This document shows, piece after piece, positions 1 to 32,000 of a DNA stretch of 32,000 bases (its first letter is position 1; the number at the start of each line of letters is the position of its first letter). The notes under the pieces were generated by a model. That model did not search any database and was not told where the DNA came from. It saw nothing but the letters and a program-made list of their open reading frames with translations. The stretch is from the NCBI GenBank assembly GCA_016933055.1, contig JAFGBS010000028.1:180001-212000 (forward strand), written 5' to 3'. The translations under genes and the position numbers were made by a program. Source of the stretch: Promethearchaeota archaeon. Its GTDB lineage: Archaea; Asgardarchaeota; Lokiarchaeia; Sigyniarchaeales; Promethearchaeaceae.

Positions 1-574
1 TAAAATCTGTCTTCAAAATGTTCCCTAAGAAAAGGAGAATAAACCCTAGGATGAAAATAACTAACATGTCTACTAGCTTAGGGTGATGTTCAACTCTTGA
101 TTGAATTGCCGCATAAATTATTCCTAATGTTGCAAAAAATGCGACAAATATAAATAATGTTAAATAATTTGAGGGAAAATTATAGAAAAAAATCGCACAT
201 AAAGAAATTAGACTTATAATTATAGTATTGATATACCCACTTTTCAAAATTCGTTCAATCTGAATGGATATATATACTAATCCAAGTAGTCCCAGCGCAT
301 TTGCTACATTATTTAGATATGCTCGATCAATAAGCTCGGGTATATGATCTTGATAAAAATCTGCATACATCTTAACCGCATCGAATAAAAATTGACCAAG
401 AAAGAAAAAACCCCATGCGAGGTTCATTTCCATTGGTTCTTTTTTCTTCTTTTTATGTATTGCTTCTACAAAGAAACGCATACTATAAAAAAGGTAAAAA
501 GCTCCTATTATCGACTCTAAACCTATAAGTAACTCTCGTAATGTTCTTTTTTGCATTAGGATATCGTCGATCAT
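1..574 (-). CDS. Multi-pass membrane protein, partial (runs off the left edge)
   Basis: Hand translation from ATG at 574 gives an uninterrupted frame to position 2 (MIDDILMQKRTLRELLIGLESIIGAFYLFYSMRFF...NLAWGFFFLGQFLFD...LVIFILGFILLFLGNILKTDF) with several hydrophobic segments. It is absent from the ORF track because there is no stop inside the window. Confidence 0.75.
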   Translation of the reverse strand, partial: MIDDILMQKRTLRELLIGLESIIGAFYLFYSMRFFVEAIHKKKKKEPMEMNLAWGFFFLGQFLFDAVKMYADFYQDHIPELIDRAYLNNVANALGLLGLVYISIQIERILKSGYINTIIISLISLCAIFFYNFPSNYLTLFIFVAFFATLGIIYAAIQSRVEHHPKLVDMLVIFILGFILLFLGNILKTDF

Positions 575-823
575 TTTTTTCCACAGTATTGGTTATGATT
601 TTTCTAGTGGAAGTTCTATTTGAAATTAGTGTAGTAATGTGGTTAGTAGAATTTACCCTTTACTTCCACGATTATTGAAGTGGATTTATGTTGCTTCAAA
701 AATTTTACTTATTAACTAGAAATGAGGAAAAATTTTATAGTTTTGTAAATTCTCAAGGCATATTCTAGCTGTTTCATATGTTCTGGAAACGTATTAAGCT
801 GAAAATAATGGATTTGCTTAAAA

Positions 824-3004
824 ATGCCTAAAGAAAAATGGATAATTACCTCTGCGTGGCCTTATGTTAATGCTACTCCTCATCTGGGCAACATAATCGG
901 TAGTGTATTAAGTGGAGATGTTTTTGCTCGATTTCTTCGACTCCAGAAAAATACTGAAGTTTTATACGTTTCTGGTAGTGATATGCATGGTACACCCGTA
1001 GCTGTGGATGCTATCAAGAAAGGGATTACATCTGAAGAATTAGCGTATTCCAAACATGAAGACATCGTGAAATTATTTTCAGATTGGAATTTACAATATG
1101 ATAATTATACTCAAACCCACAATCCCACCCATATTAAATTCACCCAAGATTTTTATTTGGAAATCCAAAAGAATGGATATATTATTGAGGAAGAAACCGA
1201 AGGTTACTACTGTCCCGAAGATGATTTCTTCTTACCGGACCGTTTCATTGAGGGCACATGCCCCTATTGTGGGCAATCAGGTGCTCGAGGGGACCAGTGT
1301 GATAATCCCTCATGTGGGCGAGTTCTAGAATCAAACCAATTATTAAACCCCGAATGTAAAATATGTCTCCTAAAGAACAAACACACAACACCCATCCGAA
1401 AAAAAACTAAACATTGGTATTTGGATTTTCCTCAATTGGAAGACAAATTACGAGATTTTATAGTTAATAATCATTATATCAATCCAAATGCTAAAACATT
1501 ATGCTTAAATTCCATCAAAGAAGGACTTCCTCGTCGATCAATAACCAGAGATCTGAAATGGGGGATACCAGCTCCTTTCGAAGGAGCTGAAAATAAGACA
1601 ATTTATGTTTGGTTTGAAGCAGTTCTTGGGTATATCTCAGCGGTTAAAGAATGGGCGCAAATTAAAGAACAACCAGACTTATTTGATTACTACTGGAAGG
1701 ATCCTAAAACTAAATCTGTGTATTTCATTGGTAAAGATAATATTATTTTCCACTGGATTATTTTTCCTGGTCTAATATTTGCATACAATAAAGGAAAATC
1801 TATTGAAGATCAATTAACTCTTCCGTATAATGTAAGTAGTACTGAATTCTTAATGTATGAAAATGATAAATTTTCTAAAAGTCGAGGGATAGGAATATGG
1901 GCTGATGAAGCATTAGAGCTCCTTCCTGCAGATTATTGGAGATATGCGCTAATACGAAATCGTCCAGAGGGAAGGGATGTATCTTTTATTTGGAACGAAT
2001 TTGAAAATTCAATAAATGAGCTCAATGACAAGATAGGTAACTTTATTCATCGGACTTTTACTTTCATATACAACAAATTCGACGCACAAATACCTGGAAT
2101 TGTAGATCTTGATGATGATGATCGGGAGATCTTGAATTTAATAGAGAGAGCCCCCAAAGAAATAGGAGAACTCTTTTTGAATTATCGATTAAAGGATGCA
2201 GTATCTAAAATCGTGGATATCGCTACGAAAGGAAATGTTTATCTAAATACAAAAAAGCCCTGGAGCGTAATTAGGACCGATAAAGAGAAGGCAGGTCAAA
2301 TTTTCAACATATGTGCTCAGTTAAGTAAAACGTTGGGAATTTTGTTAGCTCCTATTTGCCCAGATGCGTTCAAAACCATAATAAAAATAACAAATTTAAG
2401 AAAAGCCCCTCAAGAAATTCTTTGGGATGATATCTCAAGTCTTGAAGTGAAAACTGGAACCAAAATCGGTAAACCGATTCCAGTTTTCAAGAAATTTAAA
2501 CTTAACGACATGCTAAGAGATTTCAAAGATATTCGCGAATCAAAGGGACAAAAATTCACTCTACCTAACTCGTTAATTAACTTAAAAGACGATTCCCTAC
2601 AGGAAAAATCTCAAGAAGGTGATAAAATAAAAAATGAAGCGAATCATATAACCTACAAATTCTTCCAGAAATTTCTTTTTAAAACTGCACGAATTGTAAA
2701 TATAGATCGTGTGCAAAAAACTTCAAAAGAAATGAATAAAGAAACCTTATATGAGTTTACCTTATCAATAGGACGAAATATCACCAATAAGACATATTAT
2801 GTTAATACAAGTGAATCCATCGAACAACTACGAAAATATATCGGGAAGGATGTTGTGTATTTAGCAAATTTAGAAAAAATCCCCGATTCTGTAAAAAAAA
2901 TCAAAAACCAAAGTATTCTGATTATGCATGCGATGAATAATACAGATACGATTTCACTGATAATTGTCGATAAATTTGTACCCTTAGGGAGTCTTATTCG
3001 CTAA
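824..3004 (+). CDS. metG: Methionyl-tRNA synthetase with zinc knuckles and a divergent C-terminal tRNA-binding/dimerisation domain
   Basis: WPYVNATPHLGN (HIGH), GSDMHG, CPxC/CxxC knuckles, SITRDLKWGIPAP, YVWFEA, FIGKDNIIFH, KFSKS (KMSKS). Confidence 0.97.
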   Translation: MPKEKWIITSAWPYVNATPHLGNIIGSVLSGDVFARFLRLQKNTEVLYVSGSDMHGTPVAVDAIKKGITSEELAYSKHEDIVKLFSDWNLQYDNYTQTHNPTHIKFTQDFYLEIQKNGYIIEEETEGYYCPEDDFFLPDRFIEGTCPYCGQSGARGDQCDNPSCGRVLESNQLLNPECKICLLKNKHTTPIRKKTKHWYLDFPQLEDKLRDFIVNNHYINPNAKTLCLNSIKEGLPRRSITRDLKWGIPAPFEGAENKTIYVWFEAVLGYISAVKEWAQIKEQPDLFDYYWKDPKTKSVYFIGKDNIIFHWIIFPGLIFAYNKGKSIEDQLTLPYNVSSTEFLMYENDKFSKSRGIGIWADEALELLPADYWRYALIRNRPEGRDVSFIWNEFENSINELNDKIGNFIHRTFTFIYNKFDAQIPGIVDLDDDDREILNLIERAPKEIGELFLNYRLKDAVSKIVDIATKGNVYLNTKKPWSVIRTDKEKAGQIFNICAQLSKTLGILLAPICPDAFKTIIKITNLRKAPQEILWDDISSLEVKTGTKIGKPIPVFKKFKLNDMLRDFKDIRESKGQKFTLPNSLINLKDDSLQEKSQEGDKIKNEANHITYKFFQKFLFKTARIVNIDRVQKTSKEMNKETLYEFTLSIGRNITNKTYYVNTSESIEQLRKYIGKDVVYLANLEKIPDSVKKIKNQSILIMHAMNNTDTISLIIVDKFVPLGSLIR

Positions 3005-3077
3005 AATTCCATAAAAAATAAATAAAATGCATTTTTCCTACAAAACACGAAATCAACGAAGATAGTGATCGTAGAAA

Positions 3078-3662
3078 ATGGCTAGAAGACCTTGGAGCTG
3101 CTATAAACAGATAAAACGTCCTGCCTATCAAAAAAAACGCAGTCGTAGTCACCGGAAGGAATATGTTAGGGGCGGTCCTGACTCTGTACTTCGAATGTAT
3201 GATACTGGAAACCGTAAGAAACCCTTAGAAGAGTGGGATTTATCATTGGGAATAAAAATCTTGAAAGATGTGCAGTTAAGTCATCGAACTCTAGAAGCGA
3301 TGCGTACTTCTTTAAACAGAAATTTACAGAAGCAATTGGGTCGTACAGGATTTCTGATCCGAGTGCGTCCTCATCCATGGCAAATGATACGAGAGAACAA
3401 AATGATGGCTTTCGCAGGAGCAGACAGATTACAATCCGGAATGCGAAATTCCTTCGGTCGTGTGATCGGTCGAGCCGCACGTGTGCATGCAGATCAAACT
3501 ATTGTTGAGGTATATTGTAATTTTGCGAATAAAAATATAGTAATCAAGTCCCTCAAGACTGCTGCTTACAAAATAGGAGCAAAAAATCGTTTAGTTGTGC
3601 TACGTATGAAGGATCCCGCACTTGAAACAAAAATAGGTCTTCCGATTGCCTTAGAGGAATAA
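3078..3662 (+). CDS. rpl10e: 50S ribosomal protein uL16 (archaeal L10e)
   Basis: MARRPWSCY, LEAMR, RVRPHPWQMIRENKMMAFAGADRLQSGMRNSFG...AARV are typical of L10e. Confidence 0.96.
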   Translation: MARRPWSCYKQIKRPAYQKKRSRSHRKEYVRGGPDSVLRMYDTGNRKKPLEEWDLSLGIKILKDVQLSHRTLEAMRTSLNRNLQKQLGRTGFLIRVRPHPWQMIRENKMMAFAGADRLQSGMRNSFGRVIGRAARVHADQTIVEVYCNFANKNIVIKSLKTAAYKIGAKNRLVVLRMKDPALETKIGLPIALEE

Positions 3663-3729
3663 CTCATAATCTATTAATTTAATTTTTATCAATTAATTTC
3701 ATATCCTATACTTCCATTTTTGGTAAATA

Positions 3730-4932
3730 ATGCCCTCTGAACACCTAGAAAAAATATTTCATGATGTGTACCATCGTAAAGTAGAGTTATTATTAAACGG
3801 CTTGCGTCTAACGCAGCAATTTATTGATGAGATTCGAAATTATACTCCTAATTTTTACAGAGGAAGAAAAGGAGGAGCAGGGCCAGCAGGTGGTCGCTAT
3901 TTTTTCTTCAAGGAGACTGGGTCGGTAGTAAACGTTGCATTATGGGGACCTCAATCTGAACACTCGTATTTGGAATTAATTGGAATATTGGGGAAAAATA
4001 ACAATAATTTGGAGTATATCACCTGCAAAATTCAGAACGCGCAATCGAAGAATTCCTATAGTGTGGATCTCATTCCTATTCCAACTAATTATAATGAAAA
4101 AAGAAATCTAAATAGCAGTTTCAACAAACAGATTGCTCTTATACATGGAACCTCCTGTTTAGCGAGTACTATTATCCAGAAATGTAGGTATTGGGGGGAA
4201 AAAACAGCTTGTGCCTTTTGTGGAATCGAATATAGTCTACAAGAGGGGGCAACGATTGAAAAAAAATCATCAGAACAGTTGATTCGAGCAATTCGGGATG
4301 CAAGGAAATTTTCTCTATGCAACCATATTACATTGACAATGGGCACGTTATCAAAACCGGATAAAGGAGCTGAAAATTATATTGAAATAGTTTCATCTAT
4401 AAAGAAAAAATATCCAAATCTACCTATTCATATCCAAATTGAGCCTTTTGATGACATTGATAAACTGTTTATATTAAAGAAGGTTGGTGTTGATACTATT
4501 GGTGTCCATCTAGAAATTCCGAATGATCAATTACGAAAAAACTACTGTCCTGGAAAATCTGAAACTTCAAGATCTACTTATGAAAAATTCTGGAAAAAAT
4601 GTATCGAAATCTTTGGCAGAGGACAAGTCAGTACGTTTGTGCTTTTAGGATTTGGGGAAAATAACCAAGAGACGATAAGGTATAATACCAAACTTATCAA
4701 AATGGGAGTAATCCCCAATATTATGCCTGTTCGTTATATAATGGGAACAAATTTGGAGTATAAGCCTATTTCTCTTGCAAATTTAATTGAAATTTATGAT
4801 TCCGCAGCAGAATCTCTCTTAAATTACCAATTGGACCCGCATTTAAATAAAGCTGGTTGTATTCGTTGTATGGGATGCTCAGCAATTATTGATGCATATG
4901 ACTATCACAAGGTAAGACACCAAAACAAATAA
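3730..4932 (+). CDS. Radical SAM protein, MSMEG_0568-like family
   Basis: GGAGPAGG, IHGTSCLASTIIQKC, an expanded cluster motif C-x8-C-x2-C (CRYWGEKTACAFC), GVDTIGVHLE, YCPGKS, FGRGQVSTFVLLGFGE, and C-terminal KAGCIRCMGCSA. Confidence 0.8.
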   Translation: MPSEHLEKIFHDVYHRKVELLLNGLRLTQQFIDEIRNYTPNFYRGRKGGAGPAGGRYFFFKETGSVVNVALWGPQSEHSYLELIGILGKNNNNLEYITCKIQNAQSKNSYSVDLIPIPTNYNEKRNLNSSFNKQIALIHGTSCLASTIIQKCRYWGEKTACAFCGIEYSLQEGATIEKKSSEQLIRAIRDARKFSLCNHITLTMGTLSKPDKGAENYIEIVSSIKKKYPNLPIHIQIEPFDDIDKLFILKKVGVDTIGVHLEIPNDQLRKNYCPGKSETSRSTYEKFWKKCIEIFGRGQVSTFVLLGFGENNQETIRYNTKLIKMGVIPNIMPVRYIMGTNLEYKPISLANLIEIYDSAAESLLNYQLDPHLNKAGCIRCMGCSAIIDAYDYHKVRHQNK

Positions 4933-4979
4933 AATTACCTAGTCCTAAGAGATCATACATATTCATAATAGGATTTTTT

Positions 4980-5567
4980 ATGCCGTCAATCATTAATTCT
5001 GACTTTGAATCTCTACCTGAAAGTTATCAAGAATATATTGTGACTATTTATCGTCTTTCATCCAAAACGAAAAAAGTAACAAATATTGATATATCGAATA
5101 AAATGGGAAATGCTCCTTCCTCAGTCTACAATATGTTAAAGAAATTAGCAAGCCGAAAATTGATCCAATGGGAACCCAAACAAAAAGAAATACTTTTGAC
5201 AACTAAGGGAAAACGAATAGCTAAACAGCTTATTTTGAGTCATTTAATCATGGAATTGTTTCTTAGGGAGTATTTGGGATTAATAGATGATGATCAAATT
5301 CATAACCTTGCTTGTAAATTAGAACATCATGTTACTGAACCAATAAAACAAGGATTTCGTAGAAAGATTGGTGAAGAAGCCTATAAAAATTTAGAAGTTA
5401 TTGTTGAAATGGAATCAGACCCTGAAAGTACCATCAAAAGATTAAAAGAAGTATTTCCCAGCCCGAAACAAGTCGTTTCACGATTTGCTCGCAAACTAAA
5501 GAAACTAATGCCGGAATCTGAGGAAAGAATTGAAATAATAAAAACCGAATTCCTTGAAAATCTTTAA
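4980..5567 (+). CDS. DtxR/MntR-family metal-dependent transcriptional regulator
   Basis: QEYIVTIY, HTH region (ISNKMGNAPSSVYNMLKKL), LTTKG, HLIMELFL, ACKLEHHVTE. Confidence 0.9.
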   Translation: MPSIINSDFESLPESYQEYIVTIYRLSSKTKKVTNIDISNKMGNAPSSVYNMLKKLASRKLIQWEPKQKEILLTTKGKRIAKQLILSHLIMELFLREYLGLIDDDQIHNLACKLEHHVTEPIKQGFRRKIGEEAYKNLEVIVEMESDPESTIKRLKEVFPSPKQVVSRFARKLKKLMPESEERIEIIKTEFLENL

Positions 5568-6472
5568 TCTCGTAGAAATTTTCCCATTACAAAATCTTTC
5601 CAGTCCCTTCCAATCATAAAAACTCCTAATAATAACAAAAACAATCCTGTCACTTTATCTAGGTAATTCCAGATGCCCTCTGCGTTAAGAACTAATAAAA
5701 TACCTCCAATTGTAAGTAACATACCAATGAAAGTTTCGTGCAGATGAATTTTTTTAATATAAATTCGTTTGAATCCTGTTGCAGCAAGAGATTTTATGAA
5801 ATCTGGACAGCGAAGTAAAAAATATACCAGAAGAAAGGTGACACTTGCATTTATAATGAAATAGGCTTCATCTGTACTCAAATAATTCGCGTAGTATACA
5901 GAGGAAAATGCAAATGGGGAAATTCTGAAAAACACCCAAAGAATGCTTAGAATTGAAAGAAGTGCTCCAACATTGGCAATTTTTAAAATTATTTTAAATA
6001 CACCCTTTCGTCGATATAAATCTTCCAAGGAGTAAAAACCAGTTTTGGGAACGAACTTTTCAGGGTTATAAACTAAATTTCCTAATTCATCTTTCTCTGA
6101 ATTTACATGTAAGATATCATCATGGATGATTACAATATGAGTCAAATTTTCTTTATCTTTACGTTTTATGATGGAGTTATGCAGAAGCATCGAAAAAAAT
6201 GACGCTAGAAAAACTCCAATAATTATCAGGATAAAAATGACTCTGAATGTGTAATTGTATTTTATAGATAAATAAAATTCATCTAATTTATTATGATCTA
6301 TCCAACTTCCAGGACCGGGTATATAATGTCGCCAATTATCTCCAATACGCAAAATTGCATAAAGATATACTAGGAAAATTGCCGTAAACAACAATGTAAG
6401 ACCAACAGTCATAAATACTCGCGAAACAAATGATTTAGATCGGATCTGTTTATTAGGGATCTGAGTATCCAT
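5564..6472 (-). CDS. Hypothetical multi-pass membrane protein
   Basis: 302-aa ORF with about six hydrophobic segments. It starts 12 bp after the stop of the upstream KaiC-V4R gene. Confidence 0.8.
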   Translation of the reverse strand: MDTQIPNKQIRSKSFVSRVFMTVGLTLLFTAIFLVYLYAILRIGDNWRHYIPGPGSWIDHNKLDEFYLSIKYNYTFRVIFILIIIGVFLASFFSMLLHNSIIKRKDKENLTHIVIIHDDILHVNSEKDELGNLVYNPEKFVPKTGFYSLEDLYRRKGVFKIILKIANVGALLSILSILWVFFRISPFAFSSVYYANYLSTDEAYFIINASVTFLLVYFLLRCPDFIKSLAATGFKRIYIKKIHLHETFIGMLLTIGGILLVLNAEGIWNYLDKVTGLFLLLLGVFMIGRDWKDFVMGKFLRD

Positions 6473-6484
6473 TTAATCCACCAA

Positions 6485-7762
6485 TTAGACTAGTAGCAGC
6501 AAAATATTCAATGTTATAAAACCATTTTGCATATTACCTTGTTTTTTCATTTCGATATGTTTCACGTCGAATTTTAAGCTTTGGGACATAATTCCAGAAT
6601 AAAGTCCCTTCAGAATAGGACGATATATTTCTTCATCCAATTCTTCATGAAACGCATGAGTATACTCGATTATTTTTTGGGAGATGTCTTTTTTAATCAA
6701 TTTACTTTGACCCCATCCGAGTAAAGACCATATTCGTAAAGTAGTTTTAACTACTTCCCACCGATTAATCATATATAGTTTCTGAATAAATGCACTGAGA
6801 TCTGAACCTATTGTGAAGGCTGTTTGTTGAATAATAGTAGCATCTTTAATCTTTTTTAAGAAATGAATCCAGCTTTGGGTAGGAAGTAGTAAAAAGGGAA
6901 TATGAGAAAACTCTAAAGTCCCGTTTTCCCATTCCATTAAATTACGGAAAGCTTCGAATGTATTTAGAAAAGCAGATTTTATGATAACAGAATATTGCTC
7001 CGTTTGTTCATCAAACTGTATTTTATAAGGTTCTACGCGGTTATCGTGGGGATACTGCCCCACCATCTTTAGAACCCGAATATACTGTTGCTGATAAATT
7101 CCCTCAAATTTAGAACTCAAATCCACAACCACATGGCATAGTGATTGAATTTTTGCCAACATTTCAGATGGAACAATATCCTTATTCATTAACATTAGAT
7201 CACAAGACCCCGTATCACAGCATGATGTGAGATTACCTTCAATCAGTTGAATAACGTTAGAAACCGATAAATTAAGAATAAATGGATTTACACTAATTAA
7301 GATATTATATAATTGGATGGAAGGATCATTTTCATCAATGCGTCTTTGGTTTAAATAATCCATTGCTTTCTCTTTTGCATTTCGAATCTGAAGAGACAAT
7401 TCATGCCTATCGGTAAATAAATTTACATTCTGGACTCCCTTACTTACTAAATCAAGTATAATAAGGTTAGGATTTGGATAGACCTCTTGTATCGAAAGTA
7501 TCAAATTTCGCGAAATCATATCTGATAAAATAACCAGCACAACATTAGAAACTGAAATTTGATTTTCGATAATTTCTTTTAAAATTATTTCTCCTCCACT
7601 ACCAATATCTTGTTGAAATAAGGTCAAACTATTGCTTTGGAATCCCCCCCCAAGCATTTCATCCAATTCACGAATACCACTAGAAAAGAATCGCTTTTTC
7701 TCAAGGATTTTTCGTTTTTGAAGGGTCGAATCCGCTAGTTTTTCTTGAACTCGTCTACTCAT
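6485..7762 (-). CDS. Inactivated KaiC/RAD55-like ATPase fused to a V4R-like C-terminal domain
   Basis: SSGIRELDEMLGGGF is the RecA-superfamily KaiC/RAD55 start. Walker A is degenerate (DIGSGGE), and LCHVVVDL and VLKMVG correspond to DGVIEL and KMRG. The C-terminal region has GTLEFSHIPFLLLP, IGSDLS and LLGWGQ, as in V4R-type domains. Confidence 0.75.
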   Translation of the reverse strand: MSRRVQEKLADSTLQKRKILEKKRFFSSGIRELDEMLGGGFQSNSLTLFQQDIGSGGEIILKEIIENQISVSNVVLVILSDMISRNLILSIQEVYPNPNLIILDLVSKGVQNVNLFTDRHELSLQIRNAKEKAMDYLNQRRIDENDPSIQLYNILISVNPFILNLSVSNVIQLIEGNLTSCCDTGSCDLMLMNKDIVPSEMLAKIQSLCHVVVDLSSKFEGIYQQQYIRVLKMVGQYPHDNRVEPYKIQFDEQTEQYSVIIKSAFLNTFEAFRNLMEWENGTLEFSHIPFLLLPTQSWIHFLKKIKDATIIQQTAFTIGSDLSAFIQKLYMINRWEVVKTTLRIWSLLGWGQSKLIKKDISQKIIEYTHAFHEELDEEIYRPILKGLYSGIMSQSLKFDVKHIEMKKQGNMQNGFITLNILLLLV

Positions 7763-8310
7763 GGTATTTGACTTCCTTTTATTTTATTAAGCACATCCAT
7801 GGAAATTTCTTCAAATACTTGGTCCATATTGGTTCCTGTTTTTGCTGAAGTAATATAAAATCGTATGTTTGGATTTTCTGGACGTAATTGTTTTGTAAGA
7901 TCCATGGCAATTACTTCGATGTTAGGATTATAATCAAGATCACATTTGTTACCGATTATCGATATAGGTACGGTCTTTCCCAATACACGAGTAACATCCA
8001 TATACCAATCACGGATATGCAGTAATGAGGATTTGTTGGTTAAGTCGAATAATAGAAGCACACCTTGAGCCCCATTCAAGTAATTAGAGCGTACAGTCGC
8101 CCATAAAGTCTGGCCTCCAATATCCCAAATTGTCATGATTACCTCCTTAGTTTGACCACAAATATCCACACGCATTGTTTTTCCTTTGAAGTCCACACCT
8201 ATTGTTGAAAGATAGTTTTCCTTGAAATATCCTTCTGTATAATGCCGAACCAATGAAGTTTTTCCAACCGAGGGGTCTCCTAAGATACAGACTTTTATTT
8301 TCATAGCCAT
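7759..8310 (-). CDS. Rab/Ras-like small GTPase
   Basis: G1 GDPSVGKTS, G2 STIGVDF, G3 WDIGGQ, G4 NKCD, G5 TSAK. No C-terminal cysteine. The stop overlaps the next start (ATGA). Confidence 0.95.
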   Translation of the reverse strand: MAMKIKVCILGDPSVGKTSLVRHYTEGYFKENYLSTIGVDFKGKTMRVDICGQTKEVIMTIWDIGGQTLWATVRSNYLNGAQGVLLLFDLTNKSSLLHIRDWYMDVTRVLGKTVPISIIGNKCDLDYNPNIEVIAMDLTKQLRPENPNIRFYITSAKTGTNMDQVFEEISMDVLNKIKGSQIP

Positions 8311-8373
8311 TTTATTCTACCTTCATCGTGATATTTCCCAATAAGTGCTATATTCGATCCATCCTACTTTAAT

Positions 8374-8494
8374 CTATGAGTTTTTAGGTTGGAATTCATT
8401 ATAGCTAGCAATCGGAATAAAACAGATCCATATGATTAATCTCATGGACTAGATTTATATGGATCTACTTGATTATCAACTCATAGGATATCCT
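8374..8494. repeat. Nested inverted repeats and a palindrome in a divergent intergenic region
   Basis: CTATGAGTT (8374-8382) / AACTCATAG (8478-8486) enclose AGATCCATAT (8424-8433) / ATATGGATCT (8457-8466). A perfect palindrome AGGATATCCT lies at 8485-8494. Confidence 0.5.
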
Positions 8495-8520
8495 TAATTT
8501 ATAATAAACGGGGCAACAAA

Positions 8521-9213
8521 ATGCCAAAAAACGCGAAAGCTCAAGAGAAATTGGAAAACATAATTATTTCTTTACGGGACGGTCTTAGTGAATTCGCTTC
8601 TCTAATAGAAGATATAAATAAATCCAGTTCTATGTTGCTGAAATTGTTCAGTAAAACCGAAAAAGAACTCAAAAGCATAAAATTGGACCGAGGGACCCAT
8701 GCTGTAACATCAACAGCAACACCAGCTGCACCTATTGTTGGAATTAAATCTGGACAAGATGCTCGCGAAAAAGCCGCTAATTTATTGTTTAACATGCTAT
8801 CAGGAGGAACAAGTGGAGCAGAATCACCGGCAACTTCAACGGTTTCTGCACATCCTTCAAGCCCCCCCTTAAGATCGGGGCCTCCTAGCTCATCATCGGG
8901 TCCTCCGGGTAGACCCCCCTCAGCACCCCCAAGTGCTCCTGCAAAATCTCCTTCTGGATTACCCCCTCCTCCAAAATTACCTCCTAAAGCTCCAGGGATA
9001 CCAACACCGGGTGTATCAACTCAGCCTTCATTTATGAAAGCTCCTCCTGGAATGAGTCCACCTCCCTCAAAACCTGGAGCACCTATGACCGCAGGATCTC
9101 CTCCCGCAGCTCCAGTAGCAGCTGGAGGTGGAGGTGGAGCTGGATTATCCTCTTTACGAGATGAAATGTTAAAAGAATTAGATCGTCTTAAGAAAATCAT
9201 GAAAGGCGGCTAA
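8521..9213 (+). CDS. Coiled-coil / proline-rich protein with a C-terminal amphipathic helix (WH2-, VASP- or MIM1-like)
   Basis: N-terminal heptad-like helix, a long Pro/Ser/Ala/Gly linker (LPPPP and multiple PxxP), a Gly5 hinge, then LSSLRDEMLKELDRLKKIMKGG. Confidence 0.8.
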   Translation: MPKNAKAQEKLENIIISLRDGLSEFASLIEDINKSSSMLLKLFSKTEKELKSIKLDRGTHAVTSTATPAAPIVGIKSGQDAREKAANLLFNMLSGGTSGAESPATSTVSAHPSSPPLRSGPPSSSSGPPGRPPSAPPSAPAKSPSGLPPPPKLPPKAPGIPTPGVSTQPSFMKAPPGMSPPPSKPGAPMTAGSPPAAPVAAGGGGGAGLSSLRDEMLKELDRLKKIMKGG

Positions 9214-9240
9214 AGAATCCTAATTTTTTTTAAATTCTTT
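9214..9240 (+). terminator. Possible archaeal oligo-T terminator
   Basis: T8 run (9224-9231) just after the stop, flanked by AAAGAAT/ATTCTTT. Confidence 0.35.
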
Positions 9241-9446
9241 ATCTTTTATCTATAGAGTTAAACCACAAGAATTCGTTATTTAGGCGTGTAATTATATGTT
9301 TTGAATACTAAAAAGTAATTTGAGTCAAATTTGTCTTTCATTTAGATAGATTTGTATTAAGGTTTGACTAATTCTCGTTTATCTATATTTAGATTTTTCA
9401 TTATTAAAAGGTGAATATTTTATAATCTTGTGCCTAAGCATAAGAT

Positions 9447-10064
9447 ATGGTAGAATTCGAAAATGAGGAATTCATATTTCGTATGATTTTAATTGGCATC
9501 TATTCGATTTTTACCATAATAAGAATTCGATATAGACGAATCGCGAAAAACAACGGTGTTATTAAGGAAAAAGATAATGCTACCCAAAAATTGCTGTTTG
9601 CCATGATGGCTTATGAGGTTTTGACTTTTATTGCTTTTGTGTTTTTGTACAATTGGATTCCATGGGAAATAGCTCATATTCCCTTTCCTTTATGGCTCAG
9701 ATGGATGGGATTACCATTAGGTCTAGGCGCTATCGTGTATTTTATCATAGTCCATGAAGCTTTGGGAAAGAATTTCTCTCCTAAGCTGCGTATCAAAAAG
9801 GAACAAACACTCATTACTCATGGTCCTTACAAACACATACGTCATCCAATGTATGTAGCGTTTTTTCTCCTTCATCTAGCAGTATTTTTCATCGTAGCGA
9901 ATTGGATCATTGGGATTTCATGGAATATTTTTTTGTTCACAATTATTGCTATTCGTGTAAAACCTGAAGAAAAACTAATGATCGAGCGTTTTGGTAAGGA
10001 ATATGAAGAATACATAGAAAGAACAAGAAGATTTTTACCCATAAAGAAGAAAACAAGAATCTGA
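9447..10064 (+). CDS. Isoprenylcysteine carboxylmethyltransferase (ICMT/Ste14/PEMT)-family membrane methyltransferase
   Basis: Five or six transmembrane segments, LITHGPYKHIRHPMY, EEKLMIERFGKEYEEY, RRFLP. Confidence 0.9.
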   Translation: MVEFENEEFIFRMILIGIYSIFTIIRIRYRRIAKNNGVIKEKDNATQKLLFAMMAYEVLTFIAFVFLYNWIPWEIAHIPFPLWLRWMGLPLGLGAIVYFIIVHEALGKNFSPKLRIKKEQTLITHGPYKHIRHPMYVAFFLLHLAVFFIVANWIIGISWNIFLFTIIAIRVKPEEKLMIERFGKEYEEYIERTRRFLPIKKKTRI

Positions 10065-10085
10065 GCATATACGCATTTCTAGTGA

Positions 10086-12176
10086 TTAGAATTCATCAGG
10101 TATAGGAATGCTCTCTATGAGAGACTTATCAATTTGTAACATGTTTCCTTTATTTTTAGCATAGTAATTAATCCATTTAGCCACTTCAGAAGATTCTAAA
10201 TACTCATGTAAAGCTCTTAAATCAATTTTGTATTTTGGTTGTAAAATATTACATGATAAATCCGTGACAAATGGTTTCTCCGTATATATGAAACGTGGTT
10301 TAATTGTCCGTCGAATAATCAAAATTCTTGCATGAGTGAATAATTCTTTTTGACGCGGCCAATGTAACTCAAACCAGTGCCTTTTTCCTATTTTAGTTTC
10401 CCTACGTTGTTCCATAATAGATTTGAAAGGCTTTAAATGTCGAATCAAATTTGGATACAAAGATTCTTGGAATGCGATATTGTTCATGTAAATTATATAA
10501 TTTTTTACAGGAAGGGGATCAAAATTGAGATATTTGCTTTGGTGCAAGTCACGGACATAAAAAAACGGTAATATGCATTCCCGTTCTTTTTCAGTTAACT
10601 CAATTTGATTTAAGAAGTCTTTCGATACAATAAAAACCCCATTATTTATTGAGATATCTGAATTCGAACGTAATTTCTTATGTTTTTTTCGAATACGGTC
10701 GGGCCCTGCAATTACGCCTTGTCGCACTATTGAGATATCCCCCAACGTACGTTTGTAAAATTTTAAATTTTTGAAATCTGGTTCTGGGCGAAATTTAATC
10801 ATATAATCATGTTCTTGGAGAAATACATTGGAATAGCTAATTATATCCGTTCTGTTTGATGGGATATTATGATAAATTAGTTCCTTCTTAGTAAAGTCCT
10901 TGATGGAGCCCATAGTTATTGTAAAAATACAGCTATGAAATCCTGGGGCTTTATGAAATAAAGATTGATTTTCAAAATCATAAAATTCCATGCGATTTGA
11001 GTATGTTTTAATATATTTTCGTATAAAGATGGCACTTTTCGTATGTAAAAAATAGTTGGGTGTGATAAAACATAGTATTCCGCTAGGTTTTATATGTTCG
11101 AAAGCAAATCCAAGAAAATGAAGATAATAATCTAACCGTGGCTTGTAAAATATCGAATTTTTCTCAGGTATCATTTGATCGAAGTAATGTTTATTTGATT
11201 TTTCCGATAAATAAGGGGGATTAGAGATGATTATATCAAATTTTTCGGTTAGAAGGGATTTTAAGGTAAAGGAATTTCCTATTTCGCATTTGTTGGTCAG
11301 CATTCGAACAAATTTTTGGAGTTGATTTGAATTTGGATTACTTTTAAGAAACCAAAGAAGCACTCGAATACGAAGAATGTAAGTTGCTAAAGGATCTGTA
11401 TCTACAGTTCTCAAGTTTTTTTTAACAATATTATACTTTAAATTAATGGGAGGGCGATTAGAATCATTCTTTTTAAAATACTCAAATAACATCTCACAGA
11501 AATTGCTGGTAAATACTCCCGTTCCCGCACATAAATCCAAAACTGTTGAATTAGCAGAGATAGATTTTTGTTCCACAGCTCTTTCAACCATAAATCGCGC
11601 AATATCATTTGGAGTAGAATATTTTCCAAACAAATGAGAATGAGTTGTCTGCAAATTTCTTTTTACATATTTTTGAAATTGCGAGAAAGTATTACATTTA
11701 TTAAATGCTTCAGATACAGATGTTTTTGGTAATATTAGGAGGTAATTTAAGAGTTCATCAAACAAGAACGAAAAAAATTGGGAAAAATCTCTCTCTATAA
11801 AACTTCCGTCGACTCTCTCACATTGGTTATTTTTCATTTCAAATAAAGAAGTGGAAAAAATCTTATTGTTCCTAATAGTATTACAATTTACCTTAAAGGG
11901 TGTAAATATGGATTGTAGCAGTTCAATATTTATATCCATGTTACTAACGTAGGATTGAAAAAAAATGTTCAATATTTTAATAGATGAAAGGACTGATTTT
12001 ATAGAAATATCAGGATTGACTATTTTATACATCTGAAATAGGTCATTAAACTTGTCAATTTCGTTTTTGATATCAATTTGAGAATATAAAGAACTTATTA
12101 AATTCCACTGATTTGAGATGATTTTTTCAAATAGTGAAGTATTTTGAGTTTTAAAGTCGAGTTTTTGGATGGGCAT
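10086..12176 (-). CDS. N6-adenine DNA methyltransferase (Eco57I/TaqI-like, with C-terminal specificity domain)
   Basis: Motif X GKYSTP, motif I VLDLCAGTG, motif IV IISNPPY, DYYLHF, FITPNYFL, and TaqI-C-like WFELHWPR. Confidence 0.9.
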   Translation of the reverse strand: MPIQKLDFKTQNTSLFEKIISNQWNLISSLYSQIDIKNEIDKFNDLFQMYKIVNPDISIKSVLSSIKILNIFFQSYVSNMDINIELLQSIFTPFKVNCNTIRNNKIFSTSLFEMKNNQCERVDGSFIERDFSQFFSFLFDELLNYLLILPKTSVSEAFNKCNTFSQFQKYVKRNLQTTHSHLFGKYSTPNDIARFMVERAVEQKSISANSTVLDLCAGTGVFTSNFCEMLFEYFKKNDSNRPPINLKYNIVKKNLRTVDTDPLATYILRIRVLLWFLKSNPNSNQLQKFVRMLTNKCEIGNSFTLKSLLTEKFDIIISNPPYLSEKSNKHYFDQMIPEKNSIFYKPRLDYYLHFLGFAFEHIKPSGILCFITPNYFLHTKSAIFIRKYIKTYSNRMEFYDFENQSLFHKAPGFHSCIFTITMGSIKDFTKKELIYHNIPSNRTDIISYSNVFLQEHDYMIKFRPEPDFKNLKFYKRTLGDISIVRQGVIAGPDRIRKKHKKLRSNSDISINNGVFIVSKDFLNQIELTEKERECILPFFYVRDLHQSKYLNFDPLPVKNYIIYMNNIAFQESLYPNLIRHLKPFKSIMEQRRETKIGKRHWFELHWPRQKELFTHARILIIRRTIKPRFIYTEKPFVTDLSCNILQPKYKIDLRALHEYLESSEVAKWINYYAKNKGNMLQIDKSLIESIPIPDEF

Positions 12177-12304
12177 AGGATCAATAGCAATAATTTAATA
12201 AGATTAGATTAGCAATAGATAATTGATAATTAGTGGTTTGAATAAGGTTTAAAATTATTCTACCCTACTAAAAAACATAATAAAAAAACGAGTTGCTGAA
12301 AAAA

Positions 12305-12571
12305 ATGGCCAAGAAAGAATTGTTCATCAAAAGAGTGTATGAAATCGTTAATGAACTTAAGATTCCCTTAATTGACGAACGCGTTTATCATAAAGTCGAC
12401 CTTAATGAAGCGAGAGTAACCACCAACGTAAGTTTCCGATTCGAAGAGGATGAAAGTGTTATTCGAGGATTCCTCGGTCTGGCAGAATATTTCCATACTG
12501 TAGTTATCAAGCGAAAAGAACGGTTTTACATCCCTAATGGTGCAACCCTATTCAAATTAGAGAGCTCCTAA
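12305..12571 (+). CDS. Small hypothetical protein (88 aa)
   Basis: MAKKELFIKRVYEIV...GFLGLAEYFHTVVIK. Globular composition. ATG at 12305 is preferred over TTG at 12293. Confidence 0.7.
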   Translation: MAKKELFIKRVYEIVNELKIPLIDERVYHKVDLNEARVTTNVSFRFEEDESVIRGFLGLAEYFHTVVIKRKERFYIPNGATLFKLESS

Positions 12572-12780
12572 ACCGAGTTATTCTCAGTGTTATAGGGTAG
12601 ATATTTTATCTTCTTATTATTTTTTGTTCAGTGCATTTTTGAACTCGTAGATTCTTTAAAAAATCTTATTTTTATTTTTGCGGAAGATAGACACATTTCT
12701 ATCATTTTTATTATATATATCGAAATCCCCTTTTTTGTCTTAATCCGTAGTTTTTAATGTTCTCTCCCTAGTAATTCCTC

Positions 12781-13380
12781 ATGGACTCATATGATCTATT
12801 ACCCGATGCACCAATTCCTTCAAATGGGGGGGAAATCTCTAAAAAATTCCTTGAATTGGGCATTACAAGTTTAAAAAATGCGATTTTGTATGTACACAAT
12901 CTCGAATATGGATATAACGCTGATATGGATAACAAATGGATATTGTTCAAAGAAAAAAAAGGATCATGTACTACTAAACACGGTGTGATTGCTAGTTTAG
13001 CCCAAGAACTCACTATATCAATTCACAAATATGTCGGAGTTTATAAATTCACTGAAAATGTATGTAAAGGTGCAGGATCGATTACGAAGAAATATAACAT
13101 ACCGTATATACCGATGGTACACTGCTTTTTGGGATATTCTGATTACCAATTTGATTTGACCGAAGGCAATTTAAATGGTAAAGAACATTCCATCGAAGAG
13201 TTTATCGAAACTAAACAAGTGAATCCTTTTATTACTAGAAAGGAAGAATATAATTGGTATAAGCAAGTAGTAAGAGCTAAAGTTTTATCTTCTCCAGAAA
13301 TGAAAGGAGTGAGCCAGCGTATAATACTTAAAGCGCGCGAAGAAGCAATAGATTTATTGCATAGAAAGATAAAAAAATAG
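12781..13380 (+). CDS. Hypothetical protein with a possible transglutaminase-like Cys-His-Asp triad
   Basis: GSCTTKH, MVHCFL and FDLT occur in the order expected for a papain/transglutaminase-like triad. Confidence 0.6.
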   Translation: MDSYDLLPDAPIPSNGGEISKKFLELGITSLKNAILYVHNLEYGYNADMDNKWILFKEKKGSCTTKHGVIASLAQELTISIHKYVGVYKFTENVCKGAGSITKKYNIPYIPMVHCFLGYSDYQFDLTEGNLNGKEHSIEEFIETKQVNPFITRKEEYNWYKQVVRAKVLSSPEMKGVSQRIILKAREEAIDLLHRKIKK

Positions 13381-13395
13381 GGCGCATTTTTCTTT

Positions 13396-13962
13396 CTATT
13401 TCAGGCTAAGAAAATCCACCATTTTTTGTAACGCTTGAATTCTGTGCGATAATCTATTTTTGTGATCCATCGAAATTTCAGCAAAGGTTTTTTTAAATCC
13501 TTTAGGAATAAAAATCGGATCGTACCCAAAACCTTGTGCTCCTCGGATCGCGTAGGATACAATTCCCTCTACTTCCCCCATAAAGGTATAAATATGACCA
13601 TTATACATTAACGCGATTATACTTCGAAACCATGAAAGACGATTTTGAATTCCCTCCATTAGTTTTAACACACCGGCATTTCCAATCATTTCTTGAACAT
13701 AAGAGGAAAATACTCCTGGAAAATTTTTAAGATGATCGATGAAAAATCCAGAATCTTCCACGAAATAATTTTCTTTTAATTCACTTGAAACGCTATCGAT
13801 TTTATGAATAGCAACATCCTTTAGTGAATAGGATTGAATTTCGATTAACGGAAGATTTTTTTGTAAGACTGTCACCTCTAATCCCGAAGAGTGAATAAAT
13901 GATTCTACTTCTTTAAACTTATGAGAATTGCCGGTTAAGAAAAAAAGGGTAGTGTTAATCAA
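13396..13962 (-). CDS. rdgB: Non-canonical purine NTP pyrophosphatase (RdgB/HAM1, ITPase)
   Basis: TGNSHKFKE, EIQS, EDSG, FPGVFS, GFGYDPIF, KTFAE, KNRLSHR. TTG start with an upstream GGTGA. Confidence 0.95.
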   Translation of the reverse strand: MINTTLFFLTGNSHKFKEVESFIHSSGLEVTVLQKNLPLIEIQSYSLKDVAIHKIDSVSSELKENYFVEDSGFFIDHLKNFPGVFSSYVQEMIGNAGVLKLMEGIQNRLSWFRSIIALMYNGHIYTFMGEVEGIVSYAIRGAQGFGYDPIFIPKGFKKTFAEISMDHKNRLSHRIQALQKMVDFLSLK

Positions 13963-13984
13963 ATTTCACCAAAAATCGATATTT

Positions 13985-14791
13985 TTATTCCGAAGGTGGT
14001 AATTCTTCTTTAGCTGAGGATGAATTTTCTATATCTGGTTGATTTTGCTCTGGTTTTGGTTTGGTACTCGGACGCTTTACAGGAGGACGAATTTTCTTAT
14101 ACTGAGTTCCCCCTCGAGTTAATAATAATATAAAAATAAAAAAAATGACTGCAAATGCACTTAATAATGCGTACCAATATTCAGGTAACCATAAGTAGGA
14201 AATTAGGGCAAATGGTGCTGATATTAAAAGAGTAATTACTAAAAGTGCGAACATATTTACTGGTTGACCCTTAAAGTCTCGAATCATGGGTAAAATTAAT
14301 CCAACAACAATCCAAGTAGAAAATATCCGCAGTAACATCCGTGCGATTATTGAAGTAGATGAGCTGAACACATCAGGCATCCATAAGAAATTTAAGGATA
14401 ATACTGAGGAATTCTGCATATGAGGAAGAATAACATCAATTGGTAGAATTGCTGAAATGATTAACTGAAATATAAAAGCAATCCCCAACCATAATGCTAT
14501 ATCATCAATATCTTTGCGTTTTAAGAATACTAACACTATGTCGCGCAGCATTGCAATGGACCATAATCCGGTTAAAATTACCCACGCTCCAGTTGTGCCC
14601 CAAGGTTCATAATACAAATAGTTTCCGGGCAATGTAACAGAATGCCATATATATGTACTTGGAATAATGGCAGCGATATAGGCAATATTCCCGTATGGTT
14701 CCCCCCTTCTAAACGCGTCATAAAATAGAAAAACTAAAAATAGAGCACATAAAGAAAAAAAAGTAATCCACTGTCCTACATTTAATGGCAT
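13985..14791 (-). CDS. Hypothetical multi-pass membrane protein with a charged, Pro-rich C-terminal tail
   Basis: 268-aa ORF with about seven hydrophobic segments. It is 22 bp upstream of rdgB on the same strand. Confidence 0.8.
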   Translation of the reverse strand: MPLNVGQWITFFSLCALFLVFLFYDAFRRGEPYGNIAYIAAIIPSTYIWHSVTLPGNYLYYEPWGTTGAWVILTGLWSIAMLRDIVLVFLKRKDIDDIALWLGIAFIFQLIISAILPIDVILPHMQNSSVLSLNFLWMPDVFSSSTSIIARMLLRIFSTWIVVGLILPMIRDFKGQPVNMFALLVITLLISAPFALISYLWLPEYWYALLSAFAVIFFIFILLLTRGGTQYKKIRPPVKRPSTKPKPEQNQPDIENSSSAKEELPPSE

Positions 14792-14958
14792 TTGAATTCA
14801 CAAAACTTATTTATATTCATAATTAGAAAACCCAATAAAAAATCCTTTGTGGTTCAGATTTTATGAATAATAATAGAGCTTCATTTTACTTTTATTTTTA
14901 ATATGTCAATAAGGATACTGTTAATAAAACACAGTTAGTAATCACTTGATTAAGAGGT

Positions 14959-14970
14959 TTGAAGCTTCAA
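14959..14970. promoter_or_regulatory. 12-bp perfect palindrome in a divergent promoter region (candidate operator)
   Basis: TTGAAGCTTCAA lies between the divergent starts at 14791 and about 15028. Confidence 0.3.
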
Positions 14971-15027
14971 GCTTAAATAAAAAGAAAGCAGTAGATATGT
15001 GAATAGAAAAAAAAACGGTGAGTTGCC

Positions 15028-15564
15028 ATAGATATAAAAAAAGAAGCCGTCGGATTACGGATTTTCCTTGGTTCATTAGTCAAAGAATTAATAAAACTTT
15101 GGGGTAGACCCACAGTGAACGCAATCATCTATAGAATCGGTCAAAAACCAGGTGAAATAATCGCAGAGCAGATTCTTGAGAGGTATAACAAAACTGAAGC
15201 CGAACCATTTGATAATCCATCGGCTGCATTTAATCTATTAGAGAATTCGGTTACCCAATTATTTGATGAAGAACAAATCGACTTAATAACCGAAGAGGAT
15301 AAAGTTATCATTAAAATAAAAAATGTATGTCCATTCCGTCACGTTATCATGGGTCGTGAAGATTTCGAATTTGGTGGAACATTATGCCAATTTTCATCGG
15401 GTTACTTTGAATCCGCATTAAAGATGCTTACAGATTATAATGTTGAATATTCTCATGATTTAAAAGAAACTACGGACGAATATTGTATTATTAATATCGT
15501 ATTCCGCAAAAAACCCGAAATGAATGAGACTAAAATGGAAGAATCTAAGGATAAAGACTCATAA
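15028..15564 (+). CDS. V4R / methanogen-output-domain / TRAPP(Bet3)-like fold protein
   Basis: YRIGQKPGEIIAEQIL helix, then CPF, LCQFSSGYFESAL and YCIINIVF (three Cys). The frame is open from 15022 and the first canonical start is GTG 15115, so the true start is uncertain. Confidence 0.7.
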   Translation: MDIKKEAVGLRIFLGSLVKELIKLWGRPTVNAIIYRIGQKPGEIIAEQILERYNKTEAEPFDNPSAAFNLLENSVTQLFDEEQIDLITEEDKVIIKIKNVCPFRHVIMGREDFEFGGTLCQFSSGYFESALKMLTDYNVEYSHDLKETTDEYCIINIVFRKKPEMNETKMEESKDKDS

Positions 15565-15631
15565 ATACCAGCTTACTATGTTTTTATGCTATCCCCTCTT
15601 ATTTCTCATCATTAAAATCGATCGTGGATGA

Positions 15632-17530
15632 ATGATTAATACAATGGATTATCAGCTGAAATTAGCATCCCTAATTAGTGTAGTTACAAAAATCCCCAAG
15701 GAAAAACTTTATTTTTTAATAAAGGAGCCCACAAAAGGAATAGAAGCAGATTGGAGCATTAATTGTTTTACCTTACGATCATTTATTAAAAAAGATGGAA
15801 ATGAGATTGCGGTAGAAATAGAAGAAAAAATCCGTAACATTGTCCATAATCATCCCTTCATTTTTAAAGTTGTGAGAGTAGGACCTTATCTCAATTTTAT
15901 CTTAAATGAAATCTACGTATTTAATGAACTCTTTACCCAAGTGAATAAAAATTTCTCGTCCTTTGTACGGAGTGGATTCCCCCAAGATAATCTTATTACC
16001 GTAGTAATTGAATTTCCCTCTCAAAACACAAATAAGCCTCTGCATTTAGGTCATATACGTAACATTGTATTAGGTCAGACTCTTGTTTCATTTCATGAAT
16101 TCGCAGGAAATTCCGTCCATCAAGTCAATCTGTTGAATGACCGTGGTGTACACATTTGTAAGAGTATGTTAGCATATAAAAGATGGGGTAGAAACACAAC
16201 TCCAAATAAAAGCAAATTAAAACCAGATCACTTTGTCGGTAAATATTATGTCACTTATAGCAGACATGAAGCAAAATTAAAACAATCTGTCCAAAAAGAA
16301 ATCCAAGAACTAGAAGAAGAGAGAAAAAAATCTAAAACGGAGCGGGATCTAGCTAAAATAAAAAAACTAAAAAGCGTCATCCAAAATTCAAAATATGGAA
16401 AATTACAGCAGAAATTAACTGATATGTTAGTAAAATGGGAAAATGGAGACCCAGAAGTCCGTAAACTATGGAGTAAAATGAATTCTTGGGCAATATCAGG
16501 ATTTGAACAAACTTACAAAATATTTGATTTAAACCATGAGAAAGTCTATTTTGAAAGTAATATATATGATAAAGGCAGAGAAATTGTTCTGGATGGATTA
16601 GAAAAGGATTATTTTGTTCAGTTAGATGACGGTGCAGTTATTGCACGATTCATTAAAAAAGGATTACCGAAAGAGAAGGTTTTGTTACGAAGTGATGGTA
16701 CAACACTCTATATAACTCAAGATATATTTCTTGCAATGCAGAAAATGAAAGATTATAACTACGACATGTCGATATACGTTATTGGAAATGAACAAGATAT
16801 GCAATTACGAACTCTTTTTGAGATCTTATCAATTCTTGGGTTTTCTGGGAAAAATATCCATTACAGTTATGGGATGATATACCTCAAATCTGGAAAAATG
16901 AAAAGTCGGGAAGGAATAATCGTAGATGCTGACAATGTCGTAGAAGATATTCGTGAATTATCGGTACAAGAAGTAAAAAATCGATATAGCAATTTATCTG
17001 AAAAAGAGTTGAATTATCGAGCTCAAACTATTGCGATGGCTGCCTTAAGATTCTTTATCTTAAAATATGAGTACACAAGAGACTTTATATTTGATTTGGA
17101 AGAAAGTATCTCATTTGAGGGAGAAACTGGAGTATATTTATTATATGTTTACGCAAGAATCTGTTCAGTTTTCAATAAAGGAATTCAAGACAACATTCAA
17201 GTTCCCTACAATCCGCATAAAAATGCACAGATAAAGTGGCATTATCCATCGAAGATACCTGCGTTTTCTCCTTATGAGCGGAATTTAATTCTCCAGTTAA
17301 GTAAATACCCCAATGTACTTTTTGACTCTTATAAAGCTCTTAAACCGCATTTGTTATGCAGGTACTTGCTGGAATTAGCACAATTTTTCAATATTTTTTA
17401 TCATGAATGTCCAATTCTAAAAGAGGAAAAAGAGATACGCGAACTCCGTTTATCTATTTGTGAAATAGTCAGAATAATCTTGAAACATGGTTTGAATCTT
17501 ATTCATATTGATATATTAACCGAGATGTAG
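15632..17530 (+). CDS. argS: Arginyl-tRNA synthetase
   Basis: EFPSQNTNKPLHLGHIRN, NDRGVH, RSDGTTLYITQD, YVIGNEQ, KMKSREG, FEGETGVYLLYVYARICS, FYHECPIL. Confidence 0.97.
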   Translation: MINTMDYQLKLASLISVVTKIPKEKLYFLIKEPTKGIEADWSINCFTLRSFIKKDGNEIAVEIEEKIRNIVHNHPFIFKVVRVGPYLNFILNEIYVFNELFTQVNKNFSSFVRSGFPQDNLITVVIEFPSQNTNKPLHLGHIRNIVLGQTLVSFHEFAGNSVHQVNLLNDRGVHICKSMLAYKRWGRNTTPNKSKLKPDHFVGKYYVTYSRHEAKLKQSVQKEIQELEEERKKSKTERDLAKIKKLKSVIQNSKYGKLQQKLTDMLVKWENGDPEVRKLWSKMNSWAISGFEQTYKIFDLNHEKVYFESNIYDKGREIVLDGLEKDYFVQLDDGAVIARFIKKGLPKEKVLLRSDGTTLYITQDIFLAMQKMKDYNYDMSIYVIGNEQDMQLRTLFEILSILGFSGKNIHYSYGMIYLKSGKMKSREGIIVDADNVVEDIRELSVQEVKNRYSNLSEKELNYRAQTIAMAALRFFILKYEYTRDFIFDLEESISFEGETGVYLLYVYARICSVFNKGIQDNIQVPYNPHKNAQIKWHYPSKIPAFSPYERNLILQLSKYPNVLFDSYKALKPHLLCRYLLELAQFFNIFYHECPILKEEKEIRELRLSICEIVRIILKHGLNLIHIDILTEM

Positions 17531-17536
17531 TGAACT

Positions 17537-18448
17537 ATGAAAAATGTACGCCAAATTAAAATTAATGAAAATCTACAATTAAAAAAGCTGATCGATGATT
17601 TAGAAAATACTGGTTTTAATGCAAAACGTTTGGCAAATGCTTGTAAAATTTATGAGAGGATGGTTAAAGATAAAGAATGTACGATTTTTTTCTCCTTAGC
17701 TGGGGCGATGGTGCCAGCGGGAATGCAAAATATTCTTATCGATATGATTGAAAGTGGATTTATTGATATTTTAGTAACAACTGGCGCTAATCTTACGCAT
17801 GATATAGCCGAAGCTTTAGGATTTCATCATCTACAAGGAAATCTAGCTATTGAGGATAAAACCGATAAAGATCTCCATGATGACCACATCAATCGGATCT
17901 ATGATGTCTTTATGCCAAATAATGTATATGAAGGCATGGAGGATTTTATAAAAACTCTGGATTTTGATTTGAATATGTCAGTCAAAGATTTCCTGACCTA
18001 TTTAGGGCACCAGCTTCCAGATGAACCCAAATCAGTTTTGAAAACGTGCGCAAATCATGAAATTCCAATATTCTGTCCTGCATTTACAGATTGTGGCCTT
18101 GCAATGCAACTATCCTTCTCATATCCTAAAATAAACCTTAATCACTTTCAAGATTTGCAGGACATGATCAACCTTGCGTGGGATGCAAAAACTGCGGGTG
18201 TATGTATAATAGGAGGTGGCGTTCCAAAAAATTATGTACTTCAAGCAATGCAATTCTCTCCTAATAGTGCTCAATTTGCAATCCAAATTACCATGGATAG
18301 ACCTGAAACGGGTGGATTAAGTGGTGCAGAATTACGCGAAGCAATAAGTTGGGGTAAAATTAATGAAAAAGCTCAATTTAGTACCGTTGTTACTGATGCT
18401 ACAATTGCATTACCCATAATTTTGAGTTATTTAAAAACTGTAACCTAA
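17537..18448 (+). CDS. dys: Deoxyhypusine synthase
   Basis: TGFNAKRL, AGAMVPAGM, VTTGANLTHD, IFCPAFTDC, GGGVPKN, GGLSGA...EAISWGK (catalytic Lys), DATIALP. Confidence 0.95.
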   Translation: MKNVRQIKINENLQLKKLIDDLENTGFNAKRLANACKIYERMVKDKECTIFFSLAGAMVPAGMQNILIDMIESGFIDILVTTGANLTHDIAEALGFHHLQGNLAIEDKTDKDLHDDHINRIYDVFMPNNVYEGMEDFIKTLDFDLNMSVKDFLTYLGHQLPDEPKSVLKTCANHEIPIFCPAFTDCGLAMQLSFSYPKINLNHFQDLQDMINLAWDAKTAGVCIIGGGVPKNYVLQAMQFSPNSAQFAIQITMDRPETGGLSGAELREAISWGKINEKAQFSTVVTDATIALPIILSYLKTVT

Positions 18449-18611
18449 TCTTGATATAATAAAAATCGAGATCCCACAGAATTCCCATCGACTATATAGT
18501 TTAAAATTTTACATATTTTTCATCTTTGGATTGAAATAAATTAAAAAACAGAAATTCTCAAACCAATCTTAATTAGATTGAAGGTGTAAGGCAAGAGAGT
18601 AGGTAGTTAAT

Positions 18612-19124
18612 TTGATTAAAATTGCAGATATAACAAATATAGAGGAAAGAAAGGCGATAGAGAATATAATTCGCAATTATAGGGAGGATAGTGGAACCGT
18701 TATCAGTCTTCTTCAAGATATCCAAGGACACTATAATTATTTACCCGCTTATATTTTACAACTCCTTTCACGAGAGCTGAAAATACCACTATCAAAAATC
18801 TATAGCGTTGCAACTTTTTACGCTCAATTTTCGTTTAACGAAAAAGGGAAACATATTATCACTGTGTGTGATGGTACCGCGTGTCACGTGAAAGGAGGAC
18901 CACTATTATACGACTATCTCATCAACCAACTAGGAATCCATGGGGGTGAAACTACTCCGGACAAAATATTCAGCATAGAAATTGTTCGCTGCTTAGGTTG
19001 TTGCGCTATAAGTCCCGTAATGATTGTTGATGATGAGCTTTATGGTAATTTAAATATGCAAAAAATTAGTAAAATTTTAAGCAAAATTCGTAAAGAGGAA
19101 ATGATTCAGGAGGGTTCTAAATGA
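18612..19124 (+). CDS. NuoE/HydC(BfuC)-like thioredoxin-fold [2Fe-2S] subunit
   Basis: LLQDIQGHYNYLP, VATFYAQF, VCDGTACHVKG, RCLGCCAISP. Confidence 0.93.
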   Translation: MIKIADITNIEERKAIENIIRNYREDSGTVISLLQDIQGHYNYLPAYILQLLSRELKIPLSKIYSVATFYAQFSFNEKGKHIITVCDGTACHVKGGPLLYDYLINQLGIHGGETTPDKIFSIEIVRCLGCCAISPVMIVDDELYGNLNMQKISKILSKIRKEEMIQEGSK

Positions 19125-20914
19125 TTATAAAACCCCGCGAACTTTGGATATGCCGCAGTACTGGATGTAATTCCCTAAACGCAAAGGCAGTCCATGATGA
19201 GTTAGTGAAGCAAATAAAAGAACGTAGATTAACCCAAATAGAAGTAAAAAAAGTGGGTTGTATGGGGCTGTGTCAGTGTGGCCCTAGTATACTCATACAA
19301 CCAGATAATGTTTATTATGTGCATTTAAAACCGAAACATATTCCCGAAATTATTGAGAAGCATCTATTAAAAGATCAAATCGTGCAACATCTAGCCTATC
19401 TAAATCAAGAAACTGAGGAATTTATTCCTAATAAGGAGAACATTCCATATTATAACAGACAAAGGAAAATAACTCTAAAAAATAGCGGAACGATCGATCC
19501 AGAAAATATTGATGAGTATATCCGTATTGGTGGGTATGAAAATATTGAAAAATGCCTTAAAAAATATAAACCCTCTGAAGTAATACAAATAATTAAAAAT
19601 TCCCGATTAAGAGGTCGTGGAGGGGCGGGATTTCCTACGGGATTAAAATGGGAGCTTTGTGCCAAAGAAATAAACGATACAAAATATGTGATTTGCAATG
19701 GAGATGAGGGAGATCCGGGAGCATTTATGGATGACATACTAATGGAAAGTGACCCACATAGCGTTATTGAAGGTATGTGTGTTGGAGGGTATGCAATTGG
19801 AGCTCATCAAGGTTATATTTATATTCGAGCTGAATATGCACTGGCAATAAAACGATTCGATATAGCACTAAAACAAGCTCGAATGAAGGGTTTTTTAGGA
19901 AGAAACATTCACGGGTCAGGATTTGACTTCGATATTCAATTAAAAAAAGGTGCTGGAGCATTTGTGTGTGGAGAAGAAACTGCTTTAATGGCATCGATAG
20001 AAGGCAAGAGGGGCACTCCTCGACCTCGACCCCCATTTCCTGCACAATCAGGACTTTGGGGTAAACCCACGAATATAAATAACGTTAAAACCTGGGCAAC
20101 TATACCTCATATTTTGTCAATGGGTGCTGATTCGTATTCGAAAATTGGAACAGAAGATGCCTCTGGAACAATAATTCTAGCCCTTACAGGGAAGATCAAT
20201 AATTCAGGGCTAGTTGAGATTCCAATGGGAACTACAATCCGAGAGGTTGTATTTGATATAGGAGGAGGAATCCCTCATGGCAAAAAATTTAAGGCTATCC
20301 AAATTGGTGGACCCTCTGGAGGATGTATTCCAGCAGAACATCTCGATACGGTCATGGATTATAAAAATTTGACCTCACTTGGAGCAATTATGGGTTCTGG
20401 AGGAGTTATTGTTTTGGATGAAGATACTTGCATGGTAGATCTCGCCCATTATTTCATTACATTTACGCAACGGGAATCTTGTGGAAAATGTGCCCCTTGT
20501 CGAATTGGAACCCTAAAAATGTTAAATTTACTAACTAAATTTAAAAATGGAGTAGCAAAAATGGAGGATATTGACGAACTAGAACATCTCGCTGATATTG
20601 TAAAGAAGACATCCCTCTGTGGATTAGGTCAAACCGCTCCAAATCCGGTGCTAACAACAATTCGGTACTTTAGAGATGAATATGAAGCACATGTGAATGG
20701 AAGCTGCCCTGCCTTAGTATGTAAGGATCTTATCCGTTATGAAATAATCCCTACAAAATGTGTCGGTTGTCAATTTTGTGCTAAAAACTGTCCCGTTCAT
20801 GCAATCAGCGGGGAAATCAAACAAGCACATATGATAGATTCAAATTTATGCATAAGATGCGGACTGTGTGTAGTGCAATGTCCCAGTGATGCTATTCGAA
20901 AAGTTGGGATGTGA
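19121..20914 (+). CDS. NuoF/HydB(BfuB)-like FMN/NAD(H) subunit with an N-terminal [2Fe-2S] domain and a C-terminal 2x[4Fe-4S] domain
   Basis: ICRSTGC...GCMGLCQCGP, RGRGGAGFPTGLKW, DEGDPGAFMD, GAFVCGEETAL, GGPSGGC, ESCGKCAPCR...LCGLG, EAH...CPALVC, CVGCQFCAKNCP, CIRCGLCVVQCP. Confidence 0.95.
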   Translation: MIIKPRELWICRSTGCNSLNAKAVHDELVKQIKERRLTQIEVKKVGCMGLCQCGPSILIQPDNVYYVHLKPKHIPEIIEKHLLKDQIVQHLAYLNQETEEFIPNKENIPYYNRQRKITLKNSGTIDPENIDEYIRIGGYENIEKCLKKYKPSEVIQIIKNSRLRGRGGAGFPTGLKWELCAKEINDTKYVICNGDEGDPGAFMDDILMESDPHSVIEGMCVGGYAIGAHQGYIYIRAEYALAIKRFDIALKQARMKGFLGRNIHGSGFDFDIQLKKGAGAFVCGEETALMASIEGKRGTPRPRPPFPAQSGLWGKPTNINNVKTWATIPHILSMGADSYSKIGTEDASGTIILALTGKINNSGLVEIPMGTTIREVVFDIGGGIPHGKKFKAIQIGGPSGGCIPAEHLDTVMDYKNLTSLGAIMGSGGVIVLDEDTCMVDLAHYFITFTQRESCGKCAPCRIGTLKMLNLLTKFKNGVAKMEDIDELEHLADIVKKTSLCGLGQTAPNPVLTTIRYFRDEYEAHVNGSCPALVCKDLIRYEIIPTKCVGCQFCAKNCPVHAISGEIKQAHMIDSNLCIRCGLCVVQCPSDAIRKVGM

Positions 20915-20918
20915 TACT

Positions 20919-23900
20919 ATGAAAATAATCATTGATCAGCACGAATTGGAATTTACTGAGGGTGAAACGATATTACAAATCGCAAAACGAAATGAAATTT
21001 ATATTCCAACATTATGCAATTTAGAAGATTTGACACCTTACGGAGGTTGCAGACTTTGTATTGTGAGGATTCTAAATGATCGGAAACCTTTCCAAACGGC
21101 ATGTTCGACCCCCGCAATCAAGGACATGGAGGTAATCACAAAAGATGAAGAACTTCAAGAAATGCGTCGAGAGGTACTTCAATTGATCTTAAGCGAACAT
21201 CCCTCGGGGTGTTTAGTATGTGCTCATCACTCTATATGCGAAGAACTTCTAAAGGAAGACCGTCAAAAATCTGGAAGGGTATTCGGATGTTTTTCATGCC
21301 CTAAGAAGGATATTTGCGAATTAAGAGAAATAGTGGAATATTTGGGAATTAACAAAATTGATTATGAATTCGAGTATAAGAATTATCCCCTAGAACGTGA
21401 AGATCCCTTTTTTGATCGTGATTATAATTTATGCATCCTATGTGGTCGATGTATTCGTGTATGCAATGAAATGAGAGGTATTGGAGCAATAAATTTTATG
21501 TACCGCGGTCATGATACCAAGATATCCACGGGAGGAAACGTCCTTCACATTGATTCCAATTGTTTGTTCTGTGGAGCGTGTGTAGACACATGTCCTACAG
21601 GAGCCCTTTCCTCAAAAAATACCAAATGGGTAAAAACCAAAAATAACAAAACTACTTCTATTTGTACTTTCTGTAGCGTGGATTGTGGATTCGATTATTA
21701 TACATTAGAAGAAAAATTGATGGAATCTATTCCTTCTAAGGGAGATCTGGTTAACAAAGGTCAAGCTTGTGTTATTGGAAGATTTTGTACTCCTCATTTT
21801 GTAAATAGCAAGAGCCGATTAAAATACCCCATGATTAGAAAAGATGATATTTTAATTCCGTGTAAATGGGATGAGGCATATGAAACTATTAGGAACAAAC
21901 TAAGTCTCTATAATTCCGATGAAATTGCTTTGATAGCCTCTCCTGATTTAACAAATGAATCAGCTTATTTGCTTAAGAAATTTGGGAATGAAGTCTTATC
22001 AACACCTCATATTGTCCAAGCTACCAACTTTATTCCATTTTTTACGGATAAAGATCAATCATTTAATGATATTCCCCATACTCAATGGATTTTACTATTA
22101 AATACAAATATCCAGATAACTCATCCAATCCTCTTGATACGTTTAAAGCAAGCAAGGGATAACGGAGCAAAAATTTTATCTCTTAATATTGGAAATGTTG
22201 AACTACCTTATGAAACACGTAATTTATTTGATATCGAATTAAATGTTCCAGTTCAAGATGCTACTTCCATTCTCGTTGCCATGCTAGGAACTCAAAATAA
22301 GCTTCTTTTACGAGATTTAGGATTAAAAATAGACGAAAAAGTACTAGAACGGTATAATTTAGCAGATTTTGTGGAGATGCGACGATATCAGAGAGGGACC
22401 ATACTTATGGGAAATTACGTTAATCTGCCTCCTTTATACATGAATAATTTGCAGAAGCTTATCATGCGGCTTGCTAGGGAGGGGGAGAGTCAAATTAGCT
22501 GTATAGGGCTATGGAATCACGGAAATCTCAATGGAGTCTCTAAATTCATTCCACAAACCTTGGATAAGATTACAGAAAAAATCGCTTCAGGAGATATTAA
22601 GGCAATCTTCACAACAGAACGCTTAAGTAACATTAATACCCAAAAAACTGAACTTTTAATCGTCCAAGATATGTTTGAGTCTAAATTTTCCAAAAATGCA
22701 GATATTGTTTTGCCCGTAGCTAGTCCTACAGAACAATCGGGACATGTAACCAATGCAGAAATGCAAAACAGAAGACTAATTGAAGTAGCACCCCCTATTG
22801 GTCATTCCAAACCCGATTGGCTTGTGTTAACAGAGCTTGCAAGAGTGTTTCAATTAACTGACAGATTCAAATATATCAATTCGGAGGAAATATATGAAGA
22901 GAGCCTGGATTTACAAATGGAATCTACCGACATCGATTTAGATTTTAAAGATATAAAAAAGTTAACATTAGAAGAACTTCCTCTGAATCATTTTACTTTG
23001 AGGGATTTCACATATCGTGGGCAATCTTTTTCTCATCTAGTTCCTAATCTTCAATTTTTAATTAACCAAAGAGAAGGAAAACTTGAGGAAGCGAAATTCA
23101 ATCAAGTAGAAAAAACAGAAGCGACCGAGTTTAAGGTTGTTCACATAGAAGAAAAAGTTCCGAATATGTTCAAACTGGTGGTTCATGCACCATTATTAGC
23201 TAACAAATCGCGTCCTGGTAATTTTGCAATCATCATGACCGAGGAAACCAGTGAACGTGTCCCCATTACTTTATCTGACTGGGATTCAGAAAAGGGAACT
23301 GTAACATTTTTCTTCCAAGAACGAGGTTTTTCAACTAAGGAATTGTCTGAAGTAAAGAGTGGAGATTATCTTCATAGCGTCGTAGGACCTCTAGGAAATC
23401 CCATCGAAATTGAGAAGAATAAAACTTTACTTCTTGGTGGAGGTTGCTACGGGATGGGTGCTTTATATCCGGTTGCTAAAGCTGCAAAAGAAATAGGAAA
23501 CAAGGTCATAATGATCATGGAGGGTAAATCCAAGGATCTTTTATATTTGCAGAAAGAATACGAACAACTTGTGGATAAAGTCGTATATATAACTTCTGAT
23601 GGCTCATACGGGCATAAGGGTTCTGAACATGGCAAGATAGCTACAGGCATTGAAGTAGTAGCACAAACTGAAAATGTAGATGTAGCATATTTTGTGGGAT
23701 GCGAGATGATGATGATGGAAGCATCGCAGATGACAGAAAAATTAGGAATTCCTACATTTGTGAGTTTGAACACGATCATGCTAGATGGAACGGGCATGTG
23801 TGGGGCTTGTCGATTAACAATAAATGAAAATGGTCACCGTATCACGAAATTTGCATGTGTAGATGGGCCTGTTTTCGATGGACATAAAATAGACTGGGAT

Positions 23901-24008
23901 GAATTAATGAAGCGAGGGGTTCAATTTAGTCACAAAGAAGTGGAAGTATATCGAGCTAATGCATGCAGAGCATTGACAAAATTTAACTTAAAACAGGAGG
24001 AATCTTAA
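20919..24008 (+). CDS. Fusion of a NuoG/FdhA/HydA-like Fe-S subunit (degenerate molybdopterin domain) with a C-terminal NfnA/SudB-like FAD/[2Fe-2S] domain
   Basis: IPTLC...GGCRLC...TAC, HPSGCLVC, CILCGRCIRVC, CLFCGACVDTCP, CTFCSVDC...C. From about 23130 the sequence is NfnA-like: SERVPITL, VVGPLGNP, MLDGTGMCGACR...FACVDGP. ATG 20919 follows the upstream stop by 4 bp. Confidence 0.9.
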   Translation: MKIIIDQHELEFTEGETILQIAKRNEIYIPTLCNLEDLTPYGGCRLCIVRILNDRKPFQTACSTPAIKDMEVITKDEELQEMRREVLQLILSEHPSGCLVCAHHSICEELLKEDRQKSGRVFGCFSCPKKDICELREIVEYLGINKIDYEFEYKNYPLEREDPFFDRDYNLCILCGRCIRVCNEMRGIGAINFMYRGHDTKISTGGNVLHIDSNCLFCGACVDTCPTGALSSKNTKWVKTKNNKTTSICTFCSVDCGFDYYTLEEKLMESIPSKGDLVNKGQACVIGRFCTPHFVNSKSRLKYPMIRKDDILIPCKWDEAYETIRNKLSLYNSDEIALIASPDLTNESAYLLKKFGNEVLSTPHIVQATNFIPFFTDKDQSFNDIPHTQWILLLNTNIQITHPILLIRLKQARDNGAKILSLNIGNVELPYETRNLFDIELNVPVQDATSILVAMLGTQNKLLLRDLGLKIDEKVLERYNLADFVEMRRYQRGTILMGNYVNLPPLYMNNLQKLIMRLAREGESQISCIGLWNHGNLNGVSKFIPQTLDKITEKIASGDIKAIFTTERLSNINTQKTELLIVQDMFESKFSKNADIVLPVASPTEQSGHVTNAEMQNRRLIEVAPPIGHSKPDWLVLTELARVFQLTDRFKYINSEEIYEESLDLQMESTDIDLDFKDIKKLTLEELPLNHFTLRDFTYRGQSFSHLVPNLQFLINQREGKLEEAKFNQVEKTEATEFKVVHIEEKVPNMFKLVVHAPLLANKSRPGNFAIIMTEETSERVPITLSDWDSEKGTVTFFFQERGFSTKELSEVKSGDYLHSVVGPLGNPIEIEKNKTLLLGGGCYGMGALYPVAKAAKEIGNKVIMIMEGKSKDLLYLQKEYEQLVDKVVYITSDGSYGHKGSEHGKIATGIEVVAQTENVDVAYFVGCEMMMMEASQMTEKLGIPTFVSLNTIMLDGTGMCGACRLTINENGHRITKFACVDGPVFDGHKIDWDELMKRGVQFSHKEVEVYRANACRALTKFNLKQEES

Positions 24009-25435
24009 TGACCGAGCCACAATCCAAAAAAACAACTCGAAAGAAAAAAGTAATACTCCCAAGACACAAAATTCCAGAGCAAGATCCTTTCCTTAGATCA
24101 AAGAATTTTGATGAAGTAAACCTGGGATATGCCCCAGAGATGGCACAAGCAGAGGCTTCTAGGTGCTTACAATGCCCTAAACCGGCATGTAGAGAAGGCT
24201 GTCCTGTGAATGTTGATATACCTGGATTTATAAAACTAATTATCGAAGGCAATTTTATCGAAGCTTCCCATCACATAAAAGAAACAAATGCACTTCCAGC
24301 AATTTGCGGCCGAGTATGTCCTCAAGAAACTCAATGTGAGGGGGTTTGTGTCCTCGGTAAGTCTTCTAAATATAAACCAGTAGCAATAGGTAACTTAGAG
24401 CGTTTTGTTGCAGATGCTGAACGGGCTACTAAGGCTTGCTATATCTGCGAAAAGGATCCCCCTACAGGTAAAAAGGTGGCTATAATTGGTTCTGGACCAG
24501 CGGGTTTAACAGTAGCTGGAGACTTAATTAAAAAAGGTCATGAAGTGCATATATTCGAAGCCTTTCATAAGGGAGGAGGTGTTTTAGTTTATGGCATCCC
24601 CGAATTTCGACTACCAAAGGAAATTGTAAACTGGGAAATCCAAGAACTGTTGGAAAATGGGGTTGAAATGCATTATAACACAGTAGTGGGCAAACTCCTC
24701 ACCGTAGAGGATCTGAAGAAACAAAATTTTGACGCTATTTTTATCGGAATCGGTGCGGGATTACCACTTTTCATGGGAATTCCTGGTGAGAATCTCAAAG
24801 GAGTGGTATCCGCTAATGAATATCTCACTCGATCGAATTTGATGAAGTCTTATGATTTTCCAAATTATAAAACTCCTCCTTTACAAGGAAAAAAAGTAGT
24901 AGTAGTCGGTGGGGGTAACGTAGCAATGGATTCAGCACGAACCGCGTTAAGATTAGAATCAGAAACGGTAACAATTGTGTATCGACGTGCAATGGAGCAA
25001 CTACCCGCTCGAGTAGAAGAGGTTCATCATGCACAAGAGGAGGGTGTAATTTTCAATTTACTAACCAATCCTGTTAGATTTATCGGAGATGCGACAGGAC
25101 GTCTTCAAGAAGTAGAAGTCTTAAAAATGAAACTTGGGGAACCAGATTCTTCTGGAAGGGCGCGTCCTATACCGATTGAAGGCTCCGAATTTCAAATTCC
25201 GTGCGATTTAGCAATTATTGCAATAGGTAATAATTCGAATCCGCTATTGACTTCAACAATGCCAGATCTAAAATTGAACAAATGGGGCAATATTATCACA
25301 GATGAAAACGGAGCCACTAATCTTCCGGGTATTTATGCGGGAGGAGACATAGTTACAGGTGCTGCGACAGTAATTTCCGCTATGGGGGAAGCTCGACGCG
25401 CTGCGAAAGCCATACATGAATTTTTAAGAAAATAA
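24008..25435 (+). CDS. nfnB: NfnB/SudA (GltD-like) NADP(H) flavoprotein with 2x[4Fe-4S]
   Basis: RSKNFDEVNLGY, RCLQCPKPACREGCP, ICGRVCPQETQCEGVC, IGSGPAGL, YGIPEFRLPK, GGGNVAMD, YRR, GGDIVTGAATVISAMG. The start overlaps the upstream stop (TAATG). Confidence 0.9.
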   Translation: MTEPQSKKTTRKKKVILPRHKIPEQDPFLRSKNFDEVNLGYAPEMAQAEASRCLQCPKPACREGCPVNVDIPGFIKLIIEGNFIEASHHIKETNALPAICGRVCPQETQCEGVCVLGKSSKYKPVAIGNLERFVADAERATKACYICEKDPPTGKKVAIIGSGPAGLTVAGDLIKKGHEVHIFEAFHKGGGVLVYGIPEFRLPKEIVNWEIQELLENGVEMHYNTVVGKLLTVEDLKKQNFDAIFIGIGAGLPLFMGIPGENLKGVVSANEYLTRSNLMKSYDFPNYKTPPLQGKKVVVVGGGNVAMDSARTALRLESETVTIVYRRAMEQLPARVEEVHHAQEEGVIFNLLTNPVRFIGDATGRLQEVEVLKMKLGEPDSSGRARPIPIEGSEFQIPCDLAIIAIGNNSNPLLTSTMPDLKLNKWGNIITDENGATNLPGIYAGGDIVTGAATVISAMGEARRAAKAIHEFLRK

Positions 25436-25610
25436 ATGAAAACAGACTTACTTCTCAAGCTCCAATAGATAATTTGCCCTCACAAAAATTACTTGAACAA
25501 CTTAATTCAAGATATAAGATAATCAACTCAATTTTTATTACAAGAAGGTTGGAAAAGGAATGAGAGAAAGCTGGGGGTGCTGATATACTACCTAATGCAA
25601 GATTTATTTT

Positions 25611-26729
25611 CTACAATCCAAATAAGTTAATTGACTTTTCCATTTTTTGCAATATTGGAACATTAAATGGACATCGAGACACGCATTCTCCACATTTTAC
25701 ACAATCGGAAGCTTTGGATTCCAGCATTGAATATTGCATTCTCACACTTTCAACATTTGTATATAAAGCTCTATCGTATAAACGGAAAACCTCCCCAATA
25801 TCAATTTTTTGTGGACATGGAGAACAATGATTACAATACACACACTGACCTTCTCGATATTCTTTGAATGATTTCAGAACTTCAGCATAATCCTTTTCCT
25901 CATCAGAAGCTGAATTGTAGGCAAGAACTTGATTTAATTCACCTAAATTTTTTACACCTGGCAACGCAATAGCTAAACCCGGTTGGGAAAGCACATAATG
26001 TAGACATTGAATGGGAGATATGGAAGTTTTAATGGTCTTCTTTAGACCTTTCGAGCCGCGCTGATAGCCTGCTATATTCACAGAACCTTGCATAAGTAAT
26101 CTCCCTCCCGCGAATGGTTTCATCGCAATTACACCGACATTGTGTTGAGCGCAAATCGCAAGAGCTCGGTTCCGATTTTCCATCCCATTATTGGCTAAAT
26201 TTATTTGAAACATAATAACATCGCAAACCCCTTTTTGTGCGGCTTGGATGGCTACATTAGCGTCATGAGTACTCATACCAATGAATTGTATTCTTCCAAG
26301 TTCCTGAAACTCTCGTGCTAAATCAAAAACTCCATTCTCTTGACAGCATTGTTCGAATTGCTTTTCATTCATTACAAAATGAACCATACCGATATCTGCA
26401 TAATCAGTACCTAAAATATTAGTATAACGGTCAAAATTTCGAATAATTTTTCCTAAACTTCTTGTTTTTCGATATTTTCCTTCATGCTCCCCCGAACCGA
26501 GATGGTGTGTTAATATTAAATTTTCTCGATTAAGGTCCTTAATCGCATGCCGAATATTCTGCAAAAAAGGTTCAAAATTATACACAAGATCGAAATAATT
26601 TATACCTTGATCGAATGCATTGTTAATTACAGCATGCACTAATTCTCGGGGTTGATTGTTCAACCATTCGCATCCCAATCCTATTCTACTTACCTTAAGA
26701 GCTGTTTTTCCAAGAATAGAATAATCCAT
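25611..26729 (-). CDS. Aldo/keto reductase with a C-terminal 4Fe-4S dicluster
   Basis: LGKTALKVSRIGLG, GINYFD, IGMSTH, AMKPFAGG, CVYCNHCSPCP, CVKCGECVSRCP. ATG 26729 is preferred. Confidence 0.92.
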   Translation of the reverse strand: MDYSILGKTALKVSRIGLGCEWLNNQPRELVHAVINNAFDQGINYFDLVYNFEPFLQNIRHAIKDLNRENLILTHHLGSGEHEGKYRKTRSLGKIIRNFDRYTNILGTDYADIGMVHFVMNEKQFEQCCQENGVFDLAREFQELGRIQFIGMSTHDANVAIQAAQKGVCDVIMFQINLANNGMENRNRALAICAQHNVGVIAMKPFAGGRLLMQGSVNIAGYQRGSKGLKKTIKTSISPIQCLHYVLSQPGLAIALPGVKNLGELNQVLAYNSASDEEKDYAEVLKSFKEYREGQCVYCNHCSPCPQKIDIGEVFRLYDRALYTNVESVRMQYSMLESKASDCVKCGECVSRCPFNVPILQKMEKSINLFGL

Positions 26730-26920
26730 AGGAAACAAATAGCTATGACATTTTTTAATGAATTCTTATGAATTTTAAAACAATGAGTAAACTCAATATT
26801 CTGAGCAATGAGATTACTCTAATAATTATTTTTTTCTCCCATAAAAACATCAACAACTATTGTGAAGAATTTTATTTTACTATCCACATTCTCTTAATAA
26901 AGAATTTCAAGGTCGGAAAA

Positions 26921-27718
26921 ATGAGTGGGACAAATGACATAGTATTATTCGTAAATAATCTAAAGAAGCATTTTGAACAAGTTAAAGCTGTTGACGGTAT
27001 CTCTTTTTCAGTTAGAAAAGGAGAAATATACGGTTTATTGGGTCCTAATGGGGCAGGTAAAACTACTGCAATTAAAACCCTAATCGGTTTATTAGATCCC
27101 GACGAAGGGCAAATCGAACTATTAGGAGTCAACCCCTTTGTGGAAAATAATGAAAATCGTGTAAAATCGCTAATAGGATACGTTTCAGAAGAACCATTAC
27201 TTTATAAGAGCCTGACACCTCGAGAGCTGTTCAACTTTATCATTTCTGTTCGTCAATTGGATATTTCCGAGACTACTCGTATACTCAACAACTTGATGGA
27301 ATCTTTTGAAACGAACCAATATTATGATTCACCCATAATAACATTGAGTAAAGGAAATAAACAAAAAATGCAAATAATAGCTGCTCTTCTTCATGATCCA
27401 GAGCTTTTAATTATGGATGAACCTCTTGCGGGTTTGGATGCGAAGATGAGTCGAGTTATGAAAGACATCTTGAGAATTCATGTCTCAAATGGAGGCGGTG
27501 TCCTCCTTTCAACACATATTATGGAAGTGGCTCAAAATTTATGCACAAGGATCGGTATTATCGATAATGGTAAACTGGTGGCTGAGGGAACTTTAGATGA
27601 ATTACGAGAAGTCGCTCAAGCTGTCGGTGCTTCTTTAGAGGATGTGTTTTTAAAATTAACTGAAGAAGATGCATCGGTAAACTCTATTCTTGTTAAACTT
27701 AAGGAGACATTGAAGTGA
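26921..27718 (+). CDS. ABC transporter ATP-binding protein (ABC-2/exporter type)
   Basis: GPNGAGKTT, LSKGNKQK, LLIMDEP, LSTH. ATG 26921 is preferred over the longer ORF start at 26768. Confidence 0.95.
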   Translation: MSGTNDIVLFVNNLKKHFEQVKAVDGISFSVRKGEIYGLLGPNGAGKTTAIKTLIGLLDPDEGQIELLGVNPFVENNENRVKSLIGYVSEEPLLYKSLTPRELFNFIISVRQLDISETTRILNNLMESFETNQYYDSPIITLSKGNKQKMQIIAALLHDPELLIMDEPLAGLDAKMSRVMKDILRIHVSNGGGVLLSTHIMEVAQNLCTRIGIIDNGKLVAEGTLDELREVAQAVGASLEDVFLKLTEEDASVNSILVKLKETLK

Positions 27719-29493
27719 GTTCACAACAATCACAAACTTATCAATCACGAGTAAAACCGAATCCATGGAAATTATCGAAAATACTGCATAGGGAGGTGTT
27801 TCTTGATGGATCTATAGCCACGTCAGGTCCGCAGAAAGACCGACTTCTTGAGAGGATTCGGAATAGTAAGAGCTATCTACAAACAAGCGCTCTAATGATG
27901 AAAATTTTCTCTGCAATTTTTGCTTTAGCCATTTACATTCTTGCCTTTGTAGGAATGTCTAATGTAAATCCCGGGTCCGTTGAAAATACAATTTTCTCCT
28001 TATCTGCAACTATTGCAATGGTATTTGTATTTCAATTTATGTTTGTGTTCACATACGGCCTTATAGGATTAATTGGTTTCTTCAGCAGTTCCGCATTCAA
28101 GTATTTACGTACTCTTCCAATCTCGCAAAAGAAGGTTCAGGCGACTGTATATTTAACCTTTTTCAGATTAATTGATTGGCAAATAATTTCGATATTTATT
28201 GGTTTCCCTCTATTATCTGGGGTCGTTATTTGGATGACTACGAAATCTTGGTTAAAAATTCTTTTAACTGTCACAATTTCCTCGATTGTTTCGTTTGTAA
28301 ATGTAATATTTTTGTTTTCCTTGATGCTATCCATTTCATTATATATATCTCGCAAGCTCTATCGACCAACGGGAACAACAAAAGCTCAAACAATCCTTCA
28401 AATAATCGTAACTCTTCTATATGCGATTGTGAGTCTAGGTGCAGGTTTAGCCATTACTTATTTGTTAGAAATAATAGAAAGAGGTTTCGTAATTGGACCC
28501 AACGGTTCACTTATTAACTTACTCTTAAACTTTATTCTTTATCCATTTGGTTTGACTTATTTGCATGCAATATTGACGACAGGAGTTTTAATTGGTTGGA
28601 ATTATATTTCTGTTCAATCGATACTTATACCAATCGTGGGATTTCTACTAACCACAGGATTTACATATCTTATCTATCGTCGAAGTATGGGAATTTTGTC
28701 ATCTTTAACTAAAGATGAAGTATATTCTTCGAAACGGATATCTTCGAAAGATTTTGTCATCAAATTAGATGTATTGTCTCCTTTTAAGGCAATCTATAAA
28801 AAAGATATTACCTATATATTCCGGAATTTTTCCGCTACCCTGTATTTTATCTTTCCGATATTGATGCCCTTAGTATTACTTATCCAAATTTTTGGTACAC
28901 CTTCTACCCAAATCTACTTTGATTTCTTTCAGATTCCTTTATTCACGTTTTTTTATTCTGGAATGACCATTTCTTTTGGAATTATGGCTGTGACAGCTCC
29001 AGAATCTGAGACAGGAGGATTATTATATATTTTACCCGTAAAGATGAAAGATTTGTTCCGTGCAAAAAGACGGATATTATATTTATCTATGTCCCTCTCT
29101 GCTATTGCACCTGTATTGATTATGCTAATATACCCTTTAGTAGGGAAATTTCCCGTAGATGCTTTTCTTCCAGGTATTATAATCGCAATAAATTTCTTGA
29201 TTATTTATTTCTATGGATCGGAATTGTCTTTGATTCTATACAGTGTTTTTTTTGGGAAAATACGTAATAAATACACCTTACAAATGGTTAATGTGAAAAA
29301 AAAAATCGGTAAAATCATATTAGGCATCATAATTTTGTATATTGTATGCTATTTTCCATTGGTCGTAGGATTTTTTCTTGGATTATATCTTGGAGAGTCG
29401 ATCCTAAATGGTAGTATGATTATGTGTGGTATATCTTTTCTGATATTTTGTGTCATAAGAATGGTAGCTGTTAAATTATTCAATTCCCATTAG
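27715..29493 (+). CDS. ABC-2-type membrane permease subunit
   Basis: 592 aa with two blocks of transmembrane segments, each carrying the YLRTLPI / LYILPV motif. The GTGA start overlaps the ATPase stop. Confidence 0.85.
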   Translation: MSSQQSQTYQSRVKPNPWKLSKILHREVFLDGSIATSGPQKDRLLERIRNSKSYLQTSALMMKIFSAIFALAIYILAFVGMSNVNPGSVENTIFSLSATIAMVFVFQFMFVFTYGLIGLIGFFSSSAFKYLRTLPISQKKVQATVYLTFFRLIDWQIISIFIGFPLLSGVVIWMTTKSWLKILLTVTISSIVSFVNVIFLFSLMLSISLYISRKLYRPTGTTKAQTILQIIVTLLYAIVSLGAGLAITYLLEIIERGFVIGPNGSLINLLLNFILYPFGLTYLHAILTTGVLIGWNYISVQSILIPIVGFLLTTGFTYLIYRRSMGILSSLTKDEVYSSKRISSKDFVIKLDVLSPFKAIYKKDITYIFRNFSATLYFIFPILMPLVLLIQIFGTPSTQIYFDFFQIPLFTFFYSGMTISFGIMAVTAPESETGGLLYILPVKMKDLFRAKRRILYLSMSLSAIAPVLIMLIYPLVGKFPVDAFLPGIIIAINFLIIYFYGSELSLILYSVFFGKIRNKYTLQMVNVKKKIGKIILGIIILYIVCYFPLVVGFFLGLYLGESILNGSMIMCGISFLIFCVIRMVAVKLFNSH

Positions 29494-29561
29494 GTAAGAT
29501 ATATTAAAAGGATGAGATTTCATCCTCATATTTTCAATATCAACTAGATAGGTAATACAAT

Positions 29562-30746
29562 ATGACCACATCGATTGCCTTAGAAGATACTGTAATTTTG
29601 TGGGATTGTTCCCGTTCAATGATTCGTACGGATTTTAAACCCAATCGACTTAGAACCATTCAGAAATTAATAAAATTATTTATCGAACATAAAATTGCAA
29701 AAGATCCGAAAGACTCGATAGCGATCGCAGCGATAGGCACACGTATAATTAAATTATCGGATTTTTCTAATAATTCCGATTTTTTAACCAAACAATTGAA
29801 TAAGTTGGAAATATCTGGTAATGCAAACATGGTAGATGGGATTGCATTTGCATTACAAATGCTTGTAAAGAAGATCCGTCATTTGGGTGGATCCAATCAA
29901 CGTGTTATTATATTTACCGATAGTTCCAAACCAGATATTGATCAAGACCGGATGGAGAAGATTACAAAAGCAGCACAAGGTCTTGGGGTTTACATAGATA
30001 TTTGCCAGTTAGGTTTATCAGAAATTGATCGAGCTTTAAATCCATTCAGAAAACTTGCCAATGCAACAAATTCTGAGTATGGATTTTTCACCAACGCTAA
30101 AGCACTATATCGAGCAGCGGAAGGATTTGCTAGCAAAAAAGCCCCTCCCGATACCGATTACTTTGATCCGAACAAAGACAAGAAATTACCACGATTGATG
30201 GCAGAGATTGCAGTAGATTTACGCAGACCTACCATTGGAGAAATTCGGGATATGATGTCTAAAGTAGATCATAAATGTCAGATCTGCTATCAAAATACAT
30301 GTCCCGTATGTAACAATCCGTTTTATTCGTGTGGTAGGTTCTGTCCCTCTTGTAGTCGCCCTATTCATCTCCATTGTGCATCAATGTGGTCGGATCGAGA
30401 AAATTCGGAATTTGCTGATAAAACGGTATTCCGTTGTCCAAATTGCTTCTTCTTGCTAAAAGTTCCACATTCTGTTCAACAGTTGATGAAAATTACTGGA
30501 GGACAGTCTATAAAAGTGACAGATGAAGAAGGTTTTGCCGGAAAACCCATTCAGATGACTAAAGTCCCTGATAATATAGTAGAAAATATAGAAGATGCAT
30601 GTTCGTACTGTAGCAATATCTTTACAGGACAAGAAGCGGTATATCAATGCTCGTGTAGTGCGTATTATCATCAATCTTGTCTAGAGCATATGTATAAAGA
30701 AATAAAATCATGTAGGAATTGTGGTGGTTTAATAACTCCAAAATGA
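29562..30746 (+). CDS. vWA-domain protein (Ssl1/p44-Rpn10-like) with two C-terminal C4HC3 RING-like zinc fingers
   Basis: WDCSRSMIRTDFKPNRL, QRVIIFTDS, GVYIDICQLG. Finger 1: CQIC..CPVC..C..CPSC-x4-HLHC..CPNC. Finger 2: CSYC-x12-CSC-x4-HQSC-x10-CRNC. Confidence 0.85.
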   Translation: MTTSIALEDTVILWDCSRSMIRTDFKPNRLRTIQKLIKLFIEHKIAKDPKDSIAIAAIGTRIIKLSDFSNNSDFLTKQLNKLEISGNANMVDGIAFALQMLVKKIRHLGGSNQRVIIFTDSSKPDIDQDRMEKITKAAQGLGVYIDICQLGLSEIDRALNPFRKLANATNSEYGFFTNAKALYRAAEGFASKKAPPDTDYFDPNKDKKLPRLMAEIAVDLRRPTIGEIRDMMSKVDHKCQICYQNTCPVCNNPFYSCGRFCPSCSRPIHLHCASMWSDRENSEFADKTVFRCPNCFFLLKVPHSVQQLMKITGGQSIKVTDEEGFAGKPIQMTKVPDNIVENIEDACSYCSNIFTGQEAVYQCSCSAYYHQSCLEHMYKEIKSCRNCGGLITPK

Positions 30747-30750
30747 AATC

Positions 30751-30986
30751 TTATTTGGTTTTTTCAGTGATTCCACGATTTTTATTCCATAAATTCTCCT
30801 CTAAATCTGCTACTCGAAGATTGATAGCAGTCAACATTTTTTCCAATTCCTCCACTTTTTTACATAATTTCAATTGCGATTTCGCTAATTGATCTTCAAT
30901 GAAGCTAATGGCTTCGACAATATTATGTATATCTTTATGTTTTATGAGGATTCCCCCCTAACTTGGATATCAATCCTATCACTCAT
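30751..30986 (-). pseudogene. Small coiled-coil protein gene interrupted by a one-base frameshift at a G6 run
   Basis: ATG 30986 opens MSDRIDIQVR. A 68-codon open frame (GGILIKHKD...KKVEELEKMLTAINLRVADLEENLWNK...TK*) begins within the run at 30953-30958. One extra G joins them into a 78-aa ORF. Confidence 0.55.
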
Positions 30987-31175
30987 AAGGAGGTTATTAT
31001 GGCAATCAAATTAATAGTTAAATTATTGTGAAAGTTAGCCGAAATTTTCCAAAAAAAAATTCAACAATTTCCAGTCCCTAAAACGAAAAATTTGGGATTA
31101 GTTCTAAAAAAATTCCAATACTTCAAATATTTAGTTTCTCCCCTTCTCTTTCTTATTAGAAAGTTCTAGAGGCGA

Positions 31176-31790
31176 GTGATGATCATGGAAGATTTAGGTA
31201 ATTTATCTTATAATAATGGAAAAAAATGCCTAGTTGTCTCCAAAAAAATCATCATCTTAGGAGAAGGGGGTACAGGTAAAACAACCTTGCTCCTTCGATA
31301 TACTACAGGAAAGTTTTCTGAAGATACAAAAATGACAGTTGGTTCGGACTTTTTTGTGAAGAAAATTAAGTTTGAACACGGCAATTGCGATGTATATTTG
31401 AAACTCTTGTTATGGGATTTTGCAGGGGAAGCACGATTTCGCTTCTTGTTAAGCGATTATACACGGGGAAGCGATATAATATTAGTTGCTTTTGATTTAT
31501 CGCGTATGAAATCTATTTATCATCTTGTAGATTGGATGGAAGTACTTGAATCGGCTCGAACCTACCAAAATAAAACACCTATCTACTTGATTGGAAATAA
31601 ATACGATCTAGTGCAAAAATATCAAGAACCTGATTATGAGTATATTAATAAATGGATTCATGATTATCACGTATCCAAATATTTTGAAACCTCTTCTAGA
31701 ACTGGATATAATGTTGAAGAATTGTTTTGTGATATCACCCGTACTTTAATCGAAAATTCCAAACAAAAAGCTTCATTCTTATGGATATAA
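31176..31790 (+). CDS. Rab/Ras-like small GTPase
   Basis: G1 GEGGTGKTT, G2 MTVGSDF, G3 WDFAGE, G4 NKYD, G5 ETSSR. The start may be ATG 31179 or 31185. Confidence 0.95.
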   Translation: MMIMEDLGNLSYNNGKKCLVVSKKIIILGEGGTGKTTLLLRYTTGKFSEDTKMTVGSDFFVKKIKFEHGNCDVYLKLLLWDFAGEARFRFLLSDYTRGSDIILVAFDLSRMKSIYHLVDWMEVLESARTYQNKTPIYLIGNKYDLVQKYQEPDYEYINKWIHDYHVSKYFETSSRTGYNVEELFCDITRTLIENSKQKASFLWI

Positions 31791-31880
31791 ATTATTTTTT
31801 TCTCATGAGATTATCCATATTTACCAATTTTTTAATTACTCAAAAACTATGCTATCGCTTAGCATATAGAAGTTCGAATT

Positions 31881-32000
31881 TTGCATTCTGAGATCAAATA
31901 TAGCACTTATATTGGGGGGATTACTTTGAATATGGTCGAGGAATTGAAATCAATAGTCAAGGAGTGATATATGTTACTGGTACAACATCGTCATCTGATT
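31881..32000 (+). pseudogene. SBBP-type beta-propeller repeat fragment, frameshifted, partial at the right edge
   Basis: One frame gives IKYSTYIGG (31893-31919) and the adjacent frame gives DYFEYGRGIEINSQGVIYVTGTTSSSD. Together these match the YSTYLGG...GxGIAVDxxGxxYVTGxTxSxDF repeat. The break is at the G6 run 31914-31919, and upstream frames contain stops. Confidence 0.55.

Follow-up and report, generated by a model that had tools for sequence, protein, structure and literature searches.

A Rab-like GTPase with a dead-KaiC/V4R partner and an Asgard-wide proline-arm adaptor: two putatively independent units at a divergent locus in Lokiarchaeia

Gene content and layout of the locus

The window analysed here is a stretch of 32,000 nucleotides from a Promethearchaeota archaeon of the class Lokiarchaeia (contig JAFGBS010000028.1), and all coordinates refer to it. 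Three reverse-strand genes encode a membrane protein of 302 amino acids (AA) (5564-6472), a protein of 425 AA with a KaiC/FlaH-like RecA fold and a V4R domain (6485-7762), and a Rab/Ras-like small GTPase of 183 AA (7759-8310). They diverge from a forward-strand gene for a proline-rich protein of 230 AA (8521-9213), here called the adaptor, and a single spacer of 210 bp (8311-8520) lies between the GTPase operon and this gene. The original prediction had described this divergent layout and had named a GTPase, a pseudo-ATPase/V4R protein and a polyproline protein, all of which is borne out by the analysis. The GTPase matches the Ras domain (PF00071, E=1e-40), the pseudo-ATPase has the expected folds and a lost catalytic site, and 34 prolines with a longest run of four are found in residues 100-205 of the adaptor. 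Divergent neighbours are common in this genome, with 502 such cases among 2608 adjacent gene pairs.

The spacer had been described as having dyad symmetry, and an imperfect inverted repeat does exist (8416-8433/8457-8474), equalled in 3 of 300 and 5 of 100 shuffles. The symmetry is nevertheless weak, since 6 of 84 comparable divergent spacers of this genome reach a similar score, and the repeat is not conserved among relatives. Folding of the whole spacer is at chance level (z=-0.47), as is a scan for sigma-70 promoters, which are the wrong promoter type here. Spacer similarity is restricted to the genus; linked loci beyond it share no spacer sequence, and in one linked locus (L239) the spacer is 1.26 kb long and carries an inserted ORF. 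The proposed shared control from the spacer finds no conserved operator or dyad in its favour.

The membrane protein has about six hydrophobic segments and no family. It had been proposed as part of the co-regulated module, a role that does not hold outside this genus, the only one in which its gene adjoins the GTPase and KaiC/V4R genes. Elsewhere, an opposite-strand ACT-domain gene stands in between (G002, L237, L240, L241) or the gene is missing from the flank (G003, G007, G014, G053, L238, L242). It is probably loosely linked and not a member of the GTPase unit. An ICMT-like gene at 9447-10064 was also considered as a locus member and rejected, as it is not retained at loci of the same genus.

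The GTPase and its KaiC/V4R partner

The GTPase has intact G1-G5 motifs, all five of which are conserved in 14 orthologues, and none of these carries a prenylation cysteine in its last 10 residues. Its stop codon overlaps the start codon of the partner gene (ATGA, 7759-7762). In the partner, the N-terminal domain (residues ~25-240) adopts a KaiC/FlaH RecA fold, with a Foldseek match to FlaH (E=2.5e-10) and a structural match to PH0321 (VIA Z 16.5, rmsd 3.0, 197 aligned). The Walker A lysine is lost in 30 of 30 homologues, which have Gly, Ala or Cys at this position, and the Walker B acids are absent from the domain. Residues 291-425 form a V4R fold most similar to the sensors PoxR (Z 12.3, rmsd 3.1, 129 aligned) and DmpR (Z 11.9). 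The V4R zinc cysteines are missing, as the V4R part contains no cysteine in 24 of 30 homologues and at most two in the remainder.

The full-length partner, and with it the pair, is rare and was found in 8 of 400 genomes. Where flanking sequence was available, the GTPase gene lies directly upstream of the KaiC/V4R gene at 14 of 15 loci, where the two overlap or abut although their flanks change; a single locus (L243) has a KaiC/V4R homologue without the GTPase. All partner-adjacent GTPases form one clade (support 100/100). When the GTPases of 61 genomes were scored, those of the six genomes with an adjacent partner reached 256-282 bits and all others at most 189, and held-out orthologues still scored 217-260 bits compared to at most 170 for paralogues. 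Among the genomes searched, 54 lack the partner, and none of these yielded a member of the clade. The trees of GTPase and partner agree (rho 0.60), which may simply reflect shared descent. In a different class, a dead KaiC protein is paired with another Rab-like GTPase.

Observed are thus the close coupling of the two genes, their presence or absence together, a GTPase whose motifs are intact, a dead ATPase site and the two folds. Judged from sequence, the two genes are a rare, matched Asgard pair of a GTPase and a putative regulator, so that the GTPase and the pseudo-ATPase/V4R gene stand as a true unit out of the co-regulated module that had been proposed; the four-part module itself is without support. 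The pair would act as a two-gene signalling switch in which an active Rab-like GTPase is served by a dedicated partner. This partner may bind the GTPase and control its nucleotide state as an exchange factor or inhibitor, with the V4R domain sensing a ligand or offering a docking surface and the dead KaiC domain providing an oligomeric scaffold.

Several known systems share parts of this organization. Archaeal KaiC-like hubs contain inactivated KaiC domains (iKaiC) together with DUF835 or MEDS (Makarova et al. 2017, via PMC5847659), and the partner likewise fuses a dead KaiC/FlaH fold to a signalling domain. It differs from the hubs, as far as they are represented in that source, by its fusion to V4R and its pairing with one Rab-like GTPase clade. 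As in TRAPP, where Bet3/TRAPPC3 belongs to a Rab1 exchange factor, and in Asgard TRAPPC3/V4R proteins (PMC10933270), a V4R-superfamily domain is encoded with a Rab-like GTPase. However, the V4R domain of the partner matches PoxR and DmpR best and has no zinc cysteines, and the longin subunit, which accounts for catalysis in TRAPP, is not present here. MglA-MglB operons likewise combine, in two genes, a small GTPase with a partner dedicated to it, but here the partner is a dead-KaiC/V4R protein instead of a roadblock protein and the GTPase is Rab-like. Because operons are seldom shared, regulators are difficult to assign to Asgard small GTPases, and in MK-D1 these GTPases are generally not in operons with TRAPPC3/V4R genes (PMC10933270). 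One GTPase clade with one fixed partner of the V4R (Bet3) superfamily makes this gap testable.

The proline-arm adaptor and its end helix

The adaptor consists of an amphipathic helix (residues ~1-55), a proline arm (residues 100-205) and an end helix, and a further short conserved helix is encoded at 8761-8799 (forward strand). It is found across the Asgard archaea and is near-universal in this class, where the end motif occurs in 145 of 161 genomes. Its base varies between a coiled coil in soluble forms and a membrane anchor in forms from other classes. In Lokiarchaeum ossiferum, the homologue is encoded at about 729.4-730.2 kb of the 6.035-Mb chromosome. The constant companion of the adaptor across Asgard classes is a protein of 88 AA without known family, encoded 3 kb downstream on the same strand (12305-12571) and beyond the range of the original prediction. 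This companion is present in families with a soluble adaptor and adjoins it in three orientations. A fold search with its predicted model (pLDDT 92) gave a best Z of 4.4, no Foldseek match with E<0.1 and Atlas TM values of at most 0.65 to unnamed domains.

In the largest family, the gene that comes after the adaptor is actin-related at 25 of 28 loci. Its product was rejected as the universal partner of the adaptor because it is confined to the order, while the end helix is phylum-wide; in this genome, the actin-related gene is 71 kb away from the adaptor. Searches of Pfam, PDB and Atlas with the adaptor and the end helix gave generic coiled-coil matches only, and the profile searches of Pfam and PDB returned no actin-binding family.

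The end helix (9154-9201, forward strand) is near-invariant, follows the pattern L-R-[DEN]-E-M-L-x-E-L-x-R-L-K-K-I-M and occurs once in this genome. It is portable, being present in other Asgard proteins and fused to Ras-like small-GTPase domains in at least 10 of them. These fused GTPases fall outside the clade described above (at most 88 bits), and most have broken P-loops. Unlike WH2, the helix is amphipathic without a break and keeps its acidic residues invariant, and its core is separated from LKKI by two residues, compared to a link of about five residues before LKKT/V in WH2. None of 22 adaptor members matched PF02205 at E-values up to 10.

When the F-actin-binding (FAB) peptide of VASP, as quoted in PMC10340426, was scored on the end-motif matrix, it was outscored by just 2-6 of ~1.05 million proteome windows and by 1-5 of 2000-3000 shuffles, values that apply to a peptide picked post hoc. 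The GAB peptide of VASP scored at chance. The adaptor resembles Ena/VASP in having, downstream of a proline arm, a glycine run followed by the pattern L-x-[DE]-E-M-x-x-x-L-x-R-x-K. In contrast to Ena/VASP, it lacks EVH1, GAB/WH2 and a separate tetramer coil, with no Pfam match, and the likeness spans ~14 residues and falls short of showing homology. By its sequence pattern, the end helix is thus not a canonical WH2 motif and resembles the FAB motif of VASP.

Architecture, range, conservation and co-occurrence with the 88-AA companion are observed. From these, the adaptor may be a tether found throughout the Asgard archaea, in which a base, probably bound by the companion where it is a coiled coil, carries a flexible proline arm whose end helix would dock on a conserved partner. 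WASP-family factors have a C helix to which the end helix can be compared, and it could grip its partner as this helix or the VASP FAB motif grips actin. Lokiactin is the leading candidate for this partner, although somewhat less likely than not.

Origin of the head-to-head arrangement and competing explanations

The original prediction called for conservation of the divergent arrangement across Lokiarchaeia and other Asgard classes. The order is kept in seven loci (G000, G001, L237, L239, L241, L242, L244), reaching beyond the genus, but seven other loci are unlinked, and the linked ones form a single branch (84/92) of the KaiC/V4R tree. This distribution points to one inherited rearrangement. 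In G053, G191 and L240, the pair has kept its linkage to radical-SAM and rpL16 genes but not to the adaptor, and ~95 % of the class genomes have an adaptor without this GTPase orthologue. The order persists between linked loci with KaiC/V4R proteins of just 40-43 % identity, and its survival at this distance could also be explained by weak selection. On this phylogenetic evidence, the adaptor and the GTPase pair are best described as separately inherited units joined by one rearrangement in one Lokiarchaeia branch. For this reason, the gene order at this locus does not demonstrate a GTPase-to-cytoskeleton pathway. The proposed analogy to Rho-GTPase-WASP/WAVE-Arp2/3 has some basis, since a small GTPase stands beside a protein with a helical base, a proline arm and a terminal amphipathic helix, and an actin-related gene adjoins the adaptor in one family. 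However, the adaptor contains neither a CRIB pattern nor any tryptophan, an acidic-Trp tail is absent, and its spacing is not that of a canonical WH2; the GTPases lack the prenylation cysteine, and the GTPase is missing from most adaptor-bearing genomes.

The explanation that probably applies is that two independent units, the GTPase switch with its dead-KaiC/V4R partner and the Asgard-wide adaptor tether, meet at an inherited rearrangement junction. The head-to-head layout would have a single origin, within one branch of the order, and have been inherited since, as with unrelated neighbours. The proposed module could nevertheless hold within this one clade, with the GTPase regulating the adaptor after the rearrangement from a shared promoter and controlling actin recruitment. 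The seven head-to-head loci, the fusions of the end helix to Ras-like domains and an Arf GTPase that co-purified with Lokiactin (10.1101/2025.11.30.690169) are consistent with this. It is unlikely given the single origin of the linkage, the many adaptors without this GTPase, the unconserved spacer with its insertion in L239, the missing CRIB-like motif, and the position of the helix-fused GTPases outside the clade with mostly broken P-loops. Moreover, a GTPase as neighbour is unremarkable because this genome contains 44 GTPase-domain ORFs. It is similarly improbable that long-standing adjacency is all that connects the GTPase and KaiC/V4R genes, without any common function. The strong general synteny of the region, including radical SAM and rpL16, and the partner without GTPase in L243 would fit such a history, but the overlap or abutment that outlasts changes of the flanks, the lack of the clade in the partner-less genomes searched and the pairing, in another class, of a dead KaiC and a Rab-like GTPase of a different kind all argue for a functional pair.

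For the adaptor, the end helix may not bind actin and could instead dock on another conserved target, such as the MIT domain of Vps4 (MIM1-like, with LPPxPKLPP as MIM2-like), or oligomerise, the adaptor then serving ESCRT or another membrane machine. This is possible but doubtful. The continuous amphipathicity and the invariant acidic residues, the membrane-anchored forms of other classes and the lack of an actin-binding profile match point in this direction. MIM1 is characterised by an acidic residue followed by L-x-x-R-L; the hydrophobic register of the end helix fits this consensus, but the charge pattern does not, with Glu at the Arg position in the matching register. In addition, no ESCRT genes lie beside the adaptor in any locus read, and the likeness to FAB and the actin-related neighbour favour actin.

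Both units appear to be undescribed, although an earlier mention of the dead-KaiC/V4R fusion is possible. In a more far-reaching reading, actin docking would be the task of the end helix throughout the Asgard archaea, as a portable motif that is either ancestral to the VASP FAB motif and the WASP-family C helix or analogous to them. Proline arms, both soluble and membrane-anchored, would carry it, as would small GTPases, and in this clade the adaptor would be turned on by the GTPase, itself gated by the dead-KaiC/V4R sensor. This combination is unlikely, and the link between GTPase and adaptor would be its most surprising and is its least supported part; if true, it would provide the factor for filament nucleation or elongation that is still missing from Asgard archaea, with a GTPase controlling it. 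Asgard archaea have so far yielded no filament nucleation machinery that uses polyproline (PMC9433394). The adaptor is a direct candidate for it, and its end helix of 16 residues is accessible to peptide synthesis.

A Rab-like GTPase gene and its dead-KaiC/V4R partner

The four open reading frames and the 210-bp spacer were found at the positions given in the original prediction. The source is an Asgard archaeon, its homologues bearing the names Promethearchaeota or Lokiarchaeota. The 183-aa protein encoded at 7759-8310(-) is a Rab-like GTPase; its five motifs are all intact, and it lacks a C-terminal cysteine. The adjoining gene (6485-7762(-)) had rightly been named a pseudo-ATPase/V4R gene: the first 240 residues of its 425-aa product have a KaiC/FlaH fold, the Walker A lysine is kept in 0 of 30 homologues, and residues 291-425 form a V4R domain that matches the sensors PoxR (Z 12.3) and DmpR (Z 11.9) and is missing the zinc cysteines (30 homologues). 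Among 400 Asgard genomes, a full-length dead-KaiC/V4R protein was found in 8, which belong to a single order, and about 30 further database proteins are full-length homologues.

The GTPase gene lies directly upstream of this partner, overlapping it or at most ~60 bases away, in 14 of the 15 loci with flanking sequence; L243 is the sole exception, and the locus in genome G002 stops at a contig edge. The partner-linked GTPases form one clade (support 100/100), and the GTPase profile reaches 256-282 bits only in six genomes with an adjacent partner, compared with at most 189 bits in the others (61 genomes). This gap is no artefact of profile construction, since orthologues held out of the profile still scored 217-260 bits versus at most 170 for paralogues. 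The two genes are therefore retained or lost jointly among the genomes searched, which bears out their proposed grouping as a unit. The dead-KaiC/V4R protein would be a dedicated regulator of the GTPase, acting as exchange factor, inhibitor or effector, and the two proteins probably interact. Archaea are known to use inactivated KaiC domains as signalling modules (PMC5847659). In Asgard archaea, both V4R/TRAPPC3 proteins and Rab-like GTPases have been described, with operons seldom common to the two (PMC10933270).

A different Asgard class has a dead KaiC gene of one domain in tail-to-tail arrangement with a gene for a Rab-like GTPase from a separate clade (L133, L134, L135, L152); two of these loci have a preceding roadblock/longin-like gene.

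The junction with the proline-arm adaptor gene

The pair faces the proline-arm adaptor gene (8521-9213(+), 230 aa) across the spacer at 8311-8520. Species-representative genomes alone would confine this head-to-head order to the genus, but metagenome contigs widen its range. The arrangement extends beyond the genus, with seven loci in total (G000, the source genome; G001, L237, L239, L241, L242, L244), and is absent from seven others (G003, G007, G014, G053, G191, L238, L240). As all linked loci fall on a single branch of the KaiC/V4R tree (support 84/92), they count as one event, and the junction has a single origin. L243 falls inside this branch and has lost both the GTPase and the adaptor as neighbours. 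Radical-SAM and rpL16 genes still adjoin the pair in lineages that do not have the adaptor as its neighbour, so the background synteny is equally deep.

The dyad symmetry noted in the spacer exists as a modest inverted repeat (8416-8433 with 8457-8474). Only 3 of 300 shuffles matched its score, but so did 6 of 84 similar spacers in this genome; folding of the whole spacer is at chance level, and the arms are not intact in relatives, even within the genus. Beyond the genus, the spacers of linked loci are no more alike than shuffles, and that of L239 measures 1.26 kb and carries an inserted ORF. With divergent pairs making up ~19% of adjacent genes and 44 ORFs with a small-GTPase domain in the source genome, a GTPase as divergent neighbour is no rarity.

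Nine in ten class genomes carry the adaptor and one in twenty the GTPase, so the adaptor cannot depend on it. Together with the single-origin junction and the unconserved spacer, this leaves the four-part co-regulated system originally envisaged unsupported, and control of the adaptor by the neighbouring GTPase is unlikely. The membrane gene (5564-6472(-)) probably drops out as a member, being outside the source genus either missing from the flank or cut off by an opposite-strand ACT-domain gene. Left standing are two undescribed, testable units, the GTPase/dead-KaiC/V4R pair and the adaptor; what is established for them is the folds, which sites are dead or live, the coupling of the genes and their distributions. 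The literature search found a description of neither, and Asgard polyproline proteins have been noted in general terms only (PMC8410842).

Builds and neighbours of the adaptor

The adaptor gene is single-copy and near-universal, with the end motif in 145 of 161 class genomes and relatives across the phylum, such as Odinarchaeum OdinLCB4_007640. The soluble build comprises an N-terminal helix, a short helix, the proline arm and the end helix (coded at 9154-9201(+)); the membrane-anchored build has 1 to 11 hydrophobic segments, a helical hairpin, the proline arm and the same end helix. In membrane-anchored adaptors (L110, L118, L120, L121, L123, L157) the hairpin is short and the usual neighbour is a ribose-5-phosphate isomerase-like gene. 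Those of one class (L122) have 9-11 membrane segments, and P0070 is a full soluble adaptor copy, membrane-anchored and fused to a TIR domain.

Adaptor neighbours differ between lineages. In the largest family, a deacetylase and an actin-related gene follow in 25 of 28 loci; in the source genome this pair lies 71 kb away, and most of that genome's own family has the adaptor opposite adenylosuccinate synthetase. The neighbouring actin-related protein is order-limited and has altered phosphate loops (L064:6695-8566; G000 C2:259697-261529), its gene usually lying just behind that of the BshB1/PIG-L-like deacetylase. Of all its neighbours, an 88-aa gene (12305-12571) keeps company with the adaptor most steadily, lying beside it across classes in divergent, convergent and tandem orientation. 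It occurs in the families with the soluble adaptor; in most membrane-form families it was not found, although a single genus has both. The 88-aa protein may well bind the base of the adaptor, a reading we slightly favour. A second, unrelated small GTPase lies behind a VWA-domain gene (31176-31790), and L239 carries these same two genes beside its adaptor.

The end helix as a predicted docking motif

The core of the end helix fits canonical WH2 but differs in having just two residues before LKKI; this short link and the lack of any actin-binding profile match rule out a canonical WH2. The F-actin-binding motif of VASP (sequence as in PMC10340426) is in register with the helix, including the glycine run, and surpasses all but 2-6 of ~1.05 million source-proteome windows, a comparison chosen after the end motif was in view and therefore a lead and no proof. 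Lokiactin is the favoured candidate partner of the helix, at somewhat less than even odds. Immediately behind the Lokiactin gene of the source genome, a divergent small GTPase gene lies on the same strand (L154:2908-4835), and L155:3216-7963 holds a 509-aa actin-related gene 2.7 kb from an MIT-domain Vps4-like gene.

Searching 1.8 billion representatives yielded 84 proteins, some of which have the helix in a setting other than the adaptor. In these, a zinc-binding domain is preceded by one to three copies, which often follow a Ras-like domain, or the helix terminates degenerate Rab-like proteins. Its presence in 4 of 28 sampled GTPase-zinc fusions indicates sporadic grafting. This recurrence on GTPase-type proteins marks the helix as a predicted portable docking motif, with a target presumably useful to such proteins. 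The grafted helix offers the best, albeit indirect, support for a GTPase-adaptor connection; none of the fused GTPases is from the clade neighbouring the adaptor, and most helix-bearing Ras-like domains have broken P-loops.

Fusions to Ras-like domains comprise P0037, P0094, P0101, P0076, P0077, P0091, P0100, P0148 and P0149, with further cases at L194:5001-6134 and L197:1480-2673; two to three copies precede the zinc domain in P0039, P0042 and P0078. An unnamed zinc-binding domain, CPxC..NH..GIPCCxC (L197-L226), was not found in the source genome; it is mostly fused behind a small GTPase, and in the largest family 125 of 135 genomes encode it.

Follow-up and report, generated by a model that had tools for sequence, protein, structure and literature searches.

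A nearly universal Asgard protein family with variable heads, a proline-rich arm and a conserved C-terminal helix

The locus and its protein

The window, by which we mean the whole 32,000-nucleotide stretch of Promethearchaeota DNA that was analysed, carries a gene for a 230-residue protein (termed here the proline-arm protein) and, further downstream, a gene for a small protein termed c5. The features considered in this report are as follows, with coordinates given as window positions.

8521..9213, plus strand: whole proline-arm gene, 230 aa, comprising a coiled-coil head, a proline arm and a putative docking helix (ORF, translation, homologues)
8533..8676, plus strand: residues 5-52, one long helix; its a/d heptads make an oligomerising coiled coil probable (AlphaFold2; heptads read from the sequence)
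8752..8799, plus strand: residues 78-93, a short conserved amphipathic helix, AAxLLFxxLSG (alignment, AlphaFold2 helix)
8806..9141, plus strand: residues 96-207, a disordered Pro/Ser/Gly/Ala arm with GPP(S/K)AP-type repeats and Gly5 at its end (composition, pLDDT)
8959..8985, plus strand: residues 147-155, the fixed proline motif LPPPPKLPP, family consensus LPPAPKLPP (alignment)
9025..9045, plus strand: residues 169-175, PSFMKAP, the second fixed motif of the arm, consensus PSFAKRP (alignment)
9145..9201, plus strand: residues 209-227, the terminal, putatively docking helix that defines the family (AlphaFold2 pLDDT ~90, conservation)
12293..12571, plus strand: c5, a small protein of ~88 aa with a likely start at 12305 (homologue search in the window)

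A preliminary description of this DNA had singled out positions 8860-9213, which correspond to residues 114-230 plus the stop codon, and what it reported of the sequence itself is borne out. The Pro-rich stretch with GLPPPPKLPPKAP and SPPPSKP, the GGGGG hinge (residues 203-207) and the terminal LSSLRDEMLKELDRLKKIMKGG are all found in the translation, and the C-terminus of the protein is the helix LSSLRDEMLKELDRLKKIM that follows Gly5. Residues 114-200 contain 32 Pro per 87 aa (37%), compared with an average of 4.0% for genome ORFs of at least 200 aa; a density of at least 25 Pro per 87 residues is otherwise seen in just two ORFs of the genome. Furthermore, the GC content at 8860-9120 is 0.56 vs ~0.33 for the window and the genome. 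The complete arm (residues 96-207; 112 aa) includes 34 Pro, 20 Ser, 16 Gly and 15 Ala, with pLDDT values of 40-60, and both its length and its number of repeats differ among homologues.

AlphaFold2, run on the homologue alignment, predicts three isolated helices at residues 5-52 (pLDDT >90), 78-93 and 209-227 (~90). The protein has no compact fold in this model, and its remainder is disordered (pTM 0.23). Searches of the 230-aa protein against Pfam and NCBIfam returned no match, and for the head helix (5-52) the matches to coiled-coil families were weak and non-significant. In the region of the second helix, a 27-member alignment shows no variation at A85, A86, L89 and L93 and very little at F90 and S94. 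This AAxLLFxxLSG helix is confined to soluble coiled-coil forms of the protein; D/E-x-L-[FW]-x-x-L motifs are its analogues in the Odin-type, f15, f22 and f24 forms (family numbers are ours). It is a candidate contact for the neighbouring 88-aa protein c5.

Two motifs are fixed within the otherwise variable arm. In LPPPPKLPP, P149 and P154 are invariant and L147, P148, P151, K152, L153 and P155 are at least 90% conserved among the 27 aligned members; in PSFMKAP, the same holds at the 90% level for F171 and P175. The pattern P.PK[LM]PP occurs in only 2 of the 10,419 ORFs of the genome, the second carrier of PPPPKLPP being a 764-aa Pro-rich protein that has a C-terminal vWA domain and adjoins a Roadblock gene. 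LPPPPKLPP is thus more than mere composition. Because the motif is rare in the genome and because variants of the PPIPPKVPP and PPLPPKLPS types recur in the arms of the f25 and f30 forms, LPPxPKLPP-type motifs suggest a dedicated proline-recognition partner. A role of the arm in recruiting profilin is weakened, since, according to work cited in PMC8410842, the profilins of Loki and Odin do not bind the polyproline of VASP. In the literature searched, polyproline motifs are mentioned in no more than general terms (PMC8410842).

Homologues throughout the Asgard archaea

A word-indexed search yielded 78 relatives of 210-270 aa, and all those with names come from Promethearchaeota/Lokiarchaeia-type assemblies. 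Six-frame searches located the gene as a single copy in 37 of 41 related genomes. The proline-arm ORF is a true gene, and its sequence features far exceed chance. L147-P155 and residues 208-229 are invariant or nearly invariant among 27 homologues that are 36-80% identical. The elements conserved in the alignment of these 27 members are the N-terminal helix, AAxxLFxxLSG, LPPAPKLPP, PSFAKRP and the tail GGLSSLRDEMLxELNRLKKIMRGE, the last of which is kept almost letter for letter.

With a profile of the full-length protein, 116 of 251 genomes in a phylum-wide sample gave a match, which was often confined to arm and tail. When a 31-column profile of the tail alone was used, matches were obtained in 213 of the 251 Asgard genomes (~85%) and in 83 of the 89 high-quality ones, mostly as one copy. 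The terminal motif is thus conserved to a much greater degree than would be expected, and the proposal of the preliminary description, which a lack of such conservation was to refute, withstands this check. In the source genome the tail profile matches with an E value of 2e-14, and in a scan of this genome the proline-arm gene is the sole significant match (41 bits; runner-up 7 bits).

Throughout these genomes the end helix lies at the extreme C-terminus behind a proline-rich arm, and it is the heads that differ. Soluble coiled-coil heads are found in the Loki-type proteins, in the Odin-type proteins (1.4-Mb genomes) and in families f15, f22 and f24. In f8, f10, f16, f18, f19 and f30 the N-terminus is a single transmembrane segment with a helical domain behind it, and in f25 the head is a multi-pass membrane domain of ~350 residues. 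The membrane forms are predicted to be oriented N-out/C-in, with arm and helix in the cytoplasm, because basic residues come after the transmembrane segment when the sequences are read. To judge from the literature searched, this is an undescribed, nearly universal Asgard family made up of a head, a proline arm and an end helix.

A profile search of 1.84 billion representatives showed that the end helix also occurs in two to three tandem copies within other Asgard proteins. In P0115 it is embedded after a Ras-family domain, and in the small P0133 family, one member of which is labelled Sigynarchaeota, three copies precede a Zn ribbon and a longin-like domain. No fusion of the helix to gelsolin domains occurs among the 20 longer matches that were inspected, nor in the source genome. 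A separate observation concerns genome G235, where the tail motif is present and actin and ESCRT-III are both missing; the assembly is partial and derives from a larger genome, so the case was given no weight.

Constraint on the end helix

The consensus of the end helix is hydrophobic-x-x-L-R-x-E-M-L-x-E-L-x-R-L-K-x-hydrophobic-M. Among 25 distinct sequences representing 12 families, column entropy is zero at L212, M216 and E219 and below 1 bit at R213, E215, L217, L220, R222, L223 and K224. High entropy is restricted to residues 214, 218, 221 and 225, which are the heptad b and f positions; at a, c, d, e and g it is close to zero. The helix is likewise near-invariant across 17 aligned sequences from 12 families. 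Because only the b and f positions vary, about three quarters of the helix surface is under selection. This pattern suits a peptide with a groove or helical bundle closed around it better than it suits a generic coiled coil or a helix that is amphipathic on one side only.

Between Loki-type and Odin-type proteins, 14 of the 19 helix residues are identical, and for Lokiactin the corresponding identity is 75%, so that the two are conserved about equally. A search with the end-helix profile against all PDB chains gave the ends of GCN4 zippers (EVARLKKL) as its best matches, at a non-significant E value of 0.17.

Gene neighbourhoods

The sole phylum-wide gene neighbour of the proline-arm gene encodes c5. 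Families f3, f5, f6, f15, f22 and f24 provide 70 same-contig pairs of a c5 gene (88-98 aa) and a proline-arm gene; counted from the coordinates of search matches, the two are less than 1 kb apart in 63 of them. In the window the two genes are 3.1 kb apart, with one ICMT-like gene and one Eco57I-like methylase gene inserted between them. The c5 gene is divergent from the proline-arm gene in f3 and convergent elsewhere. This persistence of proximity despite a change in orientation argues for a functional link between the two genes. When c5 was sought in 59 genomes of the membrane-form families f8, f16, f18, f19, f25 and f30, none was found. Since c5 tracks the head and not the tail, it probably works with the coiled-coil head or with the AAxxLFxxLSG helix, substituting for a membrane anchor. 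The structural model of c5 is confident (pLDDT 89, pTM 0.81); its fold has no Pfam match, with best values of E 0.13 by Foldseek against the PDB and Z 4.0 by VIA, and the best atlas similarity (TM 0.66) is to a DUF5305 segment only, which gave no assignment.

Other neighbourhoods are local. A Ras-family GTPase operon diverges from the proline-arm gene in the window. This adjacency is kept only within the same genus (1 of 16 related loci), and there is no GTPase gene within 7 kb at the other 35 loci; a coupling to the GTPase operon was rejected for the window on the ground that the synteny is restricted to one genus. The loci of membrane forms, read by eye, share only neighbours that look like housekeeping genes (ribose-5-phosphate isomerase, a PIN/KH ATPase and a tRNA endonuclease).

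In family f3 the neighbour is an actin-related gene. By a count from search coordinates, in 31 of the 33 genomes having both, this gene follows the proline-arm gene on the same strand at a distance of 135-2001 bp. A PIG-L deacetylase gene usually stands between the two, and in 7 genomes they are directly adjacent. The neighbour is an actin-related paralogue (E ~1e-88 to eukaryotic actins) and not Lokiactin (1e-160); actin-related proteins of the same kind are on record for L. ossiferum (PMC9834061). Genomes of the family to which the window belongs have 44-270 kb between the proline-arm and actin-related genes, the latter lying at C2:259697-260797 in the source genome, and at 20 loci from other classes a search of the surrounding 7 kb showed no actin gene. 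The actin-related neighbourhood is therefore lineage specific. A 121-aa gene downstream in the f3 cluster was considered as a profilin and rejected; it has no PDB or Pfam match, and its atlas features point to a winged-helix regulator.

A modular tether and its candidate partners

On the strength of an architecture, a conservation and a pan-Asgard distribution that are observed directly, we consider it likely that the proline-arm protein is a modular tether presenting a docking helix. The head would fix the tether in place. In the form found in the window this would be the oligomerising coiled-coil head, which probably cooperates with the co-inherited 88-aa c5; in other Asgard classes the N-out/C-in membrane anchor and the helical domain would do the fixing. 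The proline arm, of ~110 residues, would act as a flexible spacer that bears LPPxPKLPP and PSFAKRP. Finally, the 19-residue amphipathic end helix would act as a docking peptide, with about three quarters of its circumference buried by a conserved cytosolic partner.

Our leading guess for this partner, and a tentative one, is the hydrophobic groove of an actin-family protein, either Lokiactin or the actin-related paralogue. The family would then tie a hub or a membrane to the actin cytoskeleton by analogy, and not as a WH2 homologue. Docking of this kind would resemble that of arcadin-2 on crenactin, of ParR on ParM and of the WH2/C helices of eukaryotic nucleation factors. Specifically, the C-terminal helix of arcadin-2, which is encoded by a neighbouring gene, binds the actin-fold groove of crenactin (PMC5173319). 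We rank the actin groove first because of the f3 neighbourhood, the arcadin-2/ParR precedent (PMC5173319), a conservation of the helix like that of Lokiactin, and the need for links between membrane and actin. As a guess, the order of candidates continues with the MIT domain of Vps4, self-zippering, GTPase or longin proteins, and something else.

Several observations weigh against an actin partner. The actin-related neighbour is lineage specific, with c5 as the only neighbour found phylum-wide, and the 20 loci from other classes have no actin gene nearby. Also, f4, an Odin-type genome and f22 have the proline-arm protein and only Lokiactin; as the actin-related paralogue is missing there, it cannot be the obligatory partner. 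The end helix has no detectable WH2 similarity. A Lokiactin co-immunoprecipitation from L. ossiferum (bioRxiv 10.1101/2025.11.30.690169) counts neither for nor against an actin partner: no 27-29 kDa protein with a tag of ~00590-00625 is among the listed rows with a log2 ratio of at least 1.7, and this tag range for the homologue, whose gene lies at about 729.4-730.2 kb of that genome, is an estimate from gelsolin and inositol-phosphate-synthase landmarks.

The tail of ESCRT-III proteins offers another model. The MIM1 motif that these proteins carry has the consensus (D/E)xxLxxRLxxL(K/R) and binds the helix 2/3 groove of the MIT domain of Vps4. The end helix might be an Asgard-type mimic of MIM1 that docks the MIT domain of Vps4 or of another MIT protein, in which case the family's role would be to bring in the ESCRT ATPase, or to regulate it, at a hub or membrane; we regard this as unlikely. 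The preliminary description had pointed to MIM1-type hydrophobic spacing with Glu in place of the key Arg, and this much is correct: M216, L220 and L223 are spaced, and followed by K224, in the register of the consensus, where position 7 is the invariant Glu and position 1 is Arg. The two ESCRT-III tails of the source genome, IKKEIEKLKK and LEKEIKRLKE, resemble EMLKELDRLKK in their Glu at position 7 of the MIM and their R/K-L-K at 10-12. The ISELEKEIQRLKE tail is conserved across 22 Loki-type ESCRT-III proteins, and such Asgard tails have been termed MIM1-like in published work (PMC7240154). Moreover, the end helix is MIM-like in its place at the extreme C-terminus behind a flexible linker.

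However, the description's filing of the protein as a MIM1-type adaptor is not supported. The 27 members have no Snf7 similarity or ESCRT-III core in Pfam at E<=10, the head being a single helix, and the motif HMM reached only 3.6 bits on an ESCRT-III tail, a non-significant value that ranked 15 among 10,419 ORFs. The end helix exceeds the ESCRT-III tails by one turn, and in none of the 36 loci examined is an ESCRT or Vps4 gene found within 7 kb. The MIT domains of Vps4 are just 31-41% identical within the order in which the end helix is invariant. A complex prediction for the Vps4 MIT domain with residues 196-230 gave a score of 0.01 (mark 0.32) and was counted neither way.

It is rather improbable that the end helix needs no globular partner and is a short parallel coiled-coil zipper, formed either by self-pairing or together with the end helix of another carrier, so that the family would cross-link carriers such as the membrane forms and the GTPase/longin proteins. 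Its heptad positions a, d, e and g are hydrophobic with a g-to-e′ pair (E219-K224) as in GCN4, whose zipper ends are also the top, though non-significant, PDB matches; two to three tandem copies per chain occur in Sigyn-type proteins, and the head is itself a coiled coil. However, 19 residues are short for stability, and an invariant E215 and R222 at c positions would be unusual in a plain coiled coil. AlphaFold2 did not pack the end helix on the head (pTM 0.23). Furthermore, most genomes, the source genome included, have a single carrier, so hetero-pairing cannot be the general role.

There is a slimmer chance that the helix docks trafficking-type machinery of the small-GTPase, longin or roadblock kind and that the protein serves the adjacent Rab-like GTPase operon as effector or scaffold. 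The divergent arrangement with the Ras-family operon in the window, the helix embedded after the Ras domain of P0115 and before the Zn ribbon and longin-like domain of the P0133 family, and the Roadblock gene beside the genome's other PPPPKLPP protein are in line with this idea, but the operon adjoins the gene at just one of 16 related loci, in the same genus, and the 35 other loci have no GTPase gene within 7 kb.

The preliminary description had also filed the protein with eukaryotic actin regulators. WH2 motifs consist of an amphipathic helix, a short linker and then an extended LKK[TV] segment, and they bind the actin cleft between subdomains 1 and 3. Ena/VASP proteins combine an EVH1 domain with an EVH2 module that has a C-terminal tetramerisation coil. 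In the AlphaFold2 model of the proline-arm protein, L223-K224-K225-I226 sits inside the continuous helix 209-227 with no extended segment after it, and the third and fourth residues of LKKI vary in the family (K/E/A/T at 225, I/L/F/Y at 226). The Pfam WH2 model (PF02205) matches neither the proline-arm protein at E<=0.1 nor any of the 27 members at E<=10, and the WASP, EVH1/WH1, VASP and VASP_tetra models match none of these members at E<=10. The coiled coil is N-terminal here, vs C-terminal in Ena/VASP. WH2/VASP membership is thus unsupported. What survives of the proposed eukaryote-like adaptor is its general idea, a disordered proline linker presenting a conserved terminal peptide. That the protein is a true homologue of eukaryotic WH2/WASP/VASP regulators is highly improbable. 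The elements do come in a similar order, with polyproline between an oligomerising helix and a basic amphipathic helix that has LKK-hydrophobic at its end. But in addition to the missing Pfam matches and the position of LKKI within the helix and not in an extended strand behind it, there is no PDB match and neither an EVH1 domain nor an acidic tail, and in the literature searched WH2-like motifs of Asgard archaea are described only within gelsolins (PMC9433394; bioRxiv 10.1101/2025.11.30.690169).

Implications

The feature in the window is real, conserved and, in the literature searched, undescribed. New here are the occurrence of the tail in 213 of 251 genomes, the conservation of its helix resolved by heptad position, the link with c5, which only the soluble form has, the lineage-specific actin link and the second PPPPKLPP carrier. 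As regulators of Asgard actin, published work names profilins and gelsolins alone (PMC13716822, PMC9433394). It is the attachment of filaments to membranes, in cells that are wall-less and form protrusions, that would give this family its importance: the end peptide is about as conserved as Lokiactin, and the head either anchors the protein in the membrane or forms a coiled coil that has a co-inherited partner.

Returning to the tether with an actin-family partner, its fullest version would hold that this near-universal, single-copy protein uses its end helix to hold Lokiactin or actin-related proteins at their barbed-end groove, bears fixed ligands on its proline arm and is the missing Asgard link between membrane or scaffold and actin. 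We consider this version doubtful. If it is true, the 88-aa c5 would be the localiser in lineages that lost the membrane anchor. Given its occurrence in ~85% of genomes, its single copy, the conserved peptide and the alternative heads, the helix is an obvious bait for a central Asgard interaction, and its value as bait holds whether actin, Vps4 or trafficking GTPases bind it.

Comparison with known systems

The MIM1 tails of ESCRT-III proteins of the CHMP1-3/Vps2 class are, like the end helix, C-terminal amphipathic helices behind a flexible linker, with hydrophobic residues at i, i+4 and i+7 followed by K/R. The proline-arm tail resembles the ESCRT-III tails of its own genome, though the similarity is non-significant. 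In the Asgard end helix an invariant Glu replaces the key Arg of eukaryotic MIM1.

Arcadin-2 of Pyrobaculum (PDB 5LY3; PMC5173319) is likewise a small archaeal protein (~200 aa) with a short C-terminal helix behind a linker, and it is encoded beside an actin-family gene, as is the proline-arm gene in f3. Unlike arcadin-2, the proline-arm family has its actin neighbourhood in that one family only. The PDB search with the end-helix profile returned no match to 5LY3 at E<=10. Arcadin-2 uses a Trp-containing peptide and has no proline arm, and groove binding, which is known for arcadin-2, is a candidate mode for the end helix.

Compared with the eukaryotic systems, the family differs from WH2 and VASP proteins in having no HMM similarity to them, no EVH1 domain, no acidic tail and no Trp, and in placing LKK inside the helix. 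Unlike WH2, the Asgard end helix keeps a Glu/Arg pattern on three sides, and Loki and Odin profilins reportedly do not bind polyproline. The WH2 and C helices of WASP, WAVE and WIP and the Ena/VASP module nevertheless share its overall plan of an oligomerising or localising head, polyproline and a basic helix ending in L-K-K-hydrophobic, and multi-WH2 nucleators have tandem copies, as do some carriers of the Asgard end helix. If the actin link is true, the family would be a pre-eukaryotic functional counterpart of WASP/VASP/ActA-type factors, which combine polyproline with an actin-binding helix, and would have arisen independently of WH2.

Neighbours of the proline-arm gene

The gene for the 230-residue proline-arm protein has these genes around it in the window:

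5564-8310 (-), three-gene operon: Ras-like GTPase, KaiC/FlaH-like protein and membrane protein
9447-10064 (+), ICMT/PEMT-like membrane methyltransferase gene
10086-12176 (-), Eco57I/TaqI-like N6-adenine methylase gene
12293-12571 (+), small protein of 88-92 aa, the usual neighbour of the proline-arm gene

The three-gene operon is retained beside the proline-arm gene only within the same genus. Its KaiC/FlaH-like product (425 aa) has a Pfam match without clear Walker motifs, and its membrane protein is 302 aa in length. On the other side, both the methyltransferase and the methylase gene (9447-12176) separate the proline-arm gene from the small gene that usually accompanies it. In the complete genomes of the window's family, the proline-arm gene likewise has an Eco57I-like gene, a longer one, directly beside it.

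The small neighbour yields a confident alpha/beta model with the element order alpha-beta-beta-alpha-beta-beta-beta, for which neither a Pfam family nor a structural neighbour was found. In several genomes of the sister family, f3, the match to the small-protein profile crosses one in-frame stop close to the N-terminus, which could reflect either a mis-set start or read-through.

The sister family also carries a conserved run of genes that includes an actin-related paralogue:

L013 (f3 locus) 7838-10313, all genes on the same strand: proline-arm gene, PIG-L-type deacetylase, actin-related paralogue (371 aa), 121-aa protein

This layout is identical at L010-L017 and L021-L023, and the PIG-L/actin-related pair is kept in the window's own genome as well (contig C2, 258-262 kb). 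By atlas features, the 121-aa protein lies near winged-helix (ArsR-type) regulators.

Other proteins that share the proline motif or the end helix

Elsewhere in the window's own genome, the proline-arm motif has a sole other instance, MPPPPKLPP, located within a 150-aa Pro/Gln-rich region of a larger protein:

C16:174836-177130 (L085:4837-7131) (+), 764-aa protein, barrel-like domain at the N-terminus and vWA domain at the C-terminus

The divergent neighbour of this gene is a Roadblock/LC7 gene.

The C-terminal end helix recurs in several architectures. In three metagenomic Sigyn-type proteins (P0133, P0117 and P0120) the helix stands two or three times in tandem ahead of a CPxCG...CCxC zinc ribbon and a longin-like domain; in P0115 a Ras-family domain instead precedes two copies and the zinc ribbon. 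The 549-aa metagenomic protein P0084 comprises a transmembrane segment, a complete proline-arm protein and, C-terminal to the end helix, a TIR domain (Pfam TIR_2, E 6e-18). This layout could be a genuine fusion, or else an artefact of gene calling.

Among relatives in which a transmembrane head takes the place of the coiled coil, five (at loci L033, L037, L039, L044 and L046) have a common helical block linking the transmembrane segment to the proline arm. The block contains G-x-I-[ST]-x-x-x-F-x-x-L-x-x-x-Y, a pattern that, when compared by eye, is reminiscent of SHOCT-type oligomerisation motifs.

What the first reader, a model, noticed from the sequence alone, without database searches (positions are those of the whole stretch)
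18612..25435. Hybrid oxidoreductase joining a HydABC/Bfu-type module to NfnAB: two candidate bifurcation centres in one complex
Seen: four tightly coupled genes (ATGA overlap, 4-bp gap, TAATG overlap): NuoE-like, NuoF-like, NuoG-like fused to NfnA, and NfnB. The NuoF-like subunit has the extra N-terminal [2Fe-2S] and C-terminal 2x[4Fe-4S] domains and the GAFM / GAFVCG / GGPSG residues associated with bifurcating HydB. NfnA keeps the Asp-ligated DGTGMCGAC...C cluster. Known: HydABC/Bfu (FMN) and NfnAB (FAD in NfnB) are separate bifurcation classes. Stn/NfnABC-type transhydrogenases attach a GltD-like domain to the NuoG subunit but do not include NfnA. Inference: a complex with two NAD(H) sites, one NADP(H) site and a ferredoxin site, possibly performing serial bifurcation. 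No hydrogenase, molybdopterin catalytic or membrane subunits are encoded here. I cannot confirm that the architecture is unreported.
Basis: partly seen in the sequence, partly recalled or inferred. Interest (0 to 1): 0.8.

Follow-up and report, generated by a model that had tools for sequence, protein, structure and literature searches.

The report
Bfu bifurcating core joined to NfnAB
An Asgard archaeon encodes, as one four-gene operon, a soluble iron-sulfur flavoenzyme that joins a complete NfnAB transhydrogenase to the core of the unrelated HydABC/Bfu bifurcating family; the combination is widespread in anaerobes, and I found no description of it in the papers I could search.

Summary
Window 18612-25435 (+) holds four translationally coupled genes: BfuC (NuoE-like), BfuB (NuoF-like, with every bifurcation-type motif), BfuA (NuoG-like scaffold with a non-catalytic formate-dehydrogenase-like domain) fused to NfnA, and NfnB.

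The fusion is not an assembly artefact. Dozens of independent assemblies carry it, and on the NfnA tree the fused forms fall in at least three separate clades. About 46 further Asgard species carry what appears to be the same unit unfused, in the order BfuC-BfuB-BfuA-NfnA-NfnB (5 of 5 checked).

This operon is the genome's only NuoF-, NuoG- and NfnB-type set. So it is most likely the cell's NADPH/NADH/ferredoxin balancer.

The main new point is that every Bfu-linked NfnA, fused or split, archaeal or bacterial, has a remodelled NAD(H) pocket. Five signature positions differ from canonical NfnA, while NfnB shows none.

Which end of the Nfn cofactor chain connects to BfuA is unresolved, so the stoichiometry is unknown.

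This scan has met the same architecture on other DNA (for example e1-789911 and e1-2622145). The 2022 Bfu classification and an October 2026 paper do not list it. I rate it a new variant of a known kind.

The parts
18612..19124 (+). bfuC: NuoE/HydC-like [2Fe-2S] thioredoxin-like subunit, 170 aa, TTG start
   Evidence: PF01257 at 6e-46 over residues 16-159. NuoE/HoxE NCBIfam models match at about 1e-39 but below their cut-offs. The stop overlaps the bfuB start as ATGA.
19121..20914 (+). bfuB: NuoF/HydB-like FMN and NAD(H) subunit. It has an N-terminal [2Fe-2S] domain (aa 9-80), the FMN domain (158-329), NADH_4Fe-4S (440-524) and a C-terminal 2x[4Fe-4S] domain (542-595).
   Evidence: Pfam. It scores 797 bits against residues 7-597 of A. 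mobile NiFe-Bfu subunit B, 7t2r_B, nearly without gaps, and also matches 9n5u_B and 7q4v_B. Motifs GDPGAFMD and GAGAFVCGEE are present, as are the equivalents of B2 ligands C438/H525/C531/C536.
20919..21818 (+). BfuA iron-sulfur part of the fusion gene (aa 1-300): A1 [2Fe-2S], His-ligated A2, A3/A4 ferredoxin-like pair and A5 (Molybdop_Fe4S4). It includes a duplicated CxxCx5C motif (C124, C127, C133).
   Evidence: Pfam. The ligand columns C62, H94, C98, C101, C107, C124, C127, C133, C172-C182, C215-C225, C249-C256 and C284 are invariant in 28 fusion proteins. The duplication is visible in the alignments.
21819..22883 (+). Formate-dehydrogenase/NuoG-like domain of BfuA (aa ~301-655), non-catalytic
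   Evidence: PF00384 is matched only in part (best stretch covers profile positions 1-143 of 353) and there is no PF01568 cap domain. TIGR01973 NuoG is matched to its end. Split relatives keep only about 220 residues here. A true FdhA in L001 has both domains complete.
22884..23123 (+). Junction segment (aa ~656-735) carrying the conserved YRG...V.DL..LI motif that ends BfuA, followed by a variable linker
   Evidence: R700 is invariant and G701, V708 and L711 are nearly so in the fusions. The same motif lies at the C-terminus of split BfuA proteins (Y496 R497 G498). The model has pLDDT below 50 at residues 722-732.
23124..24008 (+). NfnA/NfnS domain of the fusion gene (aa 736-1029, plus stop): FAD domain, remodelled NAD(H)-type domain and Asp/Cys3 [2Fe-2S]
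   Evidence: Matches 5jca_S at 3.5e-65, 4ylf_A at 5.5e-62 and, more weakly, NfnII 5vj7_B at 2e-44. NF004862 at 5e-92. D956, C961, C964 and C980 are invariant.
23445..23702 (+). Signature positions of Bfu-linked NfnA inside the NAD(H) pocket: C843-Y844 (23445-23450), G847 (23457-23459), E868 (23520-23522) and C928 (23700-23702)
   Evidence: 30 of 30 Bfu-linked NfnA carry C, Y, G, E, C; canonical NfnA carry G, hydrophobic (some Cys/Thr), A/P, G/S, P. In a wider set the C-[YF]-[GA]-[ED]-C pattern tracks Bfu linkage. The positions fall in the loop after strand 836-841, at the end of strand 862-869 and just after strand 922-926 of the model.
24008..25435 (+). nfnB/nfnL: GltD-like subunit with 2x[4Fe-4S], FAD and an NADP(H) site, 475 aa
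   Evidence: 541 bits to T. maritima NfnB 4ylf_B and 508 bits to P. furiosus NfnI-L 5jca_L. The CGRVCPQE..C..C motif and the EFRLPK arginine (Pfu R201) are conserved. TIGR01316 at 1.5e-178, above its cut-off.

Best explanation
The four genes most likely encode one soluble complex, an "NfnSL-Bfu" hybrid.

Composition:
- BfuC and BfuB form the HydBC/Bfu-type bifurcating core. It holds FMN, the NAD(H) site, the ferredoxin-side clusters and the B2 [2Fe-2S].
- BfuA is a five-cluster wire with a non-catalytic formate-dehydrogenase-like domain.
- A complete Nfn unit stands in place of a third-substrate catalytic site. NfnA (FAD and an Asp-ligated [2Fe-2S]) is fused to the BfuA C-terminus. NfnB carries NADP(H), the FAD that bifurcates in canonical Nfn, and two [4Fe-4S] clusters.

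Function: it is the cell's NADP(H)/NAD(H)/ferredoxin redox balancer and takes the place of stand-alone NfnAB.

My favoured wiring (inferred, about 40-45%) is as follows.
- The remodelled NAD(H) pocket of NfnA is no longer a free NAD(H) site. It has become the electron hand-over point between the NfnA FAD and the BfuA cluster chain.
- NAD(H) then binds only at BfuB.
- NADP(H) binds at NfnB.
- Ferredoxin binds at the distal cluster of NfnB and at BfuBC.

If both flavin centres bifurcate, this wiring gives NADH + 6 Fd(red) + 4 NADP+ <-> NAD+ + 6 Fd(ox) + 4 NADPH. That is a ferredoxin-rich gear. It would sit near equilibrium when the ferredoxin pool is only about -420 mV.

Shown: gene content, cofactor motifs, conservation, and linkage of the pocket signature to Bfu. 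Inferred: complex formation, wiring, stoichiometry and direction.
For: (1) Domains and motifs.

(2) BfuB has the bifurcation-type features defined in PMC9304861. It has extra N- and C-terminal cluster domains, B2 ligands, GDPGAFMD and GAGAFVCGE.

(3) NfnB is about 60% identical to T. maritima NfnB. It keeps the Glu-type CPQE cluster motif and the arginine that H-bonds flavin N5 (role of the arginine from PMC10482914). No column separates 12 Bfu-linked from 4 canonical NfnB.

(4) Physical coupling of BfuA and NfnA:
- The fusion occurs in dozens of assemblies at 43-70% identity.
- It occurs in 16 of 400 Asgard species representatives and in several bacterial phyla.
- Fused forms fall in at least three separate clades of the NfnA tree.
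- Split operons in the order BfuC-BfuB-BfuA-NfnA-NfnB were found in 5 of 5 Asgard loci checked and in many bacterial loci.
- A fold of a natural split pair, BfuA 522 aa with NfnA 289 aa, gave weak support only. The score was 0.54 against a best control of 0.01. The mark was reached by 58 of 80 solved complexes and 2 of 110 mismatched pairs, but scores of 0.60 or under were seen in only 7 of those 80 and in both passing mismatches. The runs agree in at least 87% of contacts and the partner's pLDDT is at least 80. My own alignments were used.

(5) Pocket remodelling: C843, Y844, G847, E868 and C928 are present in 30 of 30 Bfu-linked NfnA and in none of 7 canonical NfnA. In the wider set, 39 of 39 informative signature-bearing NfnA are fused to or adjacent to Bfu genes. 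52 of 55 non-signature NfnA have no Bfu gene in the locus. T. maritima NfnA and P. furiosus NfnI-S have the canonical residues. The positions sit at the C-terminal edge of the Rossmann-like sheet.

(6) Functional replacement: this genome has no other NuoF-, NuoG- or NfnB-type gene. 46 of 62 Asgard genomes with a Bfu-type NfnA have no second NfnA match.
Against: - No biochemical or structural datum exists for any member.
- The tools give no coordinates, so no cofactor distances could be measured.
- E868 is an acidic residue at the end of beta-2. In Rossmann-type domains such a residue usually binds the adenosine ribose of NAD or FAD (general knowledge of Rossmann-type nucleotide-binding domains). 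The pocket may therefore still bind a dinucleotide.
- With the usual physiological potentials (NAD -280, NADP -380, Fd -500 mV; PMC9304861), my favoured wiring is about 65 mV x 8 e- exergonic towards NADPH. That is wasteful for an energy-limited archaeon unless its ferredoxin pool is less reduced.
- A Dehalococcoidia operon (L043) is Bfu-linked but keeps a canonical pocket.
- Signature and linkage counts come from related sequences and are not independent events.
Confidence: 0.45

Rival explanations
1. The low-potential branch of NfnB, its two [4Fe-4S] clusters, feeds the BfuA chain. NfnA still reduces or oxidises free NAD(H) at its altered pocket. The complex then has two NAD(H) sites and two bifurcating centres in series. 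The reaction is 4 NADPH + 3 NAD+ + 2 Fd(ox) <-> 4 NADP+ + 3 NADH + 2 Fd(red), an NADH-rich gear.
For: - In Stn/NfnABC the homologous GltD-type [4Fe-4S] pair is the route from the NADPH-FAD into the BfuA chain (PMC10482914).
- Electrons from the low-potential branch have enough driving force for the Bfu core. By my calculation from the potentials, the overall reaction is about 45 mV x 8 e- exergonic in the direction of NADPH oxidation. It approaches equilibrium if the NADH pool is more reduced.
- E868 is compatible with dinucleotide binding.
- The FAD and [2Fe-2S] motifs of NfnA are intact.
Against: - It does not explain why exactly the NAD(H) pocket is remodelled wherever NfnA is linked to Bfu.
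- NfnB, whose ferredoxin face would have to dock on BfuA, shows no linked signature.
- The domain that is fused to BfuA is NfnA, not NfnB.
Confidence: 0.28
2. A Stn-like enzyme with a single bifurcation site. Only the BfuBC core bifurcates. The NfnAB unit is merely another way to bring NADPH electrons into BfuA. The net reaction is the canonical 2 NADPH + NAD+ + 2 Fd(ox) <-> 2 NADP+ + NADH + 2 Fd(red).
For: - It gives the same net reaction as the enzymes it appears to replace (mutual exclusion). The same either/or pattern is reported for Nfn-Bfu and NfnAB in Thermococcaceae (PMC9304861).
- StnC shows that an NfnB-like domain can lose bifurcation while keeping the arginine.
- It is thermodynamically balanced.
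Against: - NfnB here is indistinguishable from canonical, bifurcating NfnB. It has the Glu-type motif rather than the Lys of StnC.
- In NfnI the [2Fe-2S] and the NfnA FAD form a high-potential sink (established NfnSL mechanism, described in PMC13689815). That makes a poor entry into a chain at about -400 mV.
Confidence: 0.15
3. The remodelled pocket of NfnA serves a different third substrate or chemistry. One possibility is a flavin-adjacent Cys843/Cys928 dithiol reducing a disulfide or polysulfide. Another is an extra metal or iron-sulfur site ligated by Cys843, Cys928, Glu868 and a further residue.
For: - Two invariant new cysteines and an invariant carboxylate lie on adjacent loops of the sheet edge facing the flavin.
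- Non-Cys cluster ligands are already typical of Nfn.
- P. furiosus NfnII has an occluded NAD site and an unknown partner "X" (PMC12221290).
Against: - Only two or three candidate ligands are family-specific. C1016 also occurs in some canonical NfnA.
- No thiol-substrate genes lie in the operon or its neighbourhood.
- This is pure inference from positions.
Confidence: 0.08
4. Two independent enzymes that are only co-transcribed: an orphan BfuABC and an ordinary NfnAB.
For: In many genomes NfnA is a separate gene. One Asgard locus has a canonical NfnAB pair just downstream (L030).
Against: - Fused forms fall in separate clades of the NfnA tree, and the window's own protein is a single 1029-aa chain.
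- The NfnA signature is strictly tied to Bfu linkage.
- BfuABC alone would have no third-substrate site.
Confidence: 0.04

Closest known systems
StnABC / NfnABC (Nfn-Bfu, Type 1 Bfu): Sporomusa ovata 8oh5, Caldicellulosiruptor saccharolyticus 9bov, Thermococcus sibiricus 9n5u
   Same: - It has a HydBC-type bifurcating core (the BfuB here scores 746 bits to 9n5u_B).
- It has a NuoG-like A subunit with an inactive Fdh-like domain.
- It has a GltD/NfnB-type NADP(H)-FAD module with two [4Fe-4S] clusters.
- It has the same presumed physiological job, and it is mutually exclusive with NfnAB.
   Different: - In Stn the GltD-like domain is inserted into the A subunit, near its N-terminus. There is no NfnA homologue, and the proximal cluster has a Lys ligand.
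- Here NfnB is a separate, canonical Glu-type protein.
- Here a full NfnA (FAD and an Asp-ligated [2Fe-2S]) is fused to the C-terminus of BfuA.
NfnAB / NfnSL (T. maritima 4ylf/4yry, P. furiosus NfnI 5jca)
   Same: - NfnB scores 541 and 508 bits to these structures, with all cluster, FAD and arginine motifs.
- The NfnA domain matches at 3.5e-65 and 5.5e-62, with FAD-binding and Asp/Cys3 [2Fe-2S] motifs.
- The gene order nfnA then nfnB is the same.
   Different: - It is not a free heterodimer, because NfnA is the C-terminal domain of BfuA.
- The NAD(H) pocket differs at five signature positions: GGGCYGxG against GGGVG(I/V)A, Glu against Gly at the end of beta-2, and VGC against VGP.
- It is linked to a second bifurcating family. 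[quoted passage not shown]
NiFe-Bfu (HydABCSL) of Acetomicrobium mobile, 7t2r
   Same: - It is the closest solved BfuB (797 bits, aligned nearly without gaps).
- Its BfuA is likewise a relative with a truncated Fdh-like domain.
- Its extra subunits feed BfuA, the Type 3 logic of PMC9304861.
   Different: Its extra module is a [NiFe] hydrogenase, not NfnAB, and it has no second flavin.
Class II benzoyl-CoA reductase BamBCDEFGHI (Geobacter metallireducens)
   Same: A HydBC/Bfu-type module (BamGHI) is coupled in one complex to a second, unrelated bifurcating flavin module. This is a precedent for two coupled bifurcation modules (bioRxiv 10.64898/2026.04.10.717634; proposed earlier in PMC9304861).
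   Different: Its second module is HdrA-type, its end substrate is benzoyl-CoA at a tungsten cofactor, and it has eight subunits. It has no Nfn-type proteins and no NADP(H).

Membership tests
Bfu (HydABC-type) family: BfuBC core | BfuB carries, beyond the NuoF core cluster B1, an N-terminal [2Fe-2S] domain and a C-terminal 2x[4Fe-4S] domain | tested here: met
   PF01257 matches aa 9-80 and the Fer4 families match aa 542-595. All Cys align with 7t2r_B.
Bfu (HydABC-type) family: BfuBC core | B2 [2Fe-2S] ligands (A. mobile C438, H525, C531, C536) and the motifs GDPGAFMD / GAGAFVCGE that separate bifurcating from non-bifurcating homologues | tested here: met
   The definition is in Supplementary Figs 9-10 of PMC9304861. 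The sequence shows DTCMVD, EAHV..SCPALVC, GDPGAFMD and GAGAFVCGEE.
Bfu (HydABC-type) family: BfuBC core | Activity requires NAD(H), ferredoxin and a third substrate together | not testable with these tools
   This needs purified enzyme.
Nfn-Bfu / Stn (Type 1 Bfu) | A GltD-like NADP(H) domain is part of the BfuA polypeptide, there is no NfnA homologue, and the proximal cluster is Lys-ligated | tested here: not met
   The GltD-like protein is a separate gene with the NfnB-type CPQE motif. An NfnA domain is present.
NfnAB / NfnSL | Large subunit with two [4Fe-4S] clusters (one Glu-ligated), FAD with the N5-contacting arginine, and an NADP(H) site | tested here: met
   Alignments to 4ylf_B and 5jca_L. 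TIGR01316 scores above its cut-off.
NfnAB / NfnSL | Small subunit with FAD and an Asp/Cys3 [2Fe-2S] cluster | tested here: met
   ERVPIT, GPLG and DGTGMCGACR...C are aligned to 5jca_S and 4ylf_A and are invariant in the family.
NfnAB / NfnSL | The small subunit has the canonical NAD(H) pocket (GGGxG(I/V)A, Gly at the end of beta-2, VGP) | tested here: not met
   The window has GGGCYGMG, Glu868 and VGC928. These five positions separate all Bfu-linked NfnA from canonical NfnA. Whether NAD(H) still binds was not testable.
NfnAB / NfnSL | A stand-alone two-subunit enzyme | tested here: not met
   NfnA is the C-terminal domain of a 1029-aa BfuA protein in a Bfu operon.
Formate dehydrogenase (FdhA/FdsA) | A complete molybdopterin domain plus a molybdopterin-dinucleotide-binding cap | tested here: not met
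   PF00384 is matched only in part and there is no PF01568. Compare the true FdhA in L001.
Respiratory complex I N-module (NuoEFG) | Adjacent membrane and Q-module genes, and a NuoF without the extra clusters | tested here: not met
   The neighbours are arginyl-tRNA synthetase, deoxyhypusine synthase, an aldo/keto reductase and an ABC ATPase. NuoF carries the extra domains.

The most novel reading that the evidence does not exclude
Two bifurcating centres, the BfuBC flavin/cluster site and the NfnB FAD, act in series within one particle. This gives a "gear-shifted" transhydrogenase whose NADH:ferredoxin:NADPH stoichiometry differs from the canonical 1:2:2. It would be 1:6:4 if the NfnA FAD feeds BfuA, or 3:2:4 if the NfnB clusters do. 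In the first case the former NAD(H) pocket of NfnA has been converted into an electron-transfer site, possibly one that binds a metal or cluster.
Probability: 0.3. Interest if true: 0.85.

Novelty: new variant of a known kind. Interest (0 to 1): 0.7.

Why it matters
- Nfn and Bfu are treated as two separate, alternative solutions for balancing NADPH, NADH and ferredoxin in anaerobes. A natural, widespread complex that joins them would test whether bifurcating modules can be chained.
- It would also show whether organisms can change the ferredoxin cost of making NADPH, which bears on energy budgets of syntrophic and fermentative life near the thermodynamic limit.
- It is the sole Nfn-type and sole Bfu-type enzyme in this Asgard genome, and the sole NfnA-type gene in about three quarters of the roughly 60 Asgard species that carry it. 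Metabolic reconstructions of the archaeal relatives of eukaryotes that score "NfnAB present" or "HydBC present" separately may therefore be misreading one enzyme as two.
- The five-residue pocket signature gives a simple sequence marker for the class, and a concrete mutagenesis target.

Tried and rejected
- Assembly artefact: rejected. An identical protein is on record, and homologous fusions occur in dozens of independent assemblies and fall in at least three tree clades.
- Catalytic formate dehydrogenase: rejected.
- F420-Bfu of Methanosaetaceae as the same thing: rejected. That class has an F420-dehydrogenase domain and a BfuA with only A1, A2 and A4. The Methanothrix loci L032 and L046 instead carry BfuA with an NfnA-like gene.
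- A signature in NfnB that would mark a new docking face: none was found in 12 Bfu-linked against 4 canonical sequences. The canonical sample is small.
- C1016 as a family-specific ligand: rejected. It also occurs in canonical NfnA.
- The BfuA CxxCx5C duplication as an Nfn-specific adaptation: rejected. It is also present in the non-Nfn BfuA of Lokiarchaeum ossiferum.
- Conserved functional neighbours: none was found. The flanks differ between the window, L002 and L024.
- Literature: the Bfu classification, including its Supplementary Table 1, does not describe the architecture. Neither do the Nfn distribution review, the evolution survey, the Asgard papers, the archaeal fusion survey or the Hydrogenedentota Bfu paper. 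The library lacks most subscription journals.
- Cofactor distances: not obtainable, because the structure tools return no coordinates.

Full report
**1. Observation**

The region 18612-25435 holds four co-oriented ORFs.
- The first is a 170-aa NuoE-like protein with a TTG start.
- The second is a 597-aa NuoF-like protein.
- The third is a NuoG-like protein that runs on into an NfnA domain.
- The fourth is a 475-aa NfnB.

- ATGA overlap at 19121-19124.
- TGA, four bases, then ATG at 20912-20921.
- TAATG at 24006-24010.

The third gene therefore starts at 20919 and encodes 1029 residues. A protein of exactly this sequence is on record from a 354-kb contig.

The flanking genes are unrelated. They encode arginyl-tRNA synthetase and deoxyhypusine synthase upstream, and a convergent aldo/keto reductase with a ferredoxin domain downstream. 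The unit is a four-gene operon.

The source names of the best hits (Promethearchaeota, Lokiarchaeota, Helarchaeota, Thorarchaeota) place the genome among the Asgard archaea.

**2. What each protein is**

*BfuC.* It is a thioredoxin-like [2Fe-2S] protein (PF01257, 6e-46).

*BfuB.*
- It aligns to subunit B of the Acetomicrobium mobile NiFe-Bfu hydrogenase (7t2r_B) at 797 bits, nearly without gaps.
- It matches almost as well the B subunits of NfnABC (9n5u_B) and HydABC (7q4v_B, 8a6t_B, 7p5h_B).
- It has the N-terminal [2Fe-2S] domain and the C-terminal 2x[4Fe-4S] domain.
- It has the equivalents of the B2-cluster ligands C438, H525, C531 and C536.
- It has the GDPGAFMD and GAGAFVCGE motifs.
- Schut et al. 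use these motifs to separate bifurcating Bfu enzymes from non-bifurcating NuoF, HoxF and FdsB (PMC9304861, Supplementary Figs 9-10; sequence).

*BfuA part of the fusion.*
- It keeps ligands for all five clusters A1-A5. They are invariant in 28 family members.
- Its formate-dehydrogenase-like domain is incomplete. PF00384 is matched only in part and the cap domain PF01568 is absent.
- Unfused relatives keep even less of this domain.
- It is therefore a scaffold, not a catalyst.

*NfnA domain (residues about 736-1029).*
- It matches P. furiosus NfnI-S at 3.5e-65 and T. maritima NfnA at 5.5e-62.
- The FAD motifs and the Asp/Cys3 [2Fe-2S] motif are intact.

*NfnB.*
- It is about 60% identical to T. 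maritima NfnB (541 bits).
- It has the same CGRVCPQE..C..C cluster motif.
- It has the EFRLPK arginine (P. furiosus R201).
- This arginine H-bonds flavin N5 and is regarded as crucial for bifurcation (PMC10482914).

**3. The fusion is real, recurrent, and one form of a wider operon**

*Fused forms.*
- A full-length search returned dozens of fusion proteins of 820-1150 residues at 30-70% identity.
- They come from Asgard MAGs and from Deltaproteobacteria, Dehalococcoidia and Kiritimatiellae.
- Their loci show the same gene order.
- One deltaproteobacterial operon adds a true FdhA.
- One bacterial operon sits among the DRTGG, HATPase and HydS-like genes that accompany HydABC operons.

*Distribution among Asgard archaea.* Figures are, a scan of 400 Asgard species representatives.
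- 282 have an NfnA-like gene.
- 16, including this genome, have the long fused ORF.
- A further 46 have a roughly 290-residue NfnA of intermediate similarity (E-values from 1e-74 to 1e-87).

*Split forms.*
- I checked five of the 46 intermediate loci. All five lie in five-gene operons in the order BfuC-BfuB-BfuA-NfnA-NfnB.
- The same split operon occurs in other lineages. These are Aminicenantes, Eubacteriales, Bacteroidales, Syntrophorhabdus, Desulfobacterota, Ignavibacteria and Methanothrix.

*NfnA tree.* It was built with the five signature residues masked.
- The Asgard fusions form one clade (13 rows, support 100) nested among Asgard split forms.
- A second fused clade is bacterial (6 rows, support 98).
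- The fused protein of L024 sits in a third clade of split forms.
- Fusion therefore arose at least three times, unless fused genes later split. That argues that BfuA and NfnA touch.

*Fold of a natural split pair.* It gave only weak support.
- The score was 0.54 against a best control of 0.01.
- 58 of 80 solved complexes and 2 of 110 mismatched pairs reached the mark.
- Scores of 0.60 or under were seen in only 7 of those 80 solved complexes and in both mismatches that passed.
- The runs agree in at least 87% of contacts, and the partner's pLDDT is at least 80.
- My own alignments were used.

**4. It replaces ordinary Nfn**

The window's genome is 3.76 Mb and 91% complete.
- It has no second NuoF-like or NuoG-like gene.
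- Its only other GltD-like genes are 34% identical.
- Its only other NfnA-like hit is 27% identical.
- Of the 62 Asgard genomes with a Bfu-type NfnA, 46 show no other NfnA match at E <= 1e-25.

The same either/or pattern is reported for Nfn-Bfu and NfnAB in Thermococcaceae (PMC9304861). The physiological role is therefore most likely NADP(H)/NAD(H)/ferredoxin balancing.

**5. The NAD(H) pocket of Bfu-linked NfnA is remodelled**

- In 28 fusion proteins, C843, Y844, G847, E868 and C928 are invariant.
- These five columns are the only ones that separate 30 Bfu-linked NfnA, fused or split, from 7 canonical NfnA.
- The canonical residues are Gly, a hydrophobic residue (Cys or Thr in some), Ala/Pro, Gly/Ser and Pro.
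- T. maritima NfnA and P. furiosus NfnI-S carry the canonical residues.

The wider set comprises 99 NfnA domains.
- 44 carry the pattern C-[YF]-[GA]-[ED]-C.
  - 20 of these are fused to BfuA and 19 lie beside Bfu genes.
  - The other 5 lie on fragments too short to tell.
- 55 lack the pattern.
  - 52 of these have no Bfu gene within the fetched locus.
  - The three exceptions are L030 (a second, canonical pair), L043 and L058.
- These counts are not independent events, because the sequences are related.

On the model (mean pLDDT 75.9) the five positions fall in three places.
- The loop after strand 836-841.
- The end of strand 862-869.
- Just after strand 922-926.

Together these form the C-terminal edge of the Rossmann-like sheet. 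From general knowledge of the ferredoxin-NADP reductase fold, that is where such modules bind the nucleotide.

NfnB shows no such discriminating column, although only 12 Bfu-linked and 4 canonical sequences were compared.

P. furiosus NfnII gives a precedent for an NfnA whose NAD site is occluded (PMC12221290).

I derived this signature before looking at earlier notes of this scan. Three first-stage notes on other genomes describe the same motif changes.

**6. How it may work**

The Nfn cofactors form a line. This is the established NfnSL structure, as summarised in PMC10482914 and PMC13689815. The order along the line is as follows.
- Ferredoxin site.
- Distal [4Fe-4S].
- Proximal [4Fe-4S].
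- NfnB FAD, with NADP(H).
- [2Fe-2S].
- NfnA FAD.
- NAD pocket.

BfuABC has no third-substrate site of its own, so one end of this line must reach the BfuA clusters. The stoichiometries and energies below are my own calculations. They use NAD -280, NADP -380 and Fd -500 mV.

| Wiring | Reaction | Energetics |
|---|---|---|
| Model B: the NfnA FAD connects to BfuA; NAD(H) binds only at BfuB | NADH + 6 Fd(red) + 4 NADP+ <-> 4 NADPH + NAD+ + 6 Fd(ox) | About 65 mV over 8 electrons towards NADPH; near equilibrium if the ferredoxin pool is about -420 mV |
| Model A: the NfnB distal cluster connects to BfuA; NfnA still uses NAD(H) | 4 NADPH + 3 NAD+ + 2 Fd(ox) <-> 4 NADP+ + 3 NADH + 2 Fd(red) | About 45 mV over 8 electrons towards NADPH oxidation |
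| Model C: only the Bfu core bifurcates | Canonical 2:1:2 | Balanced |

I favour model B at about 40-45%. The domain fused to BfuA is NfnA, and the pocket at that end of the line is precisely what changed with Bfu linkage, while NfnB did not change.

Model A gets about 28%. It is supported by the Stn precedent, where the homologous [4Fe-4S] pair is the entry into BfuA, and by Glu868, which would suit a dinucleotide ribose.

Model C gets about 15%. It sits poorly with an NfnB that looks fully canonical.

None of this is shown. The tools returned no coordinates, so no cofactor distances could be measured.

**7. Comparison with what is known**

- The Bfu classification lists twelve activity classes. 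Nfn-Bfu appears there only as the three-subunit Type 1 form, with the GltD-like domain inside BfuA (PMC9304861, text and Supplementary Table 1).
- The Stn structure paper states that Stn has no NfnA homologue and Nfn has no HydBC homologue.
- The Nfn distribution review lists four fusion patterns, none with NuoG.
- Two coupled bifurcation modules in one complex are no longer unprecedented. Class II benzoyl-CoA reductase couples a HydBC-type module to an HdrA-type one.

I therefore file this as a new variant of a known kind. It is a Bfu enzyme whose accessory module is a whole NfnSL, and equally an Nfn whose small subunit is tied to a Bfu core.

Earlier follow-ups in this scan reached the same architectural reading on other genomes. 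Those are AI notes, not independent evidence.

**8. Limits**

- There is no biochemistry, no cofactor geometry and no expression data.
- The paper library lacks most subscription journals.
- The canonical comparison sets are small for NfnB.
- The genome scan did not return Asgard loci. Asgard counts rest.

Noticed in passing
window 21198-21317 (BfuA aa 94-133): The His-ligated cluster motif is duplicated. H94-x3-C98-x2-C101-x5-C107 is followed about 16 residues later by C124-x2-C127-x5-C133, and all of these are invariant in the family. The second copy is the one that aligns with the HydA CxxCx5C-KLQ motif. It is unclear which copy binds cluster A2 and what the other binds (a zinc ion or an extra cluster).
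   Followed up: partly
L023 (Lokiarchaeum ossiferum CP104013.1, locus 3398-9919): A related Asgard Bfu operon ends in a BfuA with a C-terminal 2x[4Fe-4S] domain instead of NfnA. The order is HdrD-like CCG protein, BfuC, BfuB, BfuA. It sits beside HdrA-like and MvhD/FlpD genes. This may be a Bfu-Hdr type, and NCBI names the BfuA "periplasmic nitrate reductase".
   Followed up: no
L021 49-1926 and L022 2138-4000 (Asgard family f16; ORFs of 615-657 aa): This is a third NfnA architecture. A thioredoxin-reductase-like Pyr_redox_2 domain is fused to the N-terminus of an NfnA with a canonical pocket. In L022 an NfnB-like gene lies next to it.
   Followed up: partly
L047 2744-5977 (Hydrogenedentes) and L043 2900-5983 (Dehalococcoidia): BfuB is fused at its C-terminus to a GltD-like Fer4_20 + Pyr_redox_2 module, in place of the 2x[4Fe-4S] ferredoxin domain. 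The operon also has BfuA, NfnA and NfnB, so these complexes would carry two GltD-type flavin modules.
   Followed up: partly
L001 3336-6005 (Deltaproteobacteria MAG GCA_016782925.1): This bacterial operon inserts a complete FdhA, with full molybdopterin and cap domains, between BfuB and the BfuA::NfnA fusion. That suggests a formate-linked version with two NuoG-like subunits.
   Followed up: partly
L032 and L046 (Methanothrix MAGs), L108: A small separate clade of NfnA-like genes lies next to Bfu genes and carries the variant signature C-F-G-E-C. In L032 and L046 the adjacent gene is BfuA. On the tree this clade groups weakly with canonical NfnA, so the pocket change may have arisen twice.
   Followed up: partly
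L030 9800-15998 (Asgard G087): One genome carries the Bfu-linked NfnAB and, about 1 kb downstream of it, a canonical NfnA with an NfnB that has a 130-residue Cys-rich N-terminal extension.
   Followed up: no
window 25611-26738 (-): A convergent gene encodes an aldo/keto reductase fused to a C-terminal 2x[4Fe-4S] ferredoxin-like domain. This is an unusual pairing next to the operon. It is not conserved beside the operon in the other loci examined (L002, L024).
   Followed up: no
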